A stretch of DNA of 64,000 nucleotides. It comes from Saprospiraceae bacterium. Lineage in GTDB: Bacteria > Bacteroidota > Bacteroidia > Chitinophagales > Saprospiraceae. Location of the stretch: assembly GCA_016710625.1 (NCBI GenBank), contig JADJVK010000054.1:65040-129039 (forward strand). The letters are read 5' to 3'. The notes beneath the pieces were generated by a model. That model ran no database searches. It was not told the DNA's origin and worked only from the letters and a program-made list of their open reading frames with translations. Position 1 is the stretch's first letter; every line of letters starts with the position of its first letter. A program made the translations under genes and the position numbers. Shown here in pieces: positions 1 to 64,000 of the stretch.

Positions 1-384
1 AGTCGATAGTTCCAAAAAAATTTCCTGTTATATAAATTTCTCCTTTTGAACTTACATTTAAATTAAATTTTTCGTTATTTTTATCCATAAATATTGATTT
101 GCCCAAAGGAATTTACCACTTTTATCAAATTTTGAAATGAAAAAATTTAATCCAAATTTTGTACCCACTGGTCTGTTCAGAGTAAAATCTGTTATTAATG
201 GGTCACAATTAATGCTTTCTGAAAATAAACCTATTGTATAGATATTTCCATAAGAATCTACTTTTAAATCTCGAATACTAGAACCCAATGAACTATAAAA
301 CCCTTTAACCCATTCGAAATTTTGACTTGTTAATTGATATGAAAATATTATAATTAGATTTAATGTAAATAATAGTTTTTTCAT
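1..384 (-). CDS. N-terminal part of a secreted repeat (beta-propeller-like) protein. The gene continues past the window start, and a frameshift lies near position 58.
   Basis: ORF 58..384 starts with signal peptide MKKLLFTLNLIIIFSYQ and carries a YGNIYTIG-type repeat. The reverse complement of 1..57 reads on in another frame as '...GEIYITGNFFGTID', the same repeat type, so the stop at 58 looks like a frameshift. Confidence 0.4.
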
Positions 385-407
385 TTAGGTATATATTTTT
401 TAAATTT

Positions 408-1691
408 TTAAAATCCAATCACAGTTCCTGCCTTAATATATGCTCCTTTTTTGATGATGACTATCCCATCTTTCACACAATATCCTTCTTTTTCTTGGTC
501 GGGTAGTGCGGCATGACCTCTTATTTTGACATTACCTCCCATATAAATATCTTTATCAACAATGCAATTTTCTAAATAGCAATTATCACCTATCCCCATT
601 GGTGGCATTTCTTTGTTTTCCAACAAATCCTGTATGGATTGGTAATAATCGTTACCAAAAATGATGCAATTTTTTATTTCTGTTCCCAGCCCAATTCTCG
701 ATCTATTCCCAATGATGGATCGAGTGATTGAGTCGGCATTGATAATGCAACCATCTGCTATAATCGATCCTCTTATGGTGGTTGAGGATGAAAATTTAGC
801 AGGTGGTAACATTCTTGCTCTAGTGTATATAACTTTCTGATTATCAAATAAATTGAAAGGAGGGAGATTGTCAGTAAGTTCTAGATTGGCATCAAAATAA
901 CTTTTAATTGTTCCAATATCAGTCCAATATCCATTATAATTATAGCCCTTAACTTTCATCCCATTTGTAATGGCAGTAGGTATGATTTCTTTTCCAAAAT
1001 CAGTAAAGTTTGGATATTCTTCAAACATTTTCTTTAAAACAGATTTATTAAAAATATAAATCCCCATAGAAGCTAGGTAGTTTTTTCCTTGAGCTGCATC
1101 TCTTTCACTTACTGGTGAAACCCAATCTTTCAAAACATCAGAATTTGGTTTTTCTATAAACTTATCAATGAAACCAGTATCGTTTACTTTCATAATCCCG
1201 AACCCTGTGGCATCATGGGCATTCACTGGAATTGTTGCTATGCTTATATCTGCTTCAGATTCAGCATGTTGGTTAGCAAATTCACAAAGATCCATTTGGT
1301 AAAGCTGATCGCCTGATAAAATCATGACATAATCATAATCATGCCCATTTAAATGTGGCATGGTTTGTTTAACAGCATCTGAAGTTCCTTGAAACCACTT
1401 TTCACTTCCAGGTCTTTGTTCTGCGGCAATGATGTCCACAAAACTATAACTGAAATTATCGAAATGGTAGGTATTTTTAATGTGCTGATTGAGTGATGCG
1501 GAATTATATTGTGTTAGAACAAATATTCTTTTTATCCCAGAATTCAAGCAATTGGATATGGGAATATCTATTAATCTATATTTTCCAGCTATCGGTACGG
1601 CTGGTTTTGATCTCAAACTTGTCAATGGGTATAATCTTGATCCTGCTCCTCCACCTAAAATTAGGCAAACTATTTTTATTAATTTATCCAT
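408..1691 (-). CDS. glgC: glucose-1-phosphate adenylyltransferase (ADP-glucose pyrophosphorylase)
   Basis: 427 aa. The N-terminal LGGGAGSRLYPLT...KPAVP nucleotidyltransferase motif and the C-terminal left-handed beta-helix hexapeptide repeats are present. Confidence 0.9.
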   Translation of the reverse strand: MDKLIKIVCLILGGGAGSRLYPLTSLRSKPAVPIAGKYRLIDIPISNCLNSGIKRIFVLTQYNSASLNQHIKNTYHFDNFSYSFVDIIAAEQRPGSEKWFQGTSDAVKQTMPHLNGHDYDYVMILSGDQLYQMDLCEFANQHAESEADISIATIPVNAHDATGFGIMKVNDTGFIDKFIEKPNSDVLKDWVSPVSERDAAQGKNYLASMGIYIFNKSVLKKMFEEYPNFTDFGKEIIPTAITNGMKVKGYNYNGYWTDIGTIKSYFDANLELTDNLPPFNLFDNQKVIYTRARMLPPAKFSSSTTIRGSIIADGCIINADSITRSIIGNRSRIGLGTEIKNCIIFGNDYYQSIQDLLENKEMPPMGIGDNCYLENCIVDKDIYMGGNVKIRGHAALPDQEKEGYCVKDGIVIIKKGAYIKAGTVIGF

Positions 1692-1722
1692 AACTTAATA
1701 TAAGTTGATCGTTAACTAATAT

Positions 1723-3150
1723 TTATTTTTTGTAAATCTCAATATATTTTTCTACAGCTACATCCCAAGAATAATTTAATTGAATGATATATTCCCGAAT
1801 CCATTTGAATTTTTCAACTTCTTTATGAAGTAATTCACCTCTATACAAACTCATCACTATATCATCAATTGAGGCATTATTGAAACAAATTCCATAACCT
1901 TCCCATTCTCCAAAATCTTTCACTGTGTCTTTTAATCCGCCTACTCTTCTTACTACAGGAATAGTGCCATATCTCATGGCATACAATTGATTCAAACCGC
2001 AAGGCTCGATTAAAGAAGGCATCAAAAGAAAATCTGCGGCAGCATAGAGTTGGTGAGCCAATGCCTCATTATAGCCGATATAAACACTACTATTTTTTGG
2101 AAATTGATAAACACATTCTTTTAATTGGTCTTCAATATAATTTACTCCAGACCCTAAAATATAGAAATTGACATTTTGTCCAAAACTCAAATATCGCTTA
2201 ATGGTATCTGGTATTAATAAACCACCTTTTTCACTCACCAACCTACCAATAAAAACGACTAATGGCAAATAGGGGTCAAATCCTGATGCTTCGCAAATCT
2301 GAAGTTTGTTGGCTTTTTTGAATTCATGTATATCTTTCGTCATTTTATTTTCCAAATAGGGGTCGGTTGCTGGATTCCATACATCTGTATCGATTCCATT
2401 CACGATTCCTCTACTTTTCATCCAAGTCTCATTGTAAAGTCTTTGTAGTGGATTTTCACCAAATTTTAACTCATCCAAATAACCTTCAGAAACTGTAGTC
2501 ATATAATCACAACATTTTACACCAGTTGCCAACGGATTTATTGTATCACTCCAATCCAAAAATCCCATATTTCTTTCGTGAAAATCTGGTAAATATTTTG
2601 ATAATGACCAACTAAATGCTCCTGTATATAGTCCATTATGGATAGTGAAAACTGTCTTAATGTGCTGTAAACCATAGAACTTGTAACAATGTCTTATCAT
2701 AAAAGGTATCAGCCCTGTATGATGGTCGTGGCAATGAAAAACTCCGGGTTTGTCATCCCAAGTATTGATAAAATCTAAAGCAGCATGTTGGAAAAACAAA
2801 AATCTCAATGGGTCATCTGAGTATCCGTAAATATTTGGACGATACAATAAATCTGGAATATGCACAAAAAAAACATCGAAGCCTAAATTGTTATTTTCAG
2901 ATTTTATGATTTCATAATTCACATTATAGTTGGCTCCAGTTAGGTTTCCATGCCATTCGTGTTTTACTGGATTGTTGTGATTCCATTTTTGGTCGTACCA
3001 AGGAAGGAATACCGCTGTGTGTAACCCTCTTTTAATCAAATATTTAGGTAGGGCACCTACCACATCTCCTAATCCGCCTGTTTTAGCAATTGGATAACAT
3101 TCTGCTGCAAAATGAATAACTTGATACATAATACAATTCAATTTTTCCAA
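1723..3150 (-). CDS. glgA: glycogen synthase (ADP-glucose type, GT5)
   Basis: 475 aa. N-terminal HFAAECYPIAKTGGLGDVVGALPK motif and C-terminal GT-B fold. It lies directly upstream of glgC on the same strand. Confidence 0.9.
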   Translation of the reverse strand: MEKLNCIMYQVIHFAAECYPIAKTGGLGDVVGALPKYLIKRGLHTAVFLPWYDQKWNHNNPVKHEWHGNLTGANYNVNYEIIKSENNNLGFDVFFVHIPDLLYRPNIYGYSDDPLRFLFFQHAALDFINTWDDKPGVFHCHDHHTGLIPFMIRHCYKFYGLQHIKTVFTIHNGLYTGAFSWSLSKYLPDFHERNMGFLDWSDTINPLATGVKCCDYMTTVSEGYLDELKFGENPLQRLYNETWMKSRGIVNGIDTDVWNPATDPYLENKMTKDIHEFKKANKLQICEASGFDPYLPLVVFIGRLVSEKGGLLIPDTIKRYLSFGQNVNFYILGSGVNYIEDQLKECVYQFPKNSSVYIGYNEALAHQLYAAADFLLMPSLIEPCGLNQLYAMRYGTIPVVRRVGGLKDTVKDFGEWEGYGICFNNASIDDIVMSLYRGELLHKEVEKFKWIREYIIQLNYSWDVAVEKYIEIYKK

Positions 3151-3243
3151 ATGTAATTATAAATGTAAATAAATTTAAATTTTTTAAATGAAAAATAAAT
3201 TAATTGAAAATCAAATTAAATTTGTGAATAAATATAAATTTTA

Positions 3244-4203
3244 ATGAAAGCGATTGTTTTAAAAGATTTAGAAAATCTGAATTATGAAGAAATTGATAAT
3301 CAGTCAATTGAAGGATTCGTAAAAATCAAAATAAAAGCTTCTGCTTTGAATCATCGTGATGTTTGGATATCTAAAGGACAATATGCTGGAATAAAATTTC
3401 CAATGGTTTTGGGTTCGGATGGAGTAGGTTTTGATGATCAGGGAAAGAAAGTTATCATAAACCCTGGTTTGAATTGGGGCTCCAATGAAGCATTTCAATC
3501 GAAAAGTTATCAAATTTTAGGATTGCCAAATTTTGGTACTTTTTCAGATTCCTGTTGGGTTGCTCCTACTCAAATTTACGATTTCCCAACTCATCTTGAT
3601 GATGTTTCTGCTGCTGCACTGCCTTCGGCTGGTGTAACAGCCTATCGTTCCCTATTTTCAAGGGCAAAAGTAAAACCAACTGATAAAGTATTAATCTCTG
3701 GAGTTGGTGGAGGTGTTGCTTTGTTTGCTATGCAATTTGCAATTGCTTTAGGTTGTGATGTTTATGTAACATCAGGGCATGAATGGAAAATCGAAAAAGC
3801 TATATCAATGGGTGCAAAAGGTGGAAAAAATTATAAATCAGATAGTTATGTAAAGGAGTTTCAATCAGAAGTTGGTGGTTTTGATGTGATAGTGGATAGT
3901 GCAGGTGGTGATGGATTCTCCAATTTGGTAAAATTAGCAAATCCTGGGGGTAGAATAGTATTTTATGGTGGCACTAATGGAAATTTGAATATCAATCCTC
4001 AAATGGTGTTTTGGAAGCAATTGTCGATTTTGGGTTCGACGATGGGTAGCGATCATGACTTTGCTGAAATGTTGGCTTTTGTCAACCAATATAAAATTGT
4101 GCCAGTGGTCGATAGCATATTCGAATTAAAAGATTTTAAAGCAGCTTTTGATAAAATGAATAAGGGTGAACAATTTGGGAAAATAGTTTTTAGAAATAGT
4201 TAA
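3244..4203 (+). CDS. zinc-binding alcohol dehydrogenase / quinone oxidoreductase family (MDR) protein
   Basis: 319 aa. GroES-like N-terminal domain, GVGGGVALFAMQFAIALG Rossmann motif, ...FGKIVF C-terminus. Confidence 0.75.
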   Translation: MKAIVLKDLENLNYEEIDNQSIEGFVKIKIKASALNHRDVWISKGQYAGIKFPMVLGSDGVGFDDQGKKVIINPGLNWGSNEAFQSKSYQILGLPNFGTFSDSCWVAPTQIYDFPTHLDDVSAAALPSAGVTAYRSLFSRAKVKPTDKVLISGVGGGVALFAMQFAIALGCDVYVTSGHEWKIEKAISMGAKGGKNYKSDSYVKEFQSEVGGFDVIVDSAGGDGFSNLVKLANPGGRIVFYGGTNGNLNINPQMVFWKQLSILGSTMGSDHDFAEMLAFVNQYKIVPVVDSIFELKDFKAAFDKMNKGEQFGKIVFRNS

Positions 4204-5244
4204 TTAACTTTCTTGTTGATAATAGATTTTATAAAATTTTCTGCCGTCTTGATCGACGCCATGTTCGAGCAATTCTTTGTCGCCATGAATGTATATATGG
4301 AAATTTTTATCTAATTTAAGTACACTTTTGAAGTTTTTTTCTTGTTTTTTTAAAGCTATTGGTGAGATTTCGAAATGGTCAGCAATAGTCAACTCATTTT
4401 TTTCTCTGAAATTTTCATCAAAATTTCTAAACGAATTGATGATTTCTGCCTCTTGAAAAACTTGATTTTCAAAATCTTCTTTCTCGAATTTATCATTCGT
4501 TTTGAAATAATCTACTGATCGATTTAATAATTCTATTTTGTCCGATTGAGTGAGGTTGTTTTCTTTGTTTAATTGTTTGGTTACGAATGTTTTAGTTATC
4601 TGTAAAAAATCTTTTGTGTAATGATAATCATCTTTGCAAGGGATTATATTCAAAAAATTATCTTTCCAAAACTGGGCTTCAACTGATCTGTTGGATTTGT
4701 CCACTGAGCAGATTTTATAGCCATTTGATTTGTCTGTATTGAATATCAGGCAGCCTTTATCTAGCTTATCAATTTGAATTCCTTCGTTTTTATTAATTGA
4801 AAATGAGTTGTTTATATTTTTAAGTTGAAGAAAAGTTTGTTTATTTTCCGATTTGAAAATTCCAATTGCATCTACTAATTCATCTTCAAAAACAACATTA
4901 GTGAAAAAAGCTATGAATAAATCACCATCTTTTATTTGTGAATGAATTGAGTTGTTATACAAAAATGTGGCAATAGCCTTTGTTTGTTCTTGAAAATTAG
5001 CTTGATTATCAAATATTTCGACAACAGATTGATAGATTTCATTTTCAAAACCTTCATTTGCAAAGGAATGATATTCCACTAAATCTACAAATGGAGTAAT
5101 AAAATAATTATGTAAAGAATCAATTAACTCTTGATTGTCAATAGCTAACAGGTTGTCAGACAAAACCAAAGGTTTCTCATTTGATTTATTTCCAACTGAA
5201 TGAACAATCAATTTTTCTAATACACCATTACTAAAATCTAACAT
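4204..5244 (-). CDS. nucleoid-associated protein, NdpA/YejK (NA37) family
   Basis: 346 aa. Block-wise resemblance to E. coli YejK (LIVHSVGNK start, acidic central region, ...GRKFYKIYYQ C-terminus). Family assignment is from memory. Confidence 0.5.
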   Translation of the reverse strand: MLDFSNGVLEKLIVHSVGNKSNEKPLVLSDNLLAIDNQELIDSLHNYFITPFVDLVEYHSFANEGFENEIYQSVVEIFDNQANFQEQTKAIATFLYNNSIHSQIKDGDLFIAFFTNVVFEDELVDAIGIFKSENKQTFLQLKNINNSFSINKNEGIQIDKLDKGCLIFNTDKSNGYKICSVDKSNRSVEAQFWKDNFLNIIPCKDDYHYTKDFLQITKTFVTKQLNKENNLTQSDKIELLNRSVDYFKTNDKFEKEDFENQVFQEAEIINSFRNFDENFREKNELTIADHFEISPIALKKQEKNFKSVLKLDKNFHIYIHGDKELLEHGVDQDGRKFYKIYYQQES

Positions 5245-5384
5245 TGGACATTTTAGTGCGAAATTACAATGAAATTTAATAAAAACAATGAATTTTTAAA
5301 GTAGGAAAAAAGGGAGGAAGGCAACTTGTAGAAACAAAAAAGTCGAACCTCTTTAGATCCGACCATTAACTACAAATTATAATC

Positions 5385-5523
5385 CCATGAACATATTTAT
5401 CTTTATAACTTTATATTGCGTCTTTTTGTTCTTTGTGGTAACCATTTTTAGAAAACTTTAACAAATTTCGCCGACCCTAGCCGAACTAAGGTCGGCGAAA
5501 TATAATATCCCATGAACATATCC
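5385..5523. repeat. intergenic element: a 15-nt direct repeat (atcccatgaacatat x2) flanking a perfect 12-bp GC-rich hairpin
   Basis: atcccatgaacatat sits at 5385-5399 and 5509-5523. The hairpin atttcgccgacc / ggtcggcgaaat is at about 5466-5500 with a 13-nt loop. It is strikingly GC-rich for this genome. Confidence 0.4.
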
Positions 5524-5692
5524 AAAAATGGTAGTAATTACTTTTAATTACTTTGATGATACAAATATCTAACAGAAAATTTTTTTTGCAAAATACAAAA
5601 AAAGGCAATTGTGATTTTAATATAATTTAATATTTGATATAAAATAAAGTAAATCAATTTAATGTAAAATTAAAATGTGAAAATAATATAAC

Positions 5693-5733
5693 AAAAAAGG
5701 CTTTTTCATTGCGAAAAAAGCCTTTTTTAATTT
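5693..5733. terminator. bidirectional rho-independent terminator
   Basis: aaaaaaggcttttt-cattgcg-aaaaaagcctttttt has an A-tract before and a T-tract after. It lies immediately 3' of the minus-strand gene ending at 5739. Confidence 0.7.
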
Positions 5734-5738
5734 TTTAT

Positions 5739-7682
5739 TTATCTAGAAAGATTGATTTTTTCCGTGATTACTTCAGTTCCATTATCAATAAGTAGTAAGT
5801 AATTATCATTGGATAAAGACTCTGGTAAATGCAATTCAACTGTATGATATCCGCTATTCAAATAAGAAATTTGTTGATATACCAATTTTCCAGAATTAGA
5901 TAATACTTTGAAAGATATATTTTGATTCTTTTGGACAATAACCTGCATGTTCAAATCTCCTTTTGATGGATTTGGGTATAAATTCAATACTCTGAAATTA
6001 TTCACAGGCCTTACAACTGACACAATATTAGAATAAAAATCGGAACCGTCGATATCTAAGGTTTTAATTCTATAATAACTTTCAAAAGTTGGATTTTTAT
6101 CAACAAATTCATAATTCAAGGTATGCAATGAATTTCCTGCCGCTGCAACTTCTCCAATATTTTCCCAATTGCTATTTGCCCCATCCTTTCTTTGAATTAT
6201 ATGTGTTTTTGTATTTAATTCATTTAAAGTTGACCATAATATTTTATTCGTATTACCTTCTTTTATAGCTTTTATTTCCACCAATTCTAATGGAAGAGAG
6301 GCAATTGAACGAAGTTGAACATTTTGGATGGTAAGGCCACCAGCTGTTAAAGTAGCAGAAATTGTTTTTGTTACATAAGCTGATTTAGTATATGTAACAG
6401 TAAATGTACCTGGGGTAACTTGACCTGTTGCATAATTACCATTGTAAATTGATAAAGTGCTATTCAAGGGGTCCGTATGATTAATTTTAACATCTACACC
6501 ATTTAATAATTGACCAGTCAAAGAGTCAGTTACAATGCCTTCTAAATAACAGGCATTTTTATAGTCAGGTGTTAAAACAAAAAGCTTTCCTGTATCTTGA
6601 CTCATAGATATACCAGCATTAGAGATATTGGTTACTAATAAATTACCTGATGGAAGATAAGGGTAAACTCCCCAACAGCCTTTAAAACCATTTCCTGAGC
6701 CATTAGGATAAGTATCATATCTTCCTACTTGAACTAGATTACCCGGTCTTGAGATATCAGTTATTGTGATTCCGTCTGTGTACCAAGAAGTTACAGCAAA
6801 ATGATCTTTGATGTAAGTATTGTGAACAATAGATCCACTTCCCGGTGTTGGTTGAATTTTATCTAATAAAGTGATATTTCCCAAATCACTGATATCAAAA
6901 CTTGCTAAATAGCTACCTGAGTTTTCATCTGTAGTAAATAAATAGTTTTTGTCATTAGAAGGCCAAGTATTGTGGCAAAAATAGGTGGGAGTTTGAAAAG
7001 TAGCCAAAGTTACTGGCGAATTTTTAACTGTAAAGTCTACTACTCTAACATTTGTTATTCCAGAATTTCCTAATTCTGCAGCATACATTATGTCATTATC
7101 AACATATCCATCGTGAATATATCTTGCAGTTTGCATTCCTGCAAAAACAGGATTGTAAGGATCAGTATTTAAATCCAAGGCTATTGCTCCGCCATTTGCT
7201 AATCCGGTTGCACCATATATATAACAATAACCCTTTGTAGTATCTACATGTAAAGAATGTGAACGCTTCAATTGATTTAAAATTCCACCATCTCCATGAT
7301 ATTTTTTAAAAGGGATAGATGGGTTTGGTAAATTTGTCAAATTTGCAATGCCTACACCACCATAACCAGAGGGAGTTGATCCTTCTGATGTTATATAAGC
7401 ATAATTTCCATATGTTTTGATTTCTCTCCAAAGGTTAGTAATTGTATCAGTTAGTTGCTGGATAAAGACTGGAGATGCAGGATTTGTTACATCCATCACA
7501 ACCATGCCATCAGCAACACCAACTAATGCATATTCTTTCCCATCTTTTGCAAACCCCCAAATATTTGCACAATATTTTCCGGGCCATTTCACCACAGAAT
7601 TAAAGGTGACATTATAATCTTGAGAAAAAATAGTATTTGATAGGAAAATATAAAGTACTAAGAAAAGTAATTTTAATTTCAT
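5739..7682 (-). CDS. T9SS-secreted protein: conserved N-terminal (beta-propeller-like) domain, CarboxypepD_reg-like domain, type-A C-terminal sorting domain
   Basis: 647 aa. Signal peptide MKLKLLFLVLYIFLSNTIFSQ. The C-terminus has the LYPNPSKG motif followed by a beta-sandwich tail. The N-terminal roughly 330 aa are paralogous to ORF 10804..13188. Confidence 0.7.
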   Translation of the reverse strand: MKLKLLFLVLYIFLSNTIFSQDYNVTFNSVVKWPGKYCANIWGFAKDGKEYALVGVADGMVVMDVTNPASPVFIQQLTDTITNLWREIKTYGNYAYITSEGSTPSGYGGVGIANLTNLPNPSIPFKKYHGDGGILNQLKRSHSLHVDTTKGYCYIYGATGLANGGAIALDLNTDPYNPVFAGMQTARYIHDGYVDNDIMYAAELGNSGITNVRVVDFTVKNSPVTLATFQTPTYFCHNTWPSNDKNYLFTTDENSGSYLASFDISDLGNITLLDKIQPTPGSGSIVHNTYIKDHFAVTSWYTDGITITDISRPGNLVQVGRYDTYPNGSGNGFKGCWGVYPYLPSGNLLVTNISNAGISMSQDTGKLFVLTPDYKNACYLEGIVTDSLTGQLLNGVDVKINHTDPLNSTLSIYNGNYATGQVTPGTFTVTYTKSAYVTKTISATLTAGGLTIQNVQLRSIASLPLELVEIKAIKEGNTNKILWSTLNELNTKTHIIQRKDGANSNWENIGEVAAAGNSLHTLNYEFVDKNPTFESYYRIKTLDIDGSDFYSNIVSVVRPVNNFRVLNLYPNPSKGDLNMQVIVQKNQNISFKVLSNSGKLVYQQISYLNSGYHTVELHLPESLSNDNYLLLIDNGTEVITEKINLSR

Positions 7683-7764
7683 GATAATTGTCGAAATTTT
7701 ATTTCTGCAAATTTACAGTTTTTCAACATTATTTTTAATAAAATTTTAATAATCCAAATAAAAT

Positions 7765-8079
7765 TTATGTAACATTTTCTTTTATCCAATTAAAATATTT
7801 TTCATTACAATTTACTTCCCAATTCATGATACATGGAACTTCATATGTATGTAAATTTTCAATTTTAGCAATAGTTGAATCAATTTTTTTTGGTAGCGTT
7901 TTAAGAATAGCAACAAGTTCGTCTTCGTTTTCAATATTATCCTTCCACCAATAGCAAGATTGAATTGGAATTATGTTGTAACAGGCTATAAATCTTTCGT
8001 TTATAAGTGTATCGCAAACGGTTTTTAATATTTTTTCATCAGGGAAAGTGCAATATATAAGTGTAATAGTTGATGGCAT
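7765..8079 (-). CDS. cutA: divalent-cation tolerance protein CutA
   Basis: 104 aa, with the CutA1 fold signature (ITLIYCTFPDE...FIACYNI...SCYWWKDNIE...HTYEVPCI). Confidence 0.75.
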   Translation of the reverse strand: MPSTITLIYCTFPDEKILKTVCDTLINERFIACYNIIPIQSCYWWKDNIENEDELVAILKTLPKKIDSTIAKIENLHTYEVPCIMNWEVNCNEKYFNWIKENVT

Positions 8080-8147
8080 AACAAATTTTATTTATTTGAT
8101 TTGAAAATATTATTCAATAAAAAAATTAGCTTTACAAAAAAAAAATA

Positions 8148-10755
8148 ATGCGAAATCTGTTGCTCTTTATTCTGATTATTTCTGCCAATATACTGATTTC
8201 TCAAAATAATCAACATAAAAAAGTGCTAGACCATAAAGATTTGGTTACTTGGAACAAAATGGACCAAGTTCAAATCTCTCAAAATGGCAACTATGTACTT
8301 TATAGGGTGTTTAGTGAGATAAATGACCCCAAAGTGGTTGTTTATAACAAAAATAATCAAAAAGAATTTATAATCAATAGAGCAAGTGAAGCAAAGTTTT
8401 ATGGTGAAAAGTTTGTTGTCTTAAAAGTCAAAATTCCAGTTGATTCCCTTCGACAACTGAAAAGGAAAAAGACGAATGAAAATGATTTGCCAAAAGATAC
8501 TTGTTATTTAGTGCGATTAGATAGTTTTAAAATAGAGAAAATCAGTAATTTGAAAAGTTGGAAAATTATTGAATCTGATTCAGGAAATGCAATGTGCATT
8601 CAACTGGAACCCTCCAAAAAAGTAACACAAGATACGACCATTAAAAAGAAATGGAAACCTGAAAACAAAGAGAATGGTAGTAAGTTGATAGTTTTCCAAA
8701 ATGAGAAAAAAGAAACTTTTAATTATGTGAAAGATTTTAATATTGCTGACAAACAAAATGCTATTTTATTTCTAACAACAGGTGAAGATTCAATAAATCG
8801 AAATAAGCTTTACTATATTCCAGCAAATTCAAAAAATTTTGAACCCAAATTAATCGTAGATACCACTGAATCAATTAAAAACCTGACCCTTCATCCTGAA
8901 AAAAATTCCTTTGCTTTCTTACAAGATGCTGACACTAGTAAAACCAATATTAACCGAAAATATCAACTATTTTTATGGAAAGATAGCCAAATAAAAAGAG
9001 TTTCAGCGGAACATTTGAAAAATCAATCTTTGATTTTGTCAGATGCTGGCATTCTGCAATTCAATCCAAAAACGAATTATTTGTTGTATGCTGCAGCAAA
9101 ACCATTAGCGGTTCAAGATACCAATGTTGTACCTGATGAAATCGTAAATGTTGAAGTTTGGAATTCGCTGAAAGGAAAATTATATACTCAGCAAAATGTT
9201 GATGCAGAAAAAGATAAAAACAAAATTTGATGTATATATCAATAATGCATTGACAAACAATAATTTAGTAGGAATCAAAGGTTTGCTAAATTTACCCTCT
9301 TTATCACCAAACAAGCAATATTTATTGTGGTTCAATCCAATTGATACTACTTGGAATTCCTATCATATTGCTGATAATCAATTTGTTAAAATCACAAATA
9401 ACAAAGTTGCTACATTTTATGATCATGAGAATGACCAACCTGATTATCCAAATGTTTACGGAGTAGCAACTTGGCTCGATAAGGATGAAAATGTGCTGAT
9501 TTATGATGAATTAGACTTGTGGATGGTGGACCCATCAGGGAAAATGAGCCCTTATCGATTGACAAATGGAAAAGAAACTCATACAGAATATCGGTATATT
9601 CATTTAGACAAAAAGAATAATTATTTAGTTGGAAGAGATTCGATTTTGTTACATACTACTGATAAAAATACCTATGAAGAAGGTTATGTTTGGTATTCCA
9701 TATCAAAAAATCGATTTTATCCAATTGTAAAAGAGAATTTGAGTTATTCCAGCAGAATTTATTTTGATAAAAAACTGAAAACTGCCCTATTTGCAAAAGA
9801 ATCATTTTTGCAATATCCAGATTTACAATTGGTTAATAATTTGAATTTTAATAAACTTGAAAAAATTTCAGATGTTAATCCACAACAAAAAAATTACAAT
9901 TGGGGAACAATAGAATTGGTGAAATGGATCGATCCAGATGGTAAATTGACAAAGGGTTTGTTAGTGAAACCTGCTGATTTTGACCCAAATAAAAAATATC
10001 CTATGATTGTCAATTTCTATGAAAAAGAAAGTGATAATATTTTGAGACATAGAGCTCCTGAGCCGAATAGGTCTTCTATAAATTATGTATTTTATGCCAG
10101 TCGTGGCTATGTGATTTTCAATCCAGATATTACTTATAAAATAGGCTATCCTGGTAAAAGTGCTTTAGATATTGTTGAGTCGGGAGTGAAATATATTTTA
10201 TCCAAAGGATTTGTCGATCCCAATAGAGTAGGGATTCAAGGTCATAGTTGGGGTGGTTACCAAATTGCCTACATTCTCACCAAATCCAAGATGTTCAGAT
10301 GTGCTGAATCGGGTGCACCTGTAGTGAATATGACCAGTGCTTACGGCGGAATTCGATGGGAAACTGGCTTGAGTAGGATGTTCCAATATGAAAAGGCACA
10401 AAGTAGGTTGGGAGCAACACTTTGGGAAAATCCAAAATTGTATTTAGAAAATTCTCCATTGTTTGAAATGGATAAAGTAACTACTCCAGTTTTAGTGATG
10501 AGCAATGATAAAGATGGTCATGTGCCTTGGTATCAAGGTATTGAATATTTTATGGCACTGAGAAGATTGGGTAAACCAGCTTGGTTATTGAATTACAATG
10601 GAGAGCCCCATTGGCCAGTGAAATTACAGAATAGGATTGATTTTAATATTAGAATGCAGCAGTATTTTGACTATTATTTGAAAGACTATAATATGACTTC
10701 ATGGATGAGTGAAGAGATGAAGTCATATGAAAAAGGAATCAATCTAGGATATTAA
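8148..10755 (+). CDS. S9-family serine peptidase (prolyl oligopeptidase / acylaminoacyl-peptidase-like), split by one frameshift at about 9196-9230
   Basis: ORFs 8148..9230 and 9196..10755 overlap by 35 nt in different frames. Together they give a signal peptide, a beta-propeller, and an alpha/beta-hydrolase domain with GHSWGG (Ser), a DKDGHVP Asp and an EPHWP His. Confidence 0.75.
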
Positions 10756-10803
10756 TATTTTGAAATATAAAATTTATAGTACATTTGTTCAAATTAAATA
10801 AAT

Positions 10804-13188
10804 ATGAGAGTATTTTTTACAATTTTTATGACATTCATTTTTGTACAATTATTTGCACAAAATTATAATTTAGTACAAAGATCATCTGTTAAATACCCTG
10901 GTCAAGTACTTGCCAATGTTTGGACTTATGCTGCTAATGGAAGAGAATATGCTTTAGTTGGAGCTTCCAAAGGAATGAGTATAGTGGATGTGACCAACCC
11001 AGACCAACCCAAAGAAATCAAACAACTTTTGGATGGAATTGATAATAGTTGGAGAGAAATTAAAACATATAAAAACTTTGCCTATATCACTACTGAAGGT
11101 GGTGGAGGTTTAGCAATTGCTGACTTATCTAAATTACCAGATACAATAATTCCATTTCATAAATATACAGGAGACAAAGAAATAATTGGAAAGTTGGGTA
11201 GGATACATGCTTTGCATGTAGATACTACAAAAGGGTTTGTATATTGTTATGGTACGACTGGAGTTGCCAATGGTGGTGCAGTGATTTTAGATTTAAATCA
11301 AGATCCATTCAATCCAACTTATGCTGGGGAATACAACGTGAATTATATCCACGACGGATATGTCGATAATGACACTTTATATGGCTCTCATATCTATCAA
11401 GGCTATTTTTCAGTGATAGATTGTAAGGACAAAAAGAATCCAAAAGTACTTCAAACCACTTTGACGCCTACTAAATTTACTCATAATACTTGGTTGGATA
11501 ATAGTAAAAAATACTGCTTTTCAACGGATGAAAACAGTGGCTCTTACTTAGGATCATTTGATATTTCAGATTTGGATAATATCACCTTACTGGATAAAAT
11601 CCAACCTACTCCGGGTTCAGGATCCATAGTGCATAATACATATATTAGAGGTGATTTTGCAATAACCTCTTGGTATAAAGATGGTTTTACAATAACTGAC
11701 ATTTCTCGTCCTCAAAATTTAATCCAAGTTGGTCATTTTGATTTATATCCTCAAGGTTCTGGAAATGGCTTTGAAGGGACTTGGGGTGTTGCTCCTTATT
11801 TGCCATCAGGTACGATAATTTGTTCGAATATCAGAGAAACCATCAATAATCAGAATGCTGGTGTGATGTATGTAATGACTCCAAATTATGTAAAAGCAGC
11901 ATATTTAGAAGGGAAAGTAACTGAAAAAGGAAAAGGTACACCTATTAATGATGTGAAAGTGACAATTGCTGGAGGTGATCCATTATCTGATGGTTTGACA
12001 GATTTGTCTGGTAATTACAAAACTGGTCAATATTCTGTTGGCAAATTTGATGTTACATTTACAAAACAAGGCTTTGGACCAAAAACAGTCAATGTGGAGT
12101 TGAAAAGGGGAGAAGTGGTAATATTAAATGTGGAATTGGAATCTTTAGGTGCTATCACTTTAAATACTGCTGAGAAAATAAATAACAACCCTTTACCAAA
12201 AGGAAAGTTTTTATTTAAAAATGCAACTGCTACTTATAATGGAGAAACAGATGCAGCAGGTTATTTGAAAATAGATGCTTTTGCAGAAGGTGACTATGAA
12301 GTGATTGTTGGAGCTTGGGGATATGATTATTATTATAATCCAAAATTAACTATTAAAAATGGAGATGCTCTGAATTTCAAATTAGATAAAAAATATAGAG
12401 ACGATTTTGTTTTTGATTACAATTGGTCAGTTTCTGGAACAGCGCCAAGAGGTATTTGGGTGAGAGATGTACCAGTAGGAACTATATATCAAAATAGCCA
12501 GATCAATACTGGAAATGATGTAGCTAACGATTTAGGAGATAAATGTTTTATTACTGGTAATGGTGGTGGAAATCCGCAAGATGATGATGTGGATGATGGA
12601 GAGACAATTATAACGAGTTCAGCTATGGATTTAACTACTTATACTGACCCATCTGTGAACTATAGTACTTGGTTTTTTGATGGCGGACCTTTCCAAAATC
12701 CAAATGATTCATTGATAATTTCGATTTCTAATGGTTCTCAAGTTGTTAATTTAGAAGTGATTACAAAATCTGAAAGCAAATGGAAAGCAAAATCTTCAAT
12801 AAAATTGAAAGGATTACTTCCATTAACAAATAACATGAAAATAATCGTAAAAACTGCTGATATAAATCCTGGACAATGGGTGGAAGCAGCTTTTGATGAA
12901 TTTTCTATTACGGAAGGTTCAGTTGCGAATTTTGATTTAGAAAATTTTGTTTTTTCTGTTGCACCCAATCCATCCATCAACTATTTTTCAGTAAGATATA
13001 ATGTAGGAATGATGCATCAACCAACGCTGAATATCAGTGCAATAGATGGAAGAATAATGCAAAATATTCGTTTAGAAAAATCGAGTAATGAACTAAATTT
13101 CGGGGAGAATTTACCAGCTGGAATTTATTTTATTAGTCTTCAAGACCAACAAAATATTATAAAAACAGTAAAAGTTGTAAAAAAATAA
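10804..13188 (+). CDS. T9SS-secreted protein, paralog of 5739..7682, with an extended middle region and a type-A C-terminal sorting domain
   Basis: 794 aa, with a signal peptide. N-terminal domain aligns with 5739..7682, including the identical block ITLLDKIQPTPGSGSIVHNTYI. C-terminal APNPS...GIYFISL...KTVKVVKK. Confidence 0.7.
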   Translation: MRVFFTIFMTFIFVQLFAQNYNLVQRSSVKYPGQVLANVWTYAANGREYALVGASKGMSIVDVTNPDQPKEIKQLLDGIDNSWREIKTYKNFAYITTEGGGGLAIADLSKLPDTIIPFHKYTGDKEIIGKLGRIHALHVDTTKGFVYCYGTTGVANGGAVILDLNQDPFNPTYAGEYNVNYIHDGYVDNDTLYGSHIYQGYFSVIDCKDKKNPKVLQTTLTPTKFTHNTWLDNSKKYCFSTDENSGSYLGSFDISDLDNITLLDKIQPTPGSGSIVHNTYIRGDFAITSWYKDGFTITDISRPQNLIQVGHFDLYPQGSGNGFEGTWGVAPYLPSGTIICSNIRETINNQNAGVMYVMTPNYVKAAYLEGKVTEKGKGTPINDVKVTIAGGDPLSDGLTDLSGNYKTGQYSVGKFDVTFTKQGFGPKTVNVELKRGEVVILNVELESLGAITLNTAEKINNNPLPKGKFLFKNATATYNGETDAAGYLKIDAFAEGDYEVIVGAWGYDYYYNPKLTIKNGDALNFKLDKKYRDDFVFDYNWSVSGTAPRGIWVRDVPVGTIYQNSQINTGNDVANDLGDKCFITGNGGGNPQDDDVDDGETIITSSAMDLTTYTDPSVNYSTWFFDGGPFQNPNDSLIISISNGSQVVNLEVITKSESKWKAKSSIKLKGLLPLTNNMKIIVKTADINPGQWVEAAFDEFSITEGSVANFDLENFVFSVAPNPSINYFSVRYNVGMMHQPTLNISAIDGRIMQNIRLEKSSNELNFGENLPAGIYFISLQDQQNIIKTVKVVKK

Positions 13189-13189
13189 T

Positions 13190-13459
13190 ATGGACAAATC
13201 ATCAATTTATATGATCATTATAGGTGCCTTGGCTGGATATGTGGCAGGGAATCTATACAAAGGTGAAAACTATGGTTTACTTGGAAATATTGTAATTGGT
13301 GTGATTGGTAGTGTGGTTGGTGGATATATTTTCAGATTATTGAATGTGAAATTAGAAGCTGGTTTTATTGGCTCTTTAGTAACTGCGACAGTGGGTGCCA
13401 TCGTTGCATTATGGCTGATTCAAAAAATAAGTGGTGGAAGTAGAAGAGTTCGTCGTTAA
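13190..13459 (+). CDS. GlsB/YeaQ/YmgE family stress-response membrane protein (transglycosylase-associated)
   Basis: 89 aa, with Gly-rich transmembrane helices IGALAGYVAGNL...IGVIGSVVGGYIF. Confidence 0.75.
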   Translation: MDKSSIYMIIIGALAGYVAGNLYKGENYGLLGNIVIGVIGSVVGGYIFRLLNVKLEAGFIGSLVTATVGAIVALWLIQKISGGSRRVRR

Positions 13460-13563
13460 TCTAAATAATGCTTGATTTAATAGCTTTTATTTCTTGTTTT
13501 ATATTTGTAATTGAACTATTACAAACCTAAAAACAGTTAACTCTAAAAACTAAAATAAATTTT

Positions 13564-14124
13564 ATGGAATATTTCGAATCAATATTTGGTGCAGGCACCT
13601 ATTCTAGTTTACTGATTATACTCAATTTAATACTAATTGAAAGCTTATTATCTGTTGATAATGCGGCAGTATTGGCGACAATGGTAAGGAATTTACCAGA
13701 AGAACAGCAAAAGAAAGCATTGAGAATAGGATTGATTTTAGCCTATATATTCAGAGGAACTTGTTTGATATTAGCTGCTTGGTTAATAAAAATTGCTTGG
13801 CTAAAACTGGCTGGTGGCTTGTATTTAGTGTATTTATGTCTGCATTATTATTACAAGAAATATGTAAAACACAAAGAATTTAAAGAAGAAATCGAGGAAG
13901 AAATCCACGATGTAGAAGCAGTTACTCATTTGCCAATCGAAAAGAAGAATGTGCTTGGATTGAATAAATTTTGGTCAACTGTGTTGATGGTAGAGATAAT
14001 GGATTTAACCTTTTCGTTAGACAATGTTTTCGCTGCAGTTGCATTTACTGATAATATTTATTTGATTTGTACTGGTGTTTTCATTGGTATCAACAATGCG
14101 AATTGTTGCAGGATATTTTTGTGA
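13564..14124 (+). CDS. TerC family integral membrane protein; the 3' end is corrupted or truncated where the gene runs into the purine-rich tract
   Basis: Both SVDNAAVLA and SLDNVFAAVAF TerC motifs are present. The expected C-terminus can still be read in shifted frames at 14090-14215 (STMRIVAGYFCETE / MTKFPFLDEKLFFLFGFFRIKIRLSYF) before the sequence degenerates. Confidence 0.65.
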   Translation: MEYFESIFGAGTYSSLLIILNLILIESLLSVDNAAVLATMVRNLPEEQQKKALRIGLILAYIFRGTCLILAAWLIKIAWLKLAGGLYLVYLCLHYYYKKYVKHKEFKEEIEEEIHDVEAVTHLPIEKKNVLGLNKFWSTVLMVEIMDLTFSLDNVFAAVAFTDNIYLICTGVFIGINNANCCRIFL

Positions 14125-14215
14125 AACTGAATGACGAAATTTCCATTTTTGGATGAGAAATTGTTTTTCTTGTTTGGGTTTTTTAGGATCAAAATTAGGC
14201 TATCTTATTTTGTTT

Positions 14216-16100
14216 CGGGGGGGTTGGGTAAATATGCCCCCTTTTGTGGAATAAGACAACAGACCAGACAGTTTTTTCGGTTGAAGGAGGCATCTTTTTT
14301 TTCCCATCCATTCTATCATCGCGTATTTATTTTTCACGAGGGGGGGAGAGGAGAATTATGTGGGGTAGTGGGGGTTTTTATTAGAATGGTAGGTTATTTA
14401 ATTGTTGTAGCATTTCATGAGGGTAGAGGTAGAAATTTATTTAATTAATTGTTTTAGTAGAACAGCAAATATACAAAGTTAGTTTACAAATTACAAAAAA
14501 ACAAATATTTAAATTGGGAAAATTGGGAGTAGGGAGAATAGAGAGAAAAAAGGGATTTAAAAATAAAAGAAAAAATAAAAGATAACATAATTGGCAAGAA
14601 AAAATAATAAAAAAAAAAAAAAAAGTCCACTGGGGGGAAGGGTTTTGGGGGAAAAAAAAAAAGAGAAAAAATGGGGAGAGGGAAAAGAGGGTAGAAAAAA
14701 AAAAAGAAAAAAGAAAAAAAAAGAAAAAAGAAGAAAAAAAGGGAAAAAAAAAGGAAGATAGAGAAAAAAAAAGAAAAAAAAAAAAAAAAAGTTAAAAAAA
14801 AGAAAATAAGGAAAAGGGGTGAAAAATAAATTTTGAATATTTTTATGGGAGTTAAAATGGGGGGGCAACACGGTGGTGAAAAGTTTTTTTAAAAAGAGAA
14901 AAAAAAAAACAAAAAAAAGGGGTGGGAGACAATTGGGGAAAGTGAAGGGGCGGCGCGTGAAAGTTGGTGGGGGGGGGAGAAAAGAGTAAAGAGTAGAAAA
15001 GGAGAAGGGGAGGGGGGTGATAACAAATTTGGGGAAAAGTAAAAGTATTTTTTTGGGGAGATTTAAAAAAAAAAAAAGGAGGGGAAGAAAAGAAAAAAAA
15101 AAAGGGGGGGGGGGGAGAGGAGGGGGGAAAAAGGAGGGAGAAACGGAGTGTTAGGGGGGGGGGAACCAAAAAAAAAAAATAGGAAAGGAAAAAGAAAAAA
15201 AGGAAGGAGGGAAAAAAAAAGAAAAAAAAAAAAGAAAAAAAAAAAAAAAAAAAGTAATTTTTGGGGAAGGAGGAGGAAAAAAAGAAAAAAGGGGAAAAAG
15301 AAGAAAAAGGAAGAAAAAAGAAAAATTTGATTTTGAGAAAAGTGTGGGAATGTGTGAAAAAAAGGTGGCGAGGGGCAAGGAAAAAAAAGATTTGGGGGGG
15401 GGGAGGAGAAAAAAGAAAAAAAATTTTAGGGGAAGGGAAGGAGAAAAAAGAAAAAGGGAAAAAAAAGGAAAGGAGGGAAAAAAAGAAAAAAAAAATGAGG
15501 GGGGGGAAAAAGAAGGAAAGAGGGGGGGAAAAAAAGGAGAGTTTACAGAAAAAGAAAAAGGGAAAAAGAGGGGGAGGAAAAGTGAGGGGGGGTTGTTTGG
15601 GGGGAAAGGGGGGGGGGGAGCCGATTTGGAAATTTTTGAGAAAGTGTTTGCGTAAAAGGAAAAAAGGGAAAGAGGGCAGAGGAAAAAGTTGTGTATTGGG
15701 GTGGGGGAAAAGGGGGAGGGAGGTGGAGGGGGGGGGGGTTTCAGGGAGGGGGAGAGAAGGGGAAAGCAGGGGGGTGGGGGAGGAAAAGAAACGAATTGGG
15801 AGGGAGAGTAAGGGGGGGGGGAGAGGGGGGGGGGAAGGGAAAGGGAGGGGGGTAGGGAAAAAGGGGGGGGAAAGGAAAAAGTTGGAAGAGGGGGAAAAAA
15901 AAAAGTAGGGGGACGGGGTGGAGAGGGAGGGAGAAAGGAAAAAAAGAGGGAGAGGAAAAAAAGTTAAGGGGGAAAAGTTAAAGAAAAAAAAAAAAAAAAA
16001 AAAGGAAGGTTAAAGGGGGGGTTATTGGAGGGGGGGAAAAAAAGGGAAAAAAAAATGGGGAAGGAAAAAAAAGGGGGGGGACTGGCTGGCAGGAAAAAAG
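14216..16100. other. anomalous low-complexity tract: G-rich degenerate sequence at 14.2-14.5 kb, then about 1.6 kb of almost pure purine (G/A) on the + strand. Probably an assembly or basecalling artefact; no credible genes.
   Basis: Direct reading shows long runs such as aaaaaaaaaaaaaaaaa and gggggggggg and virtually no T or C from about 14560 to 16080. Every six-frame ORF here is K/E/G/R-rich on + or F/P/S/L-rich on -. Confidence 0.8.
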
Positions 16101-16101
16101 A

Positions 16102-16485
16102 ATGTTGAGGAAAGTTCATTCCACTTTGGGTAACGGTTTTCAGGAAGTAATATATCAAAGAGCTTTAGCCATTGAAATGAGAATAGCCAATTTAAGTTTT
16201 TCTAGAGAACTTGAAATGCAAATTTTCTATAATGGAGAGGATATTGGTACAAGAAGGGTTGATTTTTTGGTGGAAAATGAAGTGTTGGTAGAGCTTAAAT
16301 CGCTAGTAGCCTTAGAAGATGTCCATTTAGCACAAGGATTAAATTATTTGGTAGCATACAAATTAGAAAAAGGCTTGTTGATAAACTTCGGAGCTAAAAG
16401 TTTAGAAATAAAAAGATTACGACATCCACTCAATAAAATGCCCAACACGATTCCGAGTAGACAATCCGGAAATCCTAAAATCTAA
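16102..16485 (+). CDS. GxxExxY family protein, 5' end truncated by the anomalous tract
   Basis: 127 aa. GFQEVIY matches the GxxExxY motif, and DFLVENEVLVELKS gives the family-typical spacing. The N-terminus starts abruptly at the edge of the junk tract. Confidence 0.55.
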   Translation: MLRKVHSTLGNGFQEVIYQRALAIEMRIANLSFSRELEMQIFYNGEDIGTRRVDFLVENEVLVELKSLVALEDVHLAQGLNYLVAYKLEKGLLINFGAKSLEIKRLRHPLNKMPNTIPSRQSGNPKI

Positions 16486-16592
16486 TAAATCCAAATGCAG
16501 ACAAAAATTGAGAAAGGAAATAACAAGTATATTATTATCTATTTACAAATATGAATTGTATATTTATTAAATATATTGAAACTAAATAATCA

Positions 16593-17177
16593 ATGAAAAA
16601 AAATGTCCTATTTATAATATTGTTATACCAAACATTTATAATTAATAGTCAAACCCCACAACATGTATGGGATTCATTGATTAGTAATTACGAACGAAGA
16701 TACAATATGGAATTGACAAAACGTGATACACTACTCATTGATGAATATATTTCAAAATCTAATTCTGATAATTCTACATTTTTTGATTCAATTTTAGTTA
16801 GTAACTTATACAGTGAACAATTTAAAAAAGTATTTGCTATAAGAATAATTGACCAAAATATTTTATTCAATAAAATAATAAAATCATTATCATTCAACCG
16901 TCCTTTTTCTGAAAATAACATTTACAGTTCAGAAAATAACCCAATTTATGATGCAATTATTTTAAATGAAGTAAACATTTCGAAAATCTCCAATTTTATC
17001 CTTAAAGAGAACTATTTAGATAATTGTGATTTTTTAAATATGAAAAGTAAGTTAGAGATTAGGAGATTATCCAATATTTTAAAAGAATACTTAAGTCAGG
17101 TTAAAGTAAATAAGCATACAAATAATAAATGTAAAAATAAGAATTTGAGCATTTTGAAAAATATAAACCCATTTTAA
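16593..17177 (+). CDS. hypothetical secreted protein (N/K-rich)
   Basis: 194 aa. Signal peptide MKKNVLFIILLYQTFIINSQ. It sits in AT-rich local context and I recognise no family. Confidence 0.4.
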   Translation: MKKNVLFIILLYQTFIINSQTPQHVWDSLISNYERRYNMELTKRDTLLIDEYISKSNSDNSTFFDSILVSNLYSEQFKKVFAIRIIDQNILFNKIIKSLSFNRPFSENNIYSSENNPIYDAIILNEVNISKISNFILKENYLDNCDFLNMKSKLEIRRLSNILKEYLSQVKVNKHTNNKCKNKNLSILKNINPF

Positions 17178-17340
17178 ACAGCCTTACACTTCCACTCTTC
17201 ATTTTAGGTATCTTATTTGCATTATATATTTCATAATTTTTATATTTTATTAATATTTGAATTTAATTTGTTGTAATTCAGTATTTTATAATATAAATAT
17301 TAGTTGTAAAGCAATTTATTATTGTTTTAAATTAACTATT

Positions 17341-20300
17341 ATGAAAGCAATTCTAACCTTTTTTGTATTATTTTTTTCAGTGAATTTATTTTCTCAAAAT
17401 TCCTATTTAGCTTATGAATCATTTGATGGATCAGCTGGATCTGCTCTAAATAGTGGTTCCAATGGTCAAGGATGGGGATCGACTTGGGAAGTACAAAATG
17501 GTGTTATCGCTGGTTATCTTTTTGATAATAACAGCTTGACTTACAATAATCTAAAGACAAATGGAAATAAACTTTCTGGAGGATATCAATATGTAACTTC
17601 TGGAAGAAATTTAGATTATCAAGATGGAGGAGATTTTGATGATTACGTAACAGGTGGTGATGCTATTGGTAGTACTGCTGGAACGACCCTTTGGGTTAGT
17701 GTTTTATTGAACAAACTTTCTAATAATAATGAGCCCATTTTTTTAGATTTACATAATGGAAATTTGAGCTGGTGCAACAATTGTACTACCAATAAAATTG
17801 GATTTGGCTACTTCGGTACTGCTTCAAATGTAAATAGTGATAAAAGATGGTCCATCAGGATTGGGAATACAGTTTATAATTCCTCAGTTTCTTGTGCAGT
17901 TAATTCCGCTACATTATTGGTACTGAAAATTACTTTTGGAGCCAACAAAACAGATTTTGATCTTTATGTGAACCCTACAACTATTGGAAATTCAGGAACG
18001 CCAGCTACCACATCCTTATCTCAATCTACTTCAGAACTAATAAGAATCAAATCACTAGCCCTATATTTAGGTGATAATGCGAATAATGGTTATGCTGATG
18101 AAATCAGGTTTGCTAAAACTTATGCAATTGCTACAGCAGATCAAAATGTAGCTATCAATTTGCCACCCATTGCTCGATTTTCATATTCTCCTATTTCTGG
18201 TCAGGCACCTGTAACTGTATCAGTAGATGCTTCCTCATCAACGGATCCGGAAGGAAATCCATTGACATATTCTTGGAATTGGGGGGATGGAACGCCCAAC
18301 TCAACCAATCCAGTAACAACACATACCTATGCCCCAAATATTACTGGATTGATTACCATTGAACTAACTGTAAAAGACAATTTTAATTTAAAGAATTTTA
18401 CCAACAAAACAATACCTATTTATTTGCCGGGTACTAATTATTTCCCATGCCAAAGCTCCGCAACTTCGTTGAGTGAAGCTACATGTAGCCAGAATAATGG
18501 GAAAGTTAGAATCAATGCAGGAATTGCATTGAATCCTACCTATTCGTTTAAAAATGGTAGTGGAATTGATATGCCATTGATCAATGGAAATGAATTTCAG
18601 AATTTAGCTGCTGGAAAATACAATGTAACAGTAACAGGTTCAAATAGTTGTAAAGATATTTTTACATTGACAATGACGACTGATTCTTCTACTTGTCCAG
18701 GATGGTCGCCCAATATGTGTAAAATGGCAATTGGAGTGAATGTAAATGGCTTATCTGACTGGAACTGGGAACATGCTTTTGTGAATCGTTACAAACATGT
18801 CAGAGAAGATTTAACAACTTTTCACGATGGATGTAATTGCTGGGATTCTAACGTTAGTAGCCAAATTAAAGTAGATGAAAATGGCTACCCAATAGGATTG
18901 CCACAAATAACAACTGCATCTAATGCAACAAAAGTTCGGTTTATAATTTCTGCTGATGCAGGAAATCTGAAACCCAACGAACAATATGTATTTTTATATG
19001 ATGGCATCGGGACTTTCACATTGAATGGAGCAGATATTGTGAGTAACACAAAAGGTAGGATGTTGTTTAATGTGCCAGCCACATCTGGAAACATTTGGTT
19101 GGATGTATCTTATTCGCAGCCAGATGATTATATTAAGAAATTTTCGATTGTTGAAAGCATCTGAAGAATTTATTGACTTAAGTACGAATACTTTTAATAC
19201 GACATTTTTGAGTCGATTATCTCCATTCAAAACTATCAGATTTATGGATTGGGGATCTACAAATGGGAATAAATTGACCAAATGGGAAGATAGAAAATTA
19301 CCAACCCATAGAACATATTCAGGGTCGAAAGGCGTTCCATATGAAATGATGATTCAATTAGCAAACAAAATCCAGAAAGATGTTTGGGTTTGTGTTCCTC
19401 ATTTAGCAGATAGTAATTTTGTAGTTGAAATGGCAAAATTATTTAAAAATAATTTGAACCCAAATTTGAAATTATATCTGGAATATAGCAATGAAGTATG
19501 GAATTGGCAATTTGAACAAGCCCAATACAACAACTTAAATCGTCCTTTGAATATCAATTATGGTAGAGCTTATGGAGAAAAATCTAAACAATTATTCAAA
19601 ATATGGCAATCTGTTTATGGAGCTGAGATGAATAGAGTAGTGAGGGTAGTCGGACTGCAAGGAGGTTATAATTATCTGAATGAGCAAATTATGTCTCAAT
19701 TAGCTGATAATGATTGGGATATGGCATCTTTGAGTTACTATTTTGGGTTGGACCATTCTGCTTCTGGAAATCCAGTTTTAAATGCAAGTTCAACAGGAGA
19801 AGATGTGAATAGAAATGCAAGAAATTTATTTTTTGGAACAGGAAATTGGTGGAATAATGTTAAACAAGATTATAGAACTATAAAAATGTTTGGAAAAGCG
19901 ATATCAAGTTATGAAGGTGGACCACATTATACTGATTTTCAAACACATCCGTATCAGCATGCTATGTATGATGCTCAATATTTGCAAAGTATGTATAGAA
20001 TGTATGATGATGTGTTGGATTCTATAAGAGCAATGGGTAATCAATTGGCAATGTCATTCACCTTATCTGGCGTACAAGAAAGTGTGTATGGATCTTGGGG
20101 ACATCTTCCAGATATTTATATGAATCCACCATACAAAACAACTGCTCCAAAATATCAAGCAGTTTTAGATAATTCTTGCTTGACTTTCAATGACTTATAT
20201 CATGGGCAACCACTGGAATTTTATGCACCAAATGTGGTTGCAAAACCAGGGGATACGGTATGTTTAGAAGTGAAAGTGAAAGATTTTATCAATATAACAA

Positions 20301-21160
20301 GTGGTCAATTAACAATGTCATTTGATACAAGTGTAATGAAATACTTGTCCATTAAGCCTGGAAATATTTTAGGTGTTTCTACTGGAACATTTGGGACAGT
20401 TCCTAGTTTGGTGAATAGAGGAAAAATTACAATGGCTTACGATGCTCCAGCTGGAAGTTTACCGGATGGTATCACTACTTATGATGGTGCTATTTTTTGT
20501 AGAATTTGTTTTAAGGTAAATAATTATGTGGCACAAGGAAAATTTTCCCCAATTGCTTTTGACGGTTCATTAACAAATATCTTTTTTGAAAACAAAGGCG
20601 GAAAAGTAGATTTTAAAAATACTGATGGTAAAGTATTGATAGATAGTAAATTGAGTGTCAATGAAAATCTTATTTTTGAGGTTCAACTAAAAGATAAAAA
20701 CAATGCTGAATTAAGTTGGCTCAATCTTTATGCTAAAAATGCATTTGGATTTGTGGTAGAAAAAAGTAATGATGGCGTAAATTTTACTGCAATTTCATTT
20801 GTTGAAGCCAATAAAACAAATAGTAATATCTACAATTTTATAGATAGTAATTTGAGAAATGGGCAATATTATTATAAGATAAAAATGATTCTTCAAGATC
20901 AATCTTATAATTATACTGAGGTAAAAAGCATCAATGTTTATCAAGATAACGAAATCGTAATTATCCCAAATCCAGTTTTAAATGAATTTAGTGTACAAAT
21001 TGAAAATAAATTACAACCATTTGAAATTTGTAATCAACTAGGTCAAGTAGTGAAATCTGGTGAGTTTATTCCGTCTGTAATCAATGTAAGTGATTTGATT
21101 TCAGGATTTTATTATCTAAAAATCAATGGTTCAACGACGAAATTTATAAAAGTCGATTAA
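17341..21160 (+). CDS. large T9SS-secreted multidomain protein (PKD domain, possible glycoside-hydrolase-like TIM-barrel region, cohesin-like domain, type-A CTD), split by a frameshift at about 19070-19164
   Basis: ORF 17257..19164 has its signal peptide at the M at 17341 and a PKD motif (PVTVSVDASSSTDPEGNPLTYSWNWGDGTP). ORF 19070..21160 overlaps it in frame +1 and ends IIPNPVLNEFSV...GFYYLKINGSTTKFIKVD. Confidence 0.6.
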
Positions 21161-22392
21161 TTTGACTTTGCAATTTCTTTAATTGCAATTATAAATTTGT
21201 CCAACTCCTCGGTTGTCGTATATATATTCGGTGTGATACGACAACCATGAACATTTGCATAGTCGATTGCAACAGTAAATATTTGATATTTTTCAAATAG
21301 GATTTTAGAAAGTTCAGCAGGTTTTATGGAAGGCACCCCAACATTGGCTATTCCACAAGATCTTTCTTTTTCATAGGGAGTATTGATTAGCACATTCGGT
21401 ATATCTTTGACATTATTTACCCAATAATCTTTCAAGTATCTAAGCCTATTTTCTTTATTTTCACCCCCAATCATCTTATAAAAATCAATTGAATCTGGAA
21501 TGGTCAATTCAGTGGCAATTGGTTGTGTTCCAGTATGATTTAATTTAGTGATTTTATCGTCAGCATGTCCCATATCGCCAAATAATTGCCAAACCTTTGC
21601 TATTTTTTCTTTTCGAACATACAAAAGTCCAGCACCCAGCGGCACACTGAGCCATTTATGAAGGCTACTGCCATAATAATCACAATCCAAATCGCTAATT
21701 TTAAATTCAAAATGACCGATGGCATGTGCTCCATCCACCATTACATCTACTCCATGACGATGTGCCATTTCACAAATTTTCTTGATGGGTAAAATATGTC
21801 CTGTGATATTAATCATATGGCAAACCATCAAAAGTTTTGTTTTAGGAGTAATGGCATTTTCATATATTTTCACAATTTCTTCATCAGAAGAAGGGTGGTT
21901 CGGAATTGATACGATTTTATTGGTCATACCAAACCTTTTAGCTTGCAATTTGAACATATCCAACATCGCACCATAATCTTGCTCCGCCATAACGGCTTCA
22001 TCTCCTGGTTTCCAATCGTATCCTGCAATAATCGTATCTAAAGATTCGGTGGTGTTTCTAGTGATGATGATTTCCTCAAAATCGCAACCCACCAAAGATG
22101 CCAAAGATTTTCTTACAGCAATTTTGTCATCATACAATTTTTTCCTCATGTAAAAAGAGCCTTCTCTATTTACATAATCAATGTACTTTTGGTATTTTTC
22201 TAAAATATCATTGGGTATAAAACAATAATATCCATTTTCTAAATTGATATAATCTGGCTTGATTTTATATTTCGAACGAATAGTATCCCAAAAATCGTCG
22301 GGACCATTTTGCAAATTCGGATTTGCATTTAATAAAGAAGTTGGGGTAATGACGCCTAAAGAAAGGTATTTTAAAAAATCTCTTTTCTTCAT
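21157..22392 (-). CDS. aminotransferase class V-fold PLP-dependent enzyme (cysteine desulfurase / isopenicillin-N-epimerase-like) with a Tat-like signal peptide
   Basis: 411 aa. MKKRDFLKYLSLGV...NA leader. PLP-lysine region SSLHKWLSVPLGAGLLYV, and the AAT_V fold. Confidence 0.65.
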   Translation of the reverse strand: MKKRDFLKYLSLGVITPTSLLNANPNLQNGPDDFWDTIRSKYKIKPDYINLENGYYCFIPNDILEKYQKYIDYVNREGSFYMRKKLYDDKIAVRKSLASLVGCDFEEIIITRNTTESLDTIIAGYDWKPGDEAVMAEQDYGAMLDMFKLQAKRFGMTNKIVSIPNHPSSDEEIVKIYENAITPKTKLLMVCHMINITGHILPIKKICEMAHRHGVDVMVDGAHAIGHFEFKISDLDCDYYGSSLHKWLSVPLGAGLLYVRKEKIAKVWQLFGDMGHADDKITKLNHTGTQPIATELTIPDSIDFYKMIGGENKENRLRYLKDYWVNNVKDIPNVLINTPYEKERSCGIANVGVPSIKPAELSKILFEKYQIFTVAIDYANVHGCRITPNIYTTTEELDKFIIAIKEIAKSN

Positions 22393-22402
22393 AAAGTAAA
22401 AT

Positions 22403-24189
22403 TTATTCTATATCATAAATATCTGTTTGTGAAGATAATATTTCTCTGTATTTATTGAATAATTTTGTCTTAGAAATAAATCCTACAAAGTGTTTTTCGT
22501 CATCGAGAACGGGGAGATACCAATTATTGGATATATCGAATTTTTCCATAACCACATTCATTTTTTCATGAATATTGATTAAGGCGAAAGGCTTTTTATA
22601 AACCGCTTTTATTGGCGTATTTTTATATTTTTCAATCTGAAATATCTTTTGTTTCACATCGTTAATCTCGATTATTCCTACGAATTTTCCACTTTTCTCC
22701 AATACTGCAAAAATATTTTTATCGCTTTGTTTAATAAGTTGTACTAGATCCCCTAAATTTTTATCAAATCCTATGGTGTCATATTTATCTTGCAGCATAC
22801 TTTCCAATGAAATTGCAGATAGGATGTTTTTTTCTTTATGTTGCGTTAATATTTGCCCTTCCATTGCCAGTTTTTTGGTTTCCATGGAGTAGGGTTCGTA
22901 GGATTTTACAATGAAAAATGAAATCGAGGAAACAAGCATCAAAGGAATGAAAAGTTCATAGCCATTGGTTATTTCAGCGATTAAAAATATGGACGTTAAG
23001 GGGCAATACATCACTCCACTCAGTAGCCCTGCCATTCCAACCAAACTAAAATTGCCTACAGGAATATTAAAATAATTGAAAGCATTGATAGTTTTGCTAA
23101 ATAAAAAACCGAGAAAGGAACCAGTGAATAAGGAGGGTGCGAAATTTCCCCCATTTCCGCCACTTCCCATAGTGATTCCTGCCGCTATTGGTTTGAAAAG
23201 GACAATTAATAAGGCAAATAAAATGATTCCCCACTCACTACTAAAATTAGAAAATAGGGTAGTATTATCCGAAAAAGTATCAAATGTATTGTTCGCAACC
23301 AATTTTACACTTTGGTAACCTTCCCCAAATAAAGGTGGCAATACAAAATAGATAGTCAATAGAAATATTCCACCAATAATAGCTTTCAATACTTTATGAA
23401 TATCCCAATGGTGCATTGCTATCTCTGTGGTTTTGAAAAGTTTTGCATAATACAATGATATGAAACCACAAAGAATACCTAAACCAATGTAAAACGGAAG
23501 ATTATTATAATCAAAGCTTTGTTTCAATATGAAATTAAACAATGATTCTTCATTTAAAATAATTTTGGAACAAAGAGCCCCCAAAACAGAAGAAATTATC
23601 AATGGAATAAAATAACTGATAATCGTTTCCGTCAATAAAATTTCAATAGCAAATATAACTCCAGCAATTGGAGCATTAAATACTGCTGAAATTCCAGCAG
23701 ACGCCCCACAAGCTATTAATAAAGTTCTTTCATGATAGTTTAAATCTGCTACTCTTGATAAATTTGATCCAATGGAGGAGCCTGTAGCTACAATTGGTGC
23801 TTCAAGACCTAAGGATCCACCAAAACCAACTGTTATTGAACTAGTTAGGACATGCAAATAGGTGTGTTTGAATGGAATGAAAGAAGACCATTTTGCGATG
23901 GATTTCAGTACCATTGCGATTCCTTTTTCAATAAAGCCACCAAAAAATCGATTGACGATTAGATTTGTGATAACCAAACCCACAATAGGAAACAACAAAT
24001 ATGAAAATTCACCAAAGTGTAATTTTCTACAAAATCTTGGATAACATGTACGATGCTTTTTAATAAAACTGCCATCAATCCAGACACAAATCCAGTTAAA
24101 GTGGCGATTACCATAATGAATTGAACTCTATTGACTTTCAATCGCAAATAGCTCAGAAAAGATTGTATATATTTTCTTATAGTTGTCAT
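22403..24189 (-). CDS. ClC-family voltage-gated chloride channel with C-terminal CBS pair, split by a frameshift near 23960-23998
   Basis: ORF 23959..24189 gives the first TM helix. ORF 22403..23998 carries GSLGLEAP and GxFAP selectivity-filter-like motifs and C-terminal CBS domains. The two overlap by 40 nt. Confidence 0.75.
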
Positions 24190-24465
24190 TCTGTCGATCC
24201 GAGTTAAAAAAATGATAATTTCAAACTAATATTTCCTTATTTTGTCATTTTAAAAGCAGAAAATCTGATTTGAAAATCAATTAATTTTAACAAATATAGT
24301 TATAAAGTTAAATTTTAATATTTTTTTGAAAAATAATCAATTTCAAAAACGAGTTATTCATGGATGATAATAATAATTTGAGGAGTTATTATGTTGAAAT
24401 ACAATAAATTACATAGTATAAAAAAATTATAGTAAAAATATTTTGAAAATTAAATATTATTTACT

Positions 24466-24473
24466 TACTTTTG
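24466..24473 (+). promoter_or_regulatory. putative Bacteroidetes sigma-A -7 element (TAnnTTTG) upstream of rpsU
   Basis: tacttttg lies 45 nt upstream of the rpsU ATG. This is the established Bacteroidetes promoter consensus. Confidence 0.4.
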
Positions 24474-24517
24474 CACTCTGAAAAAATTATTTAATTATCA
24501 TAAAAAAAATTAGGTTC

Positions 24518-24718
24518 ATGCTAATCATTGATGTAAGAGAAAGCGAAACAATTGACAAAGCATTAAAAAAGTATAAAAGAAAGTTTGAGAAATCAGGTGC
24601 TTTGAAACAACTTCGTAATAGAAAAGCTTTTACTAAACCATCTGTTGTAAGAAGAAATCAAATTTTAAAAGCAGTTTATAAAGAAGCAACTTACGGAAAT
24701 CATAATTTAGATGCCTAA
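24518..24718 (+). CDS. rpsU: 30S ribosomal protein S21
   Basis: 66 aa: IDVRESETIDKALKKYKRKFEKSGALKQLRNRKAFTKPS. Confidence 0.9.
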   Translation: MLIIDVRESETIDKALKKYKRKFEKSGALKQLRNRKAFTKPSVVRRNQILKAVYKEATYGNHNLDA

Positions 24719-24727
24719 TTTATAAAT

Positions 24728-25663
24728 ATGGAGGATACTTATTTAGATTCCTTCCTTAGTTATTTAAAATTCGAAAAACGCTATAGCGAACATACTCTGT
24801 CCGCTTATAAAAATGATTTACATTCTTTTTTAGAATATATTGTAAAAGAAAAATGCCTGACTTCTATTTTAGAAGTCAGGCATTTTCATGTTCGTTCATG
24901 GCTGGTTTCGATGATGCAAAGTGGTCTGAAGCCTAAAACAATCCATCGAAAAAAGTCATCACTTCAATCTTTTTATCAGTTTTTACTTCGAAATAAGCTT
25001 TGTGAGCAAAATCCGATGAAAAAGGTGAGTGCTCCAAAACTGCCAAAGCGACTCCCGGTTTTCATTCAAGAAAATCAGATTGAAAATTTATTGGATCAAT
25101 TACATTTTACAGACGATTTTGAAGGTGTTAGAGATAATTACTTATTGGAGTTGTTATATGTAACTGGAATTCGGCGAAATGAAGTCATAGAACTAAAGAC
25201 AAATGACCTTGATTTCTCTAATTTTTCAATGAAAATTTTGGGAAAAGGAAATAAAGAAAGAATTGTTCCTATTCCCCCATATCTAAAGGCTATTCATGAA
25301 AATTATCAAAATTATAAACGATTAAAATTTGGAGATTCGTCGAATATTCCACTTTTTTTGACGGATAATGGAGAAAAAATGTATCCAAAATTTGTTTATT
25401 TAAAAGTAAGAAAGTATCTTACGTTTGTTTCTACGGTAGAAAAGAAAAGTCCACATGTTTTAAGACATTCTTTTGCTACCCATCTATCAGACAAAGGTGC
25501 TGATATAAATGCAATTAAAAATTTATTAGGGCATGCAAATTTGGCAGCTACTCAAGTGTATCTGCATAATACAATTGATCAATTGAAAAAAGTATATAAC
25601 CAAGCTCACCCAAAGGCAAAAAAAGACAATGATTTGGGCGACGAACCAACAAAAACCGAGTAA
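24728..25663 (+). CDS. xerC: tyrosine site-specific recombinase, XerC/XerD family
   Basis: 311 aa. N-terminal SAM-like core-binding domain, catalytic R...HxxR...Y (LRHSFATHL...TQVYLH). It occupies the conserved Bacteroidetes rpsU-xer-hpf position. Confidence 0.75.
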   Translation: MEDTYLDSFLSYLKFEKRYSEHTLSAYKNDLHSFLEYIVKEKCLTSILEVRHFHVRSWLVSMMQSGLKPKTIHRKKSSLQSFYQFLLRNKLCEQNPMKKVSAPKLPKRLPVFIQENQIENLLDQLHFTDDFEGVRDNYLLELLYVTGIRRNEVIELKTNDLDFSNFSMKILGKGNKERIVPIPPYLKAIHENYQNYKRLKFGDSSNIPLFLTDNGEKMYPKFVYLKVRKYLTFVSTVEKKSPHVLRHSFATHLSDKGADINAIKNLLGHANLAATQVYLHNTIDQLKKVYNQAHPKAKKDNDLGDEPTKTE

Positions 25664-25710
25664 TATTATTGGATACTAAATTTTTTTAATCGTTTAAAAT
25701 TAGTTAACCT

Positions 25711-26007
25711 ATGAAAGTAAACTTGCAATCTGTTCATTTTTCTGTCGATTACAAATTGAGAGAATATTTAGAACAAAAAATTAGCAAATTGGAGCAATTT
25801 TTTAGCAAAATTATTGATGTACAAGTGTTTTTGAAGCTAGAAAATGCAGGACAGGTGAGGGATAAAATTGTTGAAATAAAGATAAATCTTCCAGGAAAAT
25901 CGATATTGATCAAAGAGATCGCTCAAACATTTGAAGCAGGAATCGATTTAGCGACTGATGCCTTAAAAAGGCAATTGGTCAGATTTAAAGAGAAAACTAA
26001 AAAATAA
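25711..26007 (+). CDS. hpf: ribosome hibernation-promoting factor (RaiA/HPF, short form)
   Basis: 98 aa with the sigma-54-modulation-protein fold signature. Confidence 0.8.
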   Translation: MKVNLQSVHFSVDYKLREYLEQKISKLEQFFSKIIDVQVFLKLENAGQVRDKIVEIKINLPGKSILIKEIAQTFEAGIDLATDALKRQLVRFKEKTKK

Positions 26008-26021
26008 TTCATATTAATAAA

Positions 26022-26058
26022 AAAGGCTACTCATTCGAATTGAGTAGCCTTTTTTTTA
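26022..26058. terminator. bidirectional rho-independent terminator between convergent hpf and kdsB
   Basis: aaaaaggctactca-ttcgaat-tgagtagcc-tttttttt. Confidence 0.7.
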
Positions 26059-26832
26059 TAATAAATGTTTGAATTTTTCTAATATCCATTCTACATCTTC
26101 CGGTGTATCTACACAAAAACTATCTTGATTAGTTTCTACCAATTTAATTTTAAACCCATTTTCTAACCATCTTAATTGTTCCAAAGATTCAGCTATTTCT
26201 AATGATGAGGGTGGCAACTTTGCGATTTGGGAGAGTATATCTTTTCGATACACATACATGCCCACATGCCTATAATAAGTATAATATTTTAACCATTCTT
26301 CAATTGGTTTGTTTTTTACTGCTGGAATGGCTTGTCGACTAAAGTAAAGTGCTTGATTATCAATATCTTTAACGATTTTTACTTCTCCATCATCCATTAA
26401 TAAATCATGGCTTTTCACTTCTAACATCATCGTAGAAAGCTCTACTTTTCCATCACAAATATCTATTAATAAATTGATTTGTTCTGGAAAAATAAAGGGC
26501 TCATCTCCTTGAATATTAACGATATAATCAAAATCTTGCCCTATTTTTTCTGCAATTTCTTGGCATCTATCTGTTCCACTAGGGTGATTTTCACTTGTGG
26601 AAATTGCAGTTGCTCCAAAAGATTTTACATGCTCAATAATACTTTCATGATCAGTTGCAATCACAACTGCATCTAAATTTGATTGTATCGTTCTTTCATA
26701 AACCCTTTGAATCATTGATTTTCCAGCAATATCGATTAACGGCTTGCCAGGGAAACGAGTTGATGCATATCTTGCAGGGATTACGCCTAAAATTTTTTTT
26801 CCAAATTTGTTCATATTACAACTTATGCTCAA
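26056..26832 (-). CDS. kdsB: 3-deoxy-manno-octulosonate cytidylyltransferase (CMP-Kdo synthetase)
   Basis: 258 aa: IPARYASTRFPGKPL... Confidence 0.85.
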   Translation of the reverse strand: MSISCNMNKFGKKILGVIPARYASTRFPGKPLIDIAGKSMIQRVYERTIQSNLDAVVIATDHESIIEHVKSFGATAISTSENHPSGTDRCQEIAEKIGQDFDYIVNIQGDEPFIFPEQINLLIDICDGKVELSTMMLEVKSHDLLMDDGEVKIVKDIDNQALYFSRQAIPAVKNKPIEEWLKYYTYYRHVGMYVYRKDILSQIAKLPPSSLEIAESLEQLRWLENGFKIKLVETNQDSFCVDTPEDVEWILEKFKHLL

Positions 26833-26880
26833 TTATTACGTTTAATAAATGATTTTGATAAAAAAATTGAATACTAATTT

Positions 26881-27342
26881 TTGATTAATATTATGAAAAA
26901 GATTCTAAATATCGGATTTGTTTTTGTTGCAATACTATACTCTTGTAAATCTGTTATTTATACACCATCCACTTTGCCAAGTGAAAAACTTGTTTTTGGA
27001 TATGGTGGAGGATTTAACCCTAAACCAGTTGAATTTATTATGTTGAAAAACGGTCAAATGTTTACAACTGGTTTGTCAAAAGATACTTTGGAGTGTATTA
27101 AAATCAATAAAAGCCTTGCAAAAGCTGCATTTTCAAGCTACTATTCTGCATTTAATGCTCTTAAGGAACCAGGTACTCCTGGAAATACCTATCGATTTAT
27201 AGATTTGCAAAAGGATTCGACTTCCAAAAAATATGTTTGGAATAACAAACAATTTGATAAAAACATTGACAGTTTATATCATGTATTTAAGAAGTTAGTA
27301 GAATTACCAGTGATAAAAGAAGATTCAATAATTAAAAACTAA
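26881..27342 (+). CDS. hypothetical lipoprotein
   Basis: 153 aa. Signal peptide followed by a lipobox-like ILYSC. Confidence 0.4.
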   Translation: MINIMKKILNIGFVFVAILYSCKSVIYTPSTLPSEKLVFGYGGGFNPKPVEFIMLKNGQMFTTGLSKDTLECIKINKSLAKAAFSSYYSAFNALKEPGTPGNTYRFIDLQKDSTSKKYVWNNKQFDKNIDSLYHVFKKLVELPVIKEDSIIKN

Positions 27343-27349
27343 TATTTCT

Positions 27350-27730
27350 TTGAATCCGAAAATCCATCTGAAATTATTTAAAATTGATATAATACTTGAA
27401 GTTTTAGGTTGGTTTTTATTGGTTTTATTATGGATTGGTTTTATTTATACATTTAACCAACTTCCGAATATTATTCCTGGTCATTTTGATGCTTCAGGTA
27501 ATATTGATGGATATACTGCTAAAAATAGTATTATTGGACTTCCTACTGTTGCTACAATATTATTTTCTATTTTAAGAATCATTAATTATTATCCTCATTT
27601 ATGCAATTACCCTGTAAAAATTTCTGTTGAAAATGCAAAATTTCAATATACTTTAGCTACAAGATTATTGAGAATACTCAAGTCGTTTATTGTGATATTA
27701 TTTGGTAAATTATTTACATTATCCAATTAA
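27350..27730 (+). CDS. small membrane protein, DUF1648/SdpI-like
   Basis: 126 aa. TM helix followed by IPGHFDASGNIDGY, as in DUF1648. Family assignment is from memory. Confidence 0.4.
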   Translation: MNPKIHLKLFKIDIILEVLGWFLLVLLWIGFIYTFNQLPNIIPGHFDASGNIDGYTAKNSIIGLPTVATILFSILRIINYYPHLCNYPVKISVENAKFQYTLATRLLRILKSFIVILFGKLFTLSN

Positions 27731-27840
27731 ATGTAAATGGTTCGAAATCAACATTTGAATTTATCTTTATTTATATTGAAATAATTTTACTTTTTATTTT
27801 CATTTTCTACTTCTATAAAAATCAAAAAGGCTGGCAATGC

Positions 27841-30102
27841 TTAAAAACTAGCATCCATTCTGACAGTAATATTTCTTGGAGCTTCTAAAAGACCCGGTCT
27901 AAAAGAGTATTCCTTATTTGTAATGTTTTTGGTAATTAGCGCTACTTTGACATTTTCATTTAATTTGTAATTCAATCGAATATCTAAAACAGTAAAACCC
28001 TTGTTATGGTCGGCTCTGTATTGTTTAGCACCGGGAATTAATATTTCAAATACATTATCAACCGCTTCCATATTGCTATTATAAATCAAAGTGCCACCAA
28101 TTGAAAAGCTTTTATAAGTTACATCTGCATCCATTTTTATACTATGTTTGAATCGATATTTCAAAATATTGTAATTTACACTTGAACTCAAATCTTCTTT
28201 TGCAGTAAAATTTTGATATTTTGGATCAATATACATATAACCTGCCATTAAATTTACTGGAAAATTGCCAATTTTTCCTCTCCCTAAAACACTGAATTCT
28301 ACTCCTTTTATCACAGTATTGCCAATATTCTGTGATTGAAAACCTAACTTTTCAGGTACAAATGTAAATTCCATCATATTTTGATATTCTTGCCAAAAAC
28401 CTGCTAAATCCAAAAAGCCTTCAAAATTGCCTATTCTAAAGCCTTGTTTTACAGCCAGTTCGGTTGTCCATCCTGTTTCAGAAGTTAATTTAGTATTGGG
28501 CAAAATGCTGAATCCAACATTTGTTTTAATATATTTTTCAGCAATAGTTGGGAAACGATAACCTTGACCGAATGATGCTCTAATATATGTCGCTTTTGCA
28601 GCTTGTAAATTCATACCAAAACGAAAAACTGGCTTTGATTGAATGGATTTACCATTTGGAATCGTATCACCAGCAAAATATACTGGACTATTGATTTGAT
28701 TACTTTCATATCTCAAACCCACATTTACATTTAATCGATCAAAAAACTTTTTCTCCAATTGTGCATATGCTGCATAATTGGAGGAACTTAAAAGGCTGTC
28801 ACCATATAATTGAGCTTTTACTGAAGTACCAGTATAAACTAATCCAGCAGTTGCAATATATTGTCTTGCAAATACTCTTTGAAATTGATATTCAGCATAA
28901 TATAAATTGCTTTTGTTGGATTTGTCGCCAGAAACTTGATTGTTTACAGAGTAAAATCTTCCGAGAAACTTATGTTTGTTTTCATATTTATCAAAATAAG
29001 TGACGGTTGGATCTATATAAAATCGAATTTTATCACTACTTGTATAAGTTAAAGGAAAGCCTTGCATTCTTCCTGAACCACCATCTTTCCAAAAGAAAAA
29101 ATAATTAGAAATTCCTTTATTGAAATTTACATTCATTGCTGCTGATAACCTATCAGAAAATCTGTATTGCAGTCTCGATGTAAATCGTCCATATCGGGTA
29201 TAAGTTTTTTCATTGGTTTCATTTCTGTATAAATAATAACCACCAGCTGTAAAATCTAATTTGCCAAATTTTTGAGCATGAAAGGCACTTACACCATAAG
29301 TTATAGGATCCAAATCCCCTTTGTTTTTGTTCCACCAAGCTAACGAAGTATCTCTTGGATTCATATAAAGTGTTGTAAAAGTAGAAATTTTAGTAATGGG
29401 TTCTGACTTTGCAAAGGCAGAACGGACATTGACAATCCCATTTAATGCGGAAGAACCATAAAGAGTGGATGAAGCACCTTTTAAAACATCAATTTGATCA
29501 ACGGATTCAACTGGAATATCATCCCAATTCGGGAAACCAGCATCTGCTTGGAGAGCAGGAATATCATCGATTAATAACATTACCCTTGAGCCAGCACCAT
29601 AAGAAAACCCAGAGCCACCTCTTATATTTGCTTGACCATCAATGATATGTACTCCTGGGACTTTGTCCAACACCTCATCAACTGATGTTGAATTGATATT
29701 TTCTATCAATCTGGGTTTGATTACTTCCAATGAAACAGTTACTTCACCAATTGGTTTTTCATATTTTCCTGCTGTTACAGTTGTGGTTTGTAAGAGATAA
29801 TCCTTTGGTTCTAAAAGAATTGTAGTATTAATTGGAAGTGATTTAGTGTCAATAATTTTTTCCACATAACCAATATATGATATAACAATTGAAGTAGAAT
29901 TTCGGTCAATTTGAAGCTCAAATTTTCCATCAGAATCAGTTATTGTACCAGAATTTCCACATTTAATATTTGCCCCAATAATGGGTAAATTTGATTGTGC
30001 ATCCAACAATTTTCCTTTATATTCGATGGATTGAGCAAATGAATTTTGAGAAAAAAAGATCAAAAAAACAAAACTGATAACAAAAGAAAAATACTTCATC
30101 AT
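27841..30102 (-). CDS. TonB-dependent outer-membrane receptor with an N-terminal CarboxypepD_reg-like domain
   Basis: 753 aa. Signal peptide, plug domain, 22-strand barrel ending ...VRMDASF. Confidence 0.8.
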   Translation of the reverse strand: MMKYFSFVISFVFLIFFSQNSFAQSIEYKGKLLDAQSNLPIIGANIKCGNSGTITDSDGKFELQIDRNSTSIVISYIGYVEKIIDTKSLPINTTILLEPKDYLLQTTTVTAGKYEKPIGEVTVSLEVIKPRLIENINSTSVDEVLDKVPGVHIIDGQANIRGGSGFSYGAGSRVMLLIDDIPALQADAGFPNWDDIPVESVDQIDVLKGASSTLYGSSALNGIVNVRSAFAKSEPITKISTFTTLYMNPRDTSLAWWNKNKGDLDPITYGVSAFHAQKFGKLDFTAGGYYLYRNETNEKTYTRYGRFTSRLQYRFSDRLSAAMNVNFNKGISNYFFFWKDGGSGRMQGFPLTYTSSDKIRFYIDPTVTYFDKYENKHKFLGRFYSVNNQVSGDKSNKSNLYYAEYQFQRVFARQYIATAGLVYTGTSVKAQLYGDSLLSSSNYAAYAQLEKKFFDRLNVNVGLRYESNQINSPVYFAGDTIPNGKSIQSKPVFRFGMNLQAAKATYIRASFGQGYRFPTIAEKYIKTNVGFSILPNTKLTSETGWTTELAVKQGFRIGNFEGFLDLAGFWQEYQNMMEFTFVPEKLGFQSQNIGNTVIKGVEFSVLGRGKIGNFPVNLMAGYMYIDPKYQNFTAKEDLSSSVNYNILKYRFKHSIKMDADVTYKSFSIGGTLIYNSNMEAVDNVFEILIPGAKQYRADHNKGFTVLDIRLNYKLNENVKVALITKNITNKEYSFRPGLLEAPRNITVRMDASF

Positions 30103-30205
30103 TTTAATTTACAAATTGAAATATGAAAATTTTAAATTATATTTTATATGTTCTCAAAAGTAATTAATAATTTTATTAACTTTGAAATAAATTAAAATTT
30201 TATAT

Positions 30206-30994
30206 ATGAAACATTTAATATTTACATTCTTATTAATTGGTTTTTTTAGCTTTGAATCTAATGCTCAATTTTGTAAACCCGATGCGATGTACAAAGATTC
30301 ATCTGCTGGGGTATATCCAAAACCATCAGTTGGAATTGATAAAAAGGCATGTGTGAATACAAAATATGATTATACATTTACTGTTGTTGTTTCAAAATCA
30401 ATACCTTATTTAGGTTTGGAAATTCCTTTATATCGAGTTGGTATTGATACTGTTGGAGCGGTTGATAACTTACCTAAAGGAATTACTTATAAATGTGATC
30501 CACCGAACTGTCAATTTGATTCAAATACAAGAGGTTGCATTATTTTGACTGGTATTCCAACTGCTGTGAATGTAGCGCCTTTCAATTATGATTTGAAAAT
30601 TAAAGCTTCTGCAAATACTGCTTTTGGTCCATTAGCAATAGAATTTCCAGGTACTATTTTCCCAGGAAACTATTATTTAAGATTATTACCTGAAGGAAAT
30701 GATAGTTGTAAGATTTCAGCAAATAATGATTTGTTGGCGAATGATTTTCAAACAACGATAAAGCCAAATCCATTTTCAAACGAAACTAATATTTCATTTG
30801 TAACTGAAGTTCCAGAGGCAATTACTTTCTCTGTTTATAATCAGCTTGGAGCAATAATAAATCAAAGAAAAATAGAGTCGAATATTGGAGAGAATAACAT
30901 CCTTTTTGATGCTAAAGATTTGAACGGTTTGTATTACTATAGTTTACAATCGAAAGAGCGGAAAAGTGTTGGAAAGTTATTGATAATCAAATAG
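30206..30994 (+). CDS. hypothetical T9SS-secreted protein (type-A CTD)
   Basis: 262 aa. Signal peptide. C-terminal KPNPFSNETNISF...GLYYYSLQS...KLLIIK. Confidence 0.55.
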   Translation: MKHLIFTFLLIGFFSFESNAQFCKPDAMYKDSSAGVYPKPSVGIDKKACVNTKYDYTFTVVVSKSIPYLGLEIPLYRVGIDTVGAVDNLPKGITYKCDPPNCQFDSNTRGCIILTGIPTAVNVAPFNYDLKIKASANTAFGPLAIEFPGTIFPGNYYLRLLPEGNDSCKISANNDLLANDFQTTIKPNPFSNETNISFVTEVPEAITFSVYNQLGAIINQRKIESNIGENNILFDAKDLNGLYYYSLQSKERKSVGKLLIIK

Positions 30995-31002
30995 ATTAGG
31001 GA

Positions 31003-31038
31003 AATGAGCGGATGAATTCATCCGCTCATTTTTTTTAT
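31003..31038 (+). terminator. rho-independent terminator
   Basis: aatgagcggatgaattcatccgctcatt followed by tttttttt. Confidence 0.65.
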
Positions 31039-32963
31039 TATTCCTTATCTGATTTTGCTTTATTTTTCTTTTCAGGATCCATCATTTCCATTAATTTAAG
31101 TCCAAGTAAGCCATCGATTGATGAACCTCCACCATTTGTCCCTCCAATTAATACATCAGGTATCAATTTTATATTTCCTTTTGATAATTCTTCTGTAATT
31201 TTAAATCTTGTAAAGTTCTCACCGCCTAATGCATTCACTGCCAATTCATAAGCTTCTGCAGTTGATTTACCAATTTCAAGAATTTTTCCTGCTTCAGCAG
31301 ATCCTGTCAATGATATTTGTTCAGCAAGAGCTGCTGCTTTTAATTTAGTCGCTTCAGATTCAGCCATTGCTCTAGCTTTTGTTGCCTCAGCTTCAGCATG
31401 AGCTCTAAGTTTGGTCGCTTCAGCTTCTGCACCTACTGATAATTTGATACTGGTTGCTTCACCTTCTGATTTTTTCACAGCTGCATTTGCTGTTCTTTCT
31501 GCAATTTCAACGCTTTGTTGAGCTTGAACAATTTCTTTTTGCATATCTGCAATTGCAGTCTGTTTTTCCATTCCTTGCCTTGTTTCTTGAGCTTTCATTT
31601 GAGTATCAAAGGTGACTTTTTGCTCTTCTGCTATTTTTCTGTCAGTTAAAGTTTTCATTAAGGATTCAGGTGGTACAATATCACCAATCAATGTGTCAAC
31701 TGCATTTACATTATATTCATCCAAAACTTTTTTGATATGTGCTTTCGCTGATTCTTGTCTTTCTTTTCTGGTACTCAAAAAGGCAATTACATCACTATCC
31801 TGAGCAGAGTTACGGAAATAATTACCAATTGTAGGTTCCAATACTTGTGAAACAAGATTGACCATATTCCCAAATCTGGCAATTACTTTTGGAGCTTCAG
31901 TAGTTGGTACATGAATGATTTGAGCAACATCCAGATTGAAAGGGAAACCATCTTTTGAACGAACAGTAATCGTAGATAAATTTTTATCTAAATTGTGGGC
32001 TTCGCTCCTTGCAGCTGCCCAGTTAAGCACTAAATTAGTAGTAGGTACAAGTTCAACTTTCATCGTGTACTTATTAATTGGATATTTGCCAGGTCCTAAT
32101 GGCTCTAGCCAAACGCCTTTAAATCCTTTTTCAACGATATTACCATGTTTGAATTCAGAACCAGTCAAATCACTTCCTTCTTGACCAATATAAGAAATAA
32201 CTACCCCAACATAACCAATTGGGATTTCAGTCATTGGTATTTCTTCAATTTGCACTGCCCAAGGATTCAAATTGTAAGATCCAGCTAAAATTACCTGAGG
32301 TTGAAGCCCTCTATTTCCATTGTTTTTCAAGAAAACATCGAAATCTTGGAAATTATTATGCCCCTCTACTAATTTTCCAGCTATCTGACCTTGATCAATT
32401 GGCAAACCATCTAAAGTTGTAACAATTCCAACCATACTTTCTTGAATCCTAATCATTTCTGTAACACTTACTTGGAATAGGAAAGTATTAATACGATAAG
32501 AACCGGCAGTTATGTAGGCAGTTTGTCGACCTCTTTGTCCTCCATTTTCTAAGAATTTTTCAGCATCTTGAAAATTATCACACTCTGCTTTTTGGCCCAA
32601 AATATTACCTGTGGGGATTTCGGCACCATCTTTTGCAAGCACCAAACCGATTTTACCTTCTGGAATGATGGTGAAACTTTGCATGGTTACGTCATATTGC
32701 CAAAACCACATACCGAAATACAAACCAGGAGCTAAAGTTTTAGCTTGAAATCCAGCTTCGCCTTTTGTGGCAATAATTCTTCCATCTGGCAAAGATTTAA
32801 ATTCTCCAAAAAGAACGAACTTTTTAGTAACAAGACCAATTTTATCTTCAGGCACTATCAACATCCCAAAGAAAAACCTCAGAATATAAGTATATGAAAA
32901 TAACAAAATTAGAATTGGAATAATCCACCAAAACCTAAAAATTTTAAAATAAAAGTCTTCCAT
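31038..32963 (-). CDS. SPFH/band-7 flotillin-like protein (YqiK-like) with a long C-terminal Ala/Glu-rich coiled coil
   Basis: 641 aa. N-terminal TM segment, two SPFH-like halves, then AEAEATKLRAHAEAEATKARAMAESEATKLKAAALAEQ. Confidence 0.75.
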   Translation of the reverse strand: MEDFYFKIFRFWWIIPILILLFSYTYILRFFFGMLIVPEDKIGLVTKKFVLFGEFKSLPDGRIIATKGEAGFQAKTLAPGLYFGMWFWQYDVTMQSFTIIPEGKIGLVLAKDGAEIPTGNILGQKAECDNFQDAEKFLENGGQRGRQTAYITAGSYRINTFLFQVSVTEMIRIQESMVGIVTTLDGLPIDQGQIAGKLVEGHNNFQDFDVFLKNNGNRGLQPQVILAGSYNLNPWAVQIEEIPMTEIPIGYVGVVISYIGQEGSDLTGSEFKHGNIVEKGFKGVWLEPLGPGKYPINKYTMKVELVPTTNLVLNWAAARSEAHNLDKNLSTITVRSKDGFPFNLDVAQIIHVPTTEAPKVIARFGNMVNLVSQVLEPTIGNYFRNSAQDSDVIAFLSTRKERQESAKAHIKKVLDEYNVNAVDTLIGDIVPPESLMKTLTDRKIAEEQKVTFDTQMKAQETRQGMEKQTAIADMQKEIVQAQQSVEIAERTANAAVKKSEGEATSIKLSVGAEAEATKLRAHAEAEATKARAMAESEATKLKAAALAEQISLTGSAEAGKILEIGKSTAEAYELAVNALGGENFTRFKITEELSKGNIKLIPDVLIGGTNGGGSSIDGLLGLKLMEMMDPEKKNKAKSDKE

Positions 32964-33142
32964 GATTAAATAAATTTTATTTGAACAATGTTTTTAAATA
33001 TTTTCAATAAACCATTGAAAATTATAAAATAAATTTAATAATAAAAGAGAATTTTTATCTAATTATCTAGATTTAATTCTTGAAAATATCGACTATTCAT
33101 TGAGTAAATAGATTATAATTTTATATTCTAAAATCTATTTTC

Positions 33143-34252
33143 TTACAAAATATATTTTTTCAAAATTGGAATTTTGGATAAGATATAAATGGAAAGGATG
33201 GACAAAATTAAAACCGTAATAGCTTGAAAAAATGTACCCAATATTGGATTGATTTGCCAATAAATATATTGGTCTGAGGTGATTTTACTCCAGCCCCAAA
33301 GGAAATTTTTTAGTAAATCAATAATGAGTACATGAATGAAATAGACTCCGAAACTGATATCTGAAAAGTAATGAATAAAATGGTCAATTTTTGGATATTT
33401 ATTAGCAAAGCTTTTCCAATCATAATTTTTCAGAAATAAATATAAAGCAAAAGAAATGAAAACTACGTTTGGACTGAAATAAACAAATACTTTGTCATCA
33501 TAACTTCCTTTTTGTTCAGCCAAATATTGTGCAGCAAAAAATGTAATAAACGGAATAGTAATCATTAAATAATAAATCCATTTTCTATTTTGAATTGGAT
33601 ATGTTGATATATAATACCCCATCACATAAAAGCCAATATAACCGAGCCAACCAACATATTTTACCATAAAAACATTTGGAATAAAATGCTGTATCGTGGT
33701 TATAAAAAAGGTGAAGCCTAAAAAATATTCTATTTCGAATCTTGTGGCATGTCGAGTGAAAACCCTAAATATTGGAGTTAAAAAATATAGACTTAAAATC
33801 ATCGATATGAACCAGAGATGATAATAAACATCTTCGAAAATTATTTTTTGATAAATTTTTGACCAATCTGGAGCTTTCCATTGATCGATATATCCTCTGT
33901 TTTCATAGAGTGTATAAACAATTGCCCAAAACAAAAATGGAACAAATACTCTTCGGAATCTTTTGAATAAAAAATCCTTTATAGGCTCAACTTTTTTTGG
34001 ATTAAGCAAAAAAGCACCACTAATCATGATGAAAAAAGGAGATGCCCAGCGAAACAAACTGTAATAGAAATTTGCAGAAAACCAATTTGCACCATATGGC
34101 TGATTAGGATCAAATTTCTGTAGATTTTCTCCAACAGAGTGCATGAAAACAACAGCAATAGCAGCAAAACTCCTAATATAATGTGCATAAAGCACATCAG
34201 AAGATGATTTTTTGGCTACAATTTTAGTTATTTCATCGTTTTCGACTTCCAT
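33143..34252 (-). CDS. acyltransferase family 3 membrane protein
   Basis: 369 aa, with multiple TM helices. Confidence 0.65.
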   Translation of the reverse strand: MEVENDEITKIVAKKSSSDVLYAHYIRSFAAIAVVFMHSVGENLQKFDPNQPYGANWFSANFYYSLFRWASPFFIMISGAFLLNPKKVEPIKDFLFKRFRRVFVPFLFWAIVYTLYENRGYIDQWKAPDWSKIYQKIIFEDVYYHLWFISMILSLYFLTPIFRVFTRHATRFEIEYFLGFTFFITTIQHFIPNVFMVKYVGWLGYIGFYVMGYYISTYPIQNRKWIYYLMITIPFITFFAAQYLAEQKGSYDDKVFVYFSPNVVFISFALYLFLKNYDWKSFANKYPKIDHFIHYFSDISFGVYFIHVLIIDLLKNFLWGWSKITSDQYIYWQINPILGTFFQAITVLILSILSIYILSKIPILKKYIL

Positions 34253-34331
34253 AAATTATTTCTGAAGGCAAAAATAATTAGGTACAATGAAAAATGTAAG
34301 GTAAATCCAACTATTTTAAATATTATTTGAA

Positions 34332-35384
34332 TTAATCCTTGAATATTTGAATTTTTTTCTGTCCTGGTTTTGCATACCCACGATACATTCCTTCGCTATT
34401 GAAGGGCATTGCGATGTTTCCAAAACTATCTAAAATGATACAACCACCTTCACCTCCTTTTTCGACTAATTTCTTCATAATTACTTCATTTCCAGCTTCT
34501 TCAACTGTCATTTTTTTATAGGATATGAGTGAAGATATATCATGTGCAACGGCATATCGTATAAAATATTCACCATGCCCAGTGCAAGAAACAGCACAAC
34601 TATTATTATCTGCATAAGTGCCAGCTCCAATTATCGGTGTATCCCCAAATCGATTCCATCTTTTATTGGTCATCCCTCCAGTGCTAGTCCCAGCAGCTAA
34701 ATTACCATTATTGTCTAGAGCAATACAACCAACAGTACCAAATTTTTTGTCTGGATTTTCACTTCGTTTCGATTGTTCTATGGAATCTTCTTCTGCTTTT
34801 ATTTTTTGAAGGCTATTCCATCTATTTTCAGTGAAAAAATAGCTTGGATCTACTATTTCTAAATTATTTTCCTTTGCAAAAGTTTCAGCTCCAATACCTG
34901 TCAATAAAACATGTTTCGATTTTTCCATCACCGCCCTAGCAAGACTAATTGGGTTTTTAACGATTGTTACGCCTCCAACGGCACCAGCCATTTGATTTTT
35001 TCCATCCATAATCGAGGCATCTAATTCATTTTTACCATCATGAGTAAATACAGCGCCTTTACCTGCATTGAATAAAGGACAATCTTCCAAATATCTAATC
35101 GTTTTTTCAACTGCATCAAGTGAAGAACCACCATTTTTGAGAACCGATTCTCCAATTGTTAAAGCAGTATCCAATGCATTAGTATATTGCATTGCTTTTT
35201 CTTTGCTCATTTCTTTCTGATTGAGTGTGCCAGCACCTCCATGAATCACAATAGCATATGGAGGCTTAGTTGCACTTTTCTTTTTATTCGCAACTTCAGA
35301 ACAGCTAATGATTACAAGAAAATTTAAAATTATTAAAAAAAGTAATTTGAAATTCATCATTATTAATTTTTTGCAAATTAACAA
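34332..35384 (-). CDS. isoaspartyl peptidase / L-asparaginase (Ntn-hydrolase, Asparaginase_2)
   Basis: 350 aa. Nucleophile motif GTVGCIALD. Signal or lipoprotein leader ending ...IISCS. Confidence 0.8.
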   Translation of the reverse strand: MLICKKLIMMNFKLLFLIILNFLVIISCSEVANKKKSATKPPYAIVIHGGAGTLNQKEMSKEKAMQYTNALDTALTIGESVLKNGGSSLDAVEKTIRYLEDCPLFNAGKGAVFTHDGKNELDASIMDGKNQMAGAVGGVTIVKNPISLARAVMEKSKHVLLTGIGAETFAKENNLEIVDPSYFFTENRWNSLQKIKAEEDSIEQSKRSENPDKKFGTVGCIALDNNGNLAAGTSTGGMTNKRWNRFGDTPIIGAGTYADNNSCAVSCTGHGEYFIRYAVAHDISSLISYKKMTVEEAGNEVIMKKLVEKGGEGGCIILDSFGNIAMPFNSEGMYRGYAKPGQKKIQIFKD

Positions 35385-35602
35385 TTTATAATAAGTTTAC
35401 ATGTAAAATAATTAAAATTATTAATCAATTCACTTACAGTCTGTAACATAAGTAAAATTTTTACTTATAATTATTAGCAATCATATGATTTAATAATGTT
35501 CAAATGTTAATTATTTTATAATACTATCTATTTATATACTCTTTTTAGCGATTAAAAAGTTATACATTTGTCAAATTAAGGATAAAAACAACCAACTTAT
35601 AT

Positions 35603-38600
35603 ATGAAAAGACTTAATTTTTATTGCTTTGCAATTGTCTTTTTAACTCTCGGAAAATTAATTGCTCAGCCAGCAACTTCAGTTTTTGACGAAGCTCAATT
35701 GAATTTCAAACAAGGTGTTGATTTTTTTGATAAGGGACTTTATGGTCTTGCAGAAAGGTCATTCAAATCTTTTCAAGCAATGGAGCTTCCTACCAATGAA
35801 GCAAAGTATCAATACTTGCAAACTCAAAGTGAATTGTATATTGCTAGATGTGCAGTGAGATCAGGTAAACCTGAAGGGGAGAAGCTCATGTTAGATTTTG
35901 TTCGTCATCATGCACCTGAGCCAGTGGCTGGAAGTGCAGTGATCGAAATCGGAAATTACTATTATAATGCTGGAAAGTTCGATAAGGCTTCTGAGTATTA
36001 CAAAATGGTTGACCGAGGAGGAATGACTATTTCCCAAAGGAATGAAGTGAACTTCAAATTAGGTTATGGTGAATTTGTGCAAAAGCGATTTTCTTCTGCA
36101 AAAAGCTATTTTAGAATGGTGAAAGACGGCAATAGTGAATATAGTGCTGCCGCAAATTACTATTATGGAATGTGCTGTTTCTTTGATAACCAATATGAAG
36201 AAGCAATTAAATCTTTTGAAAAATGTAAGAATGATAAAAAATATAGTTCTTTAGTTCCATACTATATCACTCAAATCTATTTTGCTCAAAATAAATTCGA
36301 TAAATTAATTGATTATGCTGAGCCAAAATTGAATGATAATAGCTTGAGGAACACCAAAGAAATGCAACAATTGGTTGGTCAAGCATATTTTGAAAAAGAA
36401 AATTACAAAGCGGCATTACCACATTTGGAAGCTTATGGAAACAATAGCAATCTAAAGGCTGAAGAAATTTACCAATTGGGTTATTGTCAATATAAGAATG
36501 GAAAATATGCTAATGCTTCGAAGAATTTCGAACAGTTGAGTGCACAAAATAACAAAATGGGACAAAATGCAATGTTTTTGTTAGGGGATTGTTATTTGAG
36601 AGCAAAAAATAAAGTTCAAGCTAGAAATGCATTTGGTACAGCCAGCAGAATGAATTTTGATAAAGAAATTCAAGAAGATGCTTTATTTAACTATGGTAAA
36701 TTAAGTGCTGAATTAGATTTTGACAGAGAAGCAGTAAATGCTCTCTCTAAAATTCCTACCAAATCAAAAAATTATAATGAAGCTCAAAGCATATTAAGTA
36801 CTGTGTTTTTGAATACAAGAGATTATGATAAAGCTCTTGAAGTTTTGGAGGGAATTCCTGACAAATCATCAAAAATGAATGAGACATTACAAAAAGTTGC
36901 TTATTTCAAAGGTGTCCAATTACAACAATCCAATAAATTGGATGATGCTATTGGAATGTACAAAAAATCGCTTTTATATCCAGTAGATCCTCAGACTAAG
37001 GCTTTGTGCAATTATTGGTTAGGAGATATCGCCAGCCAAAGAAAAGATTATGATGGAAGTATAAAATATGTAAATACATACTTGCAAATTGCTAAAAATC
37101 AGAGCAATATGCCTGATGAAGCTTCTGTGCATACCGCAAACTATTTGCAAGGATATAATTTTTTGAAACAACAAAATTATAGTTCTGCAAAAGGTTATTT
37201 TCAAGAAACAGTTTCTGGAATCAAGAAAAATTCATTGAATATTGATGATAAATTTGTGAAATCACAATTATTAGGAGATGCTGTTTTAAGGGCTGGAGAT
37301 TGCAATTTCAAACAAAATAAGTATGACGAAGCTTTGAAATTTTATGATGATGCAATCAAAAGTAAATACAATGGCTATGTGTATGCTTTATATCAAAAAG
37401 CAATTATTGAAGGATTAAAAGGAAATGTTGAAGATAAATTAATTGCTTTGGAAAAATTGAGTAGAGATTATCCAAATTCTGATTTTGCGGATGATGCATT
37501 GTTGGAAACAGGCTCTACTTATTTGGAGATAAATCAATTAGATAAGGCAGTGAAGCCACTAAAAACTTTAGTGAATGATTATAAGACTAAGTCGCCATTA
37601 ATCAATCAGGGACTATTAAAACTAGGTTTGGTGAGTTATAACCAAGGTAGTTTGCAAATGGCAATTAACTATTACAAACAAGTTTTTAGTAATAATCCTG
37701 ATTCAGAAGAAGCTAAAGCAGCATTAGCAGCATTGGAAGAAATCTATGTGAGAGATTTAGGTAAACCAGATGAATATTTTGCTTTTGTAGAGACAGTTCC
37801 TGGTTATAAAGTAACGAATATTTCTAGAGATTCTATTAGTTTCAAAGCGGCAGAAGCACAATTTGAAAATGGCAATTACGATAAGGCAGTAAGTTCTTAC
37901 ACAGATTATATTAACAAATTTCCTACTGGCTCAAGTATCTTGTTAGCTTATTATAGAAGAGCTGAAAGCCAAGTAATTTTGAAGAAATATGATAGTGCTT
38001 TCAAAGATTATGAATCAGTAATCGTAAGAGGTAATAGTAAATACTACACTAAATCTTTAGAAAAAGCGGCTTTGATTGCCTATAATTATAATAAGAATTT
38101 CGTAAAATCTTATGAATATTATAGCAGATTAGAAAAAGAACCAGTGGATGACAATACAAAATTTGAAGCACAATTAGGTGCAATGCGGTCTGCATATCGA
38201 TCAAATAATATGAAAGCTGTGGTGGAAATGGCTGAAAAAGTGTCAAAAAATCCACAGGCATCTGTAGATCAAGTTGCAACTGCTGAATTTTACATTGGCA
38301 AATCTGCTTTTGACCAAAAAGACTTTGACAAGGCGTTGAATGCTTTCAATAAGGTTGTTAGAAACTCAGATAATGAGCAAACGGCAGAAGCTAGATATTT
38401 GATTGCTTATATTTATTACCAAAAGAGAGATTTAGAAATTGCAAATAATCTTTGTGACCAAGCGGCAAAAGAAAGTGCACAATATGAATATTGGGTTGCA
38501 AAATCTATTTTGCTACAATCCGATATTGCTGCAGAGCAAGGGGATTTAGTGAGTGCAAAAGCTGCATTAGAAGCAGTGATTGAAAATTTCAATAAAGATC

Positions 38601-38719
38601 CTGAACTTGTAAAAATCGCTCAAGATAAATTAGATGCCCTTGATGGAAAATCTAAAAATAAGCTTTCACCGAATAAACCGACGAATAATCTTTTAGAAAT
38701 GGATAATGACAAGAATTAA
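35603..38719 (+). CDS. large tetratricopeptide-repeat (TPR) protein, secreted
   Basis: 1038 aa. Signal peptide followed by more than 15 TPR-like repeats. Confidence 0.7.
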   Translation: MKRLNFYCFAIVFLTLGKLIAQPATSVFDEAQLNFKQGVDFFDKGLYGLAERSFKSFQAMELPTNEAKYQYLQTQSELYIARCAVRSGKPEGEKLMLDFVRHHAPEPVAGSAVIEIGNYYYNAGKFDKASEYYKMVDRGGMTISQRNEVNFKLGYGEFVQKRFSSAKSYFRMVKDGNSEYSAAANYYYGMCCFFDNQYEEAIKSFEKCKNDKKYSSLVPYYITQIYFAQNKFDKLIDYAEPKLNDNSLRNTKEMQQLVGQAYFEKENYKAALPHLEAYGNNSNLKAEEIYQLGYCQYKNGKYANASKNFEQLSAQNNKMGQNAMFLLGDCYLRAKNKVQARNAFGTASRMNFDKEIQEDALFNYGKLSAELDFDREAVNALSKIPTKSKNYNEAQSILSTVFLNTRDYDKALEVLEGIPDKSSKMNETLQKVAYFKGVQLQQSNKLDDAIGMYKKSLLYPVDPQTKALCNYWLGDIASQRKDYDGSIKYVNTYLQIAKNQSNMPDEASVHTANYLQGYNFLKQQNYSSAKGYFQETVSGIKKNSLNIDDKFVKSQLLGDAVLRAGDCNFKQNKYDEALKFYDDAIKSKYNGYVYALYQKAIIEGLKGNVEDKLIALEKLSRDYPNSDFADDALLETGSTYLEINQLDKAVKPLKTLVNDYKTKSPLINQGLLKLGLVSYNQGSLQMAINYYKQVFSNNPDSEEAKAALAALEEIYVRDLGKPDEYFAFVETVPGYKVTNISRDSISFKAAEAQFENGNYDKAVSSYTDYINKFPTGSSILLAYYRRAESQVILKKYDSAFKDYESVIVRGNSKYYTKSLEKAALIAYNYNKNFVKSYEYYSRLEKEPVDDNTKFEAQLGAMRSAYRSNNMKAVVEMAEKVSKNPQASVDQVATAEFYIGKSAFDQKDFDKALNAFNKVVRNSDNEQTAEARYLIAYIYYQKRDLEIANNLCDQAAKESAQYEYWVAKSILLQSDIAAEQGDLVSAKAALEAVIENFNKDPELVKIAQDKLDALDGKSKNKLSPNKPTNNLLEMDNDKN

Positions 38720-38759
38720 TCCTGCATTATCACTTTTTTAAAACTTTAATTTAATAATT

Positions 38760-40385
38760 ATGAAGATTCAAAATATAGCAATAACCCTAATATTACTACA
38801 ATCAATATCTCTTTTCGCTCAGAAAGATAAAAATTTACCTACTGATCAGGTGAATGTTGTCAAGAGTTTTGAAACAAGATTAGCAGATTTCGAAAAGTTG
38901 AGTACAAAACCAACTTTACCCCCTTTGGATACTGTTAATACCAAACAAAACATGAAATATTCTATTCAAGAAAAAACTATCAATATTGATTATGATGCAC
39001 CTAAATTGAGACCAATTTCGATGAAGGCTGACCCATTACCTCCTGCTTATGATGGATATTTAAAAGCTGGATATGGATCCTTATCTTCTCCTTATTTCGA
39101 TGCTGGTTATATTTTCAATAGTGATAAAACACTCGAAATTGGTGGGAAAGTGCATTATGAATCTGCTAAAAGCACAAAAATAACCAATCAAAAATATAGC
39201 AAATTTGGAATCAACTTGGATGGTACATACTTGATGGAAAACAATATTGGTTTATCTGCCAAATTGGGTTATGCTGGGAATGGATATTCTTTTTATGGCT
39301 ACGATCATGAAAAATACAATTTCACAAGTGATTCTATAAAACAACAATTCAATGCTTTTGATATTGGTGCAAAAATATTTAGTGTAAAGAAAACTGATAG
39401 TGATTTTAGTTTTAATGGTGGTTTGGATTTAGGTATTTATAATGATAGATTTGATAGCAAAGAGACGGCTTTAGGATTCAATGCTACTGGAACTAAATGG
39501 TTTGCAGATAAACATCCATTGAATATTACTGTGAAAACACAAAGAGTTGGTTTCTCAGACACTACGGACCAAACTATCAGCAACATCTGGTTGCAACCCA
39601 ATTTTGAATACCATCATGATATGTTCAATATTCATGTGGGTGTAAATATGTTAAGTACTGCTTCAAAATTCAAGGTGTTTCCAGACTTTAAAGCTGCTTT
39701 GAATTTGGCAGATAATGTTTTTACTGTTTTTGCAGGATGGCAAGGAGATGCTCAGATAAATTCATTTAGAACTTTATCAACGTATTGTCCATATGTTCTT
39801 TCTTCTATGAAAATAAATAATGCTTTTTACAATGAATTTTATGGAGGAATCAAAGGTAGTGTGAATATTTTGGATTATCAGGCTCAGGCTGGTTTCAAAA
39901 AAGTGGAGAATCAAGCATTATTTGTATCTGATACTAATCTATTAAGATTCAATAGATTGAGAGTTATATATGATACAGTTTCTATCACTTATGTAAAAGG
40001 AAATTTAGTTCTCAGACCAATTGCTAATTTAGAAATATCTGGTAGTTTGATTTTCAATGTGTTTAGTCCAAAACATGAAACTGCTGCTTGGCATTTGCCA
40101 GCTTTAGACGGAAATTTTGGTGCAAAATATGGCTTATTGGATGGTCAAGTGAAACTTAAGGGGAATGCTTATTTTCAAAGTGGACCAAATGCTCTAACGA
40201 AAACAGGAGCAACTGAGCGATTAGGATCTTTATTTGATTTGAGTGTAGGAGCTGAGTATTGGCCTTTGAAAAATGTAGGTATTTATGTTGATGCAAATAA
40301 TTTATTGAATAACAAACGACAACGATGGCTTGGTTATGACCAATTTGGGATAAATATAAACGGCGGTATAGTTGCTAGATTTTAA
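38760..40385 (+). CDS. putative outer-membrane beta-barrel protein
   Basis: 541 aa. Signal peptide, alternating amphipathic beta strands, C-terminal F. It is co-directional and 40 nt downstream of the TPR gene. Confidence 0.45.
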   Translation: MKIQNIAITLILLQSISLFAQKDKNLPTDQVNVVKSFETRLADFEKLSTKPTLPPLDTVNTKQNMKYSIQEKTINIDYDAPKLRPISMKADPLPPAYDGYLKAGYGSLSSPYFDAGYIFNSDKTLEIGGKVHYESAKSTKITNQKYSKFGINLDGTYLMENNIGLSAKLGYAGNGYSFYGYDHEKYNFTSDSIKQQFNAFDIGAKIFSVKKTDSDFSFNGGLDLGIYNDRFDSKETALGFNATGTKWFADKHPLNITVKTQRVGFSDTTDQTISNIWLQPNFEYHHDMFNIHVGVNMLSTASKFKVFPDFKAALNLADNVFTVFAGWQGDAQINSFRTLSTYCPYVLSSMKINNAFYNEFYGGIKGSVNILDYQAQAGFKKVENQALFVSDTNLLRFNRLRVIYDTVSITYVKGNLVLRPIANLEISGSLIFNVFSPKHETAAWHLPALDGNFGAKYGLLDGQVKLKGNAYFQSGPNALTKTGATERLGSLFDLSVGAEYWPLKNVGIYVDANNLLNNKRQRWLGYDQFGININGGIVARF

Positions 40386-40395
40386 ATAGCATTAT

Positions 40396-40462
40396 AAAAG
40401 TAGATTATTCAATTTGATAAGAAATTTTTAAAAAGAATTTAATCAGTGAATAATCTACTTTT
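40396..40462. terminator. bidirectional terminator / long inverted repeat between convergent genes
   Basis: aaaagtagattattca (40396-40411) and tgaataatctactttt (40447-40462) form a 16-bp perfect stem. Confidence 0.55.
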
Positions 40463-40463
40463 C

Positions 40464-42134
40464 TTAAGAATTAATCAATTTCCCTGTAACCTCAACTAAA
40501 AAATATTGACTGCTATTTTGAAAACGAGTATTTTTATTCAGCCATTCTATATTTAAAGTAGTAACTGCAGTATGCAGACCAGATTTTAAAATTTTGAGTA
40601 TCAACCCTTTTTGTTCTAATTCTTTGAATCCATTCTGATCTGTTAATATCCAATTTCCTAAATCAACTTCTTCCGATTTTTCAATGTTTTTGGGTAAAAT
40701 ATTGCTATAAAATACGAATGAATGGCTCACATCTATTTTATATGTAAAAAAGTCAGTCGCATTTCGATTATTTGATTTTAAATACTTACCAACATTACTT
40801 CCTAATTGATATTGTAAAAGATTTGGATAAAACCAAGTGCTCAAGAAAACATTGATAGTGAGTAAGGTAACCAAACTATGTTTGATGAAAGTTGGTAAAG
40901 AAACTCTTTTTAACAATACTACAATTAAAAATACAATAAGCAACAATGCAAAAATTAAACTCCAATTTAAAGGAAAAACATAAAAGTGAATTATTGGGAT
41001 AAGCAACCATAAAGCACTGACAATGATAAAATTAAAGATGTAGAAAAAAGTATAAAACTTGGTGAATTTACTGATTCGCTCTATTCTAGTTTTCTTTCTA
41101 ATTTCGTGAATGGCTTCAGCAGTAATGATAGATGCAAAAGGAAATACCACAAAAATATAATGAGGCAATTGGTACCGAGACATTGCAAGGGCAATATAAG
41201 TCAATGTAAATCCAAAGAATGTGATTTCTTCAATAGCACTTTTTTTAACTATTTGTTTTAACTTAATCAACCAACCTGCTAAGAAAAATAGTATCCAAGG
41301 AGCATAACTCCAAACCATGTTTTGTAAAAGGAAAAAGAAATTTCCATGCTCACTCCAAGTGCTTTCACCTGTAATTCTTCCGAAGGATTGGGTCCAAAAG
41401 AAAAATTTTAACCCAGAAATTTCGCTTTGTTTGTATAGGATTTTCTCAGGATGCAAATCAAATTGTAGATATAGACCAATGCACATGGGAATTATTAAAA
41501 TACCAATAGTTAGTATTCCAACTAAATATTGCCATTTGAATAAATAATTCCATTTTTTTCGATAGAGAAAATAGCCTCCAAATGCAAAAATGACGATTGC
41601 AATTGCTATGGGTCCTTTTGTCATCAAACCCCCAGCCATTGCTGCAAAGGCAAATATATAGTACGTAATTTTTTTGTTAGATAAAGCTTCTGAAAACAAC
41701 CAAACGGATAACATCACCCAACCCATCAACATTGTATCTGTTCTGCAATCATGAGTTATTAAAAACAATGCCTGACAGGTGCCTAAAATCAAAGAAGCAT
41801 AATAGGGTATTGGAGGAGCATAATATTTTTTTGCAAACTGATAAGTGCTAAAAATAGCTATCAAAGCGAAGATGAGGTTAACAAATCGATATACAACATC
41901 TGAAGTACCGAAAATAGTCATGAAAAAGGAAGTAATCCAGAACAATAAAGGTGGCTTATCCAAATAATCTCTGCCTAGATCAAAAATCTGTAAATAAGAT
42001 TTATTGATGGTCATTTCTTTGCTGATGGATGCATATTGAGCTGCATCCACATCCATCAAATCTATTCTCCACCCCAAAAGATAAACCATGAGGATGATGA
42101 GCCATAATAAATAATATTTATAATGTTGTATCAT
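40464..42134 (-). CDS. glycosyltransferase family 39 (ArnT/PMT-like) membrane protein
   Basis: 556 aa. N-terminal DxD-containing loop (DVDAAQYASISKEM...DKPPLLFW) and 11 or more TM helices. Confidence 0.7.
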   Translation of the reverse strand: MIQHYKYYLLWLIILMVYLLGWRIDLMDVDAAQYASISKEMTINKSYLQIFDLGRDYLDKPPLLFWITSFFMTIFGTSDVVYRFVNLIFALIAIFSTYQFAKKYYAPPIPYYASLILGTCQALFLITHDCRTDTMLMGWVMLSVWLFSEALSNKKITYYIFAFAAMAGGLMTKGPIAIAIVIFAFGGYFLYRKKWNYLFKWQYLVGILTIGILIIPMCIGLYLQFDLHPEKILYKQSEISGLKFFFWTQSFGRITGESTWSEHGNFFFLLQNMVWSYAPWILFFLAGWLIKLKQIVKKSAIEEITFFGFTLTYIALAMSRYQLPHYIFVVFPFASIITAEAIHEIRKKTRIERISKFTKFYTFFYIFNFIIVSALWLLIPIIHFYVFPLNWSLIFALLLIVFLIVVLLKRVSLPTFIKHSLVTLLTINVFLSTWFYPNLLQYQLGSNVGKYLKSNNRNATDFFTYKIDVSHSFVFYSNILPKNIEKSEEVDLGNWILTDQNGFKELEQKGLILKILKSGLHTAVTTLNIEWLNKNTRFQNSSQYFLVEVTGKLINS

Positions 42135-43726
42135 ATTTCAGCTTCTAAGATTAGAAAATCTGCTGTTAATGGTTTTAGATATTGAAATAAATATGCCAAA
42201 AAATCATCCCCATACTTCAAATAATAAGGCAAAAAGTTATCCACTCTTTCTTGAAGCCCATTATTTGGGAAAAACTTTTGATGTAGGTTTCTAATTTGTT
42301 GCACCTGAGTATCGTGTTTTTGTTTACTAGCCCGCATCAGCCTACTTTCCAATTGGTCAATTACACCAAGTTGTTTGTTCATTTCTACCACCACAGTGGA
42401 TGAAAGTGTTGGGTCGATTGACTCAGCGATGGTCTTAATATTCTCAAAAATTGCAGTTAATTGGCTTTTGTTTTCAGATAAAGAAAGATTTGTCTCAGTA
42501 TTTTTGATAATATAATCTTTTACAAGAACCTCAATATCTTGAAATAAATCTATTGAAGCAAACCCTAATTTATGTAATTTTTTGCTCGAATCCTTATCTA
42601 CCCAAATGACTGAATTCCTTCTGACTAAAATCGGATAGGGAATGTTGTAATGTTCAAATTGTGTTTTTCTTTCCAACCAGTATGCAATTTCACCACCACC
42701 ACCGATGTAGGCAAGATTGGGTAAAATCATTTCTTGAAATAGTGGTCTCATGATGACATTTGGACTAAAATGATTCGGGTGGTTTTCTATTTCTGCAATA
42801 ATTTCGTTTTCAGTGAATTGTATATCTGTGTTTAAAACTTTATATAGATTTTCTTCAAAAACTATCCTTTCTCTTAATCCTTTTTGTATGTAAAAGAAAT
42901 TGATTTCTCTTGGAAAAGCCTGGTTTTTATAGCCAAGATTTTCTAATTTTTGAATACTTTGATCCACCAGTTGTTTTGAGGTTTGGTGAAGGATTTCATC
43001 CTTAATGATTGGTGAAAATATCTTTTTAAATTGGTCGTCATACATATTGATAACCAACAAATTATATTTTTCAAAAATAGTGTCAATTAAAAACTGAGTA
43101 GCTTCAAAATAGGTTTCAAAACTAGTATATGCTTTTTCGATAACCTGATAAATGTAATCTGCATTTTCTGAATTGCCTAAAACTTGTTTTAATTGTCCCA
43201 AAAAATCTTTCAATGAATCCAAACCAAATAAACCGACAGGTCCTTTTTCATTGGATTCCCAAACTAATTTTTTGTTAAAAATATGAATATGATTGACTTC
43301 TTCAAAATCGTGGTCTTCTCCGCCAATAACAAAAAAAGGAACAAAATTGTAGGCTGGATACTGCTCTTTTAGTTCACTTGTTAAGTTTATTGTAGAAACT
43401 ATTTTATAAATAAAATAAAGTGGTCCTAAACAAACTATGGGTTGATGTGCTGTAGCAATCGTAAAAGTATCTTCACTCAGCAAACTTTCAATTAGCTCTT
43501 TTCTATTTTCAAGTTTGTTAATTGCTTGATATTGAGCGGTTAATACTTTGTTCAAAGTGGCTCTATCAATATTCTGCAATTTTTTTGCTTCAATTAATTT
43601 TTCAAAATGCTCAATAGTTGGAGAAAGGTTATAAAATGGACTTAAATCTTGATTTAAATTTTTATAAGCAATATCTGTTTTAGATAATTGGCTAATTTTT
43701 GAATAATTTAAAGAAGTAGCAATCAT
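42131..43726 (-). CDS. bshC: putative bacillithiol biosynthesis cysteine-adding enzyme BshC
   Basis: 531 aa. ATAHQP...GPLYFIYKI...GGEDHDFEE resembles the BshC signature, recalled from memory. Its stop overlaps the GT39 start (ATGA). Confidence 0.5.
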   Translation of the reverse strand: MIATSLNYSKISQLSKTDIAYKNLNQDLSPFYNLSPTIEHFEKLIEAKKLQNIDRATLNKVLTAQYQAINKLENRKELIESLLSEDTFTIATAHQPIVCLGPLYFIYKIVSTINLTSELKEQYPAYNFVPFFVIGGEDHDFEEVNHIHIFNKKLVWESNEKGPVGLFGLDSLKDFLGQLKQVLGNSENADYIYQVIEKAYTSFETYFEATQFLIDTIFEKYNLLVINMYDDQFKKIFSPIIKDEILHQTSKQLVDQSIQKLENLGYKNQAFPREINFFYIQKGLRERIVFEENLYKVLNTDIQFTENEIIAEIENHPNHFSPNVIMRPLFQEMILPNLAYIGGGGEIAYWLERKTQFEHYNIPYPILVRRNSVIWVDKDSSKKLHKLGFASIDLFQDIEVLVKDYIIKNTETNLSLSENKSQLTAIFENIKTIAESIDPTLSSTVVVEMNKQLGVIDQLESRLMRASKQKHDTQVQQIRNLHQKFFPNNGLQERVDNFLPYYLKYGDDFLAYLFQYLKPLTADFLILEAEI

Positions 43727-43826
43727 ATTTAAAATATAATGGGCAAAGATAATCTACTGTATTGTAAAAAATGAACTTCTACAATATAAGATTGATGTTA
43801 ACAGTTTTCTTTACCAAATGTTTTAA

Positions 43827-44516
43827 TTACTGTTTGCTTTCTAAAGTTTGGATTAATTGAGGAATGATTTTCAAAGCACTTTCATAACCAATTTGAAATA
43901 TTTCATCAGCTTTAGAAATACTAAATAGGGTCATATTCCTCAATCCGAAGTGATTGATGATTAAATCACAGGAATCCACGTCAATTGTTGTATTTTGATT
44001 CACCACTAAGTCAAAACATCTTATGCCAATTTCTTTCATGGTTGTCAATTCATGGTTATCAATATCAACATATGGTATCAAATTGCTACCAATGAGAAGA
44101 TTGCAATCCTTTTTTATTACTCTTGCTGGTAGATTTACTATTGAGCCTTTTTCTTTGATTTCCGGAATTCCTTTTGTCAGATTGGTAACTGCTATTTTTA
44201 ATGGGATATTTAGTTTTGCAAAATCATTGTGAGGGATCATTTTTAGAATTTTTTCTTCTAAAAATGTAGTTTTCACTAAACCTCCAGTAGGCAATCTCAT
44301 GCTGAAAAACTTGAAAATAGTGGTATCTCTCACAAATTCCATCATATCTTCTGAGCTAAAGCCATTTGCATACAATGCTGCAACTATGGAGCCTGCACTA
44401 GTACCTGAAACGACATCTAATTGTATATTATTTTCTTCAAAAGCTTTTAGAACACCGATATGAGCAACGCCTCTTGCACCTCCACCAGAGAATGCCATTC
44501 CTATTTTCATCATCAA
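43827..44516 (-). CDS. patatin-like phospholipase
   Basis: 229 aa. GGGARG oxyanion hole, GTSAG serine motif and a DG dyad. Confidence 0.8.
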   Translation of the reverse strand: MMMKIGMAFSGGGARGVAHIGVLKAFEENNIQLDVVSGTSAGSIVAALYANGFSSEDMMEFVRDTTIFKFFSMRLPTGGLVKTTFLEEKILKMIPHNDFAKLNIPLKIAVTNLTKGIPEIKEKGSIVNLPARVIKKDCNLLIGSNLIPYVDIDNHELTTMKEIGIRCFDLVVNQNTTIDVDSCDLIINHFGLRNMTLFSISKADEIFQIGYESALKIIPQLIQTLESKQ

Positions 44517-44535
44517 TCTAGTTATTTTTTATATA

Positions 44536-46176
44536 CTAGTATTTAACGATTTTTTGAACAAAAGATTCTGCGATATGATTTGTTTTTAAAAAATAAGTAC
44601 CACTTGGTAAATTTGAAAAGTCGATATTTAATTTATTTTGGTCGATATCCATGATTATTTTGCCTTCATTATCAGTCAGTTGTATGTTTTGGCTTGAGTG
44701 GTGATAATCAATAAGATTCAAGCTATTTTCAACTGGATTTGGATAAGCCAATTTCTTTTGCTCATTCAAGTCAATCAAAGTGTTCGCTATCTCTAAATCA
44801 CTCATGTACCTTGGTTGAATGATATAATCCGTATTATAAGGCAGTTTATTTGAGTTTTGAATTTCTACTCCTGACAATTTGAAAGTTTTGTTTATCGGAT
44901 TAGAAAGATTGAAAATATCTGTATTTTCCTTAATTCTCATAACAAAACTGCTGGTTCCATCTGTTACTTGAACATCAAAAAATGGACTCTTTTTCACCCA
45001 TTCTTGTTCATTTACTATTTTAACAGCATTATTCCAAGTTACCAAAGTATTCTCATAACCTTCATTTAATTCAATAATAGTTTGAGGAGATTTATAATCT
45101 TTTATATTTTGATCCAAAAATAAGGTATCGATGCTTACCACTGTTAGCCCAGATAACTGTTTTAGAGTTCCCCAAACTGTAATTTGTTGTTTTTCAGTGG
45201 CATTATAATTGAAATTAGTAGTCGAATTATAAATCATAATTCCTTCACCATCCTCATTTGTCAATAAAAACTCCAATTTTTTTCCAGCAATAAAATTTGG
45301 CGAACTCACTATTCCAGAAATCTTAACGTTGCTATTCAAATTGTAGGGTTTTCCATAAATATCATTTTCTCGACATTCTTTGATGGTCAACGATTCATAA
45401 ATTTTTCTAGGAATCAAGTCATCAGCACTTCTTGGAACTAAAATATAATTCTCTAAAAATGGTGGAGAATCATCATCTTGAGAGCCAAAACCTATGATAT
45501 CGAATTCTCCAAAAGGAACAGGCAATTTAGATAATGTTGATTTTTCAGAAATCAAAATTTCAAATAATCGAATATTATTTGAAACTGTAACTTTAAATGG
45601 ACTTGTTGAATTCTGTACCCACTGTTTAACATCTTTTAAATGAACCTTTTCAATTTTAACCAACTTCGATTCTGTTGATTCATCCAAAACTTTAACTATC
45701 ATAGGTTTGATTAAATTATTGATAATTCCTGTTTTAAAAAAAGTATCAACTTGAATGTTTATTCTTCCATTGAATTGACTTACAATACCTCTAACGACAA
45801 TCTCATCACCAATTTTGAAATTTGGGAAAACAGTCGCATCTTTTTCAATTAAAATACCATTGGTATCTTTATCCATAATATAGACTGAATATTTTTGAGA
45901 TGTCAGATTATCTGAATAAATATAACCTTTTACCTCATATTTTTTATTCAATTCAATGGCTATACCGTTTAAACCAGTTTTTAAAATATCATTAATATTG
46001 TATTGTGGATAATTTTCGTCTAAAAGAATATCTATTTCATTAATAATATTTTTGTTCCCAACTCTATTATTAAAATTTATAATATCCTGTGAAGCTTCTT
46101 TTTTTTGCTCTACTTGAGCTGTTAAAAAAAGAGAGCAGGAAACAAAATAAAAAATGGAGAAATAAAGTTTTTTCAT
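44536..46176 (-). CDS. hypothetical T9SS-secreted protein (type-A CTD)
   Basis: 546 aa. Signal peptide. C-terminal AYPNPVENSLNL...GTYFLKT...KIVKY. Confidence 0.55.
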   Translation of the reverse strand: MKKLYFSIFYFVSCSLFLTAQVEQKKEASQDIINFNNRVGNKNIINEIDILLDENYPQYNINDILKTGLNGIAIELNKKYEVKGYIYSDNLTSQKYSVYIMDKDTNGILIEKDATVFPNFKIGDEIVVRGIVSQFNGRINIQVDTFFKTGIINNLIKPMIVKVLDESTESKLVKIEKVHLKDVKQWVQNSTSPFKVTVSNNIRLFEILISEKSTLSKLPVPFGEFDIIGFGSQDDDSPPFLENYILVPRSADDLIPRKIYESLTIKECRENDIYGKPYNLNSNVKISGIVSSPNFIAGKKLEFLLTNEDGEGIMIYNSTTNFNYNATEKQQITVWGTLKQLSGLTVVSIDTLFLDQNIKDYKSPQTIIELNEGYENTLVTWNNAVKIVNEQEWVKKSPFFDVQVTDGTSSFVMRIKENTDIFNLSNPINKTFKLSGVEIQNSNKLPYNTDYIIQPRYMSDLEIANTLIDLNEQKKLAYPNPVENSLNLIDYHHSSQNIQLTDNEGKIIMDIDQNKLNIDFSNLPSGTYFLKTNHIAESFVQKIVKY

Positions 46177-46497
46177 GTTATAATATCAACTAACCTAATT
46201 AATGCCATAAAGATAATTGTTTGTCTATCAAATACCAATTAAAAAATAAAAAAATATTGAATATTTGTTTGAAAATATTTTTAAACTAATAAATTCACCC
46301 AATATCCTTTGAATGAATATATTACAAAATAATTTTATTTGAATCTGTATGTTTAAACTTTCAATTTTTATTCTTTCAATTTTTTAAATTAATCGAATTA
46401 TAATTTCAATTTAATTTGATTGGAAGGATGTCAAAAAAGGAATTTCGAATGATTTTAGTAATAAATTTCAATATCATTTTTTTTCAATTATTTTTGT

Positions 46498-47142
46498 GTG
46501 AAATTTTTTTATATGGGACTCTTTACAAGAGAAGATAATGATTCGAGGTTAGATGAAATGGCATCATTGGCAAGGTCGATGAATGCTTCATTTGAAGCAG
46601 AAGATGATTCGGGAATCATTAAATTACTGAAGGATTTTAATATTTATGCTAGTTGGAATAATAAACAAAAAATAAAGCATGTTATCAAATTAGACGATGC
46701 TTTTCTGGAAACTAGATTACTTGTTTTTGACCATTATGTAACAAAACATGCCAATAATGCAAGAGTTTTGGAGAAACAAACTGCCTATTTTATTCAATCC
46801 AAAAAATGGGTTTTGCCTGAAATTTTAATGCAACCTGAAGATTTGTTCCAAAAAATTGCACATTTTTTTGGTGGTCAAGACATCAATTTTACTACTCATC
46901 CAGAGTTTTCTAGAAATTATCGACTTAAAGGAGACCCCGATTTAATCGATAATACATTTAACCATGATGTTTTGAATTTCTTTACAGTGGAAAGGGATTG
47001 GACGATGGAAGCTCTGAATTATTATTTACTTTTTTATAAGAAAAAACAATTGATTGATCCTCAAAATATTAAAAAAGACATTACCAATTTGACTAATTTG
47101 CTGAAATATTTTGAAGCCGAAAGTTTGGATTTAGGAATATAG
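46498..47142 (+). CDS. hypothetical protein
   Basis: 214 aa with no recognisable family. The real start may be the internal MGLFT. Confidence 0.35.
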   Translation: MKFFYMGLFTREDNDSRLDEMASLARSMNASFEAEDDSGIIKLLKDFNIYASWNNKQKIKHVIKLDDAFLETRLLVFDHYVTKHANNARVLEKQTAYFIQSKKWVLPEILMQPEDLFQKIAHFFGGQDINFTTHPEFSRNYRLKGDPDLIDNTFNHDVLNFFTVERDWTMEALNYYLLFYKKKQLIDPQNIKKDITNLTNLLKYFEAESLDLGI

Positions 47143-47271
47143 TAATCATTTTTTTTGAGTTCTTTTTGTTGTTTTTTAACAATTCCTAATAAAGATTGTT
47201 TTATCCTTTATTTTTTACTTTAAAATTATTATGATTGTCATAACGAACCCACTTTTTATTAAATTTGCCTT

Positions 47272-49094
47272 ATGAAACATTATTTCAGGTTACTTAGATA
47301 TCTAATTCCTTATAAATCAAAGGTTATTTCCTCCATAGTTTTGAATATTCTAACGGTTTTCTTTTCGTTAGGATCCATTGCTATTATTATTCCTGTACTT
47401 AAAATAATTTTTAAAAACATAACTATAACTCCTGATAAACCCATTTACAACGGAAATATAAAAACTTACTCAGAGCAAATTTTAAATTATTATATCTCCT
47501 TTTATGCCAATCTGAATGGACCATTTTATGTCTTATTGTGGGTGGTGGGTATTGCAGGATTTTTATTTCTTTGCAAAAATGTATTAAGATATTTTGCTGA
47601 AATATTACTTGTAAACATCAAAAATGGGGTAGAAAGAGATATTCGAAATGATTTGCACCGAAAAATATTAGAGATGCCGATTGCTCAACTGACTGAGCAA
47701 AGAAAAGGGGATTTGATGGCTCGATTAACGAATGATATTTTAGAAATTCAATGGGCAATTTTCAGCTCCATCCAGCGGTTGATTCAGGATCCCTTGATGA
47801 TTATTCTTACAGTCATTGTGTTGATTTTCTTTAGTGCAAAACTGACAGTATTTGTCATCATTTTGATTCCAATTACGGGTTTGGTGATTACCTCTTTGGG
47901 GAATAGTTTGAAAAAACCTTCGGAAAGAGCCAAAGAAGAATTGGGCAAAATAATGTCTCATATTGAAGAAAATATTGGTGCTTTGTCTGCCATTCGTTCC
48001 TATGTTGGGGAAGATAGGATTCAGAAGAAATTCGAACAAAGCAATCAACATTATTTACAGCAATGAATCAAATGCTGTATAAAAGAGAGCTTTCTTCTCC
48101 AGTAAGTGAAGTGATGGGAACTTTAGTAATGTTAGCCATTATTACTTATGGTAGTTATTTGATTATCAATTACAAAGAGCTAGAACCAGAGGTTTTTATA
48201 ACCTATATTACCTTATTTTATCAAATCATTAATCCTGCAAAATCGCTTTTCAGTAGCGATCTATGATATCAAAAGGGAGAGGCTTCTTCATCTCGGATTT
48301 TTTCTTTGTTAGATGCACCTAATCCATTGAAAGACAAGGATAATGCACTTGCTATCAACACATTCACTGATTCTATTGCCTTTGAAAATGTGTATTTTAG
48401 TTATATTGAAGAAAAAATTGCAGTTGAAAACTTCAATTTAACAATTAAAAAGGGTGAAACTGTGGCTTTAGTGGGGCAGTCGGGTAGTGGAAAATCTACA
48501 ATTGCAGCACTTCTCAATCGTTTTTATGATGTCGATAAAGGCTCCATTAAGATTGATGGCCATGATTTGAGGGATTTGAAACAACATGATTTCAGAAAAA
48601 TGATCGCCTACATACCGCAAGAAGCACATTTGTTTAATGATACGATTAAAGAAAACTTATTACTCGGAAAACCAGATGCAAGTATGGAGGAAATTATCCA
48701 TGCCTGCAAAGTCGCCAATGCCTACGATTTTATTACTGAAACAGAAAATGGATTTGACACTACGATCGGAGATAGAGGGAGTAAACTGAGTGGGGGACAG
48801 CGACAAAGACTAACGATTGCTAGAGCTGTTTTGAAAAATCCACCTATTTTATTATTGGATGAGGCGACTTCTGCTTTGGATGCAGAATCTGAAAAATTAG
48901 TACAAGATGCACTGAACAAACTTCTGACAAACAGAACTTCAATTGTGATTGCTCATCGATTTAGTACTATCAAAAATGCAGATAAAATAGTGGTGATGAA
49001 AGAAGGTAATATCATAGAAGTAGGAAATCATGAATCACTTGTAAAAAAAGAAGGGGAATATTATAAATTAGTTCAATTGCAAGGATTAGAGTAA
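47272..49094 (+). CDS. MsbA-like ABC transporter (fused permease + ATPase), split into three ORFs by frameshifts
   Basis: ORF 47272..48066 is the six-TM domain. ORF 48063..48266 is the TMD tail. ORF 48306..49094 is the NBD, with Walker A GQSGSGKST, LSGGQRQR signature and Walker B ILLLDEATSALD. Confidence 0.75.
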
Positions 49095-49140
49095 TATTTT
49101 ATAGTAATTATCGTTTTTAAGTTTGGTTAAATAACAATTT

Positions 49141-49803
49141 ATGCTCAAATATTTATACTTATCAATACTTATTTTTGTGATTAACATAGGTTTATCGCAG
49201 AATGACTGGGTATTTAAGGGAAAAAAAAGTAATATAAATATCTATTATAAAAAAACTGCGGATGTGTATGATTTAAAGCTTACTACATCTGTTCGTTCGT
49301 CTGACGAAGGTTTTATAAAATTATTATCAGAAGTAGAAATGTTTCCGAATTGGATTTATAAAGTAAAATCATCCAGACTTATTAAAAAAATTAGTGAAAC
49401 AGAAGGGATATATTACATTTTACTCGATTTTCCTTGGCCCCTTAATGATAGAGATATGGTGATGCACTACCATCTCGAAGTGGACAAAAAGCATGAAATT
49501 ATCTATTCTCGTTCGTATGCAGAGCATGATATAGTGCCTGAGGTAAAAGATGTCATCAGAATTACCAATGCAAAACTAGAATGGAAAATATTCAAACAAC
49601 AAAATGAATACGTTTATTTTGAGTACACCAACCACTCTGACCCTGGAGGCAAAATCCCAGACTGGCTAGTCAATTTGGTTTTAGACAAAGGACCCATAGA
49701 GACCATCAAAAAGATGAAAACCTACCTAGAAAAACCAGAATATTTTTTGGAGAAAAAAAGGTTTTTTGATGAAATTGAATTAGTTCTAGTAATCAATTTT
49801 TAA
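49141..49803 (+). CDS. secreted START/SRPBCC-domain (lipid-binding) protein
   Basis: 220 aa. Signal peptide followed by a START-like core (LSEVEMFPNWIYKV...DRDMVMHY...GGKIPDWLVN). Confidence 0.6.
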   Translation: MLKYLYLSILIFVINIGLSQNDWVFKGKKSNINIYYKKTADVYDLKLTTSVRSSDEGFIKLLSEVEMFPNWIYKVKSSRLIKKISETEGIYYILLDFPWPLNDRDMVMHYHLEVDKKHEIIYSRSYAEHDIVPEVKDVIRITNAKLEWKIFKQQNEYVYFEYTNHSDPGGKIPDWLVNLVLDKGPIETIKKMKTYLEKPEYFLEKKRFFDEIELVLVINF

Positions 49804-50071
49804 TACAATTTAATTTAACAATAATATCTTCGAATGCATATTTGTGAACTCGATTTTCTATTTGTAAATATTAGATTTTGAGCTAGTTAAAAGATATGAT
49901 TATAATTGTCATTTAAAAATAAATTTTTAAATATTAAATAATATCAAAATTAAAAGTGATTAATATGATATTTCAATTTATTTTTAATATAAATCTTTTT
50001 TCTAATTTAGTTATTTATATGAACTAATATTAAATGTTTTTAAATAACTATTATTAAATTTTTATTTAGTT

Positions 50072-53000
50072 AGTGATTTCTAATATTTCAACAAAGTTGT
50101 CAAGGTTTCCAATTTTTACAATATCACCAATTGTGTGTCCAATAAATGAAATTGCTAAAGGTGATTTGTAATATATATTCTGTATACCATTTTTAATTTC
50201 GTTTTTGCCCTGTTCGGTTTCAATTATCAAAAAAGTCAAATCCTTTCCATTGTTGTATTTTACATTAATTTTACTGTTAATTTTTACTTGATCAGTTAAT
50301 ACCTTTGTCGATACAACTTTTGTTTATCCAATACTTTGTATAATTTCATTGTCTTTCTCTATATCTATAAAAGATGTTTGTAAAACATATTCTTCTAATA
50401 ATTCTATGTCATCTGTAAATGCAGATGATATATTTGAATGACTTTTTAAACTATGATTAGACGATTCAATTTGTTTAATAAATGATATAAGATTTGTAGT
50501 TTCTCTTCTTGGGTTGTCCCACCAATTTGTACTCCAAATACGATGAAAAACAAAACCGTGGTCTTCTAATATTTTCTGTCGATGTCTGTCATACAAATAA
50601 GCTTCTCTGCTTGAATGCCATTTTGCTCCATCACATTCTATTGCAATTTTTGGAACTCCTATTATTTTTGGGTCGTAAACTAAATCAATTCTAAATTCAG
50701 AAACTTTTACTTGTGGAAATAAATTTTTGTCGCCCAATTCATCAACAAGTCTTTGATAAACTTCTTCTTCAAAAGGCGATTCTAACTTATCTAAAACATC
50801 AGGATTAATCACAACACTTTTATTGTGTATTCAGCAAGTGAAGTTAAAATTGAAACTCTCAATTCATTATTACTTTCACTAACAGCTTTTGAATATGCTA
50901 AATAAGCATACAACACTGCTCTTTTGTTATTTGAGCCTTCTGTCGTCAAATATGATTTGTAGTCATAAAAACTTTTTCAGGTATTGAAGTACAAACATAT
51001 ACTTTGTATTTTGCTCTAGTAATAATTACATTTAAGAGTTTATATCCATTTGTATGGTTTATTGGACCAAATCTCTGAGCAAATTTACGGTCTTTTCCAA
51101 TACCATAAGTAGTTGATAAAATGATTACATCACGTTCATCTCCTTGGATATTTTCCAAGTTTTTAATGAACATTCCAGTTTCTTCTTACTCTTGAATCTT
51201 GCTGTTAAATTCTTCAAATTTTGTAAATTTTTGTCTCTCTATAATTTTTCTCTTTATTAAATCTCGTTGAGCAATATTAAATGTTGCTATACCAAGTGTC
51301 GGATATTCACCATTTGGTAATCGATTAATATTTTTGTCAATTATTGACAATACCATTTCTGCTTCTGCTTCGTTTGTATGTTCTGAAAAAGTACCATTTA
51401 CTTGAATATATTTTATTGGTACATAATCAAAATTTGCTGGCAAAGGTTTTAACCTTTGGTCGTAAAAAGCATAATTTGAAAAGTCAATTAAAAAAGGATG
51501 CCTTGACCTGTAATGAAAATCTAAATGTTGTTTATCAAATTTTAGTTCTGTTCCAAATTCAAGTAATGATTCACAAGAAAGCAATAAGTTATCTCTATCT
51601 ACAACAATTTTCTCTTCTTCAATATCATCCTCGTCTTCAACTTCTCCATCAAAAACTTTGCTGAAATAATTTGATGGTGGCATTTGATGTTCATCGCCTG
51701 CAATAATTATTTGTTTACCTTTCAAAATCGCTGGCAAGTTATCTTCAAGTCGTAATTGACTGGCTTCGTCAAACATTACAATGTCAAAATAACCATTCAT
51801 TCCTTTAAACAAGTTACTTGCAACATCTGGTGAAGTTAAAATTATTGGAAAGAAACTTGTAAATAAATCGGAATCATATTGGAACAATTTGTCTTAATGA
51901 AAGACGTTTGAATCTTGGACTACTTCTTTTATTGTATAAATTTTCTACAGATAAATTACTATTACGTTGCTCAAAATCTCTAGATTTGTCAATCTGTTTC
52001 GAATACCAAAAATCTTTAATATATTTTAATTGTTCCCTCTCTACACTTTTTAATGTTGTGTCTAATTCAATGTGGTCATTTTCGTTTATAGGCAAATCTA
52101 TATTTGCAGATGAAAGCAATAATGAATGCAAATAATGAATTAAAAATGTTTTACGCCAATTTTCTTTGCCAATTAATTCGTTTACAATTGCTTTATCATC
52201 TGTATTTAAAGAATTGAAAAATTGAAACCACCTAAATTCAATTGAGAAATTGTCTTGTTCAGAATCAAAATATTTATTCTTTTTGGATATTGTACTTTCT
52301 ACTTCTGAAATGTATTTATTTAGGTCATTAAATTTTGGTTGTTCCGAAATCCAATTATCCGTATTAATTTTTTTTGTTAAATAGTTAACTTTTTCTTGAA
52401 GAATTGGTAAGTTTTTTAATTCCATTTCACTTGGGCTTGTTTGTAGCAAACTCAATTTCTGAAACTCTGATTGAATTTTAGAATCAAATTCATTTTTTAT
52501 TGCTTCTATTTTTGCAAATACTTCATCAAAAGACGCAGTATTTTCTGTGTAGCTTTTTGCAAAGGAATATGTAAAATTTAGGTCTTTATGTGTGGTTAAA
52601 TTATTTTTTAACTTTTCAAAATCAGAAATTAAATCGCTTTGAAGATTTGAAAAATTGTTTTTTATTTCAAGTAAGTGCTTTTGAAATTCATTAGAATTTT
52701 GAGAATTATTTATTTCTGTATTTAATGACTGAAACTGATTTGATGATTCGTTTATATTTAAAATCAATTGAAGATTAAAATTATCAAATTCAGTTTCTAT
52801 TTTTTGATTAAAGTAATTCTTTACTCTATTTAATTCTGATTTGTAATAGTTTAAAACATTTAGTTTTTCAGCTAATGAATCTTTAAAATCTGCATTGGGA
52901 AAATCCTTTGCATTTTTAATTTCTACTTCCAACTTCTCAAAATGTTTTTTGAGTGAATAATGGTCTGCAATAGTTTCCTTTTTTGCCTTTGAGAAAATAG

Positions 53001-54886
53001 AAAAGAATTTATAGCTAAAACTATTGATTTTAGTTTGGTCTTTTATTTCTGCATTATTTTGTTCTTTTCAAAATTACATCAATTGTTGAAATAATATTTG
53101 TAATTACTTTCTTGGTTATTTAGTTCCAAACTACGGAAATTGGCGTAGCTAATTTTTGTTGTTTGAATTAACTTTTCAATTTTGATTCATACGAAATAAT
53201 TTCTGAAATTAATTCAGTTATTGACTTTATTTGCTTTGAAAAATCAGCCTTCCTTAAATCAAAATATTCAGTTTTATTCGCCTCTAAAAGTTTTTTTATA
53301 CTTTCAACTTGCAGTTGATAATTATCAAAATCATTGTTTATGTTCTGCTTTATCAAATATGGATTTTCGCCTATTAATTTTTGAGAATTCAAAAAAGAAC
53401 ATGATTGAATTGGCAAATAATCAATGTGTGTTTGATTTCCTTTTTGAATTAAGTCAAGATAATTATTTAGTTCTTTCGTAGAATATTCAAATTTCTCTTT
53501 GTCAATATTTAATTTTTGAGATTGATTTTGGCTTTTATTTTCTTTCAAATATTGCCCTACAATATTTGTCCAATTTTTTGAACCTAAAATTTCTTGACCA
53601 ATTTTTTGATGTTTTTTGTTGATACTTGTGATTAAATTCTTCGCTTTTTGCAAAATCGTTTCTAACGATTCTTTGGAATAATTATAACGATATTTTTTAT
53701 ATTCATAATCATCAACTCTGTCTCTAACAGAATCAACAACGGTTTTTCTATCTTTTACAATGTCCCTAATTAATACAATATTGTTGTTTAATCCTTTTTC
53801 AATTAGAGCATTATGTAAAACTTCAAGTGCAGTTCTTTTTTCACAAACTACAATTGTCTTTTTGTTATTTTCAAGTGCATTGATAAGTACTGCTGTAAGT
53901 GTTTGGCTTTTTCCTGTTCCTGGTGGTCCTTGAATTAATAAATTTCGTTTGCTCTCTAACGAATGTAAGATGCTTTGTTGCGATGGGTCTGTTTCAACTG
54001 ATGAAATTGGTTGAAATGAATTTCCTTCTAAATCTTCAAGGTTTATTTCTTGTTCTTCGAGTTTTAAAAGCTCATCAAAGTCGTTAATTATATTTTGTTT
54101 TTGAACCTCAAATATTGAAAATAGACCACTAAAATCAATTAGTGAATTTGAAAAATTAAGTGGTAATTTTTCATAATGATTTTTATCTCCAATAGATTTT
54201 ATATTTTCAAGGTTCTTTTCAAAAGTTTGTTTTAAATCATCTGGTACAGATGTATTTATTGAATTGATTAAGTTAGTACAAATCTCAATTAATTCGCTTC
54301 TTTCAATAAGTCCATCATCAAGCATTTCACTTGGTATTTGGTCTATGGCTACATTTGCATCGCTTTGCAAATGATTTATCAAAACTTCGTTTATGTAAAT
54401 TGGGTCTTCTTCATTTCTTAATATTTCCCATGTGTTGAATTCTTTTGTTCTTTTGATTCGTAATGACCAAATCAGAATAGGTGCAACTGTCAATTTGTTA
54501 TCCGCTTTATCTCGTCTTGCTAAAATTGGAAAACCAAATCCAAAAGTATTTATTCCCTTTTCGGATTCAATTGCTTCTGTCTGATTGATTAGGATTTCAA
54601 ATGCTTTTGTAATTTTTACAAGTTGAGCCTGATCATCTTCATATAAAGAAAACAAGTCTGGTACATTATTCTTCCAACTTATTCTAAATTTTAAAATTTG
54701 TTGAGTTAGTAATTCGGAAATAAAATTATTCGGTATGTTTTTATCAATATGTGAAAGTCTATATAAGTCAAACTTATATTTTGATTTTGATGGTATTGCA
54801 TTTAAATGAACACCTCGACGGTTTCCTATCTTAAGTCTTCTTTGTAGTTCTATTAAGAATTTCTTTGTTAATTCCATATTTATCAA
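50072..54886 (-). pseudogene. fragmented giant SF1 (Upf1/DNA2-like, AAA_11/AAA_12) helicase with a C-terminal DUF559 restriction-endonuclease-like domain and a GreA-C-like tail
   Basis: 53168..54886: N-terminal region plus Walker A LIQGPPGTGKSQT. 51874..52932: N/K/S-rich linker. 51186..51887: motif II DIVMFDEASQ plus AGDEHQMPP. 50946..51173: motifs V/VI QGDERDVIILS, NVIITRAKYKV. 50324..50812: DUF559/Vsr-like IAIECDGAKWHSSREAYLYDRHRQKILEDHGFVFHRIW. An unlisted ORF at about 50072-50320 reads ...SPLAISFIGHTIGDIVKIGNLDNFVEILEITN. Confidence 0.65.
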
Positions 54887-55225
54887 AAAGAGTGTTTCTA
54901 CGATCTATTAATAATTTCTTTCACAAGTTTTAATTTTTTACAATTTAAATATAAATAAGTTTATAGTTTTAAATTAAATAGTAAATGAAGCAGAATTTAA
55001 TATTTAATTTTTATATATGTATTTAAATTTATATATATTAAACATCAAATATATAAATAACTAAAATACATTTTACACAAAATATACAAATAAATATTAA
55101 AATATTAAATCAATTAACATTTGTTAACTGTTACTAAAAGGTTAATAAATTGATATATAAAATCTAATTTTATTGATAACAGAATTCTTAGTCTAGACAA
55201 ATGAGAATTCTGAACTTTCAATTTT

Positions 55226-56112
55226 TTATTCATCAATCTTTTCCAAAACTACAGGATTAGCAATATTCGAAAAATCGCCATTGATGTAGTGGATGATATT
55301 TTCAAAAGCTGTTCTGAAATATAATTCATATCCGTTTTGCTCCACATAGCCTAAATGAGGGGTACAAACAACATTGTCCATATTAAGCAATTCATAGTTG
55401 GTGTCATAGATGGGTTCATTTTCATAAACATCCACTCCGACAAATATTTTCTTTCCACTTTTCAGTACATTCAAAAGAGCATTTGGTGCAATCAATTCTG
55501 CTCTAGCGGTATTGATTAAAACTGCATTTTCCTTTAAGTTTATCAAATCACTTTCTGCTACAATACCGAAAGTAGCATCATTCAATCGTAGATGCAATGT
55601 AACAATATCTGCATTTTTGAAAAAATATTCTTTGCTCTCTGCTTTTTGGAAACCTGCTTCTACCGCTTTATTTCTGGATGCTTCACTTCCCCAAACCAAA
55701 ACATTTGCTCCAAAAACTTTTGCATACTGTGCTATTTTTTGACCTATCTTTCCATAACCCCAAATGCCAATAGTTTTTCCATGAATTGATGAACCAATGT
55801 TAATTTGCCACTGTCCTTTTTTCATCCCATCAATAGCTTGTGGCACTTTACGAACCGTATTCATCATTAATAACCAAGTTAATTCTGCAGGAGCAATTGG
55901 AGAGCCAATGCCTTCTGCAACAGCCACATTATATTTGTTGCAAGCTGCAAGATTTAAATGATTGGAAATCTTTCCAGTCTGACTAATGAGCTTTAGATTG
56001 GGTAACTTACTTAGTAAATCCTCAGAAATTTCAGTTCGTTCTCTGGTTAACACCAAAATTTCAGTTTCCTTTATGAGTGCTGAAAGTTTTTCAGTATAAT
56101 AGTAATTTTCAT
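55226..56112 (-). CDS. D-isomer-specific 2-hydroxyacid dehydrogenase (NAD-binding); N-terminus frameshifted
   Basis: The listed ORF starts at TTG. Upstream, MKITIILKNFQHS* reads in another frame. GIWGYGKIGQKIA Rossmann motif, and catalytic His in CTPHLGY. Confidence 0.7.
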
Positions 56113-56344
56113 TTTACATAAAATTTTATACTTTAAATAAAAACCACAAATTATATTTTATATAATGTTGAAATTGAAAAAAAGTAAACTTGAACTTTTA
56201 GAATTTTTTATTTAAATTATTGGTCTCTTTTTTTTCAAAAAATAGTATAGAATTGAATCATCTTAAAACGTTTTAATCAACATAATTAATTTATTGTCTT
56301 GGAATTTTAAGAAAATAATTAACAAAATCTTAATAATTAATTTT

Positions 56345-56716
56345 CTAATTATCACTTAAATAGCTTTTCAAATTTTTTGAAAATGCTAAAAAATAAAAAG
56401 CAATCAAAAATTCAATCATAATTCCAAACAAGAATACTGTTTTTGTATTTAATTTACTTGAATTATTATAAATGATTAAAGCAATTAATGGAATTATATA
56501 TAAAAAATTGAAAATCATAATTTCTCGAATATATTTCCATTTTAAAAATAAACCAAGAATATATAAAATACCTAAATCACCAAAAAAACTGATTTTTCCA
56601 GTTTTACTAACAAATAATTCTTTATTAAAATGTGTTGTAAGGCTTACAGATATGATAATGATGGAGATGAAAATAACTTCAATTTGCCCTAATTCTTTCA
56701 AGTTGATTTTTTGCAT
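56345..56716 (-). CDS. hypothetical small membrane protein
   Basis: 123 aa with 3-4 predicted TM helices, in an AT-rich region. Confidence 0.35.
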   Translation of the reverse strand: MQKINLKELGQIEVIFISIIIISVSLTTHFNKELFVSKTGKISFFGDLGILYILGLFLKWKYIREIMIFNFLYIIPLIALIIYNNSSKLNTKTVFLFGIMIEFLIAFYFLAFSKNLKSYLSDN

Positions 56717-56816
56717 TTTCGCTGTTTTTAAAATAATTATAATTTAAATTTTCATTTCAAGATGGCTTGTAACTAGTTGTTTTTTTATAATGCAATATGC
56801 AAAAGTTTTAATTTTT

Positions 56817-57857
56817 TTACAAGAAATTTATTACTTTTATAATAATACCAACAATCTCCCCAATATTTTCCATCTTATTAGGCAATAAATCCAAATTGGG
56901 TGCTTTTACAGTACCTAAAACTCTATCTGATTCAATGATGATTATTTCATCAAATACATTTTGGTCAATAAAAAATTGGAGTAGAGCTGCACCGCCTTCT
57001 ACGAGTAGTTTTCCAATATTCATTTGATATAAAGCTTTTAAAATGAGATTGATATGTGCTTCATTCATTGGAAAATCAATAATCTTTTGTTCACCAAGAG
57101 TAGGGTAGTTGGGCAGGGTGGAAATAATTATGCTTTTGTTGTTTTGGCGAATATTACTATTGATAGGCACCTTTCCATGCTGGTCAATAAAGATGGGAAT
57201 GGGCGATTTTCCATAAAATAATCGATTGTTCAATGTTGGATTATCAATCAACACCGTATTTGTCCCTACCATGATTCCATCCATTTCTGAACGGATTTGA
57301 TGTACAAATCGATTGGATAGGTTATTGCTTATGGCAATCTGCTCACCATTTTTAGATATAAATCCATCTTTTGTTTGTGCCCATTTGAGGGTAATATATG
57401 GTTTTTGCTGCAAGATATTTTTTGTAAAAGAGCTAATTAAAGCATTGCCCTCATTTTCTAAAATGCCCTGAACTACTGCTATTCCAGCAGCTTTCAATTG
57501 TGCAATCCCATTTCCTGCTACTTTTGGATTAGGATCTAAGGTACTCACCACTACCTTTTTGACTTGATGTTGTATCAAAAGCTGAGTACATGGCGGTGTT
57601 TTACCAGTATGACAACAAGGTTCGAGACTTACATAAACTGTGGATTCGGTAAGTTTATATTTGTTTTCTGGGGTCACTGAAGCGATAGCATTGACTTCTG
57701 CATGAGCACCACCAAATTGTTGATGCCATCCTTCTCCAATGATCGTATTTTGATGGACAATCACACAACCAACAAGAGGATTGGGCGACACAGCACCCAA
57801 TCCTCTCTTGGCTAAATCAAAACATCTTTTGATAAATATTTCGTGATTTTCTTCCAT
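56817..57857 (-). CDS. ribD: bifunctional riboflavin biosynthesis deaminase/reductase
   Basis: 346 aa. HAEVNAI...PCCHTGKTPPC zinc deaminase motif, followed by a RibD_C reductase domain. Confidence 0.85.
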   Translation of the reverse strand: MEENHEIFIKRCFDLAKRGLGAVSPNPLVGCVIVHQNTIIGEGWHQQFGGAHAEVNAIASVTPENKYKLTESTVYVSLEPCCHTGKTPPCTQLLIQHQVKKVVVSTLDPNPKVAGNGIAQLKAAGIAVVQGILENEGNALISSFTKNILQQKPYITLKWAQTKDGFISKNGEQIAISNNLSNRFVHQIRSEMDGIMVGTNTVLIDNPTLNNRLFYGKSPIPIFIDQHGKVPINSNIRQNNKSIIISTLPNYPTLGEQKIIDFPMNEAHINLILKALYQMNIGKLLVEGGAALLQFFIDQNVFDEIIIIESDRVLGTVKAPNLDLLPNKMENIGEIVGIIIKVINFL

Positions 57858-59364
57858 TAATCCATCTTTTCTGGTCTTAGATGCGGAAAAAACAAAACTT
57901 CTTGAATGGTAGATTGATTCGTCATCAACATAGCTAATCGGTCAATTCCAAATCCGATTCCAGCTGTTGGTGGCATTCCATATTCTAGTGCTCTCAAAAA
58001 ATCGTGGTCGATGAACATCGCTTCATCATCCCCTCTTTCCATCAGTTTTACTTGCTCCTCAAATCGCTCTCTTTGATCTATTGGGTCATTCAATTCTGAA
58101 TAGGCATTGGCAACTTCTTTTCCATTGATCATCAATTCAAATCTTTCCACCAAACCTTCTTTGCTTCTATGTTTCTTTGTTAAAGGGCTCATTTCCACAG
58201 GATAATCTGTGATAAATGTAGGTTGGATATATTTTCCTTCACAGGTCTCTCCGAAAATCTCATCGATAAGCTTTCCTTTTCCCATGGAAGCTTCAGTTTC
58301 TATATGTAATTTTTTACAAACTGCTCTCAATTCTGTTTCATCCATTTGGCTAATATCGATACCAGTATGTTCTTGAATTGCTTCAAAAATCGTCACTCTT
58401 TGAAAGGGGCTTTGAAACTAATAGTGTGGTCACCAACTGTCAATTCAGTAGTTCCATGAATTGCTATCGCCACTTTTTCAAGCATTTCTTCGGTGAAATT
58501 CATCATCCAAAGATAATCTTTGTAAGCAACATAGAATTCAAGCACCGTAAATTCTGGATTATGCGTTCTATCAATTCCTTCATTTCTGAAATTTCTTGAA
58601 AATTCATACACAAAATCGAAACCGCCAACAATCAACCTTTTAAGATACAATTCGTTTGCAATTCTCAAATACATGGGAATATCCAAAGCATTGTGATGGG
58701 TAATAAAAGGTCTAGCAGCAGCACCACCTGGAATGTTTTGTAGTACAGGTGTATCCACTTCTAACGCCCCATGATTGTCTAAGAAATCACGGATTGTCTT
58801 AATCATTTTAGACCTTTTCAGGAAAGTATCTTTTACATTTTCGTTTACCGTCAAATCTACATAACGCTGTCTTGCCCTTAATTCAGGATCAGAAAATGCA
58901 TCGAAAATATGCCCTTCAGCATCTTTTTTCACTACAGGAAGTGGCTTCAAGGATTTGCTTAATAAAGTTACTTCTTTCACTCTAATGGTAATTTCACCCA
59001 TTTTAGTTCTGAAAGTTTCTCCCTTTATTCCGATATAATCACCTAAATCTAAATGTTTGGCAACTAAATGATCAAAAATCAACTCAGCTTGTTCCCCAAA
59101 ATCATCTCTTTTGAAATAAATCTGAATTCTACCGCTACTATCTTTCAATTCTGCAAAAATAGCTTTCCCTTGTCCTCTTCTACTCATTAGCCTACCAGCC
59201 AAACATACCTCTTGAAAATTTAGTGGTTCGTCAGTAAATTCATGTTTGATAGTGTTGGCAAAAGCATTTACATCATATAAAGGAGCTGGATATGGATTGA
59301 TACCCAAATTTATTAATTCTTGTAGGGATTCTCTCCGCACTATTTCCTGATCATTAAGCATCAT
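57857..59364 (-). CDS. lysS: lysine--tRNA ligase (class II), split by a frameshift at about 58393-58396
   Basis: ORF 58393..59364 is the N-terminal anticodon-binding domain plus the start of the catalytic domain. ORF 57857..58396 is the rest of the catalytic domain ([33 protein letters not shown]). Confidence 0.85.
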
Positions 59365-59562
59365 TTATGATAAAATTTGTATCTGTAAATTATTATTAAA
59401 TAATTAAGAAGATTAAAAAAGTCTGCAAAATTAAAGGTTTGCAAGCAAAGAAACAAATTACCAAAAAATTACTAATTAATTAATATTAAAAAAAAATTAA
59501 AAAAAGAGATTAATTGCTATTTTTGTATCTGAACTTTAGTTTATTAAAACAATCTAATTTAA

Positions 59563-62500
59563 ATGAGGTTTATTGTCACGTCTTTAATATTTATAATATT
59601 TTCAAATATTAAAATATTCTCTCAAGCTCCAGTACTTACCACAACTGGTAGTACACCTACAAATACAACAATTTGTGCTGGTGGAACAGTAAATCTAGTT
59701 GCTCAAGGTCAAAATTTAACGGCTGGAAGTGTAAAATGGATAAGGCATACAGTACCTGCACCATCAAATATACTTTCTGGTGTGGAAATATGTGATAAGC
59801 CAATCAATGTACCACCTCCAAATAATGGTAATGTATTAATTGAATACCCATTCACAGCAAGTGGTGGCAATCAAGCTCCACAAATATCTCCAAGTGGATA
59901 TGTGACTGCAACAAATCTTTCTATTTCAAATGGAACTTATAATCAATCATTTAGTCAAAATGCATGTGATTGGCCTGCTACTGGTTCCATTTATGGAGGA
60001 CCATTCAATGGAGGTAGTTTTGGAGCACCACCAAATTATTATCAATTTACAGTAAATTTAACTCCTCCTACAGATTGTACTGTTGAGTTAAGTTCAATTT
60101 CTGTTGATTTTCTTGTTCTCAATATGGGCCCAAAAATTTTAAAGTAACCATGAATCCAAATGGATCCGGAGAGCAATTGTTAGGACAAGGTACTATAGAT
60201 AAGTTGTTCTGTAGATACCCCACCATCTGGGTCATGTACTGTTTTTTCTGCTGCAATAGTTCCTGTAATAAATAATGGGTCAATTGTTTTAGAATTTATG
60301 GTTGGGGAGGTACTGGATCGAATGCTGGTCAAGGTAAAATGAGACTAAAAAATTTGAAAGTAGAAGGAACATATGAATGTTTATCAAAATATACTGGTCC
60401 TATAGATCCTTGTGAAGATATGCCTGATTGTGGTGGTGTCACCAGTCAATCTTATTATTATTTTGCTACTTTTGTGCCAAGTACTACTGGAATTCCAACT
60501 GCTACGACTTCAGGAATTAAAATTAATGTAAATTGCCCAACGGTGATTGCAGGTAATAATGGACCAAAATGTTTGAATACAAATGTCAATTTGACTTCAA
60601 ATGCTAGTGGGTTAGGTCCTTTTACATATTCATGGACAGGTCCAAATGGATTTACTTCAAATCAACAAAATCCTGTAATTACAAATATTAATGGTGCTCA
60701 ATTTGGAGATTATACTGTTGTAGTTACTGGAGCTGGTGGATGCACTTCAACAGCAATAACTACTGTAGTAGAAAGTAGTGGCTTTACTGTAGATATATAT
60801 TCACAAGGTATTCCATTGCCTTCTGATGTTACTGTTTGTCAAGGGATTAATACAGTTTTGACAGCAACACCAAATGGAGGGACTGCACCCTATACTTTCA
60901 AATGGAGTACTGGAGCAACTTCTCAATCAATAACAGTTTCTCCCACATCCAATATTTTATACAAAGTTACAGTGACTGATAATACAGGATGTACTGCTGA
61001 AAAGTCTGTAAATGTTACTGTCGTACCAATTCCACCAACTTTGGCACCATTAGTCAGTTCAAATAGTCCTGTTTGTGAGGGTGATGAAATTAAACTGAAT
61101 TACTTATCCATGCCTGGGATTCCACAGCCCATATTGGATTTAATTCCAGGTTTGGAATATAAATGGTCTGGTCCAAATGGGTATGCTGATGTTGGGAAAA
61201 ATGTAATTATTCCCAATGCTATAGTTGCCATGTCGGGACAATATAAACTAGTGTTAGAGGTTTCTGGTTGCCAAAGTAAAGAAGGCATTGTAAATGTAAC
61301 TGTTAAGCCAGCTCCCAATATTTTTAATCCTGGAGATCAAAAGAAATGTGGTGATGAAAATGGAAATGCAACCTTCAACTTAAATTTAATTAACAATACA
61401 GTTAATGGGGGAATTGGTGTAGTTTCTTGGTGGCAAGATGACAAAGGTACGATTCCATTGTCGCCGCCAATTGCATTTGTGGTTAATATTTCATCAAGCC
61501 CATTGAAAGTATATGCCAAAGTTACCAATAATGGATGTTCTTCAAAACTACAAGAAGTAAATTTAATCGTTAATCCAACACCAGTTATTGAAAAAAATGT
61601 TATTGATGAAAAATGTAAGGCTGCTATTGGATTGACACAATTCAATTTAACTAATATTGCAGTTTTGGTAAATAGTGGATCTAGTGATGTTGTGAAATTC
61701 TATAAAGATTTAGCAATAACGCAGCAAATTACTGGTACGACTTATGGTGTAAATGCTACAACGACAATTTATGCTACAGTTTCCAATGGGTTTAATTGTA
61801 CTGCAGGTCCAGTACCAGTCCAATTGATTGTAAATCCAGTTCCTGATATTACTATAAATCCTACAAATCCAAGCTTTTGTACAGGTGATTCTGTACTATT
61901 AACAACAATTTATTCAAATGGAACACCCAATTATAATTTCAAATGGACATTACCCAATAGTACAAATTTTAATGATTCAAGTTGGATTCAAGCAAAATTA
62001 GCTGGTACATATGTTGTAACTATAACTGATTCAAAGGGTTGTGTTAGAACAGCAACAGGTACTGTAGTCGAAAATGGGGCACCTAAAGTTACAATAACTC
62101 CAAATCCATCAAGTACTATTTGCAAAGATTCATTAATCAATATCAATTTAAATGTAACTGGAGGAAATCCAGGTTATATCTATAATTGGAAAACTCCAGA
62201 TTCCACTTTTATTGGCACAAATGCTTATGTAGCTAGTTCAAATGGAAATTATTCTATTACTATTACCGACCAAAAGTCATGCAAAACTATAGCAAGTACT
62301 CAAATTATTGTCAATGAAAATCCAATTGCAAATTTTGATAGTACAATTGTAGAAATTTGCAACGGTTCAAGTTTTGCTACACCGATTTCTTTTATAGGAA
62401 AAGCACCTTTTACTTTTACCTATACAATTAATAATCAAGTAGCTACAACAATAAATACTTCAAATAATCCTTATGTACTAACTGGTAGTCCTTCGAATGA

Positions 62501-64000
62501 TGAAATTATTCGCTTAGTATCTATTGTTGATGCAAATAATTGTATTAATATATTGAATGATAGTATATTAGTTCATGTACATCAACCCATTTCTATTTCA
62601 GGATTGCAGGATTCCTGTTTGCTAAATAATACCTATATTGTTCTATTTAATATCAATCCTGGTATTCCAAATAATCCAACTGTAACTGGCTCTGTATCTG
62701 GAAATATTGTTGGAAACCAATTCATATCTAATCCTATTCCAGTCAATACAGCTTATAATTTTACTATTACTAATGGTGGATTATGTCCAGATATCAAGAT
62801 AAATGGTATAAAGAAGATTTGTAATTGTGATACAAAAGCAGGAGAAATGAGCCAGATTCCCATTAATTTGTGTGATGGGGACACTTTGTCTGCACCCTTC
62901 TTAGGAGGTTATTTTTCTGATGGGAATGACACATTACAGTTTGTTTTACACGATGGAAACGGAAAAGCTTTAGGGAATATTTTTGCAAAAAGCTATACTC
63001 CATTTTTTGACTTAAATAAAATTAATGGGATTGTAAAAGGGAATACGTATTATATCTCTTCAATTGCAGGTGATAATATTGGAAATCAAGTAGATATAAA
63101 TGATTTGTGTTTCAAAATTTCTATCGGAACGCCTATTCAATTGAATGAAAAGCCAACTGCAATTTTATCAGGAAATAATACCATTTGTTATGGTGATACT
63201 TCTATTTTAACAATTTCTATAACTGGAACTCCGCCATTTATTTTAAAATATGAAGAAAGTGGGAATATAAATACACTTAATTTTACAACTCCTACTTATA
63301 TTATTTATGCAAACCCCTGCCACATCGACTAGTTTCAATTTTCTAAGTATTAAAGATAAATATTGCAGTACAAACCTATCTCAATCATTCAATTTGAATG
63401 TAATTCAACCCAAAAGTGGTTCATTTTCACCGACAGTTTGTATCGGAGAAACTTTTACGTATAAAGGTACTGTTTACAATGCTTTATTCAATTCAGATAA
63501 GATTTTGTTGAAAAATGGCGCTGCTTCTGGTTGTGATAGTATTGTTGATTTCAAACTTAATTTCTTTGCTCCAATTGTAAATAATGTGGATCAAATATTG
63601 TGTTTTGGCCAATCTCTAACATTCAATAATGTCGTTTATTCAGAATTAAAACCAACTGGTACAGAAGTTATAAAAAATGGTGCTTCAAACGGATGTGATA
63701 GTACGATCAATATTAATTTAACTTATACAAATGCTGTTGTAAATAATTTAAAACCAATTATTTGTGTAGGGGAGAATGTCCTAATAAATGGAAAAATTTA
63801 TGATGTAAACAACCAAACTGGCTCAGATACATTAAAAGGTGGAAGTTATTCAGGTTGTGATAGTATTATTAATGTGAAATTGAGTTTTTATCCCCCTGCA
63901 AATGCTAATTTCAACACAACACTTTGTATTGGAGAAACGATTACTATTGGAAATACTACTTTTTCTGAATCTAATAATACTGGAGTTGTTACTTTGAAAA
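59563..64000 (+). CDS. giant cell-surface adhesin-like protein with SprB-type repeats (GGTAPYTFKW motif) and a second 54-aa Cys-rich repeat class; fragmented by frameshifts; 3'-partial at the window end
   Basis: 59563..60147 gives the signal peptide. 60339..63332 carries repeated C..G..L.A...GG..PY.F.W / Y.W.GPNG...Q.P.I units. 63400-64000 carries tandem 162-nt repeats (C.GE..., GCDS..., L.F..P) in a different frame and stays open to the window end. Confidence 0.6.

Follow-up and report, generated by a model that had tools for sequence, protein, structure and literature searches.

The interval from 14,091 to 16,109 (2,019 nt) of the 64-kb stretch of DNA analysed here (hereafter the window) is very probably a sequencing or assembly artefact and not part of the genome. 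The first-pass annotation, made from the letters of the sequence, had favoured an unpolished or low-quality assembly segment at this position. This reading is supported by the absence of the tract from independent contigs, the decay of its left flank, the coincidence of its right edge with contig ends and a 525-nt replacement that repairs the genes on both sides. Most simply, two accurate contigs that ended at ~14,090 and ~16,110 would have been bridged by low-quality sequence.

Direct reading of positions 13,500–16,700 bore out the existence and position of the anomalous tract, which had been placed at 14,130–16,100; its limits needed revision, as the damaged interval extends from 14,091 to 16,109. 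On the + strand, positions 14,603–16,109 (1,507 nt) comprise 742 A, 581 G, 155 T and 29 C, a purine content of 87.8%, whereas the mean purine fraction per 100-nt bin is 0.507 (sd 0.091) over the whole 64 kb. When the 64 kb were scanned, all 100-nt bins with at least 80% purine fell within 14,601–16,100. Runs of ten G had been judged alien to the genomic background, and long G and A runs are indeed confined to the damaged interval, which holds 11 G runs of at least 8 nt and 7 A runs of at least 12 nt, compared with none of either kind in the remaining 62 kb. GC skew peaks at +0.93 at 15,001–16,000, and seven canonical G-quadruplex (G4) motifs occur in the tract, compared with none in the rest of the window. 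The description of the tract as a “G/A-only” homopurine did not hold: it is purine-rich, with 184 pyrimidines (12%) in 14,603–16,109 and a longest pure-purine stretch of 79 nt. Its A runs are “sticky”, with a mean length of 3.33 in the junk versus 1.99 after shuffling, and the A:G ratio drifts along the junk, which is A-rich at 14,700–15,500 and G-rich at 15,700–15,900. The deposited sequence of the tract contains no Ns.

We compared the locus with ten independent metagenome contigs (ENA, Logan and NCBI) that share the neighbourhood and were found through an exact match to a neighbouring 89-aa protein. These contigs represent other strains, 1–7% divergent, and come from DNA samples different from that of the window. 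Two of them, L002 and L005, run across the site and lack the tract; where the window has 2,019 nt, they have 525 nt of intact sequence. Gene calls on L002 gave an intact TerC of 263 aa, a spacer of ~180 nt and then a complete PDDEXK_3 (GxxExxY) protein of 151 aa; L005 likewise encodes an intact 263-aa TerC, with the PDDEXK_3 gene ~180 nt downstream. TerC is also intact, at 263 aa, in L091 and in L089, a 174-kb JGI contig from a more distant syntenic relative. In a scan of genome contigs, the closest TerC was only 59% identical. By BLAST, L002 1–3481 corresponded to window positions 11,122–14,602 and L002 3495–4387 to 16,110–17,002 (98.9% identity, ungapped), and L005 gave equivalent matches; ~1.5 kb of the window is missing from both contigs, a net excess of 1,494 nt. 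The flanks of same-species contigs are 93–99% identical to the window, and two further contigs, L003 and L007, agree with L002 up to its position 3494. Synteny between terC and the GxxExxY gene had been proposed as a check, and L002 and L005 show only the 180-nt spacer there, with no tract. The segment is not chimeric, an option that the first-pass annotation had also raised: both flanks belong side by side, and their order and orientation agree with those in L002 and L005.

The left flank copies the sequence that these contigs carry, with increasing decay. The 5′ part of the TerC gene (codons ~1–175 of 263; 13,564–14,090, + strand; Pfam TerC, E = 1.6e-42) is intact, and as far as 14,090 the window is indel-free and 94–100% identical to four contigs in 50-nt bins. 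Base-by-base alignment to L002 placed the first indels at 14,092, beyond which the TerC frame is broken repeatedly; the alignment thus shows that the TerC C-terminus at 14,090–14,215 can be read only by hopping between frames, as had been noticed. Identity then falls to 94% at 14,100, 77% at 14,150 and 62–72% over 14,200–14,550, yet this low-identity sequence is still aligned, at z = 5.8–10.6 relative to composition-preserving shuffles. From 14,091 to 14,355 on the + strand, the TerC 3′ end (true codons ~177–263) is present in corrupted form and aligns with L002 2970–3234 (z ~10 versus shuffles), its identity dropping from 94% to ~70%. A corrupted copy of the 180-nt TerC/PDDEXK_3 spacer follows at 14,356–14,535 (+ strand), collinear with L002 3235–3414 at 62–67% identity (z = 6–10). 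The 5′ end of PDDEXK_3 comes next, at 14,536–14,702 (+ strand), as the first, left-hand corrupted copy, with a continuation alignment at z = 4.8 and a register-restricted z of 4.4–4.8. What had been dismissed as gibberish at 14,216–14,520 is therefore the TerC 3′ end and spacer in corrupted form, 62–72% identical to the original and significantly aligned with it, and the gradual decay described for this flank is, on alignment to independent contigs, that of a progressively corrupted copy of the true sequence.

This left-hand run is collinear with the template over ~610 nt (14,091–14,700), with the template detectable to ~14,700 (z = 4.4–4.8), and it preserves length, 562 nt of window corresponding to 562 nt of template. 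Its errors are mainly substitutions, with insertions and deletions roughly balanced; G is over-called (T>G 19, A>G 10, C>G 6, +G 8) and C is under-called. The last recognisable part of the left-hand copy, positions 14,626–14,652 (GTCCACTGGGGGGAAGGGTTTTGGGGGAA), stands in perfect register with the true TTCCACTTTGGGTAACGGTTTTCAGGAAG, which is the window’s own 16,120–16,146. Under a log-odds error model tuned to purine-biased miscalls and run with 150 control templates, the left block scored 31.7 versus 21.9 ± 1.7, and none of the 150 controls scored as high; in the register-restricted test of the left run, none of 300 controls did so. Outside the damage, TerC and its L002 counterpart differ in 14 codons (13 synonymous), and a 794-aa gene differs at 46 codons (35 synonymous, 11 not) with no indels. 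Beyond the damaged zone, then, the substitutions resemble ordinary variation between strains. A divergent recombinant TerC allele was rejected on the repeated frame-breaking indels, and mutagenesis of the kind produced by diversity-generating retroelements (DGR-like) was rejected as well, as all four bases are hit and indels are present.

A second corrupted copy of part of the same template lies at the right edge. Positions 16,008–16,109 (+ strand) carry the end of the spacer and the start of PDDEXK_3, including its ATG, and match L002 3394–3494. In the log-odds model, 16,008–16,105 scored 46.7 against L002 3394–3489, versus 21.4 ± 2.1 for the controls, none of which (0/150) scored as high. 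The alignment of this edge reached z = 5.0, with none of 2,000 shuffles as high, and under register restriction the run is detectable from ~16,003 (z = 8.7). Its substitutions are nearly all purine-ward (A>G 11, T>A 5, T>G 3). From 16,110 onwards the sequence is clean: the remainder of PDDEXK_3 (codons ~28–151; 16,110–16,485, + strand; Pfam PDDEXK_3, E = 7.5e-33) is intact, and the right flank differs from L002 by 10 mismatches in 893 nt, with no indels. The start of the 127-aa ORF annotated from 16,102 is artefactual. Together, the two edges show that template L002 3394–3531 (~137 nt, possibly more) is present twice, at ~14,515–14,652 and at 16,008–16,146, and that its copies flank ~1.1–1.3 kb of unalignable junk. 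The end of TerC and the start of PDDEXK_3 had been described as replaced by the tract; both are present, in corrupted form, and the template is partly doubled.

The interior, at 14,703–16,007 (no strand assigned), is template-free, purine-rich and aperiodic junk whose alignments to the template are no better than those of controls. From ~14,703 to 15,800, free and register-restricted alignments set against controls linked the sequence to the template in neither register. Farther along, a faint signal in the right-hand register emerges at 15,803–15,902 (z = 2.6 in the register-restricted test); for the larger block 15,803–15,952, one of 150 controls scored as high and the register-restricted z was again 2.6. 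We also considered several degraded passes over one template segment, a possibility prompted by a mixed-base island at 15,733–15,748 that matches 16,135–16,147, and set it aside on marginal support. The informative template tests were those at fixed positions and with restricted register, and the log-odds model with controls replaced permissive alignment. When the whole tract was aligned locally to the downstream template under permissive, purine-tolerant scoring, the score was 66.7, compared with 67.1 ± 5.1 for control templates. Likewise, a 59-nt probe of true sequence slid along the tract was indistinguishable from shuffled probes, with A-rich probes matching the junk everywhere. The 19 mixed-base islands were also compared by BLAST with all other parts of the window, and no hit was significant or collinear.

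Nor did the tract resolve into a recognizable repeat or element. Tandem Repeats Finder returned 46 overlapping low-scoring rows with periods of 1–67, mostly with 64–90% matches and none dominant, and no consistent repeat unit emerged; a microsatellite such as (GA)n or (GAA)n was rejected for want of such a unit. Apparent direct-repeat “families” in the tract are low-complexity self-matches of 63–76%. No inverted repeats were found in the tract, and no Rfam family matched it. Mirror symmetry did not rise above chance, the longest exact arm being 16 nt versus 19.7 ± 3.4 in run-shuffled controls. A mobile-element insertion was rejected on the missing inverted repeats, the presence of only low-complexity ORFs and a flanking duplication of at least 137 nt in which both copies are corrupted. 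An ORF finder confirmed the K/E/G/R-rich ORFs on the + strand (15,148–15,330, 15,261–15,908 and 15,344–15,655) and the F/P/S/L-rich ORFs on the − strand (14,557–14,871, 14,852–15,169, 15,151–15,378 and 15,964–16,158). These ORFs exist because a purine-only + strand offers no T for stop codons, while its complement lacks the A and G needed for them on the − strand. That explanation can be read straight from the sequence and matches the first-pass annotation, and we agree that the encoded “proteins” are meaningless.

The edges of the damage were then set against the ends of the independent contigs. L003 and L007, which belong to separate ENA studies, stop at the same base, L002 3494, and the window is clean from 16,110, which equals L002 3495; checking for a contig join at this coordinate, as had been suggested, thus placed the right boundary at the ends of two contigs to the base. 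For the left boundary at 14,091 the agreement with an independent contig is only approximate: the end of L004 lies at L002 2949, equivalent to window position 14,070, 20 nt before the onset of damage. L010 and L008 end at L002 3107 and 3197, L001 diverges at L002 3226, with a different gene after TerC, and L005 diverges at L002 3553. Contig ends and divergence points thereby cluster within ~600 nt (L002 2949–3553). Short-read assemblies of this population fragment here, probably owing to differences between strains in the gene content downstream of TerC. A second PDDEXK_3 copy that might have caused the break was sought in the window, and none was found.

The observations that mark the interval as an artefact are its absence from independent assemblies, a template-following flank with read-like errors, and the coincidence with contig breaks, which on the left extends only to within 20 nt. 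The interval most probably consists of ~2.0 kb of failed, uncorrected base-calling with which an assembler or gap-closer joined two accurate contigs. Read from left to right, this filler at first follows the template while its error rises from ~6% to ~38%, with G over-called and C under-called. It then loses the template and gives sticky A and G runs for ~1.1–1.3 kb, regains the template at least ~137 nt upstream of the point of loss, and adjoins the clean right-hand contig at 16,110. Its source may have been one or two single-molecule long reads with failed signal, and polishing presumably left it unrepaired, since accurate reads would fail to align to so corrupted a sequence.

As to the specific platform, nanopore-type signal failure is the most likely source, to which we give roughly an even chance. 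Nanopore base-callers are documented to give much low-complexity output: with Scrappie, 4.7% of the reads and 14% of the bases were of this kind (Jain et al. 2018, PMC5889714). The tract resembles such junk in being kilobase-scale, aperiodic and of low complexity, in bearing no relation to the template, in its sticky homopolymer runs, in lying next to sequence whose substitutions and indels are like those of reads, and in not being reproduced by independent assemblies. The published description (PMC5889714) does not, however, include an A/G-only composition or a flanking template duplication, and the flanks in the window are far more accurate than raw nanopore consensus. Our literature search found only general documentation of low-complexity base-caller output and no A/G-specific artefact. 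The template duplication does not fit a simple single-read stall. If instead two read ends had been concatenated, the right-hand piece would have to begin with same-strand G/A junk, which would be unusual. The interval also resembles the over-filled or duplicated gap edges left by long-read gap closing and scaffolding, in which accurate contigs lie on both sides of a poorer filler, template recurs on either side of it and one of the boundaries falls exactly at a short-read contig break; unlike those cases, it bears no Ns or other scaffold marks.

Among the rival explanations, the one that survives best is that two-colour Illumina junk reads, in which G is no signal and A is signal in both channels, bridged the two contigs. 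A two-letter A/G alphabet would be expected from correlated on/off signal in both two-colour channels, so the composition fits, as do clean flanks of short-read-like accuracy and a right boundary at a short-read contig break. The collinear left-hand run of ~610 nt, with its smoothly rising error, however, exceeds any Illumina read and would need several reads sharing the same errors; its balanced insertions and deletions are rare in Illumina data; and a de Bruijn graph is unlikely to chain at least 1.1 kb of aperiodic junk. We therefore consider this variant, which the first-pass annotation had offered as an example, very unlikely.

Less probable again is a real but non-genomic DNA molecule, a by-product of whole-genome amplification or library preparation, that was sequenced correctly. 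The presence of template on both sides of the junk does resemble some amplification chimeras. Such chimeras, however, join accurate sequences and show no graded, strand-specific and base-biased loss of identity over 600 nt, and high-fidelity amplification enzymes do not give 35% substitutions together with indels.

A real kilobase-scale polypurine.polypyrimidine insertion in the chromosome, with H-DNA/triplex and G-quadruplex potential and inactivating both TerC and PDDEXK_3, stands lowest in our estimate and has next to no probability. The tract is physically present in the deposited sequence without Ns, it concentrates the canonical G4 motifs of the window, and the comparison contigs, being from other strains, would by themselves be compatible with a strain-specific insertion. 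A real insertion, however, would not leave a 600-nt flank that is 62–94% identical, indel-ridden and G-biased while the next 3 kb are indel-free; nor would one expect two corrupted ~137-nt template copies at its edges, an exact end at the assembly-graph break of independent assemblies, or a tract of only 88% purine with no repeat unit and no mirror symmetry above chance. The tract shares with H-DNA- or triplex-forming polypurine.polypyrimidine mirror repeats a strand asymmetry over more than 1 kb, G-runs and G4 motifs, and differs from them in its 12% pyrimidines, its chance-level mirror symmetry, its want of a repeat unit and its absence from relatives. On composition (87.8% purine, longest run 79 nt) and on mirror symmetry (arm of 16 nt), an H-DNA mirror repeat was rejected. 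A genuine strain-specific purine-rich insertion arising from template-independent or slippage-prone synthesis, which also hypermutated ~600 nt of adjacent TerC and spacer, strikes us as hardly credible. If a genuine insertion were nonetheless present, it would give a bacterial chromosome a long segment of strong strand asymmetry with G4 and triplex potential, a remarkable non-B-DNA element.

The reading as an artefact is further borne out by repair of the locus. Swapping 14,091–16,109 (2,019 nt) for L002 2970–3494 (525 nt) restores a 263-aa TerC and a 151-aa PDDEXK_3, in frame at both splice points; the true 525 nt comprise the last ~87 TerC codons, the 180-nt spacer and the first ~27 PDDEXK_3 codons. 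In the deposited window, the TerC ORF covers positions 2–139 of 178 of the Pfam profile PF03741 (E = 1.6e-42) before it is cut off by the damage, and PDDEXK_3 covers positions 13–116 of 117 of PF13366 (E = 7.5e-33), with its N-terminus missing.

Elsewhere in the window, the many other frameshifts invoked in the first-pass annotation were confirmed in part: more than 8 kb of flanking sequence is essentially indel-free relative to independent contigs, whereas several other genes are disrupted. Compared with the same-species contig L092 and with homologues of 921–985 aa, the S9 peptidase gene (8,148–9,230 / 9,196–10,755) has a clean 161-nt deletion at ~9,220, bounded by A-rich microhomologies. 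A PKD-Cohesin-Por_Secre_tail gene is split at ~19,140, where the L089 orthologue is a single 1,271-aa protein, and a DUF4011-AAA_11-AAA_12-REase_MTES_1575 (helicase-nuclease) gene on the − strand (54,886–50,324) lies in at least four pieces. PDB matches to the stitched proteins for the frameshifts at 9,200 and 19,140 did not reach the junctions. The lesions at ~9,220, ~19,140 and 50.3–54.9 kb may be either errors or real pseudogenes.

Left uncorrected, the segment truncates TerC to 186 aa, deprives PDDEXK_3 of its first ~27 codons and adds at least eight spurious low-complexity ORFs. It could also seed reports of a false H-DNA/G-quadruplex “hot spot” and of K/E/G/R-rich or F/P/S/L-rich proteins. 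Segments of this kind can be recognized from sequence by the abrupt onset of indels, a template-following flank with decaying identity and base-biased errors, a doubled template at the edges and a boundary at the ends of independent contigs. The significance of the finding is thus one of data hygiene only.

The purine-rich filler between TerC and the PDDEXK_3 (GxxExxY) gene, at window positions 14,603-16,109, is not uniform, and its base composition shifts along its length. It is A-rich at ~14,700-15,500, reaching 82% A, and G-rich at ~15,700-15,900, reaching 62% G, while T is about five times as frequent as C throughout. If the raw data can be traced, this composition may help to identify the platform or base-caller responsible.

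Three further genes in the window are also interrupted. The gene encoding an S9-family peptidase is split on the forward strand into two ORFs (8148-9230 and 9196-10755). Comparison with a JGI contig of the same species, L092, aligned at window 9,077-9,224 and 9,219-11,026 with 95-97% identity on both sides, revealed that the window carries a clean, frame-shifting 161-nt deletion flanked by A-rich microhomologies. Homologues of this peptidase are each a single protein of 921-985 aa. The split gene could be a true strain-specific pseudogene or else a second assembly error. The CutA1 and S9 peptidase genes are bracketed by two oppositely oriented paralogues encoding T9SS-sorted LVIVD/CarboxypepD_reg/Por_Secre_tail proteins (5,739-7,682, reverse strand; 10,804-13,188, forward strand). 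Secondary BLAST matches place the paralogues at ~65-70% nucleotide identity over ~330-910 nt, varying by contig, and the same arrangement around CutA1 and the S9 peptidase is kept in L089, a more distant syntenic relative.

A large helicase-nuclease gene on the reverse strand (50,324-54,886) lies in at least four ORF pieces, which carry, in order, DUF4011 with the N-terminal part of AAA_11 (53168-54886), a coiled-coil stretch (51874-52932), the C-terminal part of AAA_11 with AAA_12 (51186-51887), and REase_MTES_1575 (50324-50812). Look-ups of window proteins found no same-species contig for this gene, which could likewise be a pseudogene or contain additional errors. In the third case, a forward-strand PKD ORF (17,257-19,164) overlaps an ORF on the same strand encoding Cohesin and Por_Secre_tail domains (19,070-21,160). 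Both correspond to one 1,271-aa protein in L089, and the N-terminal end of that protein shares 70% identity with window 17,341-17,811. The junction of the two ORFs (~19,135-19,160) probably contains a small frameshift near DDYIK|NFRLLKAS.

Finally, we compared the region 3′ of TerC across loci L001, L003-L005, L007, L008, L010, L089, and L091, using the coordinates of the reference contig L002, in which both TerC and PDDEXK_3 are intact. Short-read assemblies often break here, with five contig ends falling inside 600 nt. Strains also differ in gene content over L002 2949-3553 (window 14,070-16,168): after TerC, L001, L089, and L091 encode a different minus-strand gene in place of PDDEXK_3, and L005 departs from the reference at 3553, within the PDDEXK_3 gene itself. 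PDDEXK_3 looks like an accessory gene at the TerC locus.

Follow-up and report, generated by a model that had tools for sequence, protein, structure and literature searches.

Positions 50066..54877 on the minus strand of the window, i.e., of the entire 64,000-nucleotide stretch analyzed, very likely hold the genuine pseudogene of a single-gene, mobile helicase-nuclease of the DUF4011/Hhe/PDC-S37 kind. It spans 1,605 codons, from an ATG at 54877-54875 to a terminal TAA at 50068-50066, and is interrupted by seven indels and two internal stops; all coordinates given for the gene and its parts are on the minus strand. The six pieces that a sequence-only reading had put together as one protein of some 1,600 residues are all present where it placed them, in the same order, and join into one frame. 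HMM, homolog and fold searches bear out the single protein, although two bridging pieces had been overlooked (53186..53082 in frame 2 and 50976..50812 in frame 1). Intact homologs of 1,605 aa align in order with the six fragments over 100% of their length, at 80-91% amino acid identity, and the repaired frame is 91.6% identical along its full length to one of them, P0001. A search for intact orthologs, as the same reading had proposed, recovered many intact colinear proteins in Bacteroidota, the best of which shows 91% amino acid identity to the pseudogene, and all 98 of the 98 full-length homologs checked are encoded by single ORFs. Neither the GTDB species representatives nor the JGI metagenomes yielded a copy of the allele with more than 91% identity.

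The first fragment (53171..54877, residues 1-569) combines, in Pfam searches, a DUF4011 match with helicase domain 1A. The DUF4011 match is weak, at 23.2 bits versus a Pfam cut-off of 22.2; among the homologs it falls below the threshold in P0100 (21.7 bits), goes unreported for P0001 and is precomputed only for some others. A long insertion rich in N, K, S and E (51885..53059) follows between helicase motifs I and II; it corresponds to no Pfam family, and the PADLOC model PDC-S37 covers positions of about 580-900 here in intact P0001. The succeeding fragment (51189..51883) supplies Walker B, motif III and the HYRSRH segment, with matches to AAA_11/AAA_12 and to PDC-S37 (6.5e-49), and a short one (50976..51185), matched in both Pfam and PADLOC, supplies motifs V-VI. 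The motifs that had been read by eye are all present: GPPGTGKS (Walker A) at 53929-53906, DEASQ at 51770-51756, AGDEHQMPP at 51701-51675, QGDERDVIILS at 51146-51114 and NVIITRAK at 51032-51009. The SF1 Upf1-like helicase core is present, with AAA_11 (7.3e-11), AAA_12, Walker A, Walker B and motifs III, V and VI, and the IGHMBP2-family model TIGR00376 also matches (4.8e-14).

Downstream lies the nuclease domain (50327..50817). Its attribution to a Vsr-type fold stands, via Pfam MTES_1575 (E 2.8e-27), a family of Vsr-fold nucleases (PMC3710099), whereas DUF559 proper, the family named by eye, remains below threshold (19.9 bits versus a cut-off of 20.6). The nuclease motifs FRIDL (50695-50669) and IAIECDGAKWHSS (50647-50609) are kept in the pseudogene, and the IECDGA block aligns with that of a Klebsiella Hhe protein. 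Among the Pfam families suggested earlier for checking, AAA_11 and AAA_12 were thus matched and DUF4011 weakly so, but DUF3320 gave no match in the Pfam scans of either the window fragments or the homologs.

The checks against defense-system models returned PDC-S37 (PADLOC-DB v2 PDLC05009) as the best PADLOC match for the intact homologs at 485 bits, followed by Hhe (PDLC02194) at 266 bits, and all helicase and nuclease fragments of the window match PDC-S37 in colinear order. PDC-S37 is a computational candidate system, of whose 1550 model positions about 290-1370 are matched and the C-terminal 180 are not; its model comes with no curated threshold. ProA (NF058533) is the top-scoring NCBIfam model, covering 292-1519 of the protein; its score of 446.7 bits and the 356.8 bits for Hhe (NF042953) lie so far below the equivalog cut-offs of 1500 and 2000 that the family is to be regarded as a relative and not as an equivalog of either. 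Literature searches found no paper describing PDC-S37 or ProA. With the PGAP-annotated Hhe from a Klebsiella plasmid there is 33% identity over 504 aa, the IECDGA nuclease block included. Both proteins are large and single, with a DUF4011-type N-terminus (weakly matched in the present family), an Upf1-like SF1 helicase with a long insertion and a Vsr-fold nuclease, share the nuclease block (F)xIDL...IECDGAxYHS...RIWSTxW, and are encoded by stand-alone genes in mobile contexts. They differ in that Hhe has about 1,800-1,900 aa rather than 1,605 and hardly aligns in the N-terminal and middle regions, while the C-terminal DUF3320/winged-helix region of Hhe is replaced by a Gre C-terminal-like domain in the present family, which, unlike Hhe, is specific to Bacteroidota. 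This family, with a pairwise omega of about 0.09, is unusually conserved for a defense gene. The anti-phage protein Hhe is attributed to Gao et al. 2020 (cited in bioRxiv 10.1101/2022.06.16.496414), and its antiphage function reportedly depends on its nuclease (bioRxiv 10.1101/2022.06.16.496414). By analogy with these relatives we infer a role in defense for the 1,605-aa Bacteroidota family, for which literature searches found no experimental test.

The C-terminal tail (50069..50323), noticed earlier for its resemblance to GreA/GreB, is confirmed in this by a fold search. In sequence the evidence is near the threshold, with PF01272 scoring 27.8 bits on the window tail versus a cut-off of 26.9 (2.6e-6), a marginal similarity to the Gre proteins of the PDB (E 0.05), and a SPLAxSxxGHxxGD motif at 50173-50108. 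An AF2 model of the tail (pLDDT 85.7) retrieved in Foldseek, as its top 14 PDB matches, exclusively the C-terminal domains of Gre, Gfh1 and Rnk proteins (TMq 0.61-0.76, rmsd 2.0-3.6 A); HelD, an SF1 protein bound to RNA polymerase, is a weak fold match at rank 17. The tail of 85 residues hence shares with GreA, GreB, Gfh1 and Rnk the C-terminal fold and a motif like SPxGxALxGxxxGD. The N-terminal antiparallel coiled coil of the Gre factors, which enters the secondary channel of RNA polymerase with an acidic tip, is missing from the helicase-nuclease: only positions 72-150 of the 151 in the greA model are matched, and upstream of the tail lie the nuclease and a linker. Lacking this coiled coil and its acidic tip, the tail cannot serve as a transcript-cleavage factor; speculatively, it may dock the helicase-nuclease on RNA polymerase.

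The sequence-only reading had counted four or five disruptions; the gene is indeed broken, but by nine lesions. Seven are small indels and two are TAA codons in frame; each is private to the window copy, with the intact state in 8/8 close homologs. From the 5' end of the gene these are a 1-nt deletion at 53177 (TTGG to TTG); a 2-nt deletion of AC outside any homopolymer at 53104 (GTAACATT to GTAATT); the loss of 1 nt from each of two homopolymers, T5 to T4 near 53073 and A5 to A4 near 53060; a 1-nt insertion at 51884 (TTG-TAC to TTGTTCC); a TAA at 51186..51188, where 8/8 homologs have the leucine codon TTA; a 1-nt deletion whose exact base is ambiguous inside the interval 50964..50975; a 1-nt deletion of T at 50818 (AAATAG to AAAAG), again outside a homopolymer; and a TAA at 50324..50326, where 8/8 homologs have glutamine (CAG or CAA). 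The earlier contrast in break density also stands: these 4.8 kb hold nine lesions, whereas about 5-6 came to light in the remaining 59 kb, which were not screened systematically. The remainder of the window is nevertheless not clean.

Apart from these lesions, the copy bears marks of relaxed constraint. The window lineage has accumulated 107 nonsynonymous and 154 synonymous changes (0.69), and its sister lineage 30 and 113 (0.27; Fisher p = 4e-5), while the tip-specific nonsynonymous/synonymous ratio is 1.04 versus 0.42-0.53 in comparably short tips; the ratio is thereby raised 2- to 2.6-fold in the window copy. At near-invariant columns it deviates at 8/596 versus a median of 2 in the 98 intact proteins, the seventh highest of 99 and hence a moderate effect. 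The window copy is about 2.3 points further from the outgroups than its sister, and its substitution:indel ratio is near 16:1, which is typical of mutation and not of long-read noise.

Against these observations has to be set the quality of the assembly, and the earlier caveat about sequencing errors deserves more weight than it was given. The window is MAG sequence, matching MBK8724279.1 ("MAG: Saprospiraceae bacterium") at 100%, and bears clear signs of error-prone long-read assembly: a junk stretch of 1.6 kb consisting of A and G only at about 14.5-16.1 kb, a class II aminoacyl-tRNA synthetase, essential to the cell, whose gene is broken in two where A4 has become A3, and a gene for a secreted protein with a single frameshift at about 19.1 kb. 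Given the MAG origin, the poly-purine junk and the split synthetase, 1-nt homopolymer deletions probably do arise as artifacts here, and some of those in the helicase-nuclease gene may be technical. Taken to its limit, this would leave an unbroken gene in the living organism, with each of the nine disruptions a consensus error in a long-read metagenome assembly that was poorly polished. Such an account could further draw on the predominance of deletions (6/7 indels), the short-homopolymer type of three of the seven (T5 to T4, A5 to A4 and GG to G), the AT-richness of the pseudogene, and the MBK87... accessions, which presumably come from a Nanopore activated-sludge MAG project. We nevertheless regard it as quite improbable. 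The two TAA codons arose by base substitution, the AC deletion and the loss of T from AAATAG lie outside homopolymers, and all four are hard to explain as homopolymer miscalls. To produce the excess of ~70 nonsynonymous substitutions, errors would have to occur at a rate of nearly 2%, and yet there are only 7 indels. Moreover, an independent k-mer (Illumina-type) assembly matches the adjoining dehydrogenase gene at 98.7% identity, ungapped over 872 nt; homopolymers of at least 5 nt are about as frequent in the gene as in the window (12.9/kb versus 12.1/kb), with runs of at least 7 nt rarer in the gene; and the break density is about 20-fold that of the rest of the window, the rest being taken without a systematic screen. 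Together, the internal stops, the deletion of 2 nt and the excess of substitutions favor a real pseudogene, in which assembly error, and not mutation, may account for the smaller part of the 1-nt homopolymer deletions.

A split or recoded gene, whose product would still be functional by way of an alternative code or programmed frameshifting, could be argued from the net indel length of -6, which places the first and last fragments in one frame, and from the retention of all catalytic motifs; its likelihood is vanishingly small. The codon at each internal stop, TAA, is also the one that ends the gene itself; seven frame changes would be required at unrelated sites without a common slippery motif; the breaks fall inside the helicase core, where a stop separates motif IV from motif V; and the 98 full-length homologs checked are each one ORF. 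On these grounds we reject it. A more serious alternative accepts the pseudogene as real but sees its parent as a helicase-nuclease of transcription or repair, which would work with RNA polymerase via the Gre-like tail, for instance to resolve R-loops or stalled complexes, rather than as an anti-phage protein. The Gre C-terminal fold and the weak HelD match speak for it, as do the strong purifying selection with 65-69% conservation across orders, the several loci among housekeeping genes, and the scores below the NCBIfam defense equivalog cut-offs. We consider it unlikely, in view of the patchy and context-independent distribution, the ORF-limited homology, a GC content below that of the host, the occurrence of some loci in integrase/resolvase islands, and the identity of the closest named relatives (Hhe, ProA and PDC-S37). 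Further, the gene was dispensable enough to decay in the present genome, and the N-terminal coiled coil of the Gre factors is absent.

The mobility of the gene is best seen in the family. The AT-richness reported earlier is real but modest, with a GC content of 27.3% in the gene versus 31.4% elsewhere in the window; all of the non-overlapping 4.8-kb segments have a higher GC content than the gene (minimum 28.0%, mean 31.5, sd 1.5). The gene has a lower GC content than its flanks in 35 of 42 family loci, with a mean gap of 4.3 points, and the family keeps to about 28-33% GC even with host flanks of up to 46% (62% in one contig). Blastn homology to nine relatives spans about 54888..50064 and thus extends no more than about 11 nt past the ORF. 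Across 31 loci no conserved partner gene or operon was found, the largest neighbor cluster comprising 4/31; a second 1,600-aa ORF adjoining the family gene in one locus (L029) is not a paralog. Here and there near family loci occur genes for integrases, resolvases, AbiEii-type ATPases and kinases as well as Schlafen-like genes, and some loci lie in integrase/resolvase islands, but many neighbors of intact copies are housekeeping genes. In the window, no tRNA, Rfam match or repeat was found at the gene borders, nor an integrase among the flanking ORFs scanned. A search for carriage on phages and plasmids gave only distant relatives: those on plasmids reach 39% identity at most, and phages yielded a single weak match. 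A homolog of the adjoining dehydrogenase (79% identity) lies in a different neighborhood in a relative, and the 98%-identical contigs are too short for a comparison of the site. The family, hence, behaves as a mobile single-gene cassette. The window gene itself would be of foreign origin, a reading that is supported mainly at the family level, by the cassette-limited homology, the host-independent low GC and the variable contexts of its relatives. The earlier view of a decaying, horizontally mobile, defense-type gene thus finds support in the lesions, the relaxed constraint and the family-level evidence.

The ancestral 1,605-aa protein would have comprised a DUF4011-like N-terminus, an Upf1-like SF1 ATPase/helicase interrupted by some 700 inserted aa, the Vsr-fold (MTES_1575) nuclease and, where Hhe has its DUF3320 winged-helix tail, a small domain with the Gre C-terminal fold. 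If it works as Hhe does, the intact protein most likely translocates on invading nucleic acid at the expense of ATP and thereby brings its nuclease to bear. The gene would have arrived as an ORF-sized cassette and then lost its selective value, after which indels, nonsense codons and nonsynonymous changes would have built up, and the pseudogene could probably no longer make the helicase-nuclease. For the intact Bacteroidota family, we tentatively raise the possibility of a distinct Hhe-like system, carried across orders as a bare one-ORF cassette at 65-90% identity, in which the tail would dock on the rim of the secondary channel of RNA polymerase and couple nuclease attack to transcription of the invader or to phage interference with the polymerase.

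The window copy, on its own, is an ordinary decaying accessory gene of little significance, except as a warning that real pseudogenes and technical frameshifts coexist in the assembly. At the level of the family there is mild interest in a very conserved, Hhe-like protein of 1,605 aa that is widespread in Bacteroidota and moves as a single ORF. That a Gre C-terminal-like domain has taken the place of the usual DUF3320 tail hints at a connection, open to testing, of a helicase-nuclease defense protein with RNA polymerase.

The broken minus-strand helicase gene (54877..50066) reconstructs as a single protein: once its indels are repaired, the window frame comprises 1,605 codons with 91.6% identity to P0001, the closest intact relative (1,605 aa), which was also the top match of the concatenated fragments (91% identity). 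A homolog search with these fragments recovered thousands of relatives, the best 120 of which are nearly all single ORFs of ~1,600-1,615 aa with 100% query coverage; hence, the single-protein reconstruction is far beyond chance. All fragments named in the sequence-only reading were recovered in the ORF list and in a three-frame translation of the minus strand across 50,000-55,000, although that reading had missed two short bridging pieces, one in frame 2 (53186..53082) and one in frame 1 (50976..50812). The gene starts at the ATG at 54877 (MELTKK...), the upstream TTG at 54886 not being the true start. The helicase motifs previously read by hand are present at mapped minus-strand coordinates, namely the Walker A motif GPPGTGKS (53929-53906), DEASQ (51770-51756), AGDEHQMPP (51701-51675), QGDERDVIILS (51146-51114) and NVIITRAK (51032-51009), as is the nuclease block IAIECDGAKWHSS (50647-50609). 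The catalytic motifs are still recognisable in the broken gene.

Alignment of the window DNA to the P0001 gene (locus L001) and then to eight intact relatives of 80-90% nucleotide identity revealed nine lesions on the minus strand. Those in the upstream half are a -1 deletion turning TTGG into TTG (~53177), a -2 deletion turning GTAACATT into GTAATT (53104) and two -1 deletions shortening T5 to T4 (~53073) and A5 to A4 (~53060). They are followed by a +1 insertion (51884), a TAA where all homologs have TTA (51186-51188), a -1 deletion (~50964-50975), a further -1 deletion turning AAATAG into AAAAG (50818) and a TAA where the homologs have CAG or CAA (50324-50326). Every one of these is private to the window copy, the intact state being common to all eight relatives. 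The net indel length of -6 places the first and last fragments in the same frame. The earlier claim of an elevated break density holds, with nine lesions in 4.8 kb amounting to roughly 20-fold the density in the rest of the window. As it stands, the window gene is unable to encode the full protein.

We consider it likely that this is a true pseudogene. The main uncertainty is whether the disruptions are purely technical, arising from errors in a metagenome assembly; that the window is metagenome-assembled follows from the neighbouring dehydrogenase, which is 100% identical to MBK8724279.1 (‘MAG: Saprospiraceae bacterium’), a protein encoded on a 167-kb contig. The window does display assembly pathology. 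A ~1.6 kb plus-strand stretch (14500-16090) is almost pure A/G low-complexity sequence with a GC skew of 0.93, an AT skew of 0.67 and no real ORFs, and looks like junk from noisy long reads rather than biology. Further, a minus-strand class II (Lys/Asn/Asp-type) aminoacyl-tRNA synthetase (57857-59364), with an OB anticodon domain and a tRNA-synt_2 domain bearing a Lys-type motif, is split into ORFs of 322 and 178 aa that overlap at 58393-58396. One extra A in an AAA run restores readthrough and, since the gene is essential, the split is probably an assembly error rather than a mutation. Three of the seven helicase indels likewise remove a base from a short homopolymer, and these may be technical.

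The remaining features of the gene argue against a technical origin of the whole set. Two lesions are base substitutions to TAA, two of the deletions lie outside homopolymers, and the homopolymer density in the gene is no higher than in the window. The private changes number 107 nonsynonymous to 154 synonymous on the window lineage versus 30 to 113 on the sister lineage (Fisher p = 4e-5), and under a stricter count the tip-specific nonsynonymous/synonymous ratio is 1.04, versus 0.42-0.53 for comparably short tips. The window copy is also ~2.3 points further from the outgroups than its sister, yet carries only seven indels; such a substitution-to-indel balance is typical of mutation, not of long-read noise. 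Moreover, the adjacent dehydrogenase gene aligns gap-free over 872 nt, at 98.7% identity, with an independent short-read-type contig. A decaying gene therefore remains the favoured reading, and the sequence-only observation and its interpretation are essentially right. As the pairwise omega between the window copy and P0001 is still 0.09, and the copy deviates at 8 of 596 near-invariant columns (median 2; seventh highest of 99), the inactivation is fairly recent compared with the 10% that separates the copy from its nearest relative.

Two genes near the helicase gene are also damaged, by lesions other than homopolymer errors. A plus-strand ABC exporter gene (47272-49091) is broken between its membrane and ATPase domains, by a frameshift near 48040 and by an in-frame stop (48264-48266), and is probably a second pseudogene; the sole ORF between it and the helicase gene is an intact START-domain gene at 49141-49803. 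The minus-strand D-2-hydroxyacid dehydrogenase gene (55226-56222) has lost ~88 nt (codons ~6-35), shifting its frame, as judged against intact 325-aa homologs of 98-99% identity (such as P0121 on locus L085). It is annotated by NCBI as a truncated 282-aa protein (MBK8724279.1), and the region upstream of it shows 76% identity to L085 versus 98.7% within the gene. Elsewhere in the window, a plus-strand gene (17254-21157) comprises a 636-aa and a 705-aa ORF that overlap and appear to belong to a single large secreted protein, whose frame is shifted by 1 nt near 19,110 (GATTATATTAAGAAATTTTCG).

Pfam scans of the window fragments and intact homologs show that the parent family unites a SF1 ATPase, a Vsr-fold nuclease and a Gre C-terminal-like domain. 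AAA_11 and AAA_12 matched as a Upf1-like SF1 helicase core, DUF4011 gave a borderline match and DUF3320 was absent from the helicase-nuclease. The nuclease had been proposed to be of the DUF559 type: its Vsr fold is supported by a match to MTES_1575 (2.8e-27), whereas DUF559 itself was only sub-threshold. The study that introduced MTES_1575 as a new Vsr-fold restriction-endonuclease domain also described DUF3320 as a winged helix (PMC3710099). The tail, thought from the outset to be Gre-like, was examined by several approaches. In the window it scores 27.8 bits against the GreA/GreB C-terminal domain (cut-off 26.9). The best four PDB chains for a profile of 20 tails are Gfh1 and GreA, at an E of only 0.05-0.1. 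When the 85-residue tail of the window copy itself was modelled with AlphaFold2 (mean pLDDT 85.7), the 14 nearest PDB neighbours of the model were the C-terminal domains of GreA, Gfh1, GreB and Rnk (TM-scores 0.61-0.76). Unlike the Gre factors, the helicase-nuclease carries this tail without the Gre N-terminal coiled coil.

Among defence models, the intact homologs best match the PADLOC candidate system PDC-S37 (485 bits), which all the window's helicase and nuclease fragments also match in colinear order; the anti-phage protein Hhe comes second (266 bits). In NCBIfam, the top-scoring models are ‘anti-phage protein ProA’, at 447 bits against a cut-off of 1500, and ‘Hhe’, at 357 bits against 2000; both equivalog thresholds are far from reached. 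A tblastn search of plasmids found only distant relatives, including PGAP-annotated hhe on Klebsiella plasmids; one of these, a 1,911-aa Hhe, shares 33% identity with P0001 over 504 aa, from Walker B through the nuclease. With scores below the equivalog cut-offs and a partial alignment, the family is by sequence a relative of Hhe with a different tail, and not a member by curated criteria. A preprint (bioRxiv 10.1101/2022.06.16.496414, citing Gao et al. 2020) reports that Hhe confers protection from lambda, T3, T7 and PhiV-1, and that its activity is lost when the nuclease site is mutated. A literature search found no paper on PDC-S37 or ProA.

The suggested foreign origin draws stronger evidence from the family than from composition within the window. 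The segment is indeed AT-rich (27.3% GC versus 31.4% in the rest, below any other 4.8-kb window), but the signal is modest; its GC3 of 0.18 is at the low end of the host range (0.17-0.29). No tRNA, integrase or Rfam element bordering the gene was found in the window. Across the family, blastn homology between the window and nine relatives starts and stops within ~11 nt of the ORF. Family genes have a GC content of ~28-33%, with richer flanks at 35 of 42 loci, by 4.3 points on average and by 32 points on one contig. The last is L098 (Ga0164290_1000534), where an intact member at 10001-14824 (29.5% GC) is flanked by 61.6% GC DNA, which reflects a transfer both extreme and recent or else a chimeric contig. 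Proteins of 65-69% identity occur in Flavobacterium, Chitinophagaceae, Saprospiraceae, Prolixibacteraceae, Sphingobacterium and Pedobacter. Neighbours vary between the loci examined, with no recurrent partner gene found. The gene for the homolog P0003, on a 112-kb contig, is bordered by tyrosine integrase, HTH, PD-(D/E)xK and BRCT genes at one end and by a serine resolvase at the opposite end; other loci have AbiEii-type ATPases, PD-T4-6-like kinases and Schlafen-like genes nearby, along with ordinary metabolic genes. At L004, L103 and L018 the family gene is followed by a ~485-aa ORF and a serine resolvase, and at L011, L022, L099 and L015 a 372-572-aa ORF lies immediately downstream (in L022, with one ORF in between). 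Such neighbours recur without being general, and may mark particular types of island. For the helicase gene, the nearest relatives are in Flavobacterium or Flavobacteriaceae MAGs, and for the dehydrogenase (72-76%) they are in Flavobacterium, Chryseobacterium, Elizabethkingia, Chishuiella, Myroides and Sphingobacterium, with one Saprospiraceae MAG at 72%; the label ‘Saprospiraceae bacterium’ fits poorly with these two genes.

The window gene is thus an ordinary one, the decayed form of a mobile helicase-nuclease gene of a known kind, lying close to other damaged genes in a MAG of imperfect base-level quality. By analogy with Hhe, the intact protein probably acts alone as a defence enzyme, whose nuclease would be licensed or delivered by ATP-dependent translocation on foreign nucleic acid. 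Only the Gre-like tail carried by the intact family merits another look by a specialist. Gre C-terminal domains bind the rim of the RNA polymerase secondary channel; speculatively, the tail might bind the same rim and so tether the enzyme to transcription complexes.
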